From Caecitellus pseudoparvulus (Eukaryota > Protista > Bigyra: Bicosoecida): 64,000 nt of DNA. Below, one piece after another: positions 1-64,000 of the stretch. A model generated the notes under the pieces. That model ran no database searches, was not told the origin of the DNA, and saw nothing but the letters and a program-made list of their open reading frames with translations. Positions within the stretch are counted from its first letter, which is position 1, and the number at the start of each line of letters is the position of its first letter. The DNA lies in the NCBI GenBank assembly GCA_965644315.1, contig CBFFRQ010000078.1, positions 1-64,000 on the forward strand. The letters run 5' to 3'. A program made the translations under genes and the position numbers.

Positions 1-3000
1 GTGTCTGTTTCCGCTGAGAGCGCCGGAGATTTGCCACCGTTCCAACTAGTTGTGAGCAGTACGACTACCTCTGGTCCCAGCGGGTCTGACCGTGTGTCTT
101 CCATCACAACTCCAGCAGTTGTCTACAGAGTTCATGCACCGAACCTTGCAATCGATGCTCGATCTGATAATGTGACGACTTTCTCCAATGAAGTCGTAGT
201 TGGCTCCCTCGTAGAAGTGTTTTCTTTGAAGACTTTTGCCGAAGGAACGACCTCGGCAGCGAACATCTCAGTTTCCTGGGCAAATGCGAATGATGCGTTT
301 TTCTCTTTCAGCTCGCTCCTGAATGCTAGCGATGCTTTGTCGACCAGCATGCATGGAGGTGATTGGAGCTCCACTTTGGCAACAACATCAATTTCTCCAT
401 CAGTGTACGGATTCGTTGCGGATTTGGGGACTGTTATCAACGCTGACGTGAATGATAGCGTCGCAGAGTTTGTGGTTCTTTCTGCGACTGTGCGAGTGAC
501 GAACGTATCAGGAGCATTGCGACCGGGTGAGGCATTCCAACTTGCTGCTTCATTTCAGTCATCAGAAGTTTGTGATGGCTGCTTGACCGCTGTCACCAAT
601 CTAACTGTCAAAGAGCCAGTCCTCTCCTTCGGAGCCTTCTCCCCTGGGGCTTTGTTAGGCGTTAGTGCAGGGGAGTCATACAATGTGTCTGTACCTCTGT
701 CCAACGCACTTGGCTCCGCTGACGCGTTCAGCGTGGCAATCTTTGACCGTGGTCTTGCAAGTGCCCAGTATGACGTTTCGCACGTGTATGCTGACGGTGT
801 TTTGGTTCTTGATCGGTCTTCGGAGGTCAGCTTCGATGTTCTGGGCACGGAGTGGATTGCTGGGAACGCTGATGGAGTGGCAGACTTTTCTGATGCAGCT
901 CTACTACCCCATCTTTCCCTGGGCCAATCGGTGTTGCTGACGTTCACCATCCAAGTGAACCCACTTGCATCAAGCACTGACGGATTCGCAGTTGACTTGG
1001 GTGCGGTAGTCGCAAGCTACCCAAGCGTGCAGTGGGCACATAACCTGACATTTGATGCTAACACAGTGGTGCCTGCAACCTTTGGACTTCCCCCTCTGAG
1101 TCCGATCATCAATGTCGACGGTGTGTCAAACGCAAGCGAGGCTGCCGTAGGTTCTGAAGTTCAAGTGGTCATTCCGCTTCAGTTTCCACTTGGTTCTTTA
1201 TCGGAGGCGAATCTTACCATTCGTTTGAGTCCCATGTTACCTTCCTCCTTGTCCATGTCAAAGATCATTGGAGGCTTTCACCTTCAGTCAGTCAGTGGCG
1301 CGGCAGGTGTCACCTTGTCAGGGACGCTTCCAGGTGTGTCCTCGGTTCGGGCACTCTCCACCGTAAACTCAACACACGGCACAGCTTTCCTAGCATTCCA
1401 AAATGTCACCAATGATGCTGCACTAGGTGGAAGCATCAGCGGTGACCCCCTTCTTCTGACATTTTCTGCCTATGTTGCGGATACTCCAAGCGTCAGCGAA
1501 GGGGTTGCCTTCGGTGGGTTCATCGAGTTTGTCACCCCGTTCATGACTGTCAACTCATCTCTGTCTCAGGTCACCATTCGCGAGCCGCAACTGTCGAACG
1601 TCTCATTGATTGTTCACAATGGAGCTAGCCAGATTCAATATTTGAACGCTGGAGATTCAGTTGCGTTCACGGCTGAGGTGCGCCATGCACCCGCAAGCTC
1701 ATGGGACTGCTTTGGTGTCCAGGTTGTGGACTCGTGGCTTGCAACATCTTCGGCTGCATCTACCGTGCCGTCTTCCATTCCAGCAGCACAACGGTTGCTG
1801 TACCAAGCTACCTCTGCGTCGTGGGATGCAGTAGCAAGTACTCTGACAGCAGCTGGCGCTGGAGTGCTTATTGAGTCAGCCGTGCTGCCTTTGGCCTCAA
1901 GTCATGCGGAATTGAACTTCAGCATCGTCATCGCGCCTGCCTCTGAAGCGGCAGCCAGTGCATGGCCCGCGCAGACGCTGCAGCTGGAGTACTTCTCGCA
2001 CCCAAACACTACGCGGGCCAGGCGATACACGGCGATCATTGACCCTGCAGCTTCTGTGCAGGAACTGCGCATGGCTGCCCCTGCTGCACAGGTCAGTGCA
2101 GAGGGCTCAGTGCATGCTGGCAACGGAGACGGCGCTCCAACGATCGCGCCAGGAACTTCTGCTGCTTGGACGTTGAGTCTGCAGCTTCCTCTTGCAACAA
2201 TTGAAGGTGCCGAGTTCTCCCTTGACCTTGTCGGGGCAGATGGTTTCTTCGATACGTTGGAGGCGGCTGCGCTCACATTTGTGCCTGCAGCTGTGCCAAG
2301 TGCAGCTTCGCCTTCATCTGTGGCAGGCTTGGCTCCCCCGTCCGTGGACGTGGTCCAAGTCCACTTGCCGACTTCAGCAGCAGCTGGTGTCGATGGCTTT
2401 GTTGGTTCCACAGCAGATGTCGTGAGCTTCGTCACAAGTGGCGGGGTTCCGCCCACGGCCTCTGAGCTCCATTTGAACAGCACCCATGCTTTACTGGGCC
2501 CCGCTGCGTGGCGCATCGGCAACGAGCTGGCAGGGCTGTACTCCCCTGTCCCTGCTGCTGCGCCGGCCACGGGCGGGTCAGGAGCGCCGGTGGTACTCAA
2601 CCTCACAATCACAGCCACTGCTACAACCGCAAGTCAAGTCGCTCGTGGCGTGAGCAGCAGCGGGAGTGTGCGATTCGCTGGTTCTAGTGGCACTTTCCCG
2701 GCATTTGAGATGAGCTTGCCTCCGTTGACTGTTGTGGAGCCGACGGTGCAAGCTCCGTCATTCTCACCTTTGGCAGTCGCAGATGTAGATGCAGGCGATG
2801 AAGTGACTTTCTCCACCACCATCGAGCACTCTCCCGTGAGCGACTCCATTGCCCACACCATTGAGCTGTTTGATAGGAGTTTAGTGCATGGAAAGGTGGA
2901 CTACATCACGCTCTCTGGGGCATCTGTGACCTCGGAAGTTATCCACGCACGAGCCTACGACCTGCGCAGGGTTGTGGTGGGAGGCGAGGTGCAGTACGAC

Positions 3001-6000
3001 GCAGCTCTTGGGCTGGACCCGTACGGCTTGGCGGCATCCTCAGTCAACTCTGGCCTGTGGGGTGTCATTAGCAACATAACCCTGGGGCAGACTGTTCCGG
3101 TCTCCATGACTGTGCGGCTTTGGGAAGGTGTTGCAGCGGCGACAGCTGTTCGCCCCCAGTTCAACGTGACTTGGTACTCCAGCCCGGTGAAGTCCGCAGC
3201 GCGTGCCTACTGGGTTCCTGCAGCTGCAGATCCGGTGATCGGCGTGCAGGCTCCAGCTGTTGCCGTCCAGCGCAGCACAGATGACTCGACTGTGCTGGAT
3301 GCGGAGGCTGCTGTGGGTGCACTTGTATCTTGGGACATTGAAGTGGCACTGCCTGAAGGTGTCTCCACTGGCGTGGTCGTTGCCTTCAACTTGTCTTCCC
3401 TGCTTCCTCCTGGGGTCAGTGCAGCTGCGACCAACGGGCCTCTCTTGGCTGATGTCCAGGTCGTGTCTGTTCAGGCCAGTCCAGGCGGCATTGGGCTTAT
3501 CGAAGTGAACGCTACAGGATGTGCAGGTGTGGCACTTGCAGACCAGGGGGTCATGTCTGGGCCGACCTTCCCCGCTCTTGCGGCAGCTGCAACAGTATCC
3601 GCTGCTGAACAGTTGGCGGGCCACGAGATCATGGTCCGTATCCCCATGTGCTCTGTGCAGAACAAGGACGACGTCAACTCCATCAGCCAAGCCATGCAGA
3701 TTCGCCTGCAGGGCCACGTTGATGGCCGCATTCTGCCCTTGACTACGTCTTTGAATGGCGCCACCATCGCTGGCGCTGTTCGGGTGCTGAGTGATGCGGT
3801 TCCAGAACCGAGTGCTCCAGTCAATGCCAGCGCCGGTGTGATCGCGGGAGCAAACGTCGTACCCAGTGCGGCTAATTTGACTGCTGCCATCCCCAGCACC
3901 AGAGTCGTGGAGCCAAGGCTGGAGATCGTAAGCGTGAACAACACCGAAAGCGCTGGGGTGGCGGGCGACGTCATCGACACAACCATTCGGGTGTCCCACG
4001 AAGCCTCCTCGGAAAGCACTGCCTTCCACACTCGTCTCCTCGACACAAACCTGCAGGCTGGGGCCATTTCAGACAGGCTGTACCAGCCACTGTCCCTGGT
4101 CTCGATGGGCAACGAACTTCTGTCCCCTGTTGCGGCGCTGGCATCAGCCTCGGCTTTCTCCAGTGGGAACGGCGAGCTGCTCCCTGTGGGCATGTCGCTG
4201 TCAACGAGCGGCGCCCCTGAACTCACCACGACTGACGGACAAGGCGACCTCGTGTACTCGTGGAAGCTACTGGAAGGTGTTGTGCCGCAGCTGACTGTGG
4301 CTCCTGAGCTGTCTGTGCGCTTCAGCACACACAAGGACCCCGCCAACATCTATGCCCGAGAGCTTGGCCCTGTGGGACTGACCCCAGCACAGGACGCTGC
4401 CACGCATGTGCAGCAGGGCACGCTTCTTCAGGTCCTTGACGTAGGAACGATTGTCGACCCCGACGATGCATCTGCCAGTGAAGGTGCCTCAATTGTTGGA
4501 AGCCCAGGCGCCGTACCAGTGGTGCATGGGCAAGCTCTTCAAACCACTGTGACCCTCAGTGTGCCGCTTGGCACGTTGCCCAATGTGACGGCAGCTATCC
4601 CGCTGCACCCAACTCCGGGGGCCGTGGCAAACCCATCTTTGGTAGCTGTGGTTGCATCTGCAGTGGACCCGGTGACAGGTAACATAAGCAATGTGTCCCC
4701 CCTGGTGCAACTCAGAGACTGTCCACCAGGTGTTCTACTGAATGATGCAGCCTTTGGTGCACTGGGCGATTTACTACCTTCGGCTGTGAGCCTGGCAGGG
4801 AGCACCGCAGGCATGAGCCTGTGCACTCTCGTCGCAGTCCCAGCTCAAGATGTGACTGGCCGATCCATCGGGCCGCTGGCAGGGGCGAAGTCTCTGAACC
4901 TGACACTTGTTTTGAAGACGACAGTGGCTGGGACAGGTGCGGGTGTTTTGCCTCCGCTTGCAGAGGTTGGTGCGTCTCCTGTGTCAGCTGGTTTTGCTGA
5001 GGCCGTGTCTGGAAGTCTTGCCCCAGCTGGAAGTGCTCTGTCGCTGACTCCTGGTGTTGCAGCAGGTGCTGCGTCAGTTTCGTTGGTCGTGGCTGAGCCC
5101 GTGCAAGCCCAGCCAGTGCTGATCAGCGGCGCAAACTTCACGGCGGATGCTGGAGATCTTGTGTCCTTCTCTGTACGTGTTGGGCATGATCCCTCTGGCA
5201 GCACTGCAGCGAGTGCTTATTCTGTGCTGCTTTCAGACTCGCTATTGACTGGCAACGCTTACAGGCTAGTTGGTGCAACTGTCAACGGGAGTGACGTGCT
5301 TGCTGTCACAAAAGCCCAGGGACCCCATGCTGTCGTGCTGCTGGACGTTTTACACCCTTGGTCTTCAGTGAACTTGACATGGACAGTGGAGCTGACTGGC
5401 GCAGTCAATGCCAGTGACCTCTTTGTGCCAGCGCTTGAGATGACCTGGAGATCTCACCCAACATCTCCTGATGCAAAGCAGTTCGCGAGCTCCTCTTTCG
5501 TGTCCAACTCCGTTTGGCCGGCGCTGTTCAGCGGTCAGGAAGCACTGAACATATCTGTACCGTCGGTACGAGTTTTGAACATGACGGTTCATTCAACAGG
5601 CATTGTGTCACCCGAGAACGGAACCGTGTACGCAGCGGCTGGAGAGCAGCTGGACTTTGCGGTCAGTGTTGTGCTTCCTGAGGGTCACACAGATGGAGTT
5701 CTGGTGAATATCACTTCAGGCTTCAACTCTTCTGTGTTCTTCCCGAGCAGCCCGAATATTTCTCACGAAGTTCGGCCTGGTCTTCACGTCCTTGGTCTAT
5801 GTGATGGCTCGCACCACCACTCAGACCTTGTCAGCGAGGTGCTTTCTGCGCCAACAGGGAGGTGGATTGCCTTCCGGACGTGCAGGCTGTACAACACTGA
5901 CAGGGACAATGCGGTTGAAGACGTTGTAGTGTTCGGGATATCCGGATACGCTATTGAAGGTGGCGGAGACTCTGCCCTCGAAGTGAGCGTCACAGGGCCA

Positions 6001-9000
6001 ACGCAAGAGAGTGCCGCACCTGGTCCAGGTCTCATAGTTGCCCCAGTACTCGCTCTGACCCTTTCCGAAAACATAAGCACTTCAGCTGTGTCCACTCTGC
6101 AAGAGTACGCTGTTACATTAGTCGCAGAGGCCTCCACGTCGCAGCGATCTGCAGACGCGCGCGATGTTGAGCTGTCAGTGGTTGTCGTGCATGGATCAAC
6201 TGGTTCGTCTGGCTTGCCAGTACCTGCACTCAATGGGGCAGGTATTTCGGCCTCTGAGTGGTCTTTTGAAGCAACGGAGGATGTGGCCTTGGACACGATG
6301 ACTTCCTTACTCGGTGGCACACGTGAGGCAAGGGACACCTTGGTTTCGCTTGCCGCAGGTGCTGGACGCACTGGCCGGCGCCTGCAAGGTTCCACATTTG
6401 ACGTTGTATCAGTAAGGGTCCCGCTTATGGTTGATGCGGATGTTCTTCAGAGTGTGTTCACGTATGCCGTGCCGGAGCGTACGCCGCCAGGCACAATCGT
6501 GCAGCACCTCGTTGCGCTCTCTTGGTCAGGCCTGCCATCCCAGCTGGCTGTTATCGGAGCGCAGCCTTCAGTGCTTCAGCGCCTTTCTGGTTTGGAGGTG
6601 CTCGTGACGTGCGATGCATGGCATTCCTGCAGTGGAAATGGTGCTTGCCTGCCCAGCAACATGACCACCGGCGACCGTGTCGGCACAGTTGAGGTGCCTC
6701 TTGCTGGAATCGCATTAGATGGCGGGAAATCATATGCAATCAGCAGTCAATGTGTCTGCAAGACTGGCTGGACTGGTTCTTCCTGCTGCTTTTGCGACCC
6801 TAACGTTCCTGAAGAGGACACATGCAACGGGCAAGGTTCCTGCGCAGGCTACGGTGCCAGCGTGTGGGGAATCGCTCAAGGTGGACAATGCGAGTGTCGC
6901 GATGCGGTGTCCGGCCCGAGCATGGACCCATTCTGCCGTGGAGAGCGGTGCAGTGACGCTCCAGAGGCGTGTAGCACCGGTAAGTGTGCAATGGATTGCC
7001 TCGTCGGGCCGTGGGGGAACTTTACTGCTGATGTCTCGAACTCCTCTGGGCTCCTCAGTGGAAACATGACTCGCAGACGCGAAATATTGTTGCCAGTGGC
7101 ATACGGCGGCGCTCCCTGTGTCGAACCGTTGTTCGAGACAGTGCCTTGCACACTCCCTGTTTGCATCGAGCGACCGGCGGCTGCTGCCGCGCAGGAAGCT
7201 TGCGATGCATCCGCTACTGGCTTCCGCATCTCAGCCTCTCTCCCACTGGATGTCTCTGCGCAGCAACTCGCTTCCACAATTTCGATCATTTTGGTCATGC
7301 TGCTCTTTTTGGCGCTTGTGTGGGTTTGGATGCTCCGCTCTGGGTGGCTGGCTCGCTTTGCCGTGCGCGAGTGGCATGTCCCTGCTCTTGAGCGCATCAG
7401 GTCTCGAGCCCTGAACATGCTACAGCTGTACAGCGGCAAGCAACTTCCTAAGAAGCTTCACCAAGTCCTGGATGCCATGCAGTCAGTGAAAGCAACAGCG
7501 CCAGACAGTGACTCAGAGCAAGACAGCGATGAAGAAGGTGCGTCTGCAGTCACTCCGCAAGCTGTACAGCGAAGCCATGCAGTGAAGCAGTCGCTTTCCA
7601 TCGAAACCGAGAAGCCTGATGACTCTGGAGTTTCCCACGGCAGCAATGATGCTGAGGTTCGCAGCAACGCAGTCTTGGGGCAAAACTCGTCTGCTAGTTA
7701 CCTTCCACCACAGCTTTGGATGAATTGGCGCAACGTGCTGATCGTGTGCTTGCTCGCCACTGACGGCATCATGAGTGTCGCTCCTCTCTTCATGGAGCAG
7801 GTGCCCTGGCTTCCGTACATTCCCACGAAAGCAGTTGCGCGGCTGTTCTCTTTGTCTGTGGTGAAGTACTTGCCCCTCTACTCCCTCTTCTATGTTTCTT
7901 TTGCCCTTATTATCCTTGCGCTCGCACTCATTCTTCCCATGCACCGGCAATGGCGCGAGGATGAAGTTCGTAAGCTTGGGAAGCACTCGCGGTCTTCCCC
8001 CAAGAAGACTGCCAAGGTTGCGCCGCTTGCCCAACCATCGTCACCCCAACAGCAAGATCAGCCGGTGGTCGGGCACACCGCTGAGCTTGAGGACGAAAAG
8101 CCTGGCCCATTCACAATCGCGCCGTTGTCTCGTGAAGCCCCAGAGGAGCCAAAGCAGGAGACGCCTCCTGCCTTGGCAGACGAGCCACAGAGAAAACGAG
8201 GTGCTTTGGCACCCTTGCGCCCACTTGGGCACAAAAGGCCTGGTGCTGCGAGTGCTGCACATCCTCCAGGCGGTGAACCACATGCTGAGGTGCGCTTTGG
8301 CGCACAAACTGTCCTGGCTTCACCCCGTAAGCCCAATGGGAAAGTTGATGAAGTCCAGCGAGAAGAACCGACGAGCGTGAGCAAGGCGCCCGACGCACAG
8401 ACACAGGCACGGACAGGAGACAGCCAAGTTTCGCATGCGGTCAGCTTGACCCCCGTTCGCCGAGATGAGTTTGGGGAGCCCGTGCTCTCGGCACAGCAGG
8501 AACACCACGTTGCATACAAGACCACATGGTACCATGGGTCCATCCCTTTCTTGCTATATGCTGCAGGCACCGTCTTGCTCATGCCGATGTACGTCATTCT
8601 GTTGCAGCCTTTCACATGCGGCTTCCCCTTTGGTGGATATTCTGAAGATGCTGTTGGCAACTGCCTCCCTGAGCCGTGCTGGGGCAACTTGCACATTTTG
8701 ATGGCTGTCCTGTCTGCTGTCTTGCTTGCTCTGTTGGGGCACCTGCTGTTTGTCTGGCTACCCCACCGAATGTTCCACGATCGACCACTTGAGGAACACC
8801 GCGATATGGAAGGTGTCCTCGCATACATTCTCGCAAGAAGGGCCCACTCCGTTTCGGGCAGCCCGCTCGTCCCTCTGGATGAAGGCTTCGATATGAAGCT
8901 GGTCGCTTTCAACCCTCGCAAGTTGACGAACGAGCGGCTGGTAGCCTCGCTGAGGCGGTGGGTCCACAACTTTGAAGCTCACCCAATGCTCCCCTTCTTC

Positions 9001-11133
9001 ATGGCGTTGGTGGTAGCGAAGTTCATAGTTGCGTGGGCAGGCATCATCCTCGGCCGAAGCAACACCATCGCTGCGCTTGTACTTGGCGCCCTCACCCTGA
9101 CGGCGCTGGCTGTTTGGTGTGCACTGCAACCAGCAACCACTTTGCTGATGAAGCGCCTTCGGCCCGTGACAGTTTATGTGTATGGAAGTGCGGCAGTCAC
9201 TGCGTGGTTGCTGCTGCTATCCTGGGCTTCTGCCCCGAAGGTCGAGAACACTTTCAACAACGGTGCGCAGGAGCTGGAACTCAGCGCAGAAAGCACATCG
9301 GTTGATGAAGACAGCTTTGCGATCTCTGACAACGCCGATGAATACGCTGCGTCATCCCCCGGAGTCATTGCAGCGGCCGTCCTGTGGCTCATTGGTGCCG
9401 GAGCTGCGCTGGCAGTGGTCTTCTTGGAAGACCGCCGCCATTTCTCGCGCGTTCCGCTGTTCCGAGCCTGGGTGGAACTTGGCAAGTCTGTAAGCATGAA
9501 GGGCACATACGCCGCGCTCACAAAAGTCTTCGCGCCTGAGCAAGTTCCGCTGTCTGAACTCCAAGCTGCTGTGCAACAGCTGCGTGCTGGGATGTCGTTC
9601 GAGTACACATCCTCGGACTCAGAGTCGTCCGGTGAGCATGGTCTTCTTAGTGAAGTTGGCGATGAGCCTGATGCGATGCTTGGTTTCGGTGAGCGGGGTG
9701 CAATCGAGGCGTTTGGATTTGCAAGCGCTCCAGAGAGCAGCGACGACGAGAGTGTTCGCACCTATGATGAGACGGCGGATGACGTTGCTCAGGTTGTTGG
9801 CACAGCCGCAGCTCAAATTGGACACGGAGAAGTTCGAACGCATTCTGGGCGAATGAAGTTTGCCCGCTCTGAGAGCGCTGATGCCGCCGATGGTGAACCG
9901 ATTGGATTGAGTCAGTCTATTCAGCACGATTCAGAACAGAGTGCTGATGCCCAAGTCCTTTCGGTTGTACAAAGTGAAGAGCGTGGGGCCGCAGAAGCAG
10001 GCGCGACGGCACCGAAAGTGGAGGAGGACGGCATGGAAGACTTGGGCGCAGAGTTGTGGCGGGCAACCCAGCAAGCTTCTTCCTCCGATTCAGACTCGAG
10101 CTCTGGGTCCAGCTCGGGCACAAGCTCCGACTCAGATTCATCCAGCACGACCGCCAGCACTGAGCACAGGCATACTGCAGGGGGTGGTGCGTGGGCGCAG
10201 GGCGGCCGGCCAGGGTCGTCTGGCACGACTGCCAGCACTGAGCACGGGCATTCTGCAGGGGGTGGTGCGTGGGCGCAGGGCGGCCGGCCAGGGTCGTCTG
10301 GCACGACTGCCAGCACTGAGCACGGGCATTCTGCAGGGGGTGGTGCGTGGGCGCAGGGCGGCCGGCCAGGGTCGTCTGGCACGACTGCCAGCACTGAGCA
10401 CGGGCATACTGCAGGGGGTGGTGCGTGGGCGCAGGGCGGCCCATCGACACCTTCAGAACAGCACGAGCTGTCTGGGCATCAAGGCCGGGGAGCATTCAGC
10501 AGGCGTAACGGCCGTTGGGATGTCTTGGCGTCAAGGCGTGATGAAGACGCGGTAGCGGTGTCACAAGGCAACAAAGCAGCTATCGATGCATTCGATTGGG
10601 CAAGCGACGAAGGAAGCGTTGAGTCTGGTGGAGACCTTGTGGCCCACGTGACAGGTGAGGCAAAGCTTGATGTCGAGCAGCGCTTGTTCGCGGGCCTCGG
10701 TGGCTCCGACTCGAGCTCAGTGACAAGCGATGAAGACTTTGGCGCACGGCAGAGCCCTGCACTTGCTGCGATGGCTGCAAGTGTGTCTCCAGCACTTGCT
10801 GTGGGTGTCGCTCAGTCCCACACCGCGCATCAGGCGCATGCGCGTGAAGTGTCTTTGGCAGGACACGGGCTGCAAGGCACAGCCGGGGAGTCATCTCTTG
10901 GCTTCACAGGGCTTCATTCAGGGCGTCCCTCCACCGCCGAGGTTGTCCAGCCTTTGGCCCACCCCCAGCCTGAGACAAGCGTGACTTCGCAAACTTTTGC
11001 TGTGGCAGGTAAAGACCAAGCTGCGCTCGCTGCATCGAGCACACTAGCAGCTGGGCTTGCCGAGGAGCATATTTTTGGTTCTGAATTCTTTGGGGGCTCC
11101 GGGATCTCGTCAGACACGTCTGACGAGGACTAG
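1..11133 (+). CDS. Giant multi-pass cell-surface protein, 5' end outside window: tandem DUF11/Ig-like beta repeats, EGF-like Cys-rich region, thrombospondin type-1 repeat, ~9 TM helices, low-complexity cytosolic tail
   Basis: Stop-free 3710-codon frame. Recurring two-part unit (xxGxxV...LP[EL]G, then V-x-EP...(D)AGD-x-V-x-F). Cys-rich CSGNGAC/CNGQGSC/CVCKTGWTGSSC. TSP1-like DCLVGPWG...MTRRREILLPVAYGGAPC...ETVPC. About nine hydrophobic segments from ~7280 to ~9430. Confidence 0.8.
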   Translation: MSVSAESAGDLPPFQLVVSSTTTSGPSGSDRVSSITTPAVVYRVHAPNLAIDARSDNVTTFSNEVVVGSLVEVFSLKTFAEGTTSAANISVSWANANDAFFSFSSLLNASDALSTSMHGGDWSSTLATTSISPSVYGFVADLGTVINADVNDSVAEFVVLSATVRVTNVSGALRPGEAFQLAASFQSSEVCDGCLTAVTNLTVKEPVLSFGAFSPGALLGVSAGESYNVSVPLSNALGSADAFSVAIFDRGLASAQYDVSHVYADGVLVLDRSSEVSFDVLGTEWIAGNADGVADFSDAALLPHLSLGQSVLLTFTIQVNPLASSTDGFAVDLGAVVASYPSVQWAHNLTFDANTVVPATFGLPPLSPIINVDGVSNASEAAVGSEVQVVIPLQFPLGSLSEANLTIRLSPMLPSSLSMSKIIGGFHLQSVSGAAGVTLSGTLPGVSSVRALSTVNSTHGTAFLAFQNVTNDAALGGSISGDPLLLTFSAYVADTPSVSEGVAFGGFIEFVTPFMTVNSSLSQVTIREPQLSNVSLIVHNGASQIQYLNAGDSVAFTAEVRHAPASSWDCFGVQVVDSWLATSSAASTVPSSIPAAQRLLYQATSASWDAVASTLTAAGAGVLIESAVLPLASSHAELNFSIVIAPASEAAASAWPAQTLQLEYFSHPNTTRARRYTAIIDPAASVQELRMAAPAAQVSAEGSVHAGNGDGAPTIAPGTSAAWTLSLQLPLATIEGAEFSLDLVGADGFFDTLEAAALTFVPAAVPSAASPSSVAGLAPPSVDVVQVHLPTSAAAGVDGFVGSTADVVSFVTSGGVPPTASELHLNSTHALLGPAAWRIGNELAGLYSPVPAAAPATGGSGAPVVLNLTITATATTASQVARGVSSSGSVRFAGSSGTFPAFEMSLPPLTVVEPTVQAPSFSPLAVADVDAGDEVTFSTTIEHSPVSDSIAHTIELFDRSLVHGKVDYITLSGASVTSEVIHARAYDLRRVVVGGEVQYDAALGLDPYGLAASSVNSGLWGVISNITLGQTVPVSMTVRLWEGVAAATAVRPQFNVTWYSSPVKSAARAYWVPAAADPVIGVQAPAVAVQRSTDDSTVLDAEAAVGALVSWDIEVALPEGVSTGVVVAFNLSSLLPPGVSAAATNGPLLADVQVVSVQASPGGIGLIEVNATGCAGVALADQGVMSGPTFPALAAAATVSAAEQLAGHEIMVRIPMCSVQNKDDVNSISQAMQIRLQGHVDGRILPLTTSLNGATIAGAVRVLSDAVPEPSAPVNASAGVIAGANVVPSAANLTAAIPSTRVVEPRLEIVSVNNTESAGVAGDVIDTTIRVSHEASSESTAFHTRLLDTNLQAGAISDRLYQPLSLVSMGNELLSPVAALASASAFSSGNGELLPVGMSLSTSGAPELTTTDGQGDLVYSWKLLEGVVPQLTVAPELSVRFSTHKDPANIYARELGPVGLTPAQDAATHVQQGTLLQVLDVGTIVDPDDASASEGASIVGSPGAVPVVHGQALQTTVTLSVPLGTLPNVTAAIPLHPTPGAVANPSLVAVVASAVDPVTGNISNVSPLVQLRDCPPGVLLNDAAFGALGDLLPSAVSLAGSTAGMSLCTLVAVPAQDVTGRSIGPLAGAKSLNLTLVLKTTVAGTGAGVLPPLAEVGASPVSAGFAEAVSGSLAPAGSALSLTPGVAAGAASVSLVVAEPVQAQPVLISGANFTADAGDLVSFSVRVGHDPSGSTAASAYSVLLSDSLLTGNAYRLVGATVNGSDVLAVTKAQGPHAVVLLDVLHPWSSVNLTWTVELTGAVNASDLFVPALEMTWRSHPTSPDAKQFASSSFVSNSVWPALFSGQEALNISVPSVRVLNMTVHSTGIVSPENGTVYAAAGEQLDFAVSVVLPEGHTDGVLVNITSGFNSSVFFPSSPNISHEVRPGLHVLGLCDGSHHHSDLVSEVLSAPTGRWIAFRTCRLYNTDRDNAVEDVVVFGISGYAIEGGGDSALEVSVTGPTQESAAPGPGLIVAPVLALTLSENISTSAVSTLQEYAVTLVAEASTSQRSADARDVELSVVVVHGSTGSSGLPVPALNGAGISASEWSFEATEDVALDTMTSLLGGTREARDTLVSLAAGAGRTGRRLQGSTFDVVSVRVPLMVDADVLQSVFTYAVPERTPPGTIVQHLVALSWSGLPSQLAVIGAQPSVLQRLSGLEVLVTCDAWHSCSGNGACLPSNMTTGDRVGTVEVPLAGIALDGGKSYAISSQCVCKTGWTGSSCCFCDPNVPEEDTCNGQGSCAGYGASVWGIAQGGQCECRDAVSGPSMDPFCRGERCSDAPEACSTGKCAMDCLVGPWGNFTADVSNSSGLLSGNMTRRREILLPVAYGGAPCVEPLFETVPCTLPVCIERPAAAAAQEACDASATGFRISASLPLDVSAQQLASTISIILVMLLFLALVWVWMLRSGWLARFAVREWHVPALERIRSRALNMLQLYSGKQLPKKLHQVLDAMQSVKATAPDSDSEQDSDEEGASAVTPQAVQRSHAVKQSLSIETEKPDDSGVSHGSNDAEVRSNAVLGQNSSASYLPPQLWMNWRNVLIVCLLATDGIMSVAPLFMEQVPWLPYIPTKAVARLFSLSVVKYLPLYSLFYVSFALIILALALILPMHRQWREDEVRKLGKHSRSSPKKTAKVAPLAQPSSPQQQDQPVVGHTAELEDEKPGPFTIAPLSREAPEEPKQETPPALADEPQRKRGALAPLRPLGHKRPGAASAAHPPGGEPHAEVRFGAQTVLASPRKPNGKVDEVQREEPTSVSKAPDAQTQARTGDSQVSHAVSLTPVRRDEFGEPVLSAQQEHHVAYKTTWYHGSIPFLLYAAGTVLLMPMYVILLQPFTCGFPFGGYSEDAVGNCLPEPCWGNLHILMAVLSAVLLALLGHLLFVWLPHRMFHDRPLEEHRDMEGVLAYILARRAHSVSGSPLVPLDEGFDMKLVAFNPRKLTNERLVASLRRWVHNFEAHPMLPFFMALVVAKFIVAWAGIILGRSNTIAALVLGALTLTALAVWCALQPATTLLMKRLRPVTVYVYGSAAVTAWLLLLSWASAPKVENTFNNGAQELELSAESTSVDEDSFAISDNADEYAASSPGVIAAAVLWLIGAGAALAVVFLEDRRHFSRVPLFRAWVELGKSVSMKGTYAALTKVFAPEQVPLSELQAAVQQLRAGMSFEYTSSDSESSGEHGLLSEVGDEPDAMLGFGERGAIEAFGFASAPESSDDESVRTYDETADDVAQVVGTAAAQIGHGEVRTHSGRMKFARSESADAADGEPIGLSQSIQHDSEQSADAQVLSVVQSEERGAAEAGATAPKVEEDGMEDLGAELWRATQQASSSDSDSSSGSSSGTSSDSDSSSTTASTEHRHTAGGGAWAQGGRPGSSGTTASTEHGHSAGGGAWAQGGRPGSSGTTASTEHGHSAGGGAWAQGGRPGSSGTTASTEHGHTAGGGAWAQGGPSTPSEQHELSGHQGRGAFSRRNGRWDVLASRRDEDAVAVSQGNKAAIDAFDWASDEGSVESGGDLVAHVTGEAKLDVEQRLFAGLGGSDSSSVTSDEDFGARQSPALAAMAASVSPALAVGVAQSHTAHQAHAREVSLAGHGLQGTAGESSLGFTGLHSGRPSTAEVVQPLAHPQPETSVTSQTFAVAGKDQAALAASSTLAAGLAEEHIFGSEFFGGSGISSDTSDED
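10145..10441 (+). repeat. 78-bp coding tandem repeat, ~3.8 copies (GSSGTTASTEHGHSAGGGAWAQGGRP)
   Basis: gggtcgtctggcacgact recurs at 10213, 10291 and 10369 (period 78). Confidence 0.95.
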
Positions 11134-11273
11134 TCACCCCCTACAGCACCCTACATTTCCATGCCAGTGTGGCGTGTGAGGCTCAGCAGGTGAATTGGCG
11201 AGCCAGGTGCAATTCATTCGTGACGTGACAAAATGAGCAGCTTATTCTCGTTCAGTCTTGAATGCCCCAACAG

Positions 11274-14200
11274 CTAAACCAGCCCCGAGGCACGTTGAGC
11301 TTCCAGCTTCTTGTGCTCTTCCAATGCGTTGGCGCTGGTGGACTTGACCGAGAAGCCTGCGGATTGAGCCGTCACCAGCATGCGAGTGGCGATGGACATG
11401 GCTTGAAGCTCCTGGAAGAGGAGCTTGCAGGCGTACGGCAGCGCGACCTGGGAAAGCATGGCACTTCCGCACGCCCGGCACTCGTAACGGTCACTGTCCA
11501 GGTTCGCCATTGCCATGAGGCCACATTGGTTGCACACATGCACGCGGTAGGGATCAGAGTTGAGCATCATGCGCTCGAAGAGGACAGAGGCAGTGCCGTG
11601 GGCAATAATGCAGTCCCGCTCCATCTCCCCGAAACGCATGCCGCCACCTTGCGCGCGCCCTTCCACTGGCTGACGGGTGAGCATCGCACGCGGGCCACGG
11701 GCCCTGGCTTGAATCTTGTCATCCACCATGTGCTTGAGGCGCTGGTAGTACACAGGCCCGATGAAAATTTGAGCCGCTAGCTGGCGACCCGTGTGACCAC
11801 AGAACAAGACCTCGTTGCCAAACCGGTGCATGCCCGCCATGTGCAGGTCTTGCACCAGCCCAACGAAGTCAAAGTTTTGCTGGAAGGGGGTAGCGTCCCC
11901 TTCGAGACCCCTGCTCAAGCCGATCTTGCCAAGCAAGCACTCAATGAGCTGGCCGATGGTCATTCGAGAGGGGATGGCGTGTGGGTTCATGACAATGTCT
12001 GGCGTGATGCCATCTTTTGTGAAGGGCATGTCCTCCTGCGCGATGAGCATGCCAAGTGTACCCTTTTGGCCATGGCGAGAGGCGAACTTGTCCCCAATTT
12101 GCGGGATGCGAACATTGCGCAAGCGCGTCTGCACAAAGCGGTTGCCTTTGCTGTCACTCGTCAACACCACCTTGTCCACAACACCAGCATCGTTGTTGCC
12201 AGCTGCAGTGCTCGCGTCCTTCTTGCTCTGCACACGGGCCTGCATGCCATACACATCAGTCTCAGGCAGCACAGCAGTCTTCCCGATGATGATGTCACCG
12301 CCCGAATACGCTGTGCCTGGGCGCACCAGACCATCAGAGTCCAGCTTTTCGTAGTCGGCGTGCTTCATTCCACGGGTGGTCTCATGGGTCGGCTTCTCAA
12401 AGGTCTCTTGATTCCCACTGCCGGCACCTCCCTGCTCGGTGTCCACGTACGACTTGAAGTACACTGAGCGGAAGAGACCTCGGTCCACGCTGGCACGGTT
12501 CATGAGGAGCGAGTCTTCTTGGTTGTACCCGGTGAAGCAGGTGACAGCGACGATGACATTCACCCCCGCGGGGAGCTCACGGTACTTGAGGTACTCCATG
12601 GCTTGGGTGGCCACGAGGGGCTTCTGTGGGTAGTACAGCACGTGGGCCATGGTGTCCATGCGCAGAATGTAGTTGGAAGCGTACACGCCCATCGCTTGCT
12701 TGCCCATGGCCGACTGGTACGTGTTGCGTGGGGACTGGTTGTGGTCGGGGAATGGGATGATGCTGGCGCAGATGCCAAGAATCATGCTGGGGTGGATCTC
12801 ACAGTGTGTGTACGTGTCAGCGTAAGCACGCTCTGCAGCCAACTTGTCAGAGCTCATGGCAATGAGCGTGCCTTCCTCTTCCAGCGTGTCCACGTACTCA
12901 ATGACGCCCTGGTTCATGAGCCAGGTGAAGCGTGCTTTGGAGTCGGCGGGGCCGCCACCATGGCCGCCCTCCCGTGTCTCCTCCTCCCAGTCCAGCACCT
13001 GCTCCACCTGCTCTCGGGTGATGGCGAGGGTCTGCTTCCGGACGGGGCGCCCATGCTCATCTGCCGTCTCGGCCGTGTCCACGACGTACAGCGGGCGCAT
13101 GATGCGCCCCGCATCGGTCCACACATGCAGCTCCTGCTCTGCGACCTCCCGCATGACGGACACCTCTGAGGTGATCTCGCCCGACCGCCGGTGGCGACGA
13201 ATGGTGGCCATGATGTCGTCGGGGTCCTGCACCAAGCCCACCCAGTTGCCGTTCACGAAGACCTTGGTGTATGAAGACACGCTGGAGGGCGTCGCGTCCT
13301 CCAGCGCGTGCAAGCCCCAGTCCCCCAGCATGTGCAGGATGGGCTCCGCGTCTGACCCGACACTGACGTGGGACATGAGAGAGAGGTTCTTCACCAGCCC
13401 CACCTGCCCGCCCTCTGGCGTCTCGCAGGGGCACACCATGCCCCAGTGGGTGTTGTGCAGCTGCCGAGGGCGTGCCTGCTTGCCCTCCTTGCCCAGCGGC
13501 GTGTTCATGCGCCGGAGGTGGGACAGGGAGGACACGAAGGTGAGGCGGTTCAGCACCTGAGACACGCCGGTCTTGCTGGGGGGTCCTCGCCCCGTGCCCC
13601 AGTTGCCGGTGGACAGCGCGTACCGCAGGTCCTTCGTGATGGTGTTGTGCTTGATGGAGGCGGGGATGTTGATGCCGCGGCCCTTGTCCATGCTCTTCTG
13701 CAGCATGCCCCGCATCTCCTTGGACAGCTTGTGGAAGATGGAGCGGAAGAGTCCCCCCAGCAGCGCGCCGGCCATGTCCACGCGCTTGTTGCCGAAGTGG
13801 TCGCGGTCGTCCGCTGCCGCCCGCCCCAGGTGGCAGTTCAGCAGGCGGTACGCGACATACCCCAGGAAGAAGCCCTTGCGTGTGCGGGCGGCCGTGGTGG
13901 CCTCCATGCCCACGTGCGGCAGCAGCTCCTTCTGTAGCAGCTCCGACGCGTACCTGATGCGGTCAGCCTTGGAACTGCCGTGCACGCCGGCTCGTGAGGC
14001 GAGGTAGTTGCGCGCCTGTGCGGCGGTTTCGCACGCCTGGGCCTCCGCGATGGAAGGTCGCAGCGCCTCCAACATTTCCGAGTCGCTGAAGTCGTAGACG
14101 ATGTGCGAGAGGATCTGGCGGTCGCTCGCGAAGCCCAGGGCCCGGAAGACGATCATGAGGGGGACATCCTGCATGACATAGGGCAGCTTGGCGCCGATCT

Positions 14201-15032
14201 GTCCGCCGTCCGTGCCGTCGTCACGGGAGCTCGTGCGGTACAGTGCGAGGTCCAGGGAGGACAGAGGGCGGTTGCTGCCGAAGACCTGGGAGCGAATCTC
14301 CGCCTTCCATGCGACCTTGCTGGTCGCCGGCGCCTCGAAGCAGTACACACGGTTGAAGGCCTGCCGTTCCAGGGCGATCATGACCTTCTCTGAGCCGTTG
14401 ATGACGAAGTAGCCGCCCATGTCGAACTTGCACTCGCCCTTGTCGGTGCGCTCGTCGTCAGACAGCTTCTTGAGGCGGCAGTAGTCGCTGTGCAGCATGA
14501 TGGGCACGTTGCCGAACCAGTGCGTCTGCGTGGACGTGTGTGTGGGCGCCTTGGTGAGAGGGTCCACCTCCACACGCTCCACGTCGATGTGCAGCTGGGA
14601 CCAGTACGTCAGGCGGCGGATGCGGCAGTCCATGGGGTACAGGCTGGTGGGCTCGCTGTCCAGGCTCTCCTGGTCCTTTTCGTTGTGGCAAGGCAGCCCC
14701 ATCTTCACCTGCCCGAAGGTGATGTGCTGCTCTGCCGCTGCTGACGCCGCCTGTGTGCCGTAGCCGGGGGAGGGGCGCACGACCAGTGTGGGCGTGTCGT
14801 CCACGATCTGGGGGATGGTGTCGGAGATGAACTGGTCGAAGGAGTCCAGCTGCTGCCGCACGAGCCCCTTCTCTTCGAAAAAGGAGCGGATGATGTTCCA
14901 GTGGAATGGCTCCTCCGACTCGTCCTCGCTGTCCAAGTACGACTCCTCGTCATCACCCGGCATGTCCGCCGTCAAGCCCTGCGCATGGCCCTCTGCATAG
15001 TACGGCTCAGCGGCACCACCTTCGTCCACCAT
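11274..15032 (-). CDS. RPB2: DNA-directed RNA polymerase II second-largest subunit, intronless, ~1252 aa
   Basis: Motifs GLVRQQLDSFDQF, GGYFVINGSEKV, RQLHNTHWGMVCPCETPEG, DHNQSPRNTYQSAMGKQAMG, GYNQEDS, GDKFASRHGQKG, YYQRLKHMVDDK, GGMRFGEMERDC and PYACKLLFQEL. ATG 15032 (MVDEGG) preferred over the ORF-track start at 15203. Confidence 0.97.
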   Translation of the reverse strand: MVDEGGAAEPYYAEGHAQGLTADMPGDDEESYLDSEDESEEPFHWNIIRSFFEEKGLVRQQLDSFDQFISDTIPQIVDDTPTLVVRPSPGYGTQAASAAAEQHITFGQVKMGLPCHNEKDQESLDSEPTSLYPMDCRIRRLTYWSQLHIDVERVEVDPLTKAPTHTSTQTHWFGNVPIMLHSDYCRLKKLSDDERTDKGECKFDMGGYFVINGSEKVMIALERQAFNRVYCFEAPATSKVAWKAEIRSQVFGSNRPLSSLDLALYRTSSRDDGTDGGQIGAKLPYVMQDVPLMIVFRALGFASDRQILSHIVYDFSDSEMLEALRPSIAEAQACETAAQARNYLASRAGVHGSSKADRIRYASELLQKELLPHVGMEATTAARTRKGFFLGYVAYRLLNCHLGRAAADDRDHFGNKRVDMAGALLGGLFRSIFHKLSKEMRGMLQKSMDKGRGINIPASIKHNTITKDLRYALSTGNWGTGRGPPSKTGVSQVLNRLTFVSSLSHLRRMNTPLGKEGKQARPRQLHNTHWGMVCPCETPEGGQVGLVKNLSLMSHVSVGSDAEPILHMLGDWGLHALEDATPSSVSSYTKVFVNGNWVGLVQDPDDIMATIRRHRRSGEITSEVSVMREVAEQELHVWTDAGRIMRPLYVVDTAETADEHGRPVRKQTLAITREQVEQVLDWEEETREGGHGGGPADSKARFTWLMNQGVIEYVDTLEEEGTLIAMSSDKLAAERAYADTYTHCEIHPSMILGICASIIPFPDHNQSPRNTYQSAMGKQAMGVYASNYILRMDTMAHVLYYPQKPLVATQAMEYLKYRELPAGVNVIVAVTCFTGYNQEDSLLMNRASVDRGLFRSVYFKSYVDTEQGGAGSGNQETFEKPTHETTRGMKHADYEKLDSDGLVRPGTAYSGGDIIIGKTAVLPETDVYGMQARVQSKKDASTAAGNNDAGVVDKVVLTSDSKGNRFVQTRLRNVRIPQIGDKFASRHGQKGTLGMLIAQEDMPFTKDGITPDIVMNPHAIPSRMTIGQLIECLLGKIGLSRGLEGDATPFQQNFDFVGLVQDLHMAGMHRFGNEVLFCGHTGRQLAAQIFIGPVYYQRLKHMVDDKIQARARGPRAMLTRQPVEGRAQGGGMRFGEMERDCIIAHGTASVLFERMMLNSDPYRVHVCNQCGLMAMANLDSDRYECRACGSAMLSQVALPYACKLLFQELQAMSIATRMLVTAQSAGFSVKSTSANALEEHKKLEAQRASGLV

Positions 15033-15583
15033 GCTGGGCCTGCAAAGTGCGCCTGGCAATCGTGAGGGAGCTGCTGCAAAGGTGGGTGTGCTGGCGAGCT
15101 CTTGCTCCGGGCTGGCACCGGCATGGAGCGACGCGGCCCGTGACAGGCAGTCCCCCAAATGCAGGACAGGGCACAAAGCATGATTTACGTGTTGTGTTTT
15201 CACTGCTTGGCAGTCGCACAGGCGGCCTTAGCGCGTGGCGTGGGGAGCGCTACCCGCCGAGTGCGGAAATGGCATGACCGTGTCCGTGCAGCAGCACACG
15301 GCACTGAGCACACTTGCAGCATATCGCGACGAGATGGTGCAGTGGCGGAAACACACGGAGTGCACAATTCTCAGGAGGGCGGGGTGCGGAAACTCACGGT
15401 TGACGTGCCGCTGTGCGGCGATGCCAGACAGTACCAGCGAGCCTGGCCTGCTCCAGCAAGCGCAGTCACTGGCTCCCTCGCACGCGGCCTGTCCAGAGGG
15501 GGGAGGGCACAGTGGCAAGCAGCTCAGCGAGGGCCGCAACGAAGGGGGGGATGGGTGTATTTTGGCCCCGGCGCGGCGCCGCC

Positions 15584-16969
15584 CTACACCTTGCTGTAGT
15601 CCAGCTTGCTCTCCAGCTTCTTGGTCTCCGCGATCTTGCGCGCTGCCCGCATGAAGTCCTCCTCCACGCAGAAGTCCCTCTCGTCGCGGATGGCGAAGAG
15701 GCCCGCCTCCGTGCAGATGTTGCGGATGTCGGCGCCGTTGAAGCCGTCCGCCAGCTTCACCACCGCCTCGTAGTCCACGTCGCCCTCCTTAGCGATCTTG
15801 CTGGCATGGATCTTCAAGATGTCCATGCGCCCCGCCTCGCTGGGCAGGGGGATTTCGATCTTGCGGTCCAGGCGCCCCGGCCGCAGCAGGGCGCTGTCCA
15901 GGATGTCTGGCCGGTTGGTGGCCATGACCACCTTCACCTGCCCCAGGCTCTCGAAGCCGTCCAGCTGGTTCAGCAGCTCCATCAGCGTGCGCTGCACTTC
16001 ACGGTCCGAGCCCGTGCCTTCGTTGGAGCGCTTGGAGCCGATGGCGTCCACTTCGTCCATGAAGATGACGCAGGGCTGGTGGTCCTTGGCGTACCCGAAC
16101 ATCTCCCGGATCACCCGGGCGCTCTCACCGATGTACTTGTCCACGATGGCTGACGCGACGACCTTGAGGAACGTCGCCTTCAGGTTGCACGCCAGGGCCC
16201 GTGCCAGGAGGGTCTTGCCCGTGCCGGGGGGGCCGTACAGCAGCACGCCCTTGGGGGGCTTGATGCCCACACGCTTGAACAGCTGGGGGTTGGTGAGGGG
16301 CAGCTCGATGACCTCGCGCAGCTCACGGATCTGGTCGTTCAGGCCGCCCACGGAGCGGAAGTCCACCTTGCCTGGGTCCTCGTGCAGCATGTTGAAGACG
16401 GTGGGGTCCACTTGCCGCGGCAGGGGGCGCATGATGGTCATGGTGGTCATGTCCATGGCAATGCGCACGCCACTCTTGAGCTTGGCCTTGTCCAGCTTCT
16501 GGCGGCAGCCCACCACCCACCGCGGGCCGTTGGCTGCCTTGATGATGAAGCGCTCCTCGTCAATTTGCTTCAACACCTCCCCGATGGTCTGCCCCACCGA
16601 CTGCAGCGCCTTCAAGTCGTCCTCCGTCTTGTCTACCTCCTGCCGTTTCGCACGCAGCGCCAGACGCATGGTGCGCACCCTGTGCAGGGGGCCAAGCACG
16701 AGCAGCACCATGTGAGGACCTGCTAGGTATTTCCCCATTGCACAGCTGGCTCCAGGTGCACGCCGCCGCTCCCGCACCGCTGGCCAAGCGAGGTCAGTAG
16801 TCAAGCACACAGCGCAACGCCGCCACGCCGACAAGGAGACAGCCATGGCGGGGCAGGGCACCGACACAGCGTCCGGGGAAACTCACTCTGACTCCAGATC
16901 TGTGTGGGCAATCATCACTTCCCGGTACTGCTTGATGATCGCCGCGCGATCGCCGGAAGCTGCAGCCAT
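15584..16969 (-). CDS. RPT4: 26S proteasome AAA-ATPase subunit RPT4/PSMC6. Exons 16969-16887 and 16679-15584, 392 aa
   Basis: [48 protein letters not shown] and C-terminal KKLESKLDY are diagnostic. A phase-2 intron GTGAGT...GCACAG (16886-16680) joins [28 protein letters not shown] to VRTMR in frame. Confidence 0.95.
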
Positions 16970-17327
16970 GGTGCCGCTGGCTCTGCCGTGCGTGCACTGG
17001 CGTTTCACGTGGCCGGCAGTGCAGCGCCTCGAAGCGCACAAGCTGCAGGGGGCGCGCCTTGCCTGGCACCGCGGGCCTCAAGCACTGTACGTCTGCTGTG
17101 CTGTGAGGGCGAGGCCTGTGGTGTTTGGGGTTTTGCTTGTCAGTTGCGTACGCACGCGGCAGCAGTGAGGGCCGCTCCGCAGTGTGCGTGCGACGTCACT
17201 TTCCACCCCGCCACTGCACACCCACCCGTCTGCCAGGTACTCCCCCGGCCTGTGCACTCCACGCAGCACCCACGTGCCGCACACGCACGGCAGGCGCCCC
17301 CCCCCTCCCCGGGCAGAACCCTGCACC
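16970..17327. promoter_or_regulatory. Short divergent intergenic region, probable bidirectional promoter between RPT4 and Tudor-SN
   Basis: The inferred ATGs at 16969 (-) and 17328 (+) are separated by 358 bp head-to-head. No specific element identified. Confidence 0.5.
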
Positions 17328-20300
17328 ATGCAAGGTGCGCTCAGCCACACCGCCCTTGAAGCGCTGCGCTCGGCAGACGTACACACCCCCCCCGCCGGCC
17401 CCTCCCATGCGCAGGCTTTGGCACCGTCAAGGCCGTGCTCAGCGGCGACACCGTCGTGCTGCTGGGCAACGCACCAGCTGGCAAGCGCCCCGCTGAGCTG
17501 CAGCTGAGCCTGGCCAGCCTGCAGGCGCCTCGCGTGTCCAGACACCCCAATGCGGCAGACGAGCCCTTTGGCTGGGCTGCCCGGGAGTTCCTGCGCAAGC
17601 TCGTTATCGGCCGCCCCGTCAAGTTCAAAGTGGAGTACTCCAACTCCTCCGGGCGCAAGTTCGGCGCCCTGTGGCTGCACAAGCCAGCGGCCGGTGAACC
17701 GACAGAGAACTTGGCCGTCACTGTCGCCCAGGCTGGCTGGGCCACTGTCGTCCCCGAAGCCGCCAGCAAGTTCGGCAAGAGCGGGGTGAGTGCGCCGGCA
17801 CTGCGCGTGGCGTTTCGCCGCGCGTTTCACCCCGCCATGTCAGTACCTTGGGCAGGCAATGCCTCGCCCAGGGGCGCCTGCCTCGACTAGCCCTGCACGT
17901 TTTCCGCTCTCTTGGTGCCTTTACAGGACTATGAGGCCATCGAGGCTGCTGCCGCCGCTGCAACTGCCGCTGGGCTGGGCCTGCACACGAGCGACGCCGC
18001 GCTGAAGGAGGCGACAGCCAGCCGCACGATTCAGTGGAAGCCCGAAGACCCTGCCGCCCTGGCCAAGGACCTGAAGGGCAAGGAGATCCCTGCCATCGTG
18101 GAGCAGGTCCGCGACGGCACCTGCCTGCGGTGCTACGTGCCCAGCATTGGCGTCATGGTAACGGTGCTGCTGGCTGGCGCTGCCGCACCACGTGTCGCAT
18201 ACGGCGCAGCAGCCTCAGGCGGCAAGTCCGACGCGGCGGCCCCTGCACCTGGCAGTGCAGCTGCCAAGGTGGCCGGCGGCAGTGGCGGTGGCGCCGCGTC
18301 CGGTCAGGCGCCGTTCGCGCTGGAGGCTGCCTTTTTCACAGAGAGCCGGCTGCTGCACCGCGACGTGACGTTGGTGGTGGGCGGCGCAGACAAGTTCCAC
18401 AACCTCGTCGGGCGCGTGGTGGTGCCACAGGGCGACATCTCCGCCGCCCTGCTCAAGGCAGGCCTCGCACGCGTCGCAGCGTGGAGCCTGCCCTTCACCA
18501 CGCCCGCCCACGGCGCCAGTCTGGCTGCCGCCGAGTCAGGCGCCAAAGCCTCCAAGCTGCGCCTGTGGGCGGGGTACACGGAACCCACCATCCAGGGCGC
18601 GAAACGCTTCACGGGCATGGTGCAGGAGGTGGTGTCAGGGGACTGCGTGGTGGTGAAGCCCACCGGCGCCGCTGCCCGGCGCATTTACCTGGCATCTGTC
18701 CGGGCACCCCGCCTCGCGGGGCGCTCCGGTAAGGACGAGCCGTGGGCACGGGAGGCGAAGGAGTTCCTGCGCAAGGCCCTCATCGGCCGCGTGGTGACTG
18801 TGGTGGTGGACTACACGCGCGACCCGCCACCTGGCAGCTCAGCCCAGGAGGTGCGTGCGCACGGCACCCTCACCACCACCTCCCGCAAGGGCGACCCTGT
18901 CAACGTCAGCGTGGACCTCGTGACTGCGGGGCTGGCTGAGTTGGCACGGCACCGCTCCGACGACCCCCGCGCCGCCTGCTACGAGGCTCTGCTGTTGGCC
19001 GAAGGCGAGGCCAAGGAGAAGAAACGCGGCCTGCACAGCGGCAAGAAGCCCTCCAGCCGACCACCCTTTGACATGTCTGGCGCCACCCCCGCCCAGGCTA
19101 AGGAGCAGCTGCCCTTCCTGCAGCGGGGGGGCGACCTCACCGCCATCGTGGACTACGTCTTCTCAGGGCACCGCTTCAAGCTCACCGTGCCCAAGCAGAA
19201 CGTGTCTCTCATCATGGCAGTCAGCGGCGTCAAGTGCCCCCACGCGCCCCGCCCGGGTCAGGCACCCGCCCCTCTGCCCACTGCCAAGGCCGCAGCTGGG
19301 GCAGCGGCAGCGGAGGCCGCTGGCGGGGCACCGTCCGAGGGTCGCCCCAGTGGTGGTGGCGGTGGTGGTGGGCGCGCACCTGAGCCGTGGGGTGCCGAAG
19401 CACGCACCTTTGCGCTGGAGAACTTGATGCAGCGCGAGGTGACGGTGCGTGTGGAGACGCTGGACCGCAACGGCAACGCACTGGGACACCTGTGGGTGGG
19501 CCACGGCGCCTCCAAGTCTCTGTGGGCGTGCGAGCTGCTGAACCTGGGTTTCGCGCAGACCATCCCTGCGGCAGCGGAGCGGTCCGACTTCGCCGCTGAG
19601 CTGTTCGCAGCGGAGGACGCAGCCAAGTTGGGGCGCAAGGGCATCTGGTACGCGCACGACCCTGCCGCTGCCGCCGCCGCCGCAGCCGCCAAGGCCAAGG
19701 CTGAGGGCGCCGTGGGCGACGGCGAGTCGGCCTTCCTGGGCATCACCGTGGTGGACGTGCAGAGCGGTGACTCCTTCGCCGCCCACGCCGACAGTGACTT
19801 GGAGGCGCTGGCGGCGGTGGAGGGCGCCCTGCGAGACATGAAGGCGGCCCACGGCACAGCGGGCGGCGTGCTGCCGTCGCCCCTGAAGCGGGGCTCCATG
19901 ATCGCTGCGCTGTTCGACGAGGGCAGTGGGCCCACCTGGTTCCGCGCTCGAGTCAACGACAGCCACATGGTGGACCTGCCCGACGGCAAGAAGGGCTACG
20001 ACCTTACCTTCATCGACTACGGCAACAGCGGCGTCCTGCCACTGTCCGCGCTGCGGGCACTGGACAACGTGCCCGCCCTGCTCACCACGCCGCCCGTGGC
20101 ACGCCTCTTCCGCCTGGCCTATGTCAAGGCGCCAGGTGTGGAGACGCAGTGGGGGCAGGCGGCAGGCCTGGCCCTGTCCCAGGCCGTCATGGGCCGCAAG
20201 CTCATCGCCAAGGTGTACACGCGGGAGGCAGAGACGAACCGCCTGGTGGCATCGCTGTTCGACGAGGCGGACCCCGTGTCTGTGAACGAGAACTTGCTGC

Positions 20301-20521
20301 GGCAGGGCCTGGTGCGCCTGGCCAAGCGTGAGTACCGCGCAGGCAAGGCGCGTGCCCAGGCGGCAGCGTCGCGGTCAGGCCCCGTCGGCGCCAACGCTGC
20401 TGACGAGTTGGACTTCCTGGCCCTGCTGTCCAAGGCTCAGGAAGAGGCGCGAGCAGGCCATGTGTCCATGTGGGTGCACGGCGACGTCGCGGACTCGGAC
20501 GACGAGCCGTCCCGAGCGTGA
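17328..20521 (+). CDS. SND1: Tudor staphylococcal nuclease (SND1/p100). Exons 17328-17334, 17415-17785, 17927-20521, ~990 aa
   Basis: Four SNase domains (GTVKAVLSGDT..DEPFGWAAREFLRK; IVEQVRDG; VQEVVSGD..EPWAREAKEFLRK; IVDYVFSGHRFK) and a Tudor domain (WFRARV..FIDYGN). GT-AG introns 17335-17414 and 17786-17926 give a total of 2973 nt, in frame. Confidence 0.93.
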
Positions 20522-20576
20522 GGGGTGTGTCCCCCCCCCCCGCGCACCCCAGCGCTCCCTGCGTCACGCAATGCAT

Positions 20577-22564
20577 TCAAGCCGGGCTGGAGCCTCCCTG
20601 CCCTTGCAGACGGGCCACCTGTGCTCTCAGCGCCGCCACCTCAGACTGCAGTGCCTCCACAGCGCGTGCCGAAGCGGCGATGCGCGCAGCCACCAGGTGC
20701 CGGCCCTCTGCCTGGGAGTAATACGGCAGACCCCGCATGGTGAGGGGGTCGCTGGAGGGCTGAGGGGGGATGTTGGGCGGGCTGGATGTGCCGCCTTCCC
20801 CCCGCCAACTGCCGCCGCTGCCTGCCGAGCCCCTGCCCTGGGCGGAGGTGGAGGCGGAGCCCCCCCGTGGGCTGCGGGGCATAGGCAGGCGGCTGGGGCT
20901 GCGCCTGTGCCCAACGGCGGCAGCGGGGCCACCGGCGGGGCCAGCGGTGGGGCCAGCGGCGGGGGCTTGGGAGGGTAGTGCCTCGTCGCCCCACACTTGT
21001 GCAGCCGTCTCGTGCCACCGGCGGCGGTCCACCCCCCCCTCCGCCGCCCGTGCCGCTTGGTACGAAGCGTAGGCTGAGGCGCCTGCAGCTGCCGTGGCGG
21101 CACGTGTGGCCTGCGAGACACGCCCAACGCCGTGTGACGTGCGGGTGGCCACTGTGCCGGGGGGGTGTCTGTGCCGCAGGCGCCGTGCACCTGCCCCTGC
21201 CACCACAGGGCGGACGTGCTGGGCAGTTTGGCGCGCCCGGATGAAGGGGCCGGAGGGGGGTGCAGACCCCCCTCCACGCCCCCCCCGCCCCCGCCCCTTG
21301 CGGGACCGAGGCCGCTCCAGCCCTGCCGCAGGCTTGGGCACACGGTACCGCATGCTGCGAATGGAGCCCTGGGCGGGGGCACCCCCCCTGCCCCCCTCCA
21401 TGAGGAAGGCACCCCCCTGCACCCCCCCTGCAGCCCCGTCACAACAGACATGCCCGCACCCCCCTGCCCAGCTGCACGCACGGCAAAGGCTCGACCGGGC
21501 GCCTGTCCCCCCCCCGTCGCCAACTGCAGCAGGCGCTGCCATGTGGGATCCTGCAACACATCCACTTGCGCCAGCGCCGCCGCACTCTGCACGGGCGAGC
21601 TGTGGCAGGCACTGGCCGCCGCCGCTGCCCGCTGGCGCAAGCTGGCGCTGTACGACCGCAGCGCTGCCGTGGCGGCGGCGGTGGCCTGGGGACTGGGCTG
21701 GCGGGGTGGCGAAGGACTGGGCGCTGGGGGTGGCGTCGCGGCCCGGGCCTGGGGGGACGTGGAGGCGGCTTGCTCGGGCGGCGGGACAGGCGGCTCAGGC
21801 GGTTGCTGTGTGGCCGCCCCTGCCTGCTCGTTCGTGCCGGCACTGGCCCTGCCGGGGCTGTGTCCACCCCCCCCTTCCTCCTCCTCCTCCTCGTCGCTGT
21901 CTGCCCAGGCTTTCAGGGCGGTGGTGGGTGTCATGGGGGGGGCACTCGGAGCGGGGGCGGGGGCGGTGTCTGCCGCCCCTCCAGGCGTGGACACCAGATC
22001 CCAGTCCATGCTGGATGTGCTGAGCTTGTACCGCCGGTGTCCAGGCGTGGTGCCCTTGGGCGAAGGCCCCTTCACGTCCTCCATGGAGATGCGGATGATG
22101 CCCTGCACGCCACGCTCACGGGCCTGCCGCACCGCTGCCGCCGCTGCCTGTGCCTGTGCAGCCGCCTCCAGCGCGCCCAGGGCGTGGGGGTCGGCGTCCC
22201 AGTCCTCGCCGGAGTCGGAGTCGCTGGCCAGAGGGGCCTTGGCCCGGGAGGTGGGTTGTGCTGCCACCGCCCGCTGCAGCGCCGCCGCCTCCGCCTTCGA
22301 TGCGCCCTCCACCGTCACACCGGGGCTGGGCCCGTCGGAGTCGGAGTCGTCGAAGCCCTGCATGAAGGAGTCCGCCTGGGCTGACTCCCAGGTCATGGTG
22401 GCGTAGTTCATGCGGGCGCCGTGCACGACAGCCGCCTCGCTCTGCGCCAGCTCAGACTGCGCTGCAGCAGCTTGCAGCCGCTGCTTTGCGGAGCCCGACA
22501 CGGGGAAGGCCGTGCCGGACAAGTCATCGGAATCACTGTCACTGTCTGAAACAAATCTATCCAA
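20577..22564 (-). CDS. Hypothetical low-complexity (Asp/Ser, Ala/Pro-rich) protein with a short C-terminal coiled coil. Probably spliced; exon structure unresolved
   Basis: Two overlapping minus-strand ORFs (20627-22564 and 20577-21542). The first looks protein-like at its N-terminus (SDSDSD motifs) and the second at its C-terminus (VEALQSEVAALRAQVARLQ). The start is non-ATG, so an upstream exon is likely. Confidence 0.45.
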
Positions 22565-23390
22565 AGCCCCGGCTGGATCCTGGTCTCCCTGGGACGGCGA
22601 AATGGTGATGGGTGCCCCTGCACTGCAAACGAAACGTGAAACGCCCCGCGCCCAGGCCCCCGCTCCTCACCTTGCGCTCGGACTGCGCCATTCCACGCAT
22701 AGGGGGGCAGAAAAGAGGAACCTTGAATCCAAACTACGTCTCCCAAAACAAATCGGTTCACGGCCACGTCTTTCCCACGGCTGACCCACGCCGCGCCGGA
22801 AGCAGGGTTGCCCTTTCAACCCCTCACGCCACTGCCACAAGCGTGCAGCGCGCCGGCACCCACCTGGGCACAGCGAAGCATGGGGCAGGAGCCCTCGCGA
22901 TGCGCAGTGGACATGAGGTTGTGAGTGCAGGATTGAACATGAAAAATTGTCATTTCCATGCGATCGGATTGTCAAGTCCGCACATCCGCTCAAACTGCTC
23001 TCAACACAAGCAGGCGGCGAACGGGGCTACCTCTCATCTATCTATTCTTGGCCCTTGCTGGGCGCGGATGTGGATCACCCGCGGGTCAGCCCCATACTTT
23101 CAACTCGGCGGAGCAGTTGCAGAGCCAAGCACCGCTCGGACCGCCTGTATGTGCCCAGGGAAGCAAGCACTCAGCCCAGGCGCCTTCGCTGGGCGCCAAG
23201 CGCCTACCGGGGCCCCCTGTCCACTGCCCAGCTTTCGCACAAAACACACACAACTCGCATCGGACAGACTAGGCTCGCCCTCTCGGAGACGGTGACTCCC
23301 TTTGCCCCCAGCCCCAGTGCCACGTGCTGCAGGCAGCGCTTGGGCTTTGCGCCACGCACCACTCCGGCACCAGGCAACACCCTCCTCACC

Positions 23391-25176
23391 ATGAACAAGA
23401 CCACGGTGAACAAGGCCCTCACGGCCGATGAGAAACCCACCCCAGGGTACCTGTACAAGGAGATTGCTGGTGCGTGGGCGGCTGCAGGCGACCAGGTGGC
23501 CGTGGGCAGTGCAGGCGCAGACAGAGGCACTGCACCAGCGCACACGCCCGCCACGCCGCTGACCTGCCAGACATGACACACGCCAGCATCCAGGACTGCG
23601 AGAAGCTGGCCACTCTGCTCATCGCCCGTCTGGCCAAGAACGACTGCAACGTCAAGTACAAGACCTTGCTGGTGATCAAGGTGCGCGCGGCGGGCTCGGC
23701 GTGGCGTGGCTTGCTTCCGCACCTTGCCCCCCTGCCTGCACAGCACGTGGCACGCCTGGGCCGCTCAGAGTTCAAGCGCCTCATGCAGCGCCAAGTGGAC
23801 ACACTCAAGCAGAACTTGCGTGCGTTTGCAGCGCTGGCGCCGGCACCTCCCTCGCCAGTGCGCCTCCACCCTCTCCCGCGTCGAGCCGCTGTGCACAGAG
23901 TTCAGGGGGCCACCTCATCCGCTCAAGGGGGACGCCCCCAACAAGCGCGTGCGAGACACTGCAGAGGAAGCCATCAAGGCGGTGTTCGAGTCCGAGTCTG
24001 CCTCCACCGCGCAGTCGGCTGCCGTGGCGAGCCGCATGACTGGCCTCGGCTCGGACGGTACCACGTCAGCCGCAGCTGGCGCCGCAGCAGCCTCCCCCGC
24101 CCCTGCTCCCGTACGAGGCGGCGGCGTCATGCGCAGCACAGCTTCCCCCGCCTCTGGCGGCAGCGGCATGGCAGCCGTGGGCAACTACTCCCCCAAGGCC
24201 AAGCCAGCCGGTGGCGGCATGCTTGGCGCCGTGAAGGGCCTCTTCTCCCGGGCGACGGGGAAAGGCACCCCCCCTCCCGTCTCAGGCGTCACGAACCGAG
24301 GCCCCACAGCCCGAGGTGGTGCAGGGGCGTATGCTGGCCCGTCAGTCACCAGCACCGGAGGCAGCACCGGCAGGTCCGGTGCCAGCTCCATGGCCCGGGG
24401 CGGCGGACCCGGTGCCCGGCGGGGCGTTGGCTCCGTCGGCGGCGTGTGGGGCGTCGCAGGCACGTCTTCGCCCGGCGGCGTCGGCGCTGGCGCCTCTGAC
24501 GGCGAGTACGAGCGAGGGCTCGTGGCAGACGTCACGGCACCCGGCGGCGTCCGCCCTGTCCCTGACGCAGCCAAGCTACGAGCCTTCGTCACGGCGGCAC
24601 AGACCTTGGAGCCAGTGCGTCTGGCTGCCCTTCTGGACGAACGCCTCACTCACGAGAGCTGGCAAGTGGTGACCAAGGCGCTGCTGGTCGTGCAGGCTCT
24701 GGTGCAGGCACCCGGCTGTGCTCAGCACAAGGCTCACCTGGCCGACCACTGTGACGAAATCCTCGCCCTGCACGACGACGCGACGCGGGAGTCAGTGCGC
24801 AAGGCGGCGGCCCAGACGCTGAGCGCTCTGGGCGTGGACTACTCTGGCGCCCCTGCCGCTGGCGGGGGGGGCGGGGGAGACGACCTGCTTGGCTTCGGAG
24901 CCCCTGCCCCCGCCCCCGCTGAGGCACCAACTGCTGAAGATGAGGACATCTTTGGCGGCATGAGCTTCGGAACCCCGGCGCCGGCACCAGCACCTGCGCC
25001 AGCGCCTGCAGCAGGCGGGGATGATTTTTTCGGCGGCATGAGCTTTGGCGCACCAGCGCCTGCACCCGCACCAACCCCCGCAGCGTCGGGCTTCACCTTC
25101 AATGCGCCTGCACCCGCAGATTCACCCGCCCCTGCTCCAGCAGCATCTGGCTTCAGCTTCACTGCTCCTGCCCCTA

Positions 25177-25207
<31 letters not shown>

Positions 25208-25538
25208 CCCCGCCCCCGCTCCCATCAACTTGGCTGAGCTGTACTCATCCAGCACCCCTGTCGGAGAGACGGGCCAATCAAGCACTCCTGGTGTGTCCCC
25301 ACCCACAGTCCCGCCTGCCTCTGGAGGCTTTTCCTTTGCGTCCGCTGGGCAGGGGGCCGCACCCTCACCTGCGCCATCTGCGGCAGTTGGAGGCTTCAGT
25401 TTCACTGCTCCAGCGCCAGCACCGGCACCAGCGCCAGCAGGGACAACACTGGCTTCGGGCGCATCGACAAGGACCCAGGCGCCTGCCCCCGCCCCTGCCC
25501 CTGCAGACCCGTTTGCTGGACTCATGGGGGACCTGTGA
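23391..25538 (+). CDS. TEPSIN: Tepsin-like AP-4 accessory protein (ENTH domain, second VHS/ENTH-like domain, Pro/Ala tail). Exons 23391-23469, 23571-23680, 23744-23819, 23899-25538
   Basis: Spliced product reads KALTADEKPTPGYLYKEIADMT...VKYKTLLVIKHVARLG...QFRGPPHPLKGDAPNKRVRDTAEEA, matching the tepsin ENTH signature. Second domain EYERGLVADVTAPGGVRPVP. Tail motifs DDLLGF, DIFGGM and DPFAGL. Three GT-AG introns of 101, 63 and 79 nt, all phase-compatible. Confidence 0.85.
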
Positions 25539-25803
25539 TATGCTCACACTCGCTAAATGCATCCAAGGTGCAGGAAGACATGTTCGTGCTTTGAACCGAA
25601 GCGAAGCAGTCGCCCAACGGGAAGTCAAAGGCAAACAAGCTGGTTTCAGATATGCTACAGGCACTTCATGAATTCTGGCCCAGTGCATCACTCAACGCCA
25701 GCGGGTTGTGCGTATTGGGCGTGGGGTGTGTGTTGGGTGGTGGGGTGGTGGTGGGTGTGGCGGGGTGGGACGGCGAGGTGTGTTGGGTGGGCGAGGGGTG
25801 ACG

Positions 25804-25808
25804 AAAAA
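25804..25808 (-). terminator. Pol III oligo-T terminator of 5S copy 1 (equivalents at 26305-26309 and 26809-26813)
   Basis: TTTTT on the minus strand, 2 nt after the 5S 3' end, in all three copies. Confidence 0.8.
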
Positions 25809-25810
25809 GA

Positions 25811-25929
25811 ATCAGCAGTACTCGGGATTCCCGTGTAGTCCCCTACCACAGTACTAACCGAGCTCGGCCCAGCTTGGCTTCCGGGTGCGGAATGGATCCG
25901 GGCATATCCTGGGCGATGTGACCGCTGCT
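25811..25929 (-). rRNA. 5S rRNA: 5S rRNA, copy 1
   Basis: Minus strand AGCAGCGGTCACATCGCCCAGGATATGCCCGGATCCATTCCGCACCCGGAAGCCAAGCTGGGCCGAGCTCGGTTAGTACTGTGGTAGGGGACTACACGGGAATCCCGAGTACTGCTGAT (119 nt). Shows the terminal helix, box-A-like GAAGCCAAGC, and conserved TTAGTACT and GGGAA. Followed by TCTTTTT. Confidence 0.93.
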
Positions 25930-26311
25930 GAGGGTGAGCCACCCGCCACACACCTTGAGGCCGCAGAGCAGACGGCAGGCCCCCAGCAGTGCAGCGGGCG
26001 CCGCACCGGCCCACGTCGCTACACCACACCTCCACCCACGGCCTGGCCCACTGCCTGCCACACCCGCATGGTGGGCCACCCCTGCCATGACGTGCCGTGC
26101 CCATGTGGCTGCAGGGTGTTCGGCGTGTGCAGCCACATGGGCGCAGGCGGCTGACAGGCGGGCGGGCCACGGCATGTGGAGAGTTGGAGTGTAGAATGGT
26201 GGTGGAGGTGAGGTGGGAAGGATGCTGTGTGTGTTGGGTGGTGGGGTGGTGGTGGGTGTGGCGGGGTGGGGCGTCGAGGTGTGTTGGGTGGGCGAGGGGT
26301 GACGAAAAAGA

Positions 26312-26430
26312 ATCAGCAGTACTCGGGATTCCCGTGTAGTCCCCTACCACAGTACTAACCGAGCTCGGCCCAGCTTGGCTTCCGGGTGCGGAATGGATCC
26401 GGGCATATCCTGGGCGATGTGACCGCTGCT
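26312..26430 (-). rRNA. 5S rRNA: 5S rRNA, copy 2
   Basis: Same 119-nt sequence, 501 bp from copy 1. Confidence 0.93.
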
Positions 26431-26815
26431 GAGGGTGAGCCACCCGCCACACACCTTGAGGCCGCAGAGCAGACGGCGAGCCCCCTGCAGTGCAGTGGGC
26501 GCTGCACCGGCCCACGTCGCCACACCACACCTCCACCCACGGCCTGGCCCACTGCCTGCCACACCCGCATGGTGGGCCACCCCTGCCATGACGTGCCGTG
26601 CCCATGTGGCTGCAGGGTGTTCTGCGTGTGCAGCCACATGGGCGCAGGCGGCTGACAGGCGGGCGGGCCACGGCATGTGGAGAGTTGGAGTGTAGAATGG
26701 TGGTGGAGGTGAGGTGGGAAGGATGCTGTGTGTGTTGGGTGGTGGGGTGGGACGGCGAGGTGTGGCGGGGTGGGACGGCGAGGTGTGTTGGGTGGGCGAG
26801 GGGTGACGAAAAAGA

Positions 26816-26934
26816 ATCAGCAGTACTCGGGATTCCCGTGTAGTCCCCTACCACAGTACTAACCGAGCTCGGCCCAGCTTGGCTTCCGGGTGCGGAATGG
26901 ATCCGGGCATATCCTGGGCGATGTGACCGCTGCT
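26816..26934 (-). rRNA. 5S rRNA: 5S rRNA, copy 3
   Basis: Same 119-nt sequence, 504 bp from copy 2. Confidence 0.93.
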
Positions 26935-27395
26935 GGGGGTGAGCCACCCGCCACACACCATGAGGCCGCAGAGCAGACGGCAGGCCCCCTGCAGTGCAGT
27001 GGGCGCCGCACCGGCCCACGTCGCCACACCACACCCCTGCCCACGGCCTGGTGTTTTTCTTGAAAAAGGGGCCCAGATTTTTACCAGGAATCAGTTTTCA
27101 GTGCTTGAGGCCTTGTCTTGGGGTCAGGTGTGAGCGCTGTTCCGATCTCCGACGAGCATGTAGCTCATGTCAGCACCGGGATGATTCACAGCTCCATTCT
27201 TGCCCGACTTGTACAGCGCGAGAGTGGCCATAAGAACACAATGACACCGACTTGCCGATCAGGTGCATGTTTTTGCATTCACAAGGTGCCTGGACACTGG
27301 GCTCTTGGCCATATGGCCAGGCGGTGGTTGCCGATGGTGGCATGAGAAAGCAAGCCAAGGGGGGGAGGGGTATGAAGAGACCGCTGATAGTGACA

Positions 27396-30300
27396 TCAGA
27401 ACACTTCCTTGTGCAGCACGAAGCGAACGTCGCCGCCTGGGTTGCCGGCGCCGGCGTCCTGGTCAGCCAGGCTCGGGCGGCGGCCCTGCAGGCTGCGCAG
27501 CTGGCTGTGCTTCTCGCAGTTCTTCTTCAAGTCCTTGCCAATGACTGGGGCGCCACAGAAGCAGACACCCACGTCTCGGAAGCGGCTGTCACGGCGCGCC
27601 TTGACGTGCTTAAACACTGTGTCCCAATCTGGGCGGCCATTCCACAGCCACACATCCTGCATGCGGTTGCGCGCGTTGTCGGGGTCGCTCATGACTCGGG
27701 CCATGTTCTTGGAGCTGGCTGGCGGGTGGTGCATGGCGGTCATGAGCTGGGCGGGGGAGAAGGGCGCCATGGCCTGCATGGCGGGGGGCAAGCGAGCATT
27801 GTCCTCCAGGGGCGGCACCTTCATGTTGTTGTCCACACGCGTCACGAAGACGTGGATCTCGATGTGGTTCAGGGCGTTGACGTTGCGGGCGGCAATGTCG
27901 CGCGCCCGCTCTGCCTGCAGCTCCGCCAGCAGCTGCACGAACCACTGGAAGGCCCGGATCTCACTCTGGCGGATGACCCAGTAGAAGTACAGCTGCTCGG
28001 GGAAGTGCCCCTTCTTCCACTTGTACCGCAGGACAGCGCGGAGGATGGCGGCGCTAGGGGTGAGGCCGATGCCCGCCCCCACCACGATGCTGGCGTGGTA
28101 GGAGGAGTAGTGCACGCTGGGCGCGGTGTGTGGACCGTCCACCCGGATGAGCTGCTGGCCGTCAGGGCCAGTGAGTTTGCCCACGACACGCTCCCCGCGG
28201 TTGTTGCGCCGGTACAGGACGAAGGGGTACTCGCCGGTGGGATTCATGGTGTTCAGGAGGTCCTTCAGGCGCTCCGTCCAGCCACCCTTGTGCACACGGA
28301 TGTGCAGGGAGACGAAATCCATCATGTCCAGGTCACCCCGCGCGCTGCTGATGGTGAAGGGGTGCCACTCGTTGGCGCTCAGCGTGGGGGCGTTCAGGTA
28401 CACGTACTGCCCCTCCACGAACTGCATGTCGTCGCGGTCGTGGGGCACCCACTCCAGGCACAGGACGGGGTCGATCCACTTCACTGCCCGCAGGTAAATC
28501 TTGCGTGAGCCGCGCTGCACACGCCAGATGCGCTCCAGCACGTAGCCGATCATGGGCACGATGGTCCAGTACACGAACACAGGGCCGTGGAAGACCTGGG
28601 CGATGTAGAACAGCGCGAACATGTTGTGGGAGAACCAGAAGATCTCGTACTGGGCGTGCTTCACCTTGTCGCTGGCGCCGGTGTAGATGAAGAACATGGC
28701 GATGCAGATGAGGGCGCCAGTCACCCAGGGGGCCTTGGGCACAGAGCCGAACCAGGGCGGCGTGAGGGTGTTGGGGAAGATCTCCAGCGTGGCCTGGGCT
28801 GCCATGGAGTAGTTGACGAAGTGTGCCGCGACGTGCCCCACCGCCAGCACGAACACCCACCGGGCGATGAGCTTGTGCAGCAGGATGTTCTTGCGCAGGG
28901 GCACGTACGTGGCGAGAGCAGCAGCGTCACCCGAGCCGCAGCGAATGTTGTTCAGCAGCTTGATGAGCCCGCGCAGCACGGGCAACAGGAGCAGGGCGCA
29001 GTTCAAGTTCAACAGGCCACCGCACACCTTGGCCCACGGCGCCCACTTGCTCAGAGGCTTGACGCACTTGTCGGCGTTGACAGGGTCCTCCAGGCGGCAC
29101 GTGTCGAAGGCTGCTGGCATGCCGTCCACGACCTTGTTCCAGACGATGGCCAGGGTGATGCCCAGCCCCAGGTTCACGCCCACGTACGCCAGTAGCACGA
29201 GCCACTTGCCCACCTCGCCTGCTTCGATCTGCTGGATGAACCACAGGCGCACGCGCTCCAGGTAGGGCTTGCCTGCCAACGCCTTGGCTTCGTCAGAGGC
29301 GGGGGGGCGCCCCCCACCCCGGCGGCGCAGGCTGTTCTCACCCTTGCACTCCTCACCTCGCAGGGTGGCGGTGAGGGCCGTGGCGCCGGTGATGAGCAGG
29401 GCCGTGCCAGCCAGGGCAGAGGCGTAGGACGTGAACATGGGCAGGCTCAGGATGATGTACAGCAGGCCTCGCAGGGGCAGCGCCGCCAAGGCAGACTCGG
29501 TCGGGTTGCACCCGCCGCAGCAGCCGTTGAGCAGGGGGTACCGCAGGGCCGTACCGTATTCGAACAGGTACAGCAGGACGCCCGTGCCGCCCGTGTAGTA
29601 GCCAATGATCTCAGAGGACTGCGAGGCGGCCAGGGCATCGCCCTGTGTCGCCCAGAGCCACGCAGCCACGCCGAAGAGCAGGCACCAGGCCACCGTCATG
29701 TGGGCCATGTTGCGAGCCCAGAAGCCGTACTGCAGCTTGCGCCCCTGGCGCCGAGTGCAGAGGCCCTGCAGGCCGTCCTCCGTCGCAAAGGCGCTGCGGG
29801 CTGCCTTGGCCGAGGCGGCTCGGGTGGCCGTGGCGCCAGGGGGGGAGGCAGCGCCAGCCTGCAGGGGGTTGCCAGAGCCAGCATCTGCCGCACCCGTGAG
29901 CACGGCACCGGAAGCACGGGGCGTGGAGGAGCCGCGGGTGGGGGCTGCAGGTGGCACAGCTGGGCGGGCGCCGTCGGAGGGACGTCCGCCTGCCGACCCC
30001 ACCAGCCGCTCGACGTAGTTGTCAGGCACAGTGCCCTTGTGGCCGTCAGGCGTTTCCGCCGTCCACCACTGCCCGTCCAAGTTGAGTCCGGTGATGATGT
30101 CACCAGCACGCACAGTGAGGTCACCTGCAGTGAAGGCAGGGTGCGGTGTCGCGGGGGTGGGGAGGAGGAGGCGCGTGAGCGGCGGGTGAAGTGCGAGGCA
30201 CGGTGTGCAAGCATCAGCCGGCCACGGCTCAGCACAGGCGCCGGCGAGCAGGGAGGCAGCCCCCGGCGAGATGGCGAGAACACACGACACAGAAGATTGG

Positions 30301-30450
30301 CGCTGGCCACTCCATGTTGCGGCGCCGGCAGCAGCGCGTGCTTGGTCGGGCCTGGCCCGTGCATGGCGTTGGCAGTCGCGGCGACGCCTCACCCTTCGCT
30401 TGCCCTTCGTACGTGTACAGCACACGCAGCTTGACGTTGGAGGAAGACAT
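27396..30450 (-). CDS. NADPH oxidase fusion: SH3, p22phox (cytochrome b558 alpha)-like module, NOX2/gp91phox-like core. Exons 30450-30393 and 30124-27396, 928 aa
   Basis: A phase-1 intron GTGAG...CTGCAG (30392-30125) yields the SH3 LRVLYTYEGQAKGDLTVRAGDIITGLNLDGQWWTAETPDGHKGTVPDNYVERL. NOX motifs: LNLNCALLLLPVLR, heme His pairs HKLIARWVFVLAVGH and HNMFALFYIAQVFHG, VTG, EWHPFTISS, VDGP, GAGIGLTP, YFYWVIR, GRPDW, FCGAP and HKEVF. No EF-hands. Confidence 0.92.
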
Positions 30451-30635
30451 CTCTCGGGTGGAGAAGGTGGACAGACCGGCCGTGTGGGGGGCTCGTGGCA
30501 CAGAATCAACCTTGGACCTGGCGGGAGCAGCCATTGCAGGGGGCGCCGCAAGGTGCGCGGCTCGTGCAGTTCGTCAGACGGGGGCAGCAGCAGCACCACA
30601 CGCGGCACTGCAGCAAGAACTTGTCGACGTTGAAT

Positions 30636-31918
30636 TTACATGCGGGCTGTGCTGCCCCCCACGGCGCTGCTTGCCGTGCTGTGCACACGGAGGGGGGCGC
30701 CACCCACTTGCGACACTTGCGCCGCTCTGAAGCGCCGCAGGACGCGGGCGGGCTTGACGTTCAAGAAGTCAGTGGGCAGCAGCTCAGGCACATCGCTGGC
30801 CAGCGCCCGCACGTCGGCTGTGCTGGGCAAGCCCTTCGCCAGCTGCTGCGCGAGGCCTGTCAAGGCAGACGGCACCTCGCCCGGGAAGTGAGCCGCCAAG
30901 GCTTGCTGCAGGGCGGTCACTGCTGCCGCTCGTTTGGCGCGCAGGGACTCCCTGAGGGCCTCCACAGACGCTTGGATGGCTGCCCCGCTGACGTCCTGCG
31001 GCTGTTCTGGGAACAGCGCAGCGGCGTGTTGCAGGACGAAACGCACGTCGGCTAGGCGTGGCACGCCTGCCAGCACGCTGCGCACCATGGCCTCCACCTG
31101 CGGGGGCTCTACCCTGTCAAAGTACACTGCTCGCAGCTTGCTTTCCAGCTGCGTGGACAGCTGCTTCCGTGTGTTGTCGCGCTGCAGGGTTCGCAGCGCC
31201 GCCTGCACTGCGGGCAGGCTGGCTTCCTCCAGGGAGGCCGGGAACAAGCGTGCTGCGTTGCGGATGAGGGTCCTCAAGTCTCGTGGCTGGGGCAGGGCCG
31301 AAGCCACTGCTTGGGTCAGCGCATCAATGCCCTCTGCGCCTTGTGGCGTGTCCGCTGCTTCCGGGTACACTTTCAGCCGCAGTTCCTGCCGCAGCTGGGT
31401 TGCCAGGGATGCGTGCTCCTGGTGGGAGTGCAGCAACCCCATGACGGCCGAGGGGCCACCCTGAGCTGCTGCTGCGCGGGTCGTGGAGTCCATGCGGTCA
31501 AGCGGCAGCTCCAGCTGCACCAGGCGCGGCAGGGCAGAGACCTCGTCAGGCAGGGCGCTGATGAGTGTCTCCCGCAAGTCCAAGTGGCGCAACTTTTTAC
31601 ACTTGCCCACGCTAGGAGGTATGGACATGATGGGGTTCCCATTCAGCCACAGCTCCTCGAGTCTGCCATGGCCGCGCGGGGGAGGGGAGTGCCGGCAGGC
31701 GTTTCTTGGAGTTTCACATGCGAAACGTACGAAGTCAGCTGTCCCAGCGCATCTGGGAGGGTGGTCAGGTTGTTGTGGCCCAAATCCAGCCGAACTAGGC
31801 CCGAGATGGAGAACACTTCCCTCGGAACTCGATCCAGAGCAAGGTGGGGCAAGTGCAAGACGTGGGTTTGGGCCGCTTGCGCCAGCAAGGCCTGCAGGCG
31901 GTGGCTGCCGATCTCCAT
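30636..31918 (-). CDS. Leucine-rich-repeat protein with three C-terminal helical repeats. Exons 31918-31731 and 31662-30636, ~404 aa
   Basis: LRRs LVRLDLGHNNLTTLPDALGQLTS|LEELWLNGNPIMSIPPSVGKCKKLRHLDLRETLISALP, joined across a 68-nt GTACGT...CAG intron. Start codon uncertain. Confidence 0.8.
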
Positions 31919-32029
31919 GCCCCGTAGCGGTTTCGTGGACCTGCTCACGGCGCACGCCACAGAGACGTGAAGCCTGGATGCGCCAGCCACGCATCCTTGC
32001 GTCTGGCTGTGTGAATTGGCAAGGCGGCG

Positions 32030-34493
32030 CTACTGCCCCTCCCACGAGGCCATGTGCCGCAGCTCGCCAGTGACAGCCATGTGGTCCGTCTCATCTTCGA
32101 TAGGCTCCCCGATCAGCTCCTCAATGACGTCTTCCAGCGTGAGCAGGCCCAGCACACGCACGGTGGGCGGCGGCGGCACCCCCTCATCCAGCGCAGCGTT
32201 CAGCTCAGCCACGTTCTCTGTGATGACAGCCATGTGGCTGCGGCCCAGTTGAAACGCATTCAACGCATCAAACATGGGTGTGGCCGGGTGCATGACGAGC
32301 GGGCGCCCCAGGCTCAAGCTGCTGACAGGTGTGCTATCTGTAGGTGGGCGGCAGTGTGCGGTGGCAGGTGGAGTCAGCGCAGGCGGTCGGAGAGTGCAGG
32401 TTGCGGCAACGCACCATCGGGGTCACACTTGATGAGCAACTTGACGATGAGCAGGCCCACGATGCAGTCCCGGCGGCCATTTGCAAAGACTGGCACTCGA
32501 CTATGCGACGACTCCAAGATGTGGCTCATCTGCGCAGGGCGGTGGTTGGGGGGCGGAAATTGTGCGGCGTCGGCAGCAGGTGCAGCCTGCGTATCGCGGG
32601 CCACGCACCACTTCGTCTGAGAGGACGTCCTCGGTGGACAACAAGTACGCCTTGTCCAGGGGAGTCATGCGTGTGAGCACGGTTTTCGAGCGCAGGTCCA
32701 GGGTGGCGCTGATGATGGTCACTTCGTCAGCGCTGAGCATGTGACTTTCCATGTGTGCTTCGCCCTCCTCCTCCCCGCCCTCGTCGGCGCCCGCACCATC
32801 CTGCAGCAGGGGTGTGTTCAACGACGCTGCTTTTTTCTTGTGACTCTTGCGTGTGGCTGAGGCGGCCCCGCCGCTGGCGCCAGGCGCGCCAGATTGCTTC
32901 GCCACCACCAGCATTGCCGCCGCTGGCGCCTTGGCGCCGTCACCCGCTAGGGCGGGCGTGCTGCCTGCCCGGCGCAGCGCCTTGCCTGCCCCCTTGCGTT
33001 CTCGAGACACGGCGTCCACTGCAGCCAGGTACTGTCCCGCGCGCCCCGCCATGCTGACGAGGTTTTTGTGCAGGTCGCGCCCCCGCACCTTGTGCACACC
33101 GTACACGACCCCCCCCTGCCCCGCCCCACCCCGCCCACCACGCGCATCCCACGGCACCACTGTGCCCGTGCCGGCTTGCACACGGGCCAGCGTGGCGGCG
33201 TCAGGCAAGGACGTCTGTCGCGCGATGACGTCAGTGTCGCCACCGCTCTGCATCGGGTGGTCAGTCAGCGCATCCACAGTGGACGAGGCGCCTGCCGGCT
33301 GCACGGGCACGACAGTGTCAGGCGCCGGGCTGTGGGGGGCTGGCTGCAGCTGGCCAGACCCGCCCAGCGGGCGCATGATGCTGCCTGAGCCCTGGAACAC
33401 CGACTGCGGTGCCTGTGCCCGCAGACGCTCAAGCGCGTCACCGTCTGATGCGCTGCGCTGGACAGATGTGACGGGGCCCAGGGCGGTGGGGGCGCCCGTG
33501 TCTGGCCCCGCCTCGCCCTGCTGTCCGGCAGTCTCTGCCGTCACGGCGTGCAGGCGGATGAACTCCTTCAGCTCGTGGCGCTGGAAGCGCAGGCCGTGGT
33601 CGTGTCCCAGCCACCAGTCCAGAAGGGCGGCGATGGGGGCGGCGACGGGGTACATGAGCACCACCACGATGTACATGAGCCACGTCAGGCGTGCCGCGAT
33701 GGCCAGTTGGCTGGGGCCGGTGAAGATGCTGGACGGCAGGATCTCTGAGGTGGGGAGTGGAGTGGGAGTATGTGTGTGGCGGGAGGGGCAGCGAGGCTTC
33801 AGCACGCACCTGCGAAGATGAGCACCGCAGTGACAGACAGGATGATGGCGCCCCAGGACGGCAGGAGCTGGTCCGTGACGAGGGGCAAGGCTTCGTTGGC
33901 GCTGGCGTTGCCCAGCAGCAGCGTCACCAGGGTCAGGTGATGCCTGTCCACGAAAGGCTTCACTGTCTTGGCCATGGCTTGCTGTTCGGGGGTGCCGGAG
34001 GAAATGAGAATCTGAATGTACGTGGGGTCCATGGAGACAAAGCCCATGGTCAAACCTGTGAGCGGCGCGCGTGGAGGGCATGTCACGCAGGCAGCTCGGA
34101 GTGCACTGCTCAAGATGCCTGCGGAATCTGCCCCTCACCGGCCATCGTCCCCGACACAGCCACGAGCAGCACAGTCAGCCCGATGTTGGTCCACCACAGC
34201 GGCGTGAGAGGTTCATGTTCATCAGCCTCGGAAGCTTTCAACGCCCTGGGAGCTGGCGCTGCCTCGCCAGTCCACGTCGCTGGCGCACCTGCGCAGCTGG
34301 TCTCCAGCAGCGGGCACAGCACTCCGGCCTGAGCGGCAGCTTGCAGGGCAGGCAGAGCCAGTTGGCCGGAGGCCGGGCATCCTGGAGACCAAGTCAAGGC
34401 AGAGGCCTCGCACAGGGCCCACTGTGAGGGGCAGGCCAGGAGCTGTGCACAGAGGCCGGCTGTGGCCACTGCCACTGCACCTCCCGCCACCAT
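32030..34493 (-). CDS. CNNM/DUF21-CBS domain metal (Mg2+) transporter, MAM3-like, multi-exon
   Basis: DUF21 motifs VSGTMAG|LTMGFVSMD, HHLTLVTLLLGNASANEALP, AIILSVTAVLIF and EILP. CBS motifs MTPLDKAYLL, SHSRVPV, IVGLLIVK, LNAFQLGRSHMAV and GLLTLEDVIEELIGEPIEDETD. These are spread over several frames separated by short introns. Confidence 0.88.
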
Positions 34494-34589
34494 GCCGACT
34501 CAGCGCAGGCAAGGGGGGGTGGGCTCGCGCTGCACGCAGCAGAAAACAGTGCATTCACATGGGGCCGTGCGGGAGTTTGGTCCCTGGCG

Positions 34590-37500
34590 TCAGCGGGGCA
34601 AGCCGCGCCCTGCACCCCCCCTCAGCTGCGCGTTGGACCCCCCCGTGACACCCCTCACCCCCCCCTCCGCCTCCTTGCGCTTGAGCAGCGCGTCCCTCCG
34701 AGCGGCGTACTCCTGCGCCCAGGCCGCGCCCCCCACTTCGTCCCTGTGCACGCCGTCGGACAGCAACCAATCCAGCACTGACTCGTGCAGCACAGTCGTG
34801 GGCTGTCGGCGCAAGGCAGGCACTGGCTGGGCGACGTCAGCCACCCCCTCAGCCTCTTCAGTAGGGTGGCGGGGCGGGAGCCCACCTCGCGGTGCCGGTG
34901 CGCGGCGGCGTGCAGCACCACCCCCCTGAGGGTGGACTGAGGGTGCAGGCGGGGTGGCAGGCCGTGGGGGTGTGGGGCGCTGCCGCACCTCCTCCGCATC
35001 CAGCAGAGTGCCGTCAGCGTGGCGGGGGGGCACGTACGACGGCATCCACACACGCTTGGGCGTGGTGCCCTGGCGTCCTGCACTGGAGGACCGCGAGGAG
35101 GGGGGGGGGACCCCGCCCCCCCGTGTTGGCGTGTGCAGGGGCCGTCGCCGGCGACCCACTGAGTCAGAGCGCGCTCGCGCCCGGCCAGTCACACTGGGTG
35201 CTGCTCGCCGGGTCCGGCGGCCCCGTGTGCCACGGACAGGCTGGCGTCCGCGGCGAGCACCGCCCTCACTCCCCTCCTCGCCACTGCTGCTCCGGGATGC
35301 GGCGTCGGTTCGCCGATGGCGGCGGCGGCGTCCACTCCGCTCTGGCCGCGGCGCCTGGGCGGCAGCGGTGGGGCTGGTGCCCGTTTGCGTGCCTGCCTCT
35401 GCCAGGGGGGCATCTGGCCCCACACCTGCATCCACTCCGACAGAGGCAGCTCGACCAGGGGACGGCCGCGCCATGGGACTCTCGGGCTGTGTCCAGGCCT
35501 GACGAGGGGGCGTGTGCACACTGCCAGACACTGAGCTGGACTCGGACGCTGCCGCCACGCGTTTCAAGTGCCGGTAGCGGGAGATATCGTCCGCTAGGGA
35601 AGCCAGGGACAGGCTCTGGTTCCGGGCGGCGCGCGCGGCCGTGTGTGGCACAGAGATGTCTGGACGGGGTCTGGGCGCCACACGCGGCAGGGCTGTTCCA
35701 GGAACACCGGCATCTGGATCGGCCCCCGCCTCAGCAGTGCTGCTGCGCGGGGGGCTGGGCACAGAGCTGGAGCCAGCCATGCTAGCCACGCTGGCGCACT
35801 CTGCCATGGTGCGGTCGATGCTGGCGATGGCGCCCTCACTTGCCGCAAGGGCTTGCGCGACACGGGCCCCCCACAACAGCCGCTCATCGCCGTCCACGTC
35901 CCCTGTGCCCGCCAGCGGCCCTGCCGTGCGCTGGGGCTGGATGGGGGCGGGACTGCCCCCCGTGTCCTCGCCCCCCACCGGACTGCGCACCATGCCCTGC
36001 AGCTCCTCCGTGGACGCCACTTGCTGGGCAGGGGACGCCACGGCAATGGCCCGGATGAAGGCGCGAGGGTCCACGCCGCCAGCACCGGCGCCACTCGCAC
36101 GGGGCGGGAAGAAGGCGCCCTTTGAGCTGGACGTCGCGGCAGGTGGCACGGTGCCCGGCACGGTGGTCGGCCTGGCAGGAGCCAGCCCCGCCAGGGGTCG
36201 TCTGGAGGCGGGGGGCGGCGAGCTGCGGCCGTCGCTGTCCTCTGGCTGGGCGGCTGGGCGTGGTGGGGAAGCAGTCTGGTCTCCGTGGCGTTGACTTTGC
36301 TCGGGCGTGACGGGCGCATGCTCCGGATCCCGCCCCACGCTGGCCATGGCCGCATCCAGGGCTGCCAGCGTGCCAGCCAACTCCGCATGCTCCGCCCCAT
36401 CAGCCCCCTGCGACCCCGGCGACGCGTGCGATAGAGCTGACACTGACGAATCCAGCAGGCTCGTGGCGGCTGACTCCTGCGCCGCCTTCCGAGCGGACAG
36501 TCTGGCCACTTGCCCCTGCAGCTCCTCCACCAGCCGCGCCAGCACACCGCGCTCGGCCACCAGGCGCCGCACACCCACCTCCATCGCAGCTTTCTCTGCT
36601 GTCGCCTCGGCCACAGCACTCTGCAGCCGGCTGTTGTCTTCCAGCAGCGAGCTGTGCACACCCACGAGCGACGCATGAGCCTCGCCCGTCCGCTCCAACT
36701 CTGACTCCGTGGCCAGCAGGTGCTGCCCCAGCGACGACAACTGCTCCCGCACAGCCGCCAGTCCCTCCTCGGAAATGTGCAGTGCCGCCCGCAGCTGCAT
36801 GCTCTCGTCGGCATCTGCGTCGGAAAGGATGGACCGCGCGAAACTCGACGCGTCTGGCCCAGACAACGCGTCGTCCCAGCTCGCCTCCATCCCAGAACGG
36901 GCAGCCCGCCCCGCCAATGCTGCGTGCGCCTCGGCAAGTTGGCGTGTCAGCTCCGCTTTCTCCGCAGCAAGGGCAGCGTGGCGTGCCTTGTGGGCTTGCA
37001 CTGCAGCAGTGACGCCCTGCACATGTGCTGTCAGCTGCGAGAACTGTTGTCGGGCTGTGTCGCGCTCGACGCGCAGCTCCTCAGCTCGCGCCTTCTGTGC
37101 TGCGGCAGAATCAGCGGCACCGGACTCAGCCAGCTGCAATTGTTCACGGGCCAAAGCCAGTTGCTGTTCTGCAAGGATGCGGCCCTGCTCTGCCTCGCGA
37201 AGCGCGCTGGCTGTGCGAGCAGCGGTTTGCATGGCAAGTGTGGCTTCATGCTGCGCAGCGTGGAGTGCGTCTTGCAACTGCTGGGGGGAGGGCCGCCCGC
37301 TTGCACTTTGCGGCCCCTCCGAGGCACTGCTGTCTGATTTGGCTCCTTGCGCCTCCAGCTCAGCGATCCGCTCCTGAGCGGAGGCAAGTCTAGCACTGGC
37401 GTCTTCGTGTGCCAGCGCAGCCTGTTCCTGCGCAACCCTGAGCTGCTCCTGGACAGCCTCGTGCTCATGCTGCAAAGTTGCGTGGTCCGCACGCAAAGCT

Positions 37501-40500
37501 GCAACCAGGGCCGCTTGCGAGGTGGCCATTTGGTCCTGGTCCGCACAGCGATCATTGAGCTCCCGCACTTTGCCCTTCAACTGCTCGACAACTCCGAGGC
37601 TATCCTGCAACTGTGGCAGCACTTGTTGCAAGCTGTTGTGGTTCGCAGTCGCTTCCTGCTGGGCCCGCTCCAGGTCTTGAAAGCACGCAGCGTGGCTTGC
37701 TTGCGCCGCTTTCACCTCCTCCTGCGCCTGCACCAGTTGCTGCCCGAGCCAGTCTCGCTCTTGCTGCACACTGGCCAGTTGGGATTCTGCCACCTCGGCT
37801 CGCATGCTGGCGGCTCGCTCGTCGTCTCGGCTTGGGCTTTGCACCGACTCAGCGGACTCCAATGCCTCGCGAAGGTGCTCAACAGTCCTTTGCTCCTGAA
37901 GCAGGTCGGCATTGGTCTCTTCCAGTGTGTGCGACAAGCTAGCGACGTGGTCCTCAGCAGTGGAGGCTCGACGCAGCGCAGCATCCAGTTGCTGCAAAAG
38001 GCTTGTGTCGTGCGTGTCATGCGCAGGGGATGCGCCCTGCCCCGCGCCTGTGCTGCTGTGTGGCGCAGACAACAGCCGCACCCGCTCTTCTTCGCTTGCC
38101 ATGAGCGCGCATTCCAGTCGCTCGGCCCGAGCCGCGCCCTCAGATCGCACCATTCGCGTCTGGGAAGTGGACGTTGCGATCCTTCCTCGCAGGTCGTGCG
38201 CTGTAGCCTCCAGAGTTGCGATGCGGGCTCTCAAGCGCTCATTCAACTGCATCATTTCAACTTTGTCACCCTGTGCAGTGGCAACACGCTCCTCCAACAA
38301 GTCCACTTCGTCCTGGATGGCACGGCAGCGAGCCTCAGACCGCACAGCTGCTTGTTGCGCGGCAGTCTGAGCCACGAGCAGTGCGCGAACCGCAAGTCGC
38401 GCTCGGTCCACCAGGCTTTCCAAGACCGACAGCGCCGACGAATCACCCGAAGCGGCAAGTTCTTCTCCCTCCTCTCCGTGCGTGTCACCGTCCAACTCAT
38501 GGGGATGGTGCCCGTCCGTCGCCACCTCCCTCACAGCCTGCACGGTACCCTCCACCTCCAGCAACCACTCCCGCAGGCGGTGCTCAAGAGTTGGAAGGGA
38601 CGCTGACACTTGGCGGACGTCAGCAGACAAAGCAGCGTGATCTTCCAGCGCAGCCTGCAGACGCCCCACCCTTGCCTCAACCTGGGAACACACAGCCACC
38701 ACACTTGTCTTACCATGTTGCCCCGCGCTTTCATCAGCAGAGACGCCGAGGCTGTTCAGCATGTGCACAGCTGAGACACCTACGCTGCGCATACACGTTC
38801 TCGCAGCTTCCACCTCCTCCGCCAGCGCGTCACGCTCCCCCTCCACCTCAACCACACGTGCCTGCAGCGCCGACACCGCCTCAGACTCCGACCCACGCAG
38901 ACCCGCCACCTCCTCCGCCAGCGCGTCACGCTCCCCCTCCACCTCAACCACACGTGCCTGCAGCGCCGACACCGCCTCAGACTCCGACCCACGCAGACCC
39001 GCCACCTCCTCCGCCAGCGCGTCACGCTCCCCCTCCACCTCAACCACACGTGCCTGCAGCGCCGACACCGCCTCAGACTCCGACCCACGCAGACCCGCCA
39101 CCTCCTCCGCCAGCGCGTCACGCTCCCCCTCCACCTCAACCACACGTGCCTGCAGCGCCGACACCGCCTCAGACTCCGACCCACGCAGACCCGCCACCTC
39201 CTCTGCCAGCGCGTCACGCTCCCCCTCCACCTCACCCACACGTGCCTGCAGCGCCGACACCGCCTCAGACTCCGACCCACGCAGACCCGCCACCTCCTCC
39301 GCCAGCGCGTCACGCTCCCCCTCCACCTCACCCACGCGTGCCTGCAGCGCCGACACCGCCTCAGACTCCGACCCACGCAGACCCGCCACCTCCTCTGCCA
39401 GCGCGTCACGCTCCCCCTCCACCTCACCCACGCGTGCCTGCAGCGCCGACACCGCCTCAGACTCCGACCCACGCAGACCCGCCACCTCCTCCGCCAGCGC
39501 GTCACGCTCCCCCTCCACCTCAACCACACGTGCCTGCAGCGCCGACACCGCCTCAGACTCCGACCCACGCAGACCCGCCACCTCCTCCGCCAGCGCGTCA
39601 CGCTCCCCCTCCACCTCAACCACACGTGCCTGCAGCGCCGACACCGCCTCAGACTCCGACCCACGCAGACCCGCCACCTCCTCCGCCAGCGCGTCACGCT
39701 CCCCCTCCACCTCAACCACGCGTGCCTGCAGCGCCGACACCGCCTCAGACTCCGACCCACGCAGACCCGCCACCTCCTCCGCCAGCGCGTCACGCTCCCC
39801 CTCCACCTCACCCACGCGTGCCTGCAGCGCCGACACCGCCTCAGACTCCGACCCACGCAGACCCGCCACCTCCTCCGCCAGCGCGTCACGCTCCCCCTCC
39901 ACCTCAACCACACGTGCCTGCAGCGCCGACACCGCCTCAGACTCCGACCCACGCAGACCCGCCACCTCCTCCGCCAGCGCGTCACGCTCCCCCTCCACCT
40001 CAACCACACGTGCCTGCAGCGCCGACACCGCCTCAGACTCCGACCCACGCAGACCCGCCACCTCCTCCGCCAGCGCGTCACGCTCCCCCTCCACCTCAAC
40101 CACACGTGCCTGCAGCGCCGACACCGCCTCAGACTCCGACCCACGCAGACCCGCCACCTCCTCCGCCAGCGCGTCACGCTCCCCCTCCACCTCACCCACG
40201 CGTGCCTGCAGCGCCGACACCGCCTCAGACTCCGACCCACGCAGACCCGCCACCTCCTCCGCCAGCGCGTCACGCTCCCCCTCCACCTCAACCACACGTG
40301 CCTGCAGCGCCGACACCGCCTCAGACTCCGACCCACGCAGACCCGCCACCTCCTCCGCCAGCGCGTCACGCTCCCCCTCCACCTCAACCACGCGTGCCTG
40401 CAGCGCCGACACCGCCTCAGACTCCGACCCACGCAGACCCGCCACCTCCTCCGCCAGCGCGTCACGCTCCCCCTCCACCTCAACCACACGTGCCTGCAGC

Positions 40501-42878
40501 GCCGACACCGCCTCAGACTCCGACCCACGCAGGCCCGCCACCTCCTCCGCCAGCGCGTCAAGCTCCCCCTCCACCTCAACCACGCGTGCCTGCAGCGCCG
40601 ACACCGCCTCAGACTCCGACACACGCAGGCCCGCCACCTCCTCCGCCAGCGCGTCACGCTCCCCCTCCACCTCAACCACACGTGCCTGCAGCGCCGACAC
40701 CGCCTCAGACTCCGACCCACGCAGACCCGCCACCTCCTCCGCCAGCGCGTCACGCTCCCCCTCCACCTCAACCACACGTGCCTGCAGCGCCGACACCGCC
40801 TCAGACTCCGACCCACGCAGACCCGCCACCTCCTCCGCCAGCGCGTCACGCTCCCCCTCCACCTCAACCACACGTGCCTGCAGCGCCGACACCGCCTCAG
40901 ACTCCGACCCACGCAGCTGCGCTAGGAGATCTTTCTGCGATGCTATGGTTGCTTCGCGCTCGTGGCGCTGTGCGCGCTCGGATGCGAGCTCCTTCTGCAG
41001 TGTTGCTGCTGTCTGCTCAACTTCAACGAGTTTACAGCGCTGTGACGTGAAGGCCGAGTTGCTCGATTCTGCTGCCTGTTTCTGGTCCCGGACAACACCC
41101 TTGAGTTGCTGTATCCTTTCCATGTTCTTGATGTCTGCCTCACGCATTGAACGTATTTCTGCGCGAAGTTGCTCTTGAGCCGTCGTTGCAGCTTGCAAGG
41201 CAGTCTGGGCCAGCTCAGCCTGCTCCGAGTGGCGCCTGGCCTCCACATTCAGGTCTTTGATTTTCTGCTGCAGTTCCGTGTGCACCCCTCGCGCTGTCGA
41301 CACCTCATCTTCCAGTTCTTGGCATCGTTGTTGCGAATGCACCGCTGCTTGAACGCGAGGCAAAGAGGTTCGCCGCAGCTGCTCCAGGCTCTGCTGGTTC
41401 AACAGTCCACTTGCATCGTCCAGGTGCTCACTACCCACTCCTACCGCAGCTGAAAAGGCCAGCAGAGCGCTGCATGCGAATGCGTACCGTCCTTCAAGCT
41501 CACTCTTTGCTGATCGGCAGTCCTTCAAGTCTTGCTGAGCCAGAGACAGTTTGCTCTGTGCGTCTGATAGCTGTGCTGCTTGCTCAATGTGTTGCAAGGC
41601 CTGCTCGTCACCATCACTTCGGGCAAGGGAAGCGGCGTGTCGCGCATGCTCAACTTGGGTCTGCAAATCAGCCACTTGCGACTCCAAGGCTGACACGCGA
41701 GCCACATGGGCAGAGTTTTCATGCTTCAAAGTCGCATTTAGTTTGACCACGGCCGCATGCTTCTCTTCCAACTGCGCCACAACCGTCGCTTGCGATTCTA
41801 TCTGCCGCTGCATGTGGCTGCGCTCGTGTTCAGCACTGGTCTGATGCTCCTCTATTGCTGGATGCACCTGGGCTGACTCCGCGCCACCCTGCTGCACCTG
41901 TTCCCTCGCTGCCGCCAAGTCCTTGCTCAGGCGCTCACGCTGCGCCTGCAGTGCCTCGATGCGCGACGCAGCCTCGGTCATGGCTTGCCCGTGCTCCTTC
42001 CGACGGGCGTGTTCTGCGAGGAGGGCAGTTTTCAGGCGCTTGCAGCGGCTTCTCCAAGCCCGCATTTCACCTTTGTAGTCCCTGCCGACAACGGAGCCAA
42101 CGGACGATGGCGCAACGCTCGTAGCACTGGAGCCAATGCCAATGACTGAACCGGGGACAGAGTGCGGCGGAATGACTGGGGGATCAATGACCTCATCCTC
42201 CGCCTCAGACCCGCCGTCAGACTGCGCTAGGGCCGCTGCTGGCTCGGGAGGTGCACCAGACCGCGCTCGCCGCCTGTCAGCGGGCGGCGTCCGCACCGCC
42301 TCCACCCTGGCCTTGATGGACGCCAGACGCAGGCTCGTGCTGGTGCCTGCGTCAGAACTTGCAACACGCTGCAGGAGGGCAGCCGAGGCATTGGACAGTC
42401 GGACACCCTTGGACGTCACCACCTGGCCAGAATCGTCCCGCGCCGAGTACGTGGTGTACAGGGAGCCACGGGAAGTGTCCAAGCCGGCATGCCCCACCCG
42501 CTGCTGAGCTGCCCCTACCCCAGAGCCGGAAGACATGGTGCTGCTTCCTCCGAGCGACAGCGTCCTTGCCCCGTCGACGGACTCCAAGCGTGAAATGGCC
42601 GACAGTGCTGCCTGAGAGCCAGCGGCGGGCAAATGCCTCGGAGGTGCAGCCGAAGCAGCATGCTGCATGCCATGGGCACGTTCATGCAGACGCTGAAGTG
42701 AATGCAAAGCGTGTCTTGTGCTGGCCGCGCCTGCGCGCGAGCTGGCCTCGCTGCTGCCGCCGTGGCCGTTGGAGCCACGAGACTGAGAGCTGCCACTGCC
42801 AGCCACTGTGATGCGGATGCTGCCTGAACGGTGCAGCTCGATCCGCGCAGGTGACGCCTCTTCAGTGATAAACGACAT
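34590..42878 (-). CDS. Giant coiled-coil protein (2762 aa) with a central 32-aa tandem repeat and low-complexity termini
   Basis: Long stop-free ATG-initiated frame, E/A/L/Q/R-rich heptad-like sequence on both sides of the repeat. Confidence 0.8.
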   Translation of the reverse strand: MSFITEEASPARIELHRSGSIRITVAGSGSSQSRGSNGHGGSSEASSRAGAASTRHALHSLQRLHERAHGMQHAASAAPPRHLPAAGSQAALSAISRLESVDGARTLSLGGSSTMSSGSGVGAAQQRVGHAGLDTSRGSLYTTYSARDDSGQVVTSKGVRLSNASAALLQRVASSDAGTSTSLRLASIKARVEAVRTPPADRRRARSGAPPEPAAALAQSDGGSEAEDEVIDPPVIPPHSVPGSVIGIGSSATSVAPSSVGSVVGRDYKGEMRAWRSRCKRLKTALLAEHARRKEHGQAMTEAASRIEALQAQRERLSKDLAAAREQVQQGGAESAQVHPAIEEHQTSAEHERSHMQRQIESQATVVAQLEEKHAAVVKLNATLKHENSAHVARVSALESQVADLQTQVEHARHAASLARSDGDEQALQHIEQAAQLSDAQSKLSLAQQDLKDCRSAKSELEGRYAFACSALLAFSAAVGVGSEHLDDASGLLNQQSLEQLRRTSLPRVQAAVHSQQRCQELEDEVSTARGVHTELQQKIKDLNVEARRHSEQAELAQTALQAATTAQEQLRAEIRSMREADIKNMERIQQLKGVVRDQKQAAESSNSAFTSQRCKLVEVEQTAATLQKELASERAQRHEREATIASQKDLLAQLRGSESEAVSALQARVVEVEGERDALAEEVAGLRGSESEAVSALQARVVEVEGERDALAEEVAGLRGSESEAVSALQARVVEVEGERDALAEEVAGLRVSESEAVSALQARVVEVEGELDALAEEVAGLRGSESEAVSALQARVVEVEGERDALAEEVAGLRGSESEAVSALQARVVEVEGERDALAEEVAGLRGSESEAVSALQARVVEVEGERDALAEEVAGLRGSESEAVSALQARVGEVEGERDALAEEVAGLRGSESEAVSALQARVVEVEGERDALAEEVAGLRGSESEAVSALQARVVEVEGERDALAEEVAGLRGSESEAVSALQARVVEVEGERDALAEEVAGLRGSESEAVSALQARVGEVEGERDALAEEVAGLRGSESEAVSALQARVVEVEGERDALAEEVAGLRGSESEAVSALQARVVEVEGERDALAEEVAGLRGSESEAVSALQARVVEVEGERDALAEEVAGLRGSESEAVSALQARVGEVEGERDALAEEVAGLRGSESEAVSALQARVGEVEGERDALAEEVAGLRGSESEAVSALQARVGEVEGERDALAEEVAGLRGSESEAVSALQARVVEVEGERDALAEEVAGLRGSESEAVSALQARVVEVEGERDALAEEVAGLRGSESEAVSALQARVVEVEGERDALAEEVAGLRGSESEAVSALQARVVEVEGERDALAEEVEAARTCMRSVGVSAVHMLNSLGVSADESAGQHGKTSVVAVCSQVEARVGRLQAALEDHAALSADVRQVSASLPTLEHRLREWLLEVEGTVQAVREVATDGHHPHELDGDTHGEEGEELAASGDSSALSVLESLVDRARLAVRALLVAQTAAQQAAVRSEARCRAIQDEVDLLEERVATAQGDKVEMMQLNERLRARIATLEATAHDLRGRIATSTSQTRMVRSEGAARAERLECALMASEEERVRLLSAPHSSTGAGQGASPAHDTHDTSLLQQLDAALRRASTAEDHVASLSHTLEETNADLLQEQRTVEHLREALESAESVQSPSRDDERAASMRAEVAESQLASVQQERDWLGQQLVQAQEEVKAAQASHAACFQDLERAQQEATANHNSLQQVLPQLQDSLGVVEQLKGKVRELNDRCADQDQMATSQAALVAALRADHATLQHEHEAVQEQLRVAQEQAALAHEDASARLASAQERIAELEAQGAKSDSSASEGPQSASGRPSPQQLQDALHAAQHEATLAMQTAARTASALREAEQGRILAEQQLALAREQLQLAESGAADSAAAQKARAEELRVERDTARQQFSQLTAHVQGVTAAVQAHKARHAALAAEKAELTRQLAEAHAALAGRAARSGMEASWDDALSGPDASSFARSILSDADADESMQLRAALHISEEGLAAVREQLSSLGQHLLATESELERTGEAHASLVGVHSSLLEDNSRLQSAVAEATAEKAAMEVGVRRLVAERGVLARLVEELQGQVARLSARKAAQESAATSLLDSSVSALSHASPGSQGADGAEHAELAGTLAALDAAMASVGRDPEHAPVTPEQSQRHGDQTASPPRPAAQPEDSDGRSSPPPASRRPLAGLAPARPTTVPGTVPPAATSSSKGAFFPPRASGAGAGGVDPRAFIRAIAVASPAQQVASTEELQGMVRSPVGGEDTGGSPAPIQPQRTAGPLAGTGDVDGDERLLWGARVAQALAASEGAIASIDRTMAECASVASMAGSSSVPSPPRSSTAEAGADPDAGVPGTALPRVAPRPRPDISVPHTAARAARNQSLSLASLADDISRYRHLKRVAAASESSSVSGSVHTPPRQAWTQPESPMARPSPGRAASVGVDAGVGPDAPLAEAGTQTGTSPTAAAQAPRPERSGRRRRHRRTDAASRSSSGEEGSEGGARRGRQPVRGTRGRRTRRAAPSVTGRARARSDSVGRRRRPLHTPTRGGGVPPPSSRSSSAGRQGTTPKRVWMPSYVPPRHADGTLLDAEEVRQRPTPPRPATPPAPSVHPQGGGAARRRAPAPRGGLPPRHPTEEAEGVADVAQPVPALRRQPTTVLHESVLDWLLSDGVHRDEVGGAAWAQEYAARRDALLKRKEAEGGVRGVTGGSNAQLRGGAGRGLPR
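38810..40917 (-). repeat. 96-bp coding minisatellite, ~22 near-identical copies (LRGSESEAVSALQARVVEVEGERDALAEEVAG)
   Basis: gccacctcctccgccagcgcg recurs every 96 bp (38905, 39001, ...). Only isolated substitutions (V/G, R/L, G/V). Confidence 0.97.
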
Positions 42879-44375
42879 GGTCTTAAGTATTCACGGGAAG
42901 GTAGCGACGCAAGGCCCTCCCCCAAGCCCAGTCTGTGGGGCAACGGCAGGCACTCTGCGGAATTTGAATGGTGCCAGACACGCGGCCTTGGGACAGCCCG
43001 AAAAGACCAACGATCTTCAAGTTTCTCGCAAAGATCGGAAAATAATCAATCTGCATTCACGCAGCTGGCTCTTGAGGTCTTGGCCGAGGTTTTGCCAGCA
43101 GGTATTTGCTGCTGAGCTACTGTGTGGACAAGAAGAGAGGAAAGGCAGCACCCAGCAAAGAACGTTTTAGCTTCGCCGCTTTCCATACTTTCTCGATCTT
43201 TCTATTGGTTGCACGGGCCTGAGCCTCTCTTGCCCACGTTGGGCCCGATTCCCCCGCTCATTCTTCAAGAATTCAAGACATTCATTGGAGCATTCCCCCC
43301 CAGGCACACACAAGTACTCCTGACAAGCAGGAAACATACTGAAAATTTTCCTCCGAAACCTGGGGGGTTCTGTCATTCTGGCCATCGCTGGGTGTTTGCG
43401 GAGGTGTGGCGAAGAGTTGCACGTGAAACTCCGCCGAAACGCTCGCTGATTGTAAAAGCAGTGCTGCCTGCATATCAAGGAGAAGCCAGGATACCAAAGC
43501 CAGGCGTCTCGCATCAATGCATCAAGATCGACTTGGTAGGCTTGCGTTTCAGAGTTTGCAGTCGGCACACGCCACGTAGCGCAATGGTTTTACTTGCTTG
43601 TGACAGAAGGCTTGGCAGCTCAACAACGCCAGTGACGGCCAGTGTTGTTTTTCGACAGTATGAACAAAACAAACCCCAAACACACATCACGCGTATGTTT
43701 ATTGCGGCAAGGCCCCCTTTTCTCTGCAGCCCTCGCTCCGCTCGTGCGCAGCGAGTGAAGTTGACCGTGGAAGTGGCAGAGAAACGTCTCCGTGCTCAGC
43801 AGCGCGCTTGACCGCCAATGGAGTACTTCGACGAGGCCCCGGCTTCCGTACAGCTGAGAATCTTGTTTGCCATTGTTTCTTGGATCATTGCAGTCTCGTT
43901 TGTACGTGCCGCGGCTCTGTGGAGCGCACGGCGTCGGTGCTGATGTTGGGCGGTTGACGGTGTCAACAGCAACTCTGGCGCGGCGAAACATGCTCCCCCA
44001 TCACGTGCCCCACAGTTCTTGGGATGCTCCCTTGCCGCTTGTGATTGTTTCGTCAACACATCGAGTCCCCATCGACAAGATGAGCGCTGGAAACGCCGCG
44101 GACACATCCATGCTGATGTGCCTGTCCTGGAGCCCCACGAGGCACCCCTGTCCATGGAGCGGTCTGGACACTCTCAGAGTGACAGAGCTGCTTGCCGTGC
44201 GGTTGCTGCAGCGATTGGCATCCAGGCGGCAAACGGCGAGGGCAACATGCCGTCCCAGACTAACACCGAAATGCTCGGTGTGCACGAGGCCAAGCACCCC
44301 GTCTTGGTGCAGTTGACTCAGCACGTTGTGCGAGATGCCACGGTGTTCCACGAGCCAGAGCATGTGGAGTCAAGC

Positions 44376-45836
44376 ATGGTGACGCACGACTCTGAGAGTT
44401 GCTGTGATACACCTGCGCTGCGGGGCCTGGCAATGTTCTTCAACCCGTTCGTGTTCATGTTCGTGGGTCTCGCGCTGTGGCCGTGGGCGTTCATCACCGA
44501 GGCTGAGTGCACGCCCCTGCCTGCTGACTTCTTCGACCGGGTTGACTGCGAGCGGGCGCTGGAGGACAAGTCCACCCGTTTCACTGCATTTTTGGCTGTG
44601 AGCTGTATTTGCCTTGTGTTCATGCTCTGTGCAAGTTGCAGCGCCAGCACCCGACTGTCTGGCATCAAGGGTTTCACCGCGTTCAAGCAGCGTTTTGATG
44701 CTGTGGCCAGTGTGGGACGGGCAGCGCCCCAGCCAGCTCTAAATATCCAATGCCATTGGTACAGCTCGCATTCACGTGGATCGGGGAAGAACAGGAGGAC
44801 TGTCGTCACCAATCGAGATTCGTTCGACATCTCCTCCCTGCCTGGCTTCCCTCGACTTGTCGTCGTGGACAACACGCCGTCCCTGGAGCCCCTGGAGGAC
44901 CTCCTCAAACGCTCTGGGGCACCTGCTGCTTACGTGTACACGCGTGTGCTGTTCCAGCCACGTGGCAAGGCGCGCCGACTGCTGGGCGGGACTCTGACGG
45001 CGATGAAGGCCTATGCACGCACGTGTGACACCAGCTCTCATGCGTCAATGGTCATGGGCATGGAGCTGGAGGGCATGCCAGTACGTGAGGGAAAGTCCAT
45101 CTCCAACACGCAGGTTGTGCTGGACTCAGTGGACCTTGACAGTGTGAAGGCCAAACTCAGCCCCGTTGGGTGCCTGCCGCCCGGCCTCTCCCACCTGTCA
45201 CACCTCATCATTGCGGCGCTGGGCTTGATGCCCATGTGTGTGGCACGAGTGGAGCGAACACTGCCAGAGGTGGTGCTTACCATTGTGAAGGACGTGTACG
45301 TGGAGGGAGACGTGCCAGGCGGGGCCGCGACTGCGCCTTGGGAAGGAGGTGCGAGCGGCGCGGCTGTGGTGAATGTTGGCGGCAGTCCGGGTGTGAGCGG
45401 CGGGCCAACGTTTGCTGCCACGAATCCCGTGATGGTGAGCAGTGCAGGAGGGGGTGGTGGGGAGGGGTTGCCAAGTGCGCCATACCCGGGCATGGGTGGA
45501 GGTGGGGGCATGGCGCCGTACCCGCCATCAGGCGGGGGGGGCGGGTATCCTGCAGCCAGTCCATCTGCCGCGGGCCCTGCACCCTACCCAACGACCGATG
45601 GGGGAGCGGCTGGCTTGCCCCCTTCAGCGTACAATGGCGGGGCCAGTTCGGGTGGACCAGGGTACGCATCGCCTGGGTATCCATCGTACGGCTCGGCACC
45701 TGGCATGCCGCCAGCCTACTCAAGCCCGAGTGCGCCGCCCGCCTATCCGGGCATGCCACCGGCATACTCCGGAGGCACTGGTTTTGGGGCGATGTTTGGG
45801 AGCTCTGGAGCCCAAAAGGGCGACTTCAGCTTCTAG
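44376..45836 (+). CDS. TMEM151-like membrane protein with a Gly/Pro/Tyr-rich C-terminal tail
   Basis: Two N-terminal TM segments, then RAAPQPALNIQCHWYSS...RRTVVTNRDSF...VDNT, which resembles the TMEM151 P..I.CYHY...V.TH...F...D.S pattern. A late hydrophobic segment follows. ATG 44376 preferred; the ORF track starts at 44019. Confidence 0.55.
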   Translation: MVTHDSESCCDTPALRGLAMFFNPFVFMFVGLALWPWAFITEAECTPLPADFFDRVDCERALEDKSTRFTAFLAVSCICLVFMLCASCSASTRLSGIKGFTAFKQRFDAVASVGRAAPQPALNIQCHWYSSHSRGSGKNRRTVVTNRDSFDISSLPGFPRLVVVDNTPSLEPLEDLLKRSGAPAAYVYTRVLFQPRGKARRLLGGTLTAMKAYARTCDTSSHASMVMGMELEGMPVREGKSISNTQVVLDSVDLDSVKAKLSPVGCLPPGLSHLSHLIIAALGLMPMCVARVERTLPEVVLTIVKDVYVEGDVPGGAATAPWEGGASGAAVVNVGGSPGVSGGPTFAATNPVMVSSAGGGGGEGLPSAPYPGMGGGGGMAPYPPSGGGGGYPAASPSAAGPAPYPTTDGGAAGLPPSAYNGGASSGGPGYASPGYPSYGSAPGMPPAYSSPSAPPAYPGMPPAYSGGTGFGAMFGSSGAQKGDFSF

Positions 45837-45999
45837 GCACTGCGCATGTTGTGCTGCAGGCAGCCACAAGCTCTGCAATACATGCCGGCTTTGGGCAGCT
45901 GAGCAACAGCCCGCTTGGTTGCCACCGCGTGCCAAGCAAGCTGCACGACTGAGACGGAAAGCTGTGTGAATTCACAAACAGTGTGCAAGCTTGAGGCGG

Positions 46000-48900
46000 C
46001 TACGCTTTGGCTTTTCTGGCGCCAGAGCTGCGGCTGCGTGAGCCGAGCCGACCGCGCGAAGGTCGCGCCTTGCCCAGGAGGCTGCCGCGGTGCTCATCAG
46101 GCTGGTTGAAGCCTGTGGCCACATCGCGCACCATGGACTGCACCGACAAGGTGCGGTGGCGCTCTGCTTCAGCAGCTGCCGTTTGCAGGATCTTGCTGGT
46201 GCGGCGCGAGCGACGGCTCTTGGGTCGCAGTGCTGAGGACTTGCCCGGCAGGGCAGCTGGCAGCGGCTGGCGAGCGCCAGCAGGCGGTTTGGACGGCTCC
46301 ACCAGGACTGTGCTCTGTAACGAGGTCATCTCAATGTCTTTGCCTCGCCGGAGGGAGAGGGGTGCCTTGCGGCGCGAGGGCTTGGCACGTGGCTTGGCAG
46401 CTGAAGAAGCGTTCGTGAAGTTGGACATGACAACTGCAGCGATGGCCTTGCTCGCCACTGCGATGCCACCCAACGCTGGCTTTGGGAACAGCACTGCGAA
46501 GAGGAGCGCCAGCAGCGGGATCCAGAAGCCAAGGTTCACGCCAGTAACCACCACTGCATCAGCTGCCTCCAGGTTCACCTCTACAGCGCTCAGGTACGGG
46601 TTGGAGCGCCCCGCTTCGGCAAAAAAGGCGCCGCTTCGCCATGCAAACATGGCAAAGGTGAAGCCCGCCTGCACCATGACCCCGCCGTGCACCAAGACCG
46701 ACAGCGAATGCACGAGCACAGACTGACGGTGCATGCGGGAAACAGCAGCAAGTCGTGTCGCGTGCCCCTTGCACGTGTTCTCCTCCTTCCGCACAGCGTG
46801 CTGCAGCAGCGGCAGACTCGCCCAGGTTGGGGCGTCCCCCGTCATGAGCAGCGGCTGCAACCACAGGTTGGCTGCCATCCCAATCGCACACACTGCCCCC
46901 GCCATGTAGGCGCGGTTGATGAGGAAGGGCGAGGCGGCCGCGGCCAGAGCGAGCGCCAAGCACTGTCCCAGCCATGCGAGACTGTACCACCACATGGAAG
47001 GGCGGAAGAAGCCCCAGCTCCACCCAAGCGCACTCCAGACTGTGTCAGCGTGCCTCCAATCTCGGGATTGGGCAAAGGCAGTGCTCGCGTCCTCAGCGAG
47101 CTTCGATGCAATTTGAGGGTTAAGAAGCGCCGTGGCTGCGGTGGCCACAGGCCAAGTTGTTGTGTTGTCTGCACCATAGTCCACTTCTTCCCTGATCTCA
47201 TCCAGGACCGTATCGGAAGGTGTGCCCTCCGAGCGGCGTTGCGATTCAGTGTCAGGTTCTGCCCCAGCACCTTCGTCACTTGACAGGCTCGGGAGCGCAG
47301 CTGGGGACACTGCCCGGTGTCCCCTCCACAACAACACTGCAGGGATGAGACCCCAGATAATGGCCATGAAGGAAGCCCCAACCTGCAGCTGCACGTGCAC
47401 CGGCGACCCAGCCAGCTCCTTGAAGCCCTGCAGCATGTACTCGGCTTGCGGAGAAGCTGGCAGAGTAAGGAAGACTGTCACCATGGACAGCATGGAACGG
47501 GGGATGGTCATGAACAGAGAGATGACGAATGCAGCCGCCAGCGTGGCGAGGACGGTTTGTAGTGAGGGGCGAGGCGAGCGACGGAAGCCCAACGCCAGCG
47601 CCGCCACAACACACCCTACGACACAGCTTGCAAGCAGCCCGATGAGCGGCAGAGCTGCGCCGATGGCGAACGCCGCCGCAACATCGTCGTGGGCATTTGT
47701 TGCACAGGTCCAGTACGCAGCGTGCACGGGGACAACCGATGCGATGTGGGAGAGAACGCCCACGCCCTCCATGCCAGGCACAGTGCCCAGCCGGTACGAT
47801 TCCAGCTGGGAAGACCACTGCAAGTGCAGCACCAGGAGCCAGAGGCAGATGAAGCGAGTTTGGGCCATCCCGCTGTGTTGCAGCTGGCTCTGCGACCGCA
47901 CATCGACGGCCGCAGCGTCCACCACAAGGGCCACAAGTGGCCCATCCTTGCGCAGGCTCCAGTCGGCTCGGCTGCCTTGCTGCACCTCTGGAACTTGGAG
48001 GGCGGGGGGCACCTCCACCATGGCCTGGGGCGCACCCTTGCTGGCGCCGAGGATCTCACGCCACAACCACAGCATGCAGCCGAGGAGCGTGAGGCTGAGG
48101 AGGATCGTCAGCCACACCAGCCCCCACGCCGAGGTGTGGCAGGGCACGCAGTCCACGGAGGCGCCGCCAGCCACAGGCGAGTACGTGTACCCGTCTGCGC
48201 AAACGCCACACAGGTCCCCCTCGTGTCCCTCGGCACAGGTTGTTGGGATGACGCTGTAGCTGGACCACTCCAGGCTGGTTGCCGCGGCAGGCGCTTCACA
48301 GGCCAGGGGGTTGGGACACAGCAGGATGCCCTGCCCGATGGAGCTGGCCTGGGCGGACGGCATGAGGCCTGTGCCGTTTGAAGACAGCAGCGTCCCAGCC
48401 AGCGCGTACCCTGGCAGCACGGCGAGGATTCCGTCTCCGCAAACGGCGCCCTCAGGGCAGGGCGAGCACACTGTTGATCCAGGCAGGGAGAAGGTCCCGT
48501 CCCCACACCTCTGGCACACGGACGGGGACGACACTGGGCCGACAGTTGGGGACACCCCGACAGTGCCTGGGCCGCAGGGCACGCAGGTTAGTGTGGCTGC
48601 AGTCAAGGCAGCTCCACGGGGGGACGCCGCGCTGGCGCCACGGCCAGCCCGGCACTCACACACAAGCCCCGCGCGGACTTGGTCCGGGCCACATGTGGCC
48701 CGAGCTACGCTCACAGTGCCTCGTGACGCCAGCGTTGTCGTGGCGCTGCCAGATCCCGACCCTGACTCCACATCCAGCACACTAACTTCAATGTGGAGCT
48801 CTGACCCAACAGGCAGACTGGACACCTTGGACAGCGGCAAGAAGACGCCGTACAGGTACGAAGTCAGAGCAGCCCCGGGGGGGATCTCGTCTGCCACGCC

Positions 48901-51900
48901 TGACACGCTCCCATTCACGCTCTGCAGCAAGGCCAGCTCAGCAGGCACCAAGTTGCGCACGAGGGCCCGGAGGGAGCTCGTGTTGGCGGCTGTGCCAGAC
49001 AGTGCCCGCCTGGGTCCTGCTGCATCCACCTGCAAGCGGGCCGCGAGCACGTCCTGGCCTGCCTGGCGAGGACGACCCAGCGAATCTCGCAGGACGATGT
49101 ACGCCAACAGCAGGCCATCGGGAGTGAGAACTTGGGAGTCTTGTGTCAGCTTGGCCTCTGTGATGACTGCTGAGGGCAGAAGGGGGAGGTGCTGGCCGCT
49201 GAGAGTGCCGATGACTGGGAGCACGGAGGATTGCTGTGCGGCTGCCGTGCCCTGGCGAACATGCACGCTGATGAGGGTGGAGGAGAGGGTGAGAGCATTC
49301 GTCTGGGTGTTGTTGATGAGCAGCAGGGCCGTGCCCACGTACATCCCTGGCTCAGGAGTGGTCGTGCTGGAGATAACCAGGCTAAGGGGCACCTTCGCCT
49401 CGCCAGAGGGAGGCACGACGAGCGACCCGCCTGCAACTTGGGCCACATCCAGCCACCCTGTGACGGAAGACTGCGACGCTGCAAGCATGGCAAGCGCGTC
49501 AAATTGCACCTGTACGGCCGTGTTCACGTCCGTGGTGTTGCGGTTGGCGGCACAGGCCTGGGCAACGGGGGAGACGGACATGGCCCCGTCCAACAACACA
49601 GCCTGCTCAACTATCACAGCTTGCGATCCCAAATTGCGCAAGCTGAGGGTCGTGATGGGCACCGTAGCAAATGCGGACGGCGCCAAGCCAGCCGGGGGCG
49701 CCTGAGGAGGGAGGAAGAGCTTGCTCGGGCAGGGCTGCACCGTGGCCATGAGGAGGCGCACGGGTACGGCTGCCGTGGTGCCCTGCACATCGCCCAGCAC
49801 CAGCACCACCTCTGCCTCGTGCAGACCCTGTGGGAGTTGCGCCAAGTCGAAGCGCAGTTCGAGGACTGCACCTGCTCCAACTGGCACACTGCCTGTCAGC
49901 AGTCCCACCATGGACGGATCGTCTGCGAGCACCTGAGCTGTCGGGGGCAAGGACAGCAGCTCGCCGCGGGAGGGATCCGAAGCGCCAGGCATGGCGGCTG
50001 AGATCCAGCATGACAGCTCGCTGCGCTGCAGCAGGAACCAGCGCATGGGTGCCGTGCCTGAGTTCTGGATGGTCAAGCTCTTCTGCATGAAAGCGCTGCC
50101 GCTGTCTGGCTGGGCGTAACCCTCAAGGGATTGTGGGGAGAAGGAACCGGACGGCAGTGTCACCTGCACAAAGAGCGGGAAGGACAGCACTGTCTCCAGG
50201 CTCGCACTGGCATATGCCGTCACGTTGAACAAGAACAGGCCCTGGGCGGACGCCAGGTCACCACCTGCCACAATGGAGGGCGTGTCCAGGGACAGCAGCA
50301 GGGCCGTGTCCAGGGACGTGAAGGCGGTGGTAGAAAGTGGTCCGGCAAGTTGAGGCCCTTGCACGAGCACTGCGGGGGGCGAGCCACCGCCCTGGGACTG
50401 CAGCATTTGCACGGCAAGGTCCGGGTTCACGGAGGCTGTGCCAAGCAGCGCTGCAGACGGAGAGGAGGTGTACCCCACAGCCGATACTGCCACGCCAATG
50501 GACGTCAGCTGCCCCAGCGCCCGCACTGTGATGGGCAGCAGCGCCGAGCTGCCAGCTGTGGACAGTGAAGACACCGTCAGCTGCACCAGAGGCAGAGGCG
50601 TGGGGATGGCGTCCACGAATGTGACGCGGGGCAGGACACGCTCTGGTGGCGGTGTGGGCGCGCCCTGAGACGGCGCGGCGCTGGCCGAGGGCGGCGCAGA
50701 CAGGGACGGATCCTGGCTGCGGGTGGGCGTGGGCGTTGTGGCGGCCGAAGAGGAAGGCGAAGGGGACAGGGCTCCGGTTGGGGAGGCGGTGACGGAGGGT
50801 GTCGGCGAGCGGGTGACGATTGTCTGCGACGGCGTGGGGCTCATGGTGCCCGTGGCCGTCGCGGACATTGACGGACTGCCCGTGCCTGTCGGTGTCACAC
50901 TGGGTGTTTGGCTGGGCGTCACGCTGGCAGTGCCCGAAACAGACGATGTGACTGATGGCGTCACCGTCACAGAAGGCGAAGGGGACCAGAGAAGCGGCAC
51001 GACGCTGGGCCGCACCCACGGAGCCACAGGCGACAGAATTTCCTGTGTTCCTGGAACTCCAGACGTGTCGTTTCCACCTGCCACAGCGGAAAGCATGCTC
51101 AGGCGCTGCTGGGGCACGACCAGCGGCTCATACTGCGTCGCAGGCACCGGCAGGGCTTCCAGCACGTAGAAGTTGGAGCTTTTGGAGTATCCCCAAGTGC
51201 TGCGCCCGCCCTTCCGCTGCTCGTCGTCCAAGTACGCAGCGGACGTCAAGATATTCAGCATTCCCTTGCGCGTGTGCTCCAGTAGCGCCATGCTGGTGCC
51301 GATGTTGCTCCAGTTCGGCAGCATGCGGTCGTAGAGGGGAGTGGCCTTCAGCAAGGCAGCACTCTGCCGCACAGAGCCGTCTGGGTTCAAGTACACTGCG
51401 TAGATCTCCGCGTGCCGCTGCAGTCGCTCTCCAAAGTACCGCAACGCTTGGTTGCCGAACATACGTGGCCACAGGAATTGGCGAGGGTGGACGCCAGCGT
51501 GAGGCAAGTGCTTGAGGGCACCGCCTTGAGGATCACGGAACACGCTGCCCCTGTTCCCTGTGTGTAGTGCCTGTCTACAAAAGTTAACAATGTCAACTTG
51601 AACGTCGGAATCCACTGCAGGATCCAAGTTGTACTCTCCGGCGAACTGTTGAAAATGCGACTGGACGTAGTTTGAGACGGCTGACTTCCAAGAGCCAAGG
51701 AGCAGGTTGCGAGGTGCTCCATGTTCGTTTTCAACTGATGCGGACTCAAGATCACGAAAGGCTGGGGGGGGATTGATGCCAGTCCGGAAAAAGGCGGGGT
51801 CACCAACAAAAGGACACATGGCCACAGTTGACACAGGGAGGCTCGTGGGACCCATGCCCACTTGCAGCGCTGGGAATCGCTTCGCATGAGTAGACGAGGG

Positions 51901-54900
51901 GTGGTACCAAGGGTCCTCGAACGGGGGAATAGCGGCTCCCTCCGGAATGCGAGTCCCTGCCGCCCAGGTTGCAGTATTTGTGGAAGAGTTGCCATCGACG
52001 TTGAAGCCTGAAAGAGGCGCATCTCTGAACTGGTGCGCCAAAGAGGAAGGCACTTTTGGTGCGTACCAGTTGTACTGCGATTGCAAGAAACTACTGTAGC
52101 TGTTTGTCGAACCAGACCGGGTGATGCGAAGCTGCCGCCCTATGAGCAGGATTGGTGCCCCCCGTGAAACTGGGTCCCTGTTTCCAGCATTGCTTGTCGA
52201 ACGAAGCAAGCCGCCAAGGTGAAGCGCATTGGCCGGACGGGGAGGTCTCAACTGGTCAAACACACTTCCAGCTGACGCAAGGCCGGCTTGTCGAGATGTT
52301 TCTAAGTTTGTGGGTCTCTGGGAATGCAAAAACTGGTCGTTTCGATTGAAGGCATTAAAAGCCGTGGGGAAGATACGATGCTGGAGCCCCCCAGGCGACC
52401 CTGAGACGGACGTCGACCCCTGGTACCAGGAAGTCGTGGGGAGTGCGCCCATGTTGATTGGAATCGACCCATCGAGTGAAGGGTTTGTTGTTTTGAGCAA
52501 GCCTTTGTTATTTAGAGGCCATCTTCCCCCTGAAGTTGAAAGCTTTTGCAGATTGCTTCTCCCATCCATGAAAATGTTGTCCGTGAAGACCTGCCCCCCA
52601 TGCCTCCACTTGGGAAAGGCTTTCTGGCGCCAGGAGTCAACCTGGACAAGCAGATCGGGCACAGAGGAAGCGTAGCCGGATTCTTGAGCAAAGCCAAGGG
52701 GATTCGGGATGGATCCCAAGGCACTGTCGTAGGGGTTGACACCTGGGGCAGCTCCATCATCAAAGCTCTGTCCGGCAGAGTCTGGGCCAAGGTGAGGATA
52801 CCAGAGCTCGGGGTGCACGCCAGACACACCCAGTCCAACAGTGGTCCCCCCTACGTCGACACCAAACGGCCGAATGTCGTTCTCTTGCAGCAGACTCGCA
52901 TTCAGTGCCGTGCCGTTGCGCCCGAGGCGCAGGAGCAAGAGCATGCCCTTGCCCTCCCTGGTCTTCGGCATGTGATCCGGGGAGTACAGACCTGCTGCGC
53001 TCTGCGATGTCTCGGCTTTGCGCTCACCGTCGCGGAACAGGGCAGCTGGTCCGGATGAGGTGGTGCTTGTGCTGAAAGAGGCAGTTCCGTTCACGGCGTC
53101 TAGCACTCGTGGCGACGCTCGCCACAATGGAATGGCCAGCACTCCCCTCCCAACATACGCCATGGTGTCTCCGAAACCCATTTCAGGCCGCGTTGACATG
53201 GCGGAGAACGCCGCGGGAAGACCAGGAACTGTTGCCGGGCGAACAACGGTGAACGATTGAACCTGACCCTGTGCGTCCCTGTGCAGCAGAATGAGCACAC
53301 GCTGGCGTGAGTGCCCGTCTTGCATGATGCACGCGATGTCAATGCTGCCGGTCCCCTGCAAATCTCCGGCAGCGCTGAGGCTGAGAGGGAACATGGAGTT
53401 CGGATGTGGAGGTGGCATGGCCGAAGCTTGCGTGTCGTACAGATCCTTCATAGAGACGGTGGACACGGATCTTAGCATCCCGGTGGAGTTGAACACGAGC
53501 AAAAAGACTGCACCTGTCCCCACTGACCCGTTGCCACTCACACCCGGCCGAAGGTGCATCCCTGGTGCGCCGACAGCCATGGACAGCGCCGGCCCTCTCG
53601 TCGTGTGGTTGAACCACCCGACGTTCGCTACTGATGACCCAAACCGCCCCCCTTCACGCTGCATGTCCAGCGCCATCGTGTGAGTAGTTGATCCCAAGTC
53701 CATGTGCGGCCCGGTGCTCCGCCGGCCGATGCGGTCGAAGCTTGCGACACGGTAAATGCCATCCGCCAGCACCTTCCGCCCCGGTCGCACTCCCTCCCAC
53801 TTGTCAGATGTGCCAGTGGATCCCGGGATGTAGTACCCACCATTCCAGACTTTGGGCGTGCGCACGGCAGTCTTTGAGCCGGCGTCATGCTGCGGCCCTG
53901 GTTCCATGCGGACCATGAAAACAGCACCCACGTTGCCACGTCGCAGCTGGGGAGGCTCACGCCCCATACCCTGCAAGTTCCGGCGGCGTCTGGGAGGCGG
54001 GAATGGGGAAGCACTGGGAGAGGGCGCCACCCAAGTCCTGCCGATTTCACCGGCAAGGGGCGCTCCGACGAGGACTTCAGCAACTCCATCACCGTCAAAA
54101 TCGTGCATCGGGGCCATGGACATGCCCAGAGAATAGGCACTCTCTTGGTGCAGGCGCTTGGGCTCTGGAGCCTGCATGCGGCGAGCGCGGGCTGCAGGTG
54201 GCGGTATTGCCGCATCGAACATGGAGTTCTCTGGGCGGAATCTGTCTGTTGCTCCTTGCAGGAGCTGAGTCGTCGTGGAGCTGAACTGGGAATTCAGGTT
54301 GGTGTCATGGAATGCACAGTGCGCCCCAGGGAATACTACTGAACCAGCTGCCCTGTAGGCATTTGGACCCGTTGTTGTAAAGGTCGTCGAGGTCGTGCTG
54401 AGGGCACGTGCCCTCCTGTGTGCTGACGATTGGCTACTGACCTCGGCGCCTGCGACCACTGTGCGCTGAGAAGCACAGACGACCGCGAGCCTGTGCACGC
54501 AGTGCTCGGCAGATGGCGTACACTCGATAACTGATGACTGAAAATGGCACGAACCTGTTTGCAGTGGTGCTTCCGTGCCGTCCGGAAGGGCCACAGACAC
54601 GTTTTCGTACACCACTCCAGGAGCACGAAGTGTGCTCCTGCGCACAGGCAGCTCAGCACTGCTAAGCTCGCCTGAGCTTGTGGAGGATTGGGAGGAAGTG
54701 GAAGAGGACTGGTCCTCACTTGAAGAAGAAGTGGACTCGGCAAAGGCAACAAGCAAGCTGCCAACTTCTTCATCATCAGCCTCTGCCCCAAACTCCCCTG
54801 CAATATCGTTCCAGAGAAGGTCCTCAGGGCCCTGCACATCCCCGACCCACGCTTCCAAGACAAGAGCTCCGTTGGGACTGACCCATTCAGCTTGAGAATG

Positions 54901-57900
54901 GGGCACGTTCGGGATATTCAGGCTGGCCAAAAAGCGCTTGTCGCCTCCTGTCATATGACTATCTGGAAACCCACTGAAATATGGCACATTGGGAGATGGT
55001 CCTGGTGACTCTTCATCAGACAAAAACGTGCTCAGCTCAAATACTCCAGAGGTATCTTCCCAGCACCCGCGCATGCGCTTGCCCATGGCAGCAAGGTAGA
55101 GCCGCGCCATGTTGTAGTCAGCCTTGTGCCGCGGTGCCCAAGTCAACGGATCAATGCGCGTGGTCAGCTCTGCCTCTTGGTCGTATTGCGTGCTGAGCCG
55201 ACCGCCAGGCGGCCCTCTGTGCTTTGGGTAGTAGCCCCAGCCAGGGTGAGCCAACTGCGTCGCCATGAGCGCGCCTTGATGTGGGAATACGGACGAATCC
55301 ACGGAGCCGTTAGCATCCAGACGGAACACGCCAAGGTCCGGCAGGGCAAATATGACGTCTAATGCGCCATTTCCGTCGGGATCTCCCAAAGGCAGCACAC
55401 TCGGGAAGGCGGGGAATGGGGCAGATCCGTTCAGGCCTGCAAGCAGCCCATCACCATGACCCATCACAGAGGAGGCCACGCGTGCTTGAGCTGGAATGCC
55501 AATCGGGCTGTCTTCTTGTGAGCAAGTGACTGGTCTGGAGAACACAGACGTCGGGATGCGGAGACTTGCATCCAAGTGCAGCAAGCAAAACTGCGTGGAC
55601 CTTGAGGCTGGCAGCGGCACGTAAGTGACGTTTCCGTCATGGGCCGTCGTTTCAACCACAGTCCCGCTCGTTGTGATGAGCAGATCAGGGGTTGAATCTT
55701 CGGCGAAGGACGGAATGGAGCTCAGGCGCACCAGCGATGCAGGGAGCAGGTTGGAGCCCGGCGGCCGCACCTGCGTGGTGAACACCCTGTGCCAGTTAAC
55801 AACCCTGGCAACGACTGGGAAATCCCCGCTCAAGTGCACAGTAAGGATGTACACAGCGCCCGGCAAGCATGCTTGCGAATGGGTGCCAGTTTGGGCCGGG
55901 GAGCATTCGTGTGGTGCGAGGACTGCGATGGAGCTGCCGCCCAGGCTCTCAACGGATGCCCCAAAGCCGGTCCTCCCTGAAGCGTGGGCACTGACAAATT
56001 CAGGCTTGCCTCCTGGCCACAACACATCACCAATAGGCGGCATGTGAAATGACATGAAAACCACACCAGCGAAAGGGGTTGACGTGTTCAAGGAAGGCGC
56101 ACCGACTACCAGAACGTCTTGTCCAGAGGAACCCCATTCCATGCCCTGAAATGCTCGTGGGCTCTCCATGGTCGCCAGGTCCTGCGCCAGGGGTCCGATG
56201 TTTGGGCAAATATCGTGCATGTCCTGCGTTGTGGTTGCCTCCACATCACATCCGTCCCCGAAAGGACAAAACGGCGCGATTCGGTCCCCGAGCACCGAGA
56301 CTTGAACAAGCGCCCCCAACTCAGTTTCCCCATCTGTGACGGCACCAGGTGCCCCGATCACGAGCATAGATGAGCCAGGAGGCAGGGACTGTTGGAGGCG
56401 ACGGCGCCCGCGAAGTTCCTGGGGTATGCCACCTTGCCTCAGTGGGCGATCTGTGCGCAGAAGGGTCATGCTTCGCCCAAAGCCATGAAGGGTGGTGAAA
56501 CCCGATTCAATAGCTCGAAGTCGTCTTGGCAGTCGAACTACGTTTGCAGAAATGACTTGTGATGATGTTGCGTCGTACAGCATCTGCACGATGCCGACCG
56601 CCGAAGCATTCAGTGTGAACTCCATGCCAATCAAAAGCGTCTTCACTCCTTTACGTTGCGCGGGGGGGGGATTCACCATGAAGCTGAAAGGAAGTCTTTC
56701 TGCGCGACGGCGAAGTTGCAATATCTCGCCATCCTCAGAGGTAGAAGGCTCGCGCTCCAACCAAGTGGGCCAGCTGCTGCCGTCGACGTATGGCAGCTCA
56801 AGAATGCTGCTTCCAAACACCACACCATCTGCAAGAGTGTCCGTAGTGCCGTTGCCAGAAGGAGACGATTCGAAAGGGAACTCCAGGTCGAGCTCTTCTT
56901 GTAGAGCAGGCGCAAAGAACACGGGTGGAGTGATAGGCCCCGCAGGTCCGTGCTCTGGCCCTTGAAAACCAACCTGCGATGCTAGTGTTGGTGCTGGGGG
57001 AAAGCGCAGGGCTGTGAAGAGGATAGACTCAGCAAACTCGGGTGCGCTGGCAAGATCAACTGTTGACGCGGAAGGACAGTAGCCTGGAGAAGTCGAAGTC
57101 CGTGTCGTCGAAAAGGGCGGAAGAAATGACCCACACTGCCGACTGGGTCGTTCCTCGCTCCACAGCACACCTGGCAAGCTAATAGCCAGCTGGAGGGCAG
57201 CATTCAGCTGTGGCGGCTCCGCCTCCCGCCCAGCAAGAGCAGGTGGCGCGTCATCCCTTGTCCAGGCTGCCACCATGCCAGCTGCCCAGGTCTGCCACGC
57301 GCCTGGAGTTGAACCTTCACGCAGCCCCTGCAGTGCAAATGGCACGTTATCTCCCAGAGTCGCGTTGGGGCGCCACAGCACGCCTTCGTGGCTCAGGCTG
57401 AAGTACTCCCCACTGGGCCGGAAGGCATCATCTAACGGCACCAGCAGCGCAGTAGGCGGCGCGCCAATGAGCAAGTCCATCGTGCCGTCACCGTTCGCAG
57501 GCGGAACAGCTGCCAAGGACATGCCCAGTCCATTGCGCAGGTTTGGGCTCTCATCCGCCTTGGCCAGCTGCAAGTCGTGAAAGGCACCATTGTCAATCAA
57601 GTGCAGGCGAGTCGGCATGCCAGTGGGACTCAGCGTCAGCAACACGACTGTTCCGTCCAGACTGCGCATGGCACGATCCGCGTTGCGGCGGCCTGGAGCA
57701 CCGATAGCCAGCACGCCTCGCCCCAAGTACGCCAGACTCAGCCCGAACCAATCATCGTGGTGCTCGTTGTACTGCCGATCGAATGTCGTGCCGTCTGGCC
57801 TGCGGGGTGGTTCTTCGCCCCAGTGTTCGGCCTGGGGGTTGAAGGGGCTGTACTGGTGTCCGCCGCCCTCCACGAGGTTGTGCAGGTGTGTCACGTTGCG

Positions 57901-59022
57901 GGCGTGGCCGTACTGGTCCAGGAACACCACCAGCACCTCAGGGCCCCGGGCAAACGGCACTCGCAGCCAGGTGTGCCGTGTGGTGCGTGCGCCAATGGCG
58001 AGGTCAGGCACGCCGTCCGAGTTCAAGTCGCGCAGCCCCACGACGCTGTGGCCCAGGCGAGCTTGCCCGATGTAAGCGCTGGGCCGCAGACCAGGCACAG
58101 TCTTGCGGTTCAAGACAGTGTACCGCAGTACACGTGGCCCTGCCCCCATGAACAGGATGAACACCCGCCCGCCACTGGCGTCCTTCCCGAACACGTCCCC
58201 TGGAGCGCCCACCGCCACATCAGGCCACCCGTTGCTGTCCACATCCCCCAACACAGCCACTGATGCGCCAAACGCAGGTTTGTAGCTGGTGCCTCCCAGC
58301 TCTGAGATGTTGGCACTGCCAGCCGTGGAAGTCAGGGACACAATACTGACGTTGGACACGGCCAAGTCATCGCCAGCTTGCCACAAGCGCTCAGCTGGCA
58401 CGCCTCGTGGACCGCCCATTGCCGAGAGGAAGAACACGCCACCCACCTGCCGCCCACCCACAGCAAGCAGGGGCGCACCCAGGATCCAGTCCCGGGCCCC
58501 ATCGCCGTCGTAGTCTGCCCCCAGGTCCATGGCACTGCCAAGTCCTGTGATGGCCATGCTGGCGTTGATGGTGGCAGCAGCCGCCAGCAGCGCAGGGTGC
58601 GAGGCGTTGATTGCGTTGACGTCGTGGTCCACTACTTCGTTCACATCATGCAAGGGGAGATCTGCAGTTGGCGCAAGAAGGGCGCGTGGCGTCGCCGAGC
58701 TTCGGGTGCATCGCAAGTACCCCCTGCAGGGGCAATGGCACGTGATGAAACGCACCTTTACCCTCTGCAACGGGCTGCTGGAACAGGCGCCGCTGAAGGC
58801 GTGGAGCATGAGTGACCTTGTCAGGTGGGAGGAGTACCGTACTAATGGGGAGGACAGTTCCATCCTGCTCAGGGAGGGCAGGGAGCGACGGATGCGGCGG
58901 TGCAGTGCGTGAGAGCGCGCTGCGAGGTGCCTCACCGCGATGCTGTGCTGCTCCACGACGAGCTTGCCAAGCACTGTCAGCGCGCCCATGAAGCAGGCAG
59001 TCAGACACAGGAATGTCTTCAT
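46000..59022 (-). CDS. Giant (~4340 aa) surface receptor/adhesin: signal peptide, several FG-GAP (integrin-alpha-type) propeller clusters, S/T/P stalk, Ig-like domains, Cys-rich repeats, ~9-TM domain
   Basis: Signal-like MKTFLCLTACFMGALTVLG. FG-GAP repeats DYDGDGARDWILGAP, FGASVAVLGDVDSNGWPDVAVGAP, DLNSDGVPDLAIGA and DFDGDGVAEVLVGAP. Cys-rich CSPCPEGAVC..GY..CAEGHEGDLCGVCADGY. Multiple TM helices from ~48120 to ~46480. The 5' region (~58660-58965) may contain an in-frame intron. Confidence 0.82.
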   Translation of the reverse strand: MKTFLCLTACFMGALTVLGKLVVEQHSIAVRHLAARSHALHRRIRRSLPSLSRMELSSPLVRYSSHLTRSLMLHAFSGACSSSPLQRVKVRFITCHCPCRGYLRCTRSSATPRALLAPTADLPLHDVNEVVDHDVNAINASHPALLAAAATINASMAITGLGSAMDLGADYDGDGARDWILGAPLLAVGGRQVGGVFFLSAMGGPRGVPAERLWQAGDDLAVSNVSIVSLTSTAGSANISELGGTSYKPAFGASVAVLGDVDSNGWPDVAVGAPGDVFGKDASGGRVFILFMGAGPRVLRYTVLNRKTVPGLRPSAYIGQARLGHSVVGLRDLNSDGVPDLAIGARTTRHTWLRVPFARGPEVLVVFLDQYGHARNVTHLHNLVEGGGHQYSPFNPQAEHWGEEPPRRPDGTTFDRQYNEHHDDWFGLSLAYLGRGVLAIGAPGRRNADRAMRSLDGTVVLLTLSPTGMPTRLHLIDNGAFHDLQLAKADESPNLRNGLGMSLAAVPPANGDGTMDLLIGAPPTALLVPLDDAFRPSGEYFSLSHEGVLWRPNATLGDNVPFALQGLREGSTPGAWQTWAAGMVAAWTRDDAPPALAGREAEPPQLNAALQLAISLPGVLWSEERPSRQCGSFLPPFSTTRTSTSPGYCPSASTVDLASAPEFAESILFTALRFPPAPTLASQVGFQGPEHGPAGPITPPVFFAPALQEELDLEFPFESSPSGNGTTDTLADGVVFGSSILELPYVDGSSWPTWLEREPSTSEDGEILQLRRRAERLPFSFMVNPPPAQRKGVKTLLIGMEFTLNASAVGIVQMLYDATSSQVISANVVRLPRRLRAIESGFTTLHGFGRSMTLLRTDRPLRQGGIPQELRGRRRLQQSLPPGSSMLVIGAPGAVTDGETELGALVQVSVLGDRIAPFCPFGDGCDVEATTTQDMHDICPNIGPLAQDLATMESPRAFQGMEWGSSGQDVLVVGAPSLNTSTPFAGVVFMSFHMPPIGDVLWPGGKPEFVSAHASGRTGFGASVESLGGSSIAVLAPHECSPAQTGTHSQACLPGAVYILTVHLSGDFPVVARVVNWHRVFTTQVRPPGSNLLPASLVRLSSIPSFAEDSTPDLLITTSGTVVETTAHDGNVTYVPLPASRSTQFCLLHLDASLRIPTSVFSRPVTCSQEDSPIGIPAQARVASSVMGHGDGLLAGLNGSAPFPAFPSVLPLGDPDGNGALDVIFALPDLGVFRLDANGSVDSSVFPHQGALMATQLAHPGWGYYPKHRGPPGGRLSTQYDQEAELTTRIDPLTWAPRHKADYNMARLYLAAMGKRMRGCWEDTSGVFELSTFLSDEESPGPSPNVPYFSGFPDSHMTGGDKRFLASLNIPNVPHSQAEWVSPNGALVLEAWVGDVQGPEDLLWNDIAGEFGAEADDEEVGSLLVAFAESTSSSSEDQSSSTSSQSSTSSGELSSAELPVRRSTLRAPGVVYENVSVALPDGTEAPLQTGSCHFQSSVIECTPSAEHCVHRLAVVCASQRTVVAGAEVSSQSSAHRRARALSTTSTTFTTTGPNAYRAAGSVVFPGAHCAFHDTNLNSQFSSTTTQLLQGATDRFRPENSMFDAAIPPPAARARRMQAPEPKRLHQESAYSLGMSMAPMHDFDGDGVAEVLVGAPLAGEIGRTWVAPSPSASPFPPPRRRRNLQGMGREPPQLRRGNVGAVFMVRMEPGPQHDAGSKTAVRTPKVWNGGYYIPGSTGTSDKWEGVRPGRKVLADGIYRVASFDRIGRRSTGPHMDLGSTTHTMALDMQREGGRFGSSVANVGWFNHTTRGPALSMAVGAPGMHLRPGVSGNGSVGTGAVFLLVFNSTGMLRSVSTVSMKDLYDTQASAMPPPHPNSMFPLSLSAAGDLQGTGSIDIACIMQDGHSRQRVLILLHRDAQGQVQSFTVVRPATVPGLPAAFSAMSTRPEMGFGDTMAYVGRGVLAIPLWRASPRVLDAVNGTASFSTSTTSSGPAALFRDGERKAETSQSAAGLYSPDHMPKTREGKGMLLLLRLGRNGTALNASLLQENDIRPFGVDVGGTTVGLGVSGVHPELWYPHLGPDSAGQSFDDGAAPGVNPYDSALGSIPNPLGFAQESGYASSVPDLLVQVDSWRQKAFPKWRHGGQVFTDNIFMDGRSNLQKLSTSGGRWPLNNKGLLKTTNPSLDGSIPINMGALPTTSWYQGSTSVSGSPGGLQHRIFPTAFNAFNRNDQFLHSQRPTNLETSRQAGLASAGSVFDQLRPPRPANALHLGGLLRSTSNAGNRDPVSRGAPILLIGRQLRITRSGSTNSYSSFLQSQYNWYAPKVPSSLAHQFRDAPLSGFNVDGNSSTNTATWAAGTRIPEGAAIPPFEDPWYHPSSTHAKRFPALQVGMGPTSLPVSTVAMCPFVGDPAFFRTGINPPPAFRDLESASVENEHGAPRNLLLGSWKSAVSNYVQSHFQQFAGEYNLDPAVDSDVQVDIVNFCRQALHTGNRGSVFRDPQGGALKHLPHAGVHPRQFLWPRMFGNQALRYFGERLQRHAEIYAVYLNPDGSVRQSAALLKATPLYDRMLPNWSNIGTSMALLEHTRKGMLNILTSAAYLDDEQRKGGRSTWGYSKSSNFYVLEALPVPATQYEPLVVPQQRLSMLSAVAGGNDTSGVPGTQEILSPVAPWVRPSVVPLLWSPSPSVTVTPSVTSSVSGTASVTPSQTPSVTPTGTGSPSMSATATGTMSPTPSQTIVTRSPTPSVTASPTGALSPSPSSSAATTPTPTRSQDPSLSAPPSASAAPSQGAPTPPPERVLPRVTFVDAIPTPLPLVQLTVSSLSTAGSSALLPITVRALGQLTSIGVAVSAVGYTSSPSAALLGTASVNPDLAVQMLQSQGGGSPPAVLVQGPQLAGPLSTTAFTSLDTALLLSLDTPSIVAGGDLASAQGLFLFNVTAYASASLETVLSFPLFVQVTLPSGSFSPQSLEGYAQPDSGSAFMQKSLTIQNSGTAPMRWFLLQRSELSCWISAAMPGASDPSRGELLSLPPTAQVLADDPSMVGLLTGSVPVGAGAVLELRFDLAQLPQGLHEAEVVLVLGDVQGTTAAVPVRLLMATVQPCPSKLFLPPQAPPAGLAPSAFATVPITTLSLRNLGSQAVIVEQAVLLDGAMSVSPVAQACAANRNTTDVNTAVQVQFDALAMLAASQSSVTGWLDVAQVAGGSLVVPPSGEAKVPLSLVISSTTTPEPGMYVGTALLLINNTQTNALTLSSTLISVHVRQGTAAAQQSSVLPVIGTLSGQHLPLLPSAVITEAKLTQDSQVLTPDGLLLAYIVLRDSLGRPRQAGQDVLAARLQVDAAGPRRALSGTAANTSSLRALVRNLVPAELALLQSVNGSVSGVADEIPPGAALTSYLYGVFLPLSKVSSLPVGSELHIEVSVLDVESGSGSGSATTTLASRGTVSVARATCGPDQVRAGLVCECRAGRGASAASPRGAALTAATLTCVPCGPGTVGVSPTVGPVSSPSVCQRCGDGTFSLPGSTVCSPCPEGAVCGDGILAVLPGYALAGTLLSSNGTGLMPSAQASSIGQGILLCPNPLACEAPAAATSLEWSSYSVIPTTCAEGHEGDLCGVCADGYTYSPVAGGASVDCVPCHTSAWGLVWLTILLSLTLLGCMLWLWREILGASKGAPQAMVEVPPALQVPEVQQGSRADWSLRKDGPLVALVVDAAAVDVRSQSQLQHSGMAQTRFICLWLLVLHLQWSSQLESYRLGTVPGMEGVGVLSHIASVVPVHAAYWTCATNAHDDVAAAFAIGAALPLIGLLASCVVGCVVAALALGFRRSPRPSLQTVLATLAAAFVISLFMTIPRSMLSMVTVFLTLPASPQAEYMLQGFKELAGSPVHVQLQVGASFMAIIWGLIPAVLLWRGHRAVSPAALPSLSSDEGAGAEPDTESQRRSEGTPSDTVLDEIREEVDYGADNTTTWPVATAATALLNPQIASKLAEDASTAFAQSRDWRHADTVWSALGWSWGFFRPSMWWYSLAWLGQCLALALAAAASPFLINRAYMAGAVCAIGMAANLWLQPLLMTGDAPTWASLPLLQHAVRKEENTCKGHATRLAAVSRMHRQSVLVHSLSVLVHGGVMVQAGFTFAMFAWRSGAFFAEAGRSNPYLSAVEVNLEAADAVVVTGVNLGFWIPLLALLFAVLFPKPALGGIAVASKAIAAVVMSNFTNASSAAKPRAKPSRRKAPLSLRRGKDIEMTSLQSTVLVEPSKPPAGARQPLPAALPGKSSALRPKSRRSRRTSKILQTAAAEAERHRTLSVQSMVRDVATGFNQPDEHRGSLLGKARPSRGRLGSRSRSSGARKAKA
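50650..50990 (-). repeat. Mucin-like Ser/Thr/Pro stalk (TPS repeats) within the FG-GAP protein
   Basis: SPSPSVTVTPSVTSSVSGTASVTPSQTPSVTPTGTGSPS... Confidence 0.8.
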
Positions 59023-60167
59023 GCTGCCCAAGGCAGTGAGCCGGCTTCAGGGCGAGCTCAGCGCAGGAATGCCCCGGTGGGGCCGAGCAAACTTCGCGCT
59101 GGTGCAGTGCCGTTCGGGTGTGCTCCTTCCTGTGCGTGCACTACGTGATTTCGCAGCTGTCGCCAGTGCGCAGAGAGAATACAGGGCGTGAGCCTGCGAA
59201 CAACGTTAGCACTTCTAGTCTCTGCACAGGCGTGGTGTCGGGTGAATTGCTTGCGCCGCTGCATTTCGCGGGAGAGTGCGTGGAGTGTGCGCCTTGGCGG
59301 CTGAGCGCGATGAACGAGGTGCTCCAAAGCAGCTGACACGTCGAGGGGGGGTCGGAAGCACTTTTACCCCCCCCCCCCCTCGCGCTCACAGTGAAGGGAG
59401 GCCCCGCCCCAAGCGACACCGCACGGCCCGTGCTCGTGCGGGCACTTTCCGCAGCGCTACTCCAATTTCTGTCGAGGTTTTGGCTCAGCACTTTCCTTTG
59501 CCCGCCTCCGAGTCAGTGGATTTGGGCTCCGGGCCAGCGGACTGGCCGCCAACGTGTGCGCCGAATACGCAGAACGAACCGCCGAGCGGTTTGACCGTCG
59601 GCCCTGGCGGTGGTCGGTGGTCTACATTTGACGCTGCCTTTGATCGAGCTCCATGGCGTCGGTGCGTGCCTTGTCCTGTGCTCTTGTGAGGACCGGCGAG
59701 AGTGCAGTGCAGCACGCCTGTCCCTCACCTGAGGCGAGGACTTGTGGGCGCCCCCACCTCATTGCTGGCGGACGAAGGCCTGCTCCACGTTTTGAAGGAG
59801 ATCTAATTATCGGTTCTCAGCTGCGGCTCACCAGGGCGCATCCATTTCTGCGCGGCAGGGCTGTGCCAGCACCTGCCAGAGCAGTGCCCGGCGTTACGCC
59901 CTGCAACGCCACCACACCTGCTCACCCCCTGCACAGAGCCCCGAGTGGAGGCGAGGGGAACAGAGGCCAGCGTTTACCCCTGCCCAGAAGAGTAGAGAAG
60001 CCCAAGATGCGTTCACGACGCCCCACCTCGGCAGCGCTGTCCTTGTCACGCCGACTGTCAAGACTGCATCCCAGCCCAAGCCACGAGTGCGAGCCCACGA
60101 GAGGCTGACACCAGGCGGGCACTTGCCGCAAGGGGGGCGGCATGGCACTGAGCCCATTCCCTATAAC

Positions 60168-63100
60168 ATGCCAAAGAATGCCCCAAGCCGGCAGCCAGGC
60201 AGTGGTGGCCCGGCCACGGAGAACATCGCACGCATGGACTCTGACACGGTTTTCTTCCACTCCTCGCCCACCCCGCCCAGCCGGCCAACCAGCAGTGGCG
60301 GCGGCGGCAGTGGGCGTGGCTCCACGACGCCCCATCGCATGATGCCCAGCATGCCCGCCCCCACCGCCATGGGTGTGCAGGCTGGCTTCGGCATGGGGGT
60401 GGGGCCGGCTCCCTGGGTCACACCGCACTTGACCGCCGCCGCCACGCCCACCCAGCCACTGTCGCCTCAGCATTTCCAGGCATTCCGGCACACTGCGCCC
60501 CACAGTAAGCCTTCTCCGGGTGGTGCCTTTGTCCAAGGGCCGGTGCCGTCCCCCCAGCCACAACCGGCACCCACCCCCGCCCCTGCGCCGGCAACCACCC
60601 CTGCTCCACGTGCCCCCCAGGCTGAGCGGGCAGTGAGCCCTCCAGCCCGCCCGACGCCTGCCTCCCGGAGCCTGAGGTCCTCCGCCGCCTCTGGCCTCAC
60701 CATCTCGTCCATGAAGATGTCCGGCCCGGCAGAGGACGACGCCCCCCTGCCGGACACGGAGGAGGGGGGGCAGGGGGGGGACGCCTTGCCCCCCCCGCCC
60801 GCCACCTCCACCACGCTGATCTCTCCACCCTCCTCCTCTCGCAGCGGGAGTCTGGGGGCGTCTCCAGGTGCAGGGGGTGTGGGTGGTACCGCTCTGCCTC
60901 TGGGGGGGCGCCTGCAGTGGGAGGGTGGTGATGCCGCGATGGCCATGACTGGACCGGGCTTGGGCCTGAGCACGCCTGTGGGCCGGGTGGGCAGGGAGCA
61001 ACTCAGTTTCACCCCGGCGCGGCTGCAGGCGGCGGCAGCGAGCCCCGTGTCTCCCGAGGGGGGCGGGTACGGCACCCCCCAAGTGGTGCAGTCCATAGCT
61101 GGGGAGTACCTGGGCCCCAGCCCGGACCCCGTCCCACCTCGGAGACTGGCCAGTACCAGCCCCGTTAAGGCTGCGTCGCCGCCCAGCCCCCACGCCCCCG
61201 CGCCAGTGGGCATGTACGTGCCTCCCCAGGCGCTGCCGTTCCTGCCCAGCATGCAGCAGCCCCCGCCGGCCACTTCCATGCCCCCCTCAGGCATGCAAGG
61301 TGTGCCCATGTGGCTGCACTGGGCGAGCATGCAGCTCACCGCACTGCAGCCAGCCGCCTCGGTGTGGACAACGCATGGCCAGCAGGGTCAGGCGCTGCTG
61401 TACCACATCCAGGCAGTCTGCAGCAACATCGTCGCGGGGGGGAGGGAGTGTGCCAGCGTGTGTCCGCGGGGCCCCCTCCTGGCGTCGGTGGGCCAGGTCA
61501 TGGCGGACGCGCAGCATCGGTGGGGGGAAGCGAGGCAAGTACTGGGCAGGCTCGGCATGGCGCACATGCCGAGCCAGCCGCCCATGCCCATGGCTGCCCC
61601 CGCCCAGCCTCCCCCCCTGCACCAGCTGGCAGGCAAGCTGTCAGAGGCTGTCGCATTGCTGCTGAGGCTGTCGGGGGGCGGCGGGCTGTGTCTGGGCCCC
61701 GAGCTGCCGAAGCCGGACCAGGTGTGGGATCGCACGGACGGCGTGCTGTGGCGAGCGACCCGCCCCACACCGCCAACTTTCGCATCGGACGCAGCTGCGC
61801 CTGGGTCCAAGAAGGGCGTGAAGGATGCGGCAGTGGAGGTGCGCAAGCGGGAGGCTGCCGGCATGCCGCCGTACGCGGTGGTGCGAGAGGCAGATCGCAC
61901 CCTGCTGCCTGACCTGCCAGCCTCTGCCCGTGCTCGCCTCCTCATCGAGTGTGCCGATGTGGCCAAGCGGCACTTCAAGGCTGGGCTGGCACGCACGCTG
62001 TACCGTCGGACCACCCACGACGCGCCCTGGTCCTCCTCTGGCTGGCTGGAGCGGGTGAAACAAGAGGAGGAAGAGGGCTGCTTGCACGCTGCTCTGTGTG
62101 TTCTGCGTTCCGCGCTGCTCTTCTGCTGGTCCACGGACGCCTTGCTGGGCAAGGCAGTGCGGCACTGGGAGGGTGCTGGGCTGCTGCAGGAGGCCCGGCG
62201 GCACCTGCTGCGTTTCATGACGGTGTGCCTGACGTCTGGCGAGGGGGGTGCTCTGGACGAGGCGGGCCGCACCGTCCTCGTACACACCGCTGCCCTGGAA
62301 GCGCACGCCGGCCACGCAGACACCGCCCAGAGCCTGTGCAAGCTGCTGGCAGGCCCGTCGTCTGCCAGTCCTGCCCTCACCGCGGCCAGTCACATCATGG
62401 GCGCTGACCTGCTGGTGGCGCTGGGGGACATCGCCACGGCGCGGGAGGTGGTGTTGGCCGGCACACGGGTGGCGCCGCGACATGGCCCAGTGTGGCCCGC
62501 CCTGCTGCGCGTGGAGGAGGCTGAGGTCCTGCGGCACCAGCGGCGCGCCTGGCATGCGAGCTGGGAGAGTGACTTGATGGCAGCGGCGGCAGGTGGCGGA
62601 GGGGGGACGGGGGATGCTGCTGCCACCGCTGCTGCTGTGGCTGCGTCAGGGCTGGTGCCGGACATGGCCGGCGTGCGACAGGTGGTGCCCGCCGCCTTGG
62701 CCTCTGACTGTACCGAGGTGGCGTGGACGCTGCAGTTCGCGGTGGCCGTGGCGGAGGACGCCGCTGCCACGCTGTGCAGTGAGCGCCTGTCCGAGTTGGC
62801 GCGGCTGGGGGGTGCGGCAGACGACCCCAGTGGACGCGGGCGCCTGCGAGCAGCGCTCCGGGCGGCGCTGGCGCAGTGCCAGTCCACCTGCCAGGACCAG
62901 GCGCGCGCAGCCCTGGCTGGCGCGCTGCGTGTCGCGCCGCCCAGCAGCCGCTGGCGCGTGTGGAGCTTGGGCGGGCGGTTGGAGGCTGTGGCGGGGCGGC
63001 AGGCGGCGGCACTGGCCATCCTGCGGCGCAGTGCAGGCGAGTCTGCCCCAAAGTACCGCAGCCACATCTACCTGGACCTGAGTCGAGTGGAGGAGTTTGC

Positions 63101-64000
63101 TGCCATGACGGCTGTTCGCGGCGGCAGGCGGCAGGATGCTGCGTCTGCCCTGCAGCGGGCGGGGGCCTGGGCACGCATCGCGCTGGAGGCCGCCCCACCC
63201 ACGGACTGGAAGTGCCACATGGAGGCGGCGTACCACCACCTGCGCTGTGGGCGGCGGCAGGAGGCACGCGACCTCCTCGCATGGTCGCTGCAGTTTTCAC
63301 CGGCGGCGGGGCGGCTGCACGCGCTGCGCCTGCAGCTGCTGGGGGAGGAGGGGGACACCGCCGTCGTGGACGCCCTGGCTGCTGCCGTGCAGCAAGTGCC
63401 CAAGGGCGGCGAGGTGTGGCTGCAGGCGGCGCGGCAGTGCATGAACCCGCACTCCCTGCACTACAGCACGGGGCGCGCGGCGCAGTGCCTGCTGCTGGCC
63501 CTGCAGTTCACGCCGCAGTACGGCGACTGCTTCATCGAGTGGGCACGCCTGGATCTGCTGCGGTGGGCAGGACTGGCCACGGAGGGTTTCACCGCCAGCA
63601 CCGCACTGCAAGGCGTGGGGAGGGGTCTGGGGCTGGCGGTGACTGCAGCCACGTGTGCTGGAGGGGACGCCACCCCCCCTCCCCTGGCCGCCCCCACCAA
63701 GACGTGGGTGCAGTTCCTGTCACGGGAGAATGCTCTGCGTGTGCGGCATTGGGCCACGTGGCTGTCTGCCAGCCCTCCCAACTACGGCCTCCTGTGGGCG
63801 GCGCGCAGGCGGCACCCGTCTGAGCCACCGTCTGTCATCCTGCGCCGAGCGCTGAAACGCCTCTGTGTGGACATTGCCCGCACACGGCATGTGTACGCAG
63901 CTGCAGCCGTGGCGTCAGTGCTGCGCACTGCAGCCCGCCAGCAGCCAGGCCTGCTGCCACGGGCGTGTCTTGGTCCGCCGCCGTTTGTCGGCAAGTACAG
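60168..64000 (+). CDS. HAT/TPR-repeat protein with a Pro/Ser/Gly-rich N-terminus. 3' end outside window, start uncertain
   Basis: Frame with codons starting at multiples of 3. Spot translations are open and the ORF track lists no closed ORF in this frame, consistent with no stop inside the window. Reads ECADVAKRHFKAGLARTLYRRTTHDAPWSSSGWLERVKQEEEEG and VPKGGEVWLQAARQCMNP...ALQFTPQYGDCFIEWARL. Confidence 0.72.
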   Translation, partial: MPKNAPSRQPGSGGPATENIARMDSDTVFFHSSPTPPSRPTSSGGGGSGRGSTTPHRMMPSMPAPTAMGVQAGFGMGVGPAPWVTPHLTAAATPTQPLSPQHFQAFRHTAPHSKPSPGGAFVQGPVPSPQPQPAPTPAPAPATTPAPRAPQAERAVSPPARPTPASRSLRSSAASGLTISSMKMSGPAEDDAPLPDTEEGGQGGDALPPPPATSTTLISPPSSSRSGSLGASPGAGGVGGTALPLGGRLQWEGGDAAMAMTGPGLGLSTPVGRVGREQLSFTPARLQAAAASPVSPEGGGYGTPQVVQSIAGEYLGPSPDPVPPRRLASTSPVKAASPPSPHAPAPVGMYVPPQALPFLPSMQQPPPATSMPPSGMQGVPMWLHWASMQLTALQPAASVWTTHGQQGQALLYHIQAVCSNIVAGGRECASVCPRGPLLASVGQVMADAQHRWGEARQVLGRLGMAHMPSQPPMPMAAPAQPPPLHQLAGKLSEAVALLLRLSGGGGLCLGPELPKPDQVWDRTDGVLWRATRPTPPTFASDAAAPGSKKGVKDAAVEVRKREAAGMPPYAVVREADRTLLPDLPASARARLLIECADVAKRHFKAGLARTLYRRTTHDAPWSSSGWLERVKQEEEEGCLHAALCVLRSALLFCWSTDALLGKAVRHWEGAGLLQEARRHLLRFMTVCLTSGEGGALDEAGRTVLVHTAALEAHAGHADTAQSLCKLLAGPSSASPALTAASHIMGADLLVALGDIATAREVVLAGTRVAPRHGPVWPALLRVEEAEVLRHQRRAWHASWESDLMAAAAGGGGGTGDAAATAAAVAASGLVPDMAGVRQVVPAALASDCTEVAWTLQFAVAVAEDAAATLCSERLSELARLGGAADDPSGRGRLRAALRAALAQCQSTCQDQARAALAGALRVAPPSSRWRVWSLGGRLEAVAGRQAAALAILRRSAGESAPKYRSHIYLDLSRVEEFAAMTAVRGGRRQDAASALQRAGAWARIALEAAPPTDWKCHMEAAYHHLRCGRRQEARDLLAWSLQFSPAAGRLHALRLQLLGEEGDTAVVDALAAAVQQVPKGGEVWLQAARQCMNPHSLHYSTGRAAQCLLLALQFTPQYGDCFIEWARLDLLRWAGLATEGFTASTALQGVGRGLGLAVTAATCAGGDATPPPLAAPTKTWVQFLSRENALRVRHWATWLSASPPNYGLLWAARRRHPSEPPSVILRRALKRLCVDIARTRHVYAAAAVASVLRTAARQQPGLLPRACLGPPPFVGKY

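Follow-up and report, generated by a model that had tools for sequence, protein, structure and literature searches.

A single-chain fusion of SH3, p22phox-like and NADPH oxidase domains in Caecitellus pseudoparvulus and other SAR protists

Structure of the gene and its oxidase core

The window analysed here is a 64,000-nt stretch of Caecitellus pseudoparvulus DNA (GCA_965644315.1, contig CBFFRQ010000078.1, positions 1-64,000), and the gene of interest, with all of its features described below, lies on the minus strand at positions 30450-27396. This one spliced gene joins an SH3 domain, a four-helix membrane domain homologous to p22phox and a full NADPH oxidase (NOX) core. It consists of two exons, 30450-30393 (58 nt) and 30124-27396, which together encode 928 aa. 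Exon 1, of 19 codons plus 1 nt, supplies the ATG and the opening strand of the SH3 domain, and the 268-nt intron (30392-30125, GT..AG) interrupts this domain. By chance, the intron contains no stop codon in the frame of exon 2, and the database models of 964 and 1028 aa read through it.

The intron has been removed in contigs of two RNA-derived assemblies, X14 (an RNA library) and X1. One spliced X1 contig (record 6) joins 30608-30389 to 30120-29098 and comprises exon 1, the SH3 domain, the linker, the four-TM segment and NOX TM1, and overlapping X1 records reach the 3' end of the gene with a single gap of 66 nt; this transcript evidence consists of assembled contigs, not long reads. The locus is also contained, unspliced, in an independent DNA contig of 11.4 kb (X15). 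Exon 2 is one open frame in which the four-TM segment runs without a stop into the NOX core, as the sequence-only reading of this DNA had stated, and its proposal of a single transcript is borne out from the SH3 domain to NOX TM1, with the four-TM segment retained. An assembly chimera, or two neighbouring genes read as one, is practically inconceivable: it is excluded by the contigs together with the single frame, and the same fusion is present in 78 database sequences.

Exon 2 (908 aa) was used as the query for searches and fold prediction. Its Pfam matches were SH3, Ferric_reduct, FAD_binding_8 and NAD_binding_6, the last two over cut-off; this order had been expected from the sequence, and only the Cytochrom_B558a (PF05038) match expected after SH3 was not reached by exon 2. 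The six-TM bis-heme domain (28509-29213) contains the heme histidines at 28877, 28835, 28628 and 28589, i.e. exon-2 positions 416/430 and 499/512 with spacings of 14 and 13, which are the equivalents of His101, His115, His209 and His222 and are invariant in 58-59 family members. The equivalent of His119 is H434 (28823), those of Thr178-Gly179 are T468-G469 (28721; exon-2 numbering), and the T of the TXXT motif lies at 28682. The FAD-binding domain (28128-28505) has an HPFT motif and a conserved family-specific insert ahead of its VDGP motif, and the NADPH-binding domain (27396-28127, with the stop at 27396) has GxGxxP, GRPxW, FCG and terminal ExF motifs and a family insert of ~60 residues. In the family alignment, these two conserved inserts cover ~39 and ~63 positions, compared with 19 and 20 in NOX2, respectively. 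The core is thus complete, with its heme histidines, TM4 TG motif and FAD and NADPH domains recovered by Pfam and alignment as first read.

In the AlphaFold model, the core contains six helices, which together with the four helices of the preceding segment make up the ~10 TM helices that had been predicted. No EF-hand was matched by Pfam in exon 2 or in family members, in agreement with the earlier reading, and identity with an EF-hand NOX is thereby excluded. The best structural and profile matches of the core were NOX2, NOX5 and DUOX. Its fold matches NOX2 best (Z 25.8; Foldseek E 6e-25), and the profile scores of NOX2 and NOX5 are nearly tied (300 vs 296 bits). The core also shows NOX5-like features, namely a Lys-x-x-Gly in TM2 and a pre-TM1 helix.

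The Pfam label of the TM domain, Ferric_reduct, would suit a ferric or cupric reductase that carries an additional membrane domain and does not generate superoxide, and yeast YNO1-type exceptions indicate that the motifs separating the two classes are not absolute (PMC3591440). Such a reductase is nevertheless very unlikely. His101, His119, Thr178 and Gly179 distinguish ROS-making NOX from metal reductases (PMC3591440), and all four are conserved across the family (58/58, 59/59, 54/59 and 59/59, respectively). The closest structures and profiles are those of NOX2, NOX5 and DUOX, and in its own genome, where the gene is present in a single copy beside other FRD-family genes, the FRE-like genes look different.

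Homology of the four-helix domain to p22phox

The four-TM domain (29346-29738) is preceded by a disordered Pro/Ala/Ser-rich linker (29739-30008; pLDDT < 50 over most of its length) with one class II PxxPxR motif, and is followed by a basic cytosolic linker and an amphipathic pre-TM1 helix (29223-29345). Its colinearity with human p22phox (CYBA), originally noticed by eye, was reproduced by profile and structure searches. The segment alone did not match p22phox in single-sequence Pfam, phmmer and PDB searches; a word-based homologue search found only the protein itself with the segment region and nothing with the alignment as the query, and an Atlas structure search with the segment returned generic bundles only. 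A profile built from 48 four-TM segments of the family and searched against all PDB sequences matched residues 4-131 of human p22phox with 50 bits (E 2e-12), the next match having an E-value of 0.2. The AlphaFold model of the segment consists of four helices with a pLDDT of 92, and its top three Foldseek matches were all p22phox (TM 0.62-0.65, E 4e-3). A wide VIA search also placed p22phox first, with a Z of 12.2 (rmsd 2.6 Å over 107 residues; next match Z 8.7), Z values below about 13 being weak on their own for helical bundles. Furthermore, the Pfam cut-off for Cytochrom_B558a (25 bits) is exceeded by one member of the family, P0090, at 27.5 bits, with SH3 before this match and Ferric_reduct behind it, and Cytochrom_B558a was weakly matched in 3 of the 48 segments.

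The residues W (29720), G (29672), E (29561), R (29471) and E (29354) correspond to W9, G25, E53, R90 and E129 of p22phox. The columns of W9, G25, E53 and E129 are invariant or nearly so in the family, and R90 is present in half of the members. The spacings are identical to those in p22phox: 16 residues for W9-G25 (45/46 sequences), 14 for G39-E53 (49/49) and 39 for R90-E129 (46/51). The core polar network of p22phox is formed by N11, E53, R90, H94 and Y121, among which E53, R90 and H94 are also sites of chronic granulomatous disease (CGD) mutations (PMC9711523). The family consensus at these five positions is H, E, R, Y or H, and Y or N, respectively, with E53 kept in 46/49 sequences, R90 in 25/51, H94 as Y/H in 38/51, N11 as H in 29/46 and Y121 as Y/N in 27/51; the C. 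pseudoparvulus protein has R, E, R, Y and A.

The proline-rich stretch at the C terminus of p22phox is absent from the family, where its place is taken by a basic linker of 12-73 aa with almost no PxxP (78 sequences), and the domain was therefore classed as p22phox-like rather than canonical p22phox. No separate p22 was found by searches of the C. pseudoparvulus genome; EROS was not matched there either, a result that is uninformative. The domain is homologous to p22phox, and orthology is likely, though not proven.

The doubt on orthology arises because p22phox belongs to the same clan as Flower/Tvp18/COPI_assoc, from which language-model searches do not separate it. Flower/Tvp18 (PF10233), Tvp15/COPI_assoc (PF08507), TMEM72 and DUF7727 share the four-helix architecture, the Glu ending TM2 and the Arg/Lys starting TM3, but are standalone Golgi or vesicle proteins with no NOX fusion, and the SAR fusion members score below their cut-offs. 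One of these clan members (Flower/Tvp18 or Tvp15/COPI_assoc) may have been recruited independently, as a trafficking tag or as a convergent stabiliser of a NOX5-grade core. ESM features rank p22phox no higher than Flower/Tvp18 (0.88 vs 0.89/0.88; 0.82 vs 0.85), weak Pfam matches of individual members are scattered among DUF7727, Cg6151-P, COPI_assoc and Cytochrom_B558a, no Flower/Tvp18 match over cut-off was found elsewhere in the C. pseudoparvulus genome, and the Lys-x-x-Gly and pre-TM1 helix of the core would also fit such a recruitment. It is, however, rather unlikely, because the sole curated cut-off passed by any member is that of Cytochrom_B558a, the broad Cg6151-P and COPI_assoc models reach at most about 21 bits on members, the p22-type ends (N-terminal aromatic-x-x-Trp-Ala and C-terminal Arg-Gly-Glu) are in exact register, and the fusion partner is the one protein family that p22phox is known to partner. 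In the clan comparison, which covered COPI_assoc genes of the same genome by profile and Flower/Tvp18 by ESM features and Pfam models only, the COPI_assoc clan members scored ≤13 bits with the 48-member profile, vs 50 for p22phox (hhalign 25% and 2%).

In NOX2, TM1 and TM4 of p22phox bind TM3-TM5, with Trp9 and Gln13 bonding to the TXXT motif, and the p22phox site is the one that is filled in DUOX1 by the S0 helix (PMC9568551). The p22phox-like domain of the fusion is probably docked at the same site of its own core. The exon-2 model has a pTM of 0.80 over 908 aa despite ~100 disordered residues, which exceeds what the 605-residue core alone could give, so in this model the four-TM domain must be held in a fixed position on the core. 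When the model is superposed on five DUOX1 entries, the alignment begins at model residue ~161, within the four-TM domain, vs DUOX1 residue ~587 in the S0 helix. The equivalent of Trp9 is kept in 38/46 sequences and that of Thr191 is T or S in 49/59; the two covary weakly, tending to be lost together (Fisher p 0.02, not phylogeny-corrected). Other residues of the NOX2-p22phox interface (T194, Q13, E124, W106, Y201 and W131) are not kept in the family.

The fusion family, its SH3 domain and related oxidases

The fusion is not peculiar to this protist, but belongs to a SAR-wide family. In a homologue search with the protein, about 58 relatives outranked the first EF-hand NOX5. They came from Cafeteria, Incisomonas, Triparma, Hondaea, Mucochytrium, Chrysophaeum, Pelagophyceae, Aureococcus and numerous environmental contigs, and an HMMER search with the four-TM region added the chlorarachniophyte Amorphochlora. 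In total, about 50 distinct proteins carry the fusion. They belong to bicosoecids, MAST-3, labyrinthulids, Parmales, pelagophytes and one chlorarachniophyte, and their database names are generic; none from diatoms or oomycetes was among the relatives in a search scoring 8000 candidates. The four-TM segment lies directly ahead of the core in every full-length member. Both parts are present in 78 sequences (including cluster duplicates), and those with one part only are fragments or belong to a diverged WW subclade. The cores form one clade separate from NOX5 in a quick tree of 62 rows (SH-aLRT 99), which was built without NOX1-4, bird duplicates of NOX5 and cluster duplicates; its subclades track known stramenopile groups. 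The four-TM-NOX fusion is thus an invariant trait of a SAR protein clade, and the suggestion of a p22-type NOX partner beyond Amorphea is supported for stramenopiles and a rhizarian.

The SH3 domain is less constant. Its remainder in exon 2 (30009-30124; Pfam SH3_9, E 1e-6) is of a generic type, with Crk-like proteins, CIN85 and myosin I as the best PDB matches and a resemblance also to Grb2; p47phox and p67phox were absent from the best 60 PDB matches. It is carried by the bicosoecid, MAST-3, Parmales and rhizarian members, but is missing upstream of the genes of Hondaea, Chrysophaeum and P0038 and in other members, and is replaced in one subclade by WW domains or proline-rich sequence. The domain had been described as a built-in organizer, which would activate the oxidase in cis in the manner of p47phox. 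Its fusion in many members, both stramenopile and rhizarian, the PxxPxR motif behind it in the C. pseudoparvulus protein and the SH3 of a Naegleria NOX (PMC3591440) are in keeping with such a role. Pfam detected one SH3 only, with neither the PX domain nor the tandem SH3 of the p47phox/NOXO1 layout, and the proline-rich p22 tail, which is bound by the organizer and conserved in animal and choanoflagellate p22 (PMC2121648), is gone, the linker behind TM4 being almost free of PxxP. An organizer, moreover, does no more than recruit an activator, and the fusion lacks any activator domain. An organizer function in cis is accordingly quite unlikely, the p47-type organizer was rejected on these features, and with its loss from several members the SH3 fits best with an optional role in targeting.

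Among known systems, human flavocytochrome b558 (NOX2/gp91phox plus p22phox/CYBA; PDB 8gz3, 7u8g and 8wej) resembles the fusion in its NOX fold, its catalytic residues, its lack of EF-hands and its four-helix p22 domain with W9, G25, E53, R90 and E129 in register. The fusion differs in being one chain instead of two, in its N-terminal SH3 and missing p22 proline-rich tail, in keeping half of the TXXT motif, and in its short extracellular loops C and E and its two longer conserved dehydrogenase inserts. NOX4-p22phox and the fungal NoxA-NoxD(Pro41), likened here by description only, also pair an EF-hand-less NOX with a p22-type membrane partner, but are opisthokont systems encoded by separate genes; NOX4 works without an organizer (PMC9421330). 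NOX5, RBOH and NoxC share with the fusion the single chain, the pre-TM1 helix and the core similarity (296 bits), whereas the fusion has SH3, linker and four TM helices where these have EF-hands, and forms a separate clade in the quick tree.

The algal preNOX proteins with 10-11 TM helices (Chondrus, diatoms and possibly the 11-TM NOX of Chattonella) are likewise free of EF-hands and found in stramenopiles. In these proteins, the four additional helices are placed between the FAD and NADPH domains, and His119 is missing (PMC3591440), whereas in the fusion the extra helices are N-terminal and His119 is invariant; identity with preNOX was excluded on these two grounds. PMC6685483 does not give the location of the extra helices in the Chattonella NOX. 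Naegleria NoxA (model M17, Zhang et al. 2013) also has an SH3 fused to an EF-less protist NOX, but within the NADPH domain, and a p22-like domain is not reported for it.

Proposed mechanism and significance

In animals, the membrane subunits of the NADPH oxidase, NOX2 and p22phox, are made as separate proteins. In NOX enzymes, electrons from NADPH travel through FAD and then two hemes to O2, and superoxide is released to the outside or into a lumen. The C. pseudoparvulus protein is probably a single-chain flavocytochrome b558. By analogy with the NOX family, its core would draw electrons from cytosolic NADPH and hand them to O2 along the same route of FAD and two hemes, yielding extracellular or luminal superoxide. 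Model and conservation together suggest that the four-TM domain folds back against TM3-TM5 of the core to which it is fused, in the way that p22phox binds NOX2 in trans, that its N-terminal Trp contacts a Thr/Ser of loop D, and that the tethered domain may support folding, heme maturation and stability of the core in cis.

With neither EF-hands nor a p22 proline-rich tail, the enzyme would have no direct Ca2+ switch and no p47phox-type bis-SH3 switch. It is most likely constitutive, or switched by partners at the two family-specific inserts of the dehydrogenase domain, i.e. NOX4-like rather than NOX2-like, regulatory surfaces being the likeliest role of these inserts. The most likely function of the optional SH3 (WW or proline-rich sequence in one subclade) is to bring the enzyme to a proline-rich scaffold of cytoskeletal or endocytic type. 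ROS might then be produced locally, either at the surface of the cell or within food vacuoles, which is the least certain step. A role in killing prey is a guess, because osmotrophic labyrinthulids and photosynthetic pelagophytes also have the fusion.

In published surveys, p22phox is restricted to opisthokonts, apart from a disputed amoebozoan copy. Massari et al. consider it a late substitute for EF-hands confined to opisthokonts (PMC9421330), no NOX regulatory subunit was seen in Chromista (PMC2121648), and no paralogue of p22 has been reported (PMC9568551). Zhang et al. include the algal 10-TM preNOX and the Naegleria SH3-NOX in their domain survey, both unlike the fusion (PMC3591440). Full-text literature, with most subscription papers excluded, yielded no account of a naturally occurring p22phox-NOX fusion or of any p22phox in SAR. 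We lean slightly towards the view that the four-TM domain is a true p22phox orthologue, that the NOX-p22 pair predates the Amorphea/SAR split and arose near the last eukaryotic common ancestor, and that SAR keep an undescribed single-chain flavocytochrome b558 without EF-hands, p47phox or the p22 proline-rich tail.

The presence of a p22-NOX fusion in stramenopiles and a rhizarian challenges the late, opisthokont-only timeline of p22phox, and connects p22phox with the clan of Flower/Tvp18. The conserved columns of the family include several sites of CGD mutations (G25, E53 and R90), and a natural one-chain NOX-p22 offers a simple system for the effects of p22 on the catalytic core besides p47phox docking. 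In abundant marine protists, among them pelagophytes that form blooms, the fusion is also a candidate source of extracellular superoxide made independently of Ca2+.

Surroundings of the NOX gene

Directly upstream, the NOX gene is adjoined by an LRR gene in the same orientation (30636-32045, minus strand), and this LRR-then-NOX order is also present in P0002, a relative at 69% identity (locus L027, 1292-2338). On the other side, a tandem array of three 5S rRNA genes with a period of approximately 500 nt (25810-26934, minus strand) begins 460 nt 3' of the NOX stop codon.

The window also contains housekeeping genes for the RNA polymerase second-largest subunit, a proteasome AAA ATPase, and Tudor-SN (11274-20521), together with two very long ORFs and a third ORF of 2762 aa. 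In the Pfam search, the 3710-aa ORF (1-11133, plus strand) had no match, and only the N-terminal FG-GAP repeats were recognised in the 4343-aa ORF (46000-59031, minus strand). The 2762-aa ORF (34590-42878, minus strand) likewise had no Pfam match and includes 22 near-identical repeats of 96 nt (32 aa) each at 38810-40916. The 18S rRNA of this genome is short (1697 nt; L023, G000:C81).

Domain variants and other NOX-like genes

The fusion family includes a subclade (P0054-P0057; locus L017) with a WW domain at the N-terminus, an arm that is very rich in proline, and another WW domain inserted into the NADPH domain, at the site where the Naegleria NOX instead carries an SH3 (PMC3591440). By eye, residues 1-113 of the Triparma member P0012 seem to form a putative second, degenerate SH3 preceding the scored one.

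A tandem pair of NOX genes was found on a 244-kb environmental contig (L018, 5001-8630 and 11231-13630), the first of which is a long-branch family member lacking SH3. This genome contains a further NOX-like gene (L004, G000:C43) with a Thr-Gly motif and long inserts, located just downstream of an EF-hand gene.

Probable and possible misattributions in database entries

The core of P0110 (CAE7444470.1), labelled 'noxA [Symbiodinium sp. KB8]', is identical to the NOX protein of the window, and the Symbiodinium sp. KB8 assembly therefore probably contains this stramenopile. The P0110 gene model (1028 aa) reads through the NOX intron as coding sequence. The family member P0013, labelled 'Ectocarpus fasciculatus', is nested within environmental sequences and is a possible contaminant.

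The p22phox clan

In both profile and language-model searches, p22phox, Flower/Tvp18, COPI_assoc, TMEM72, and DUF7727 surfaced together, whereas p22 has been described as having no paralogues (PMC9568551).
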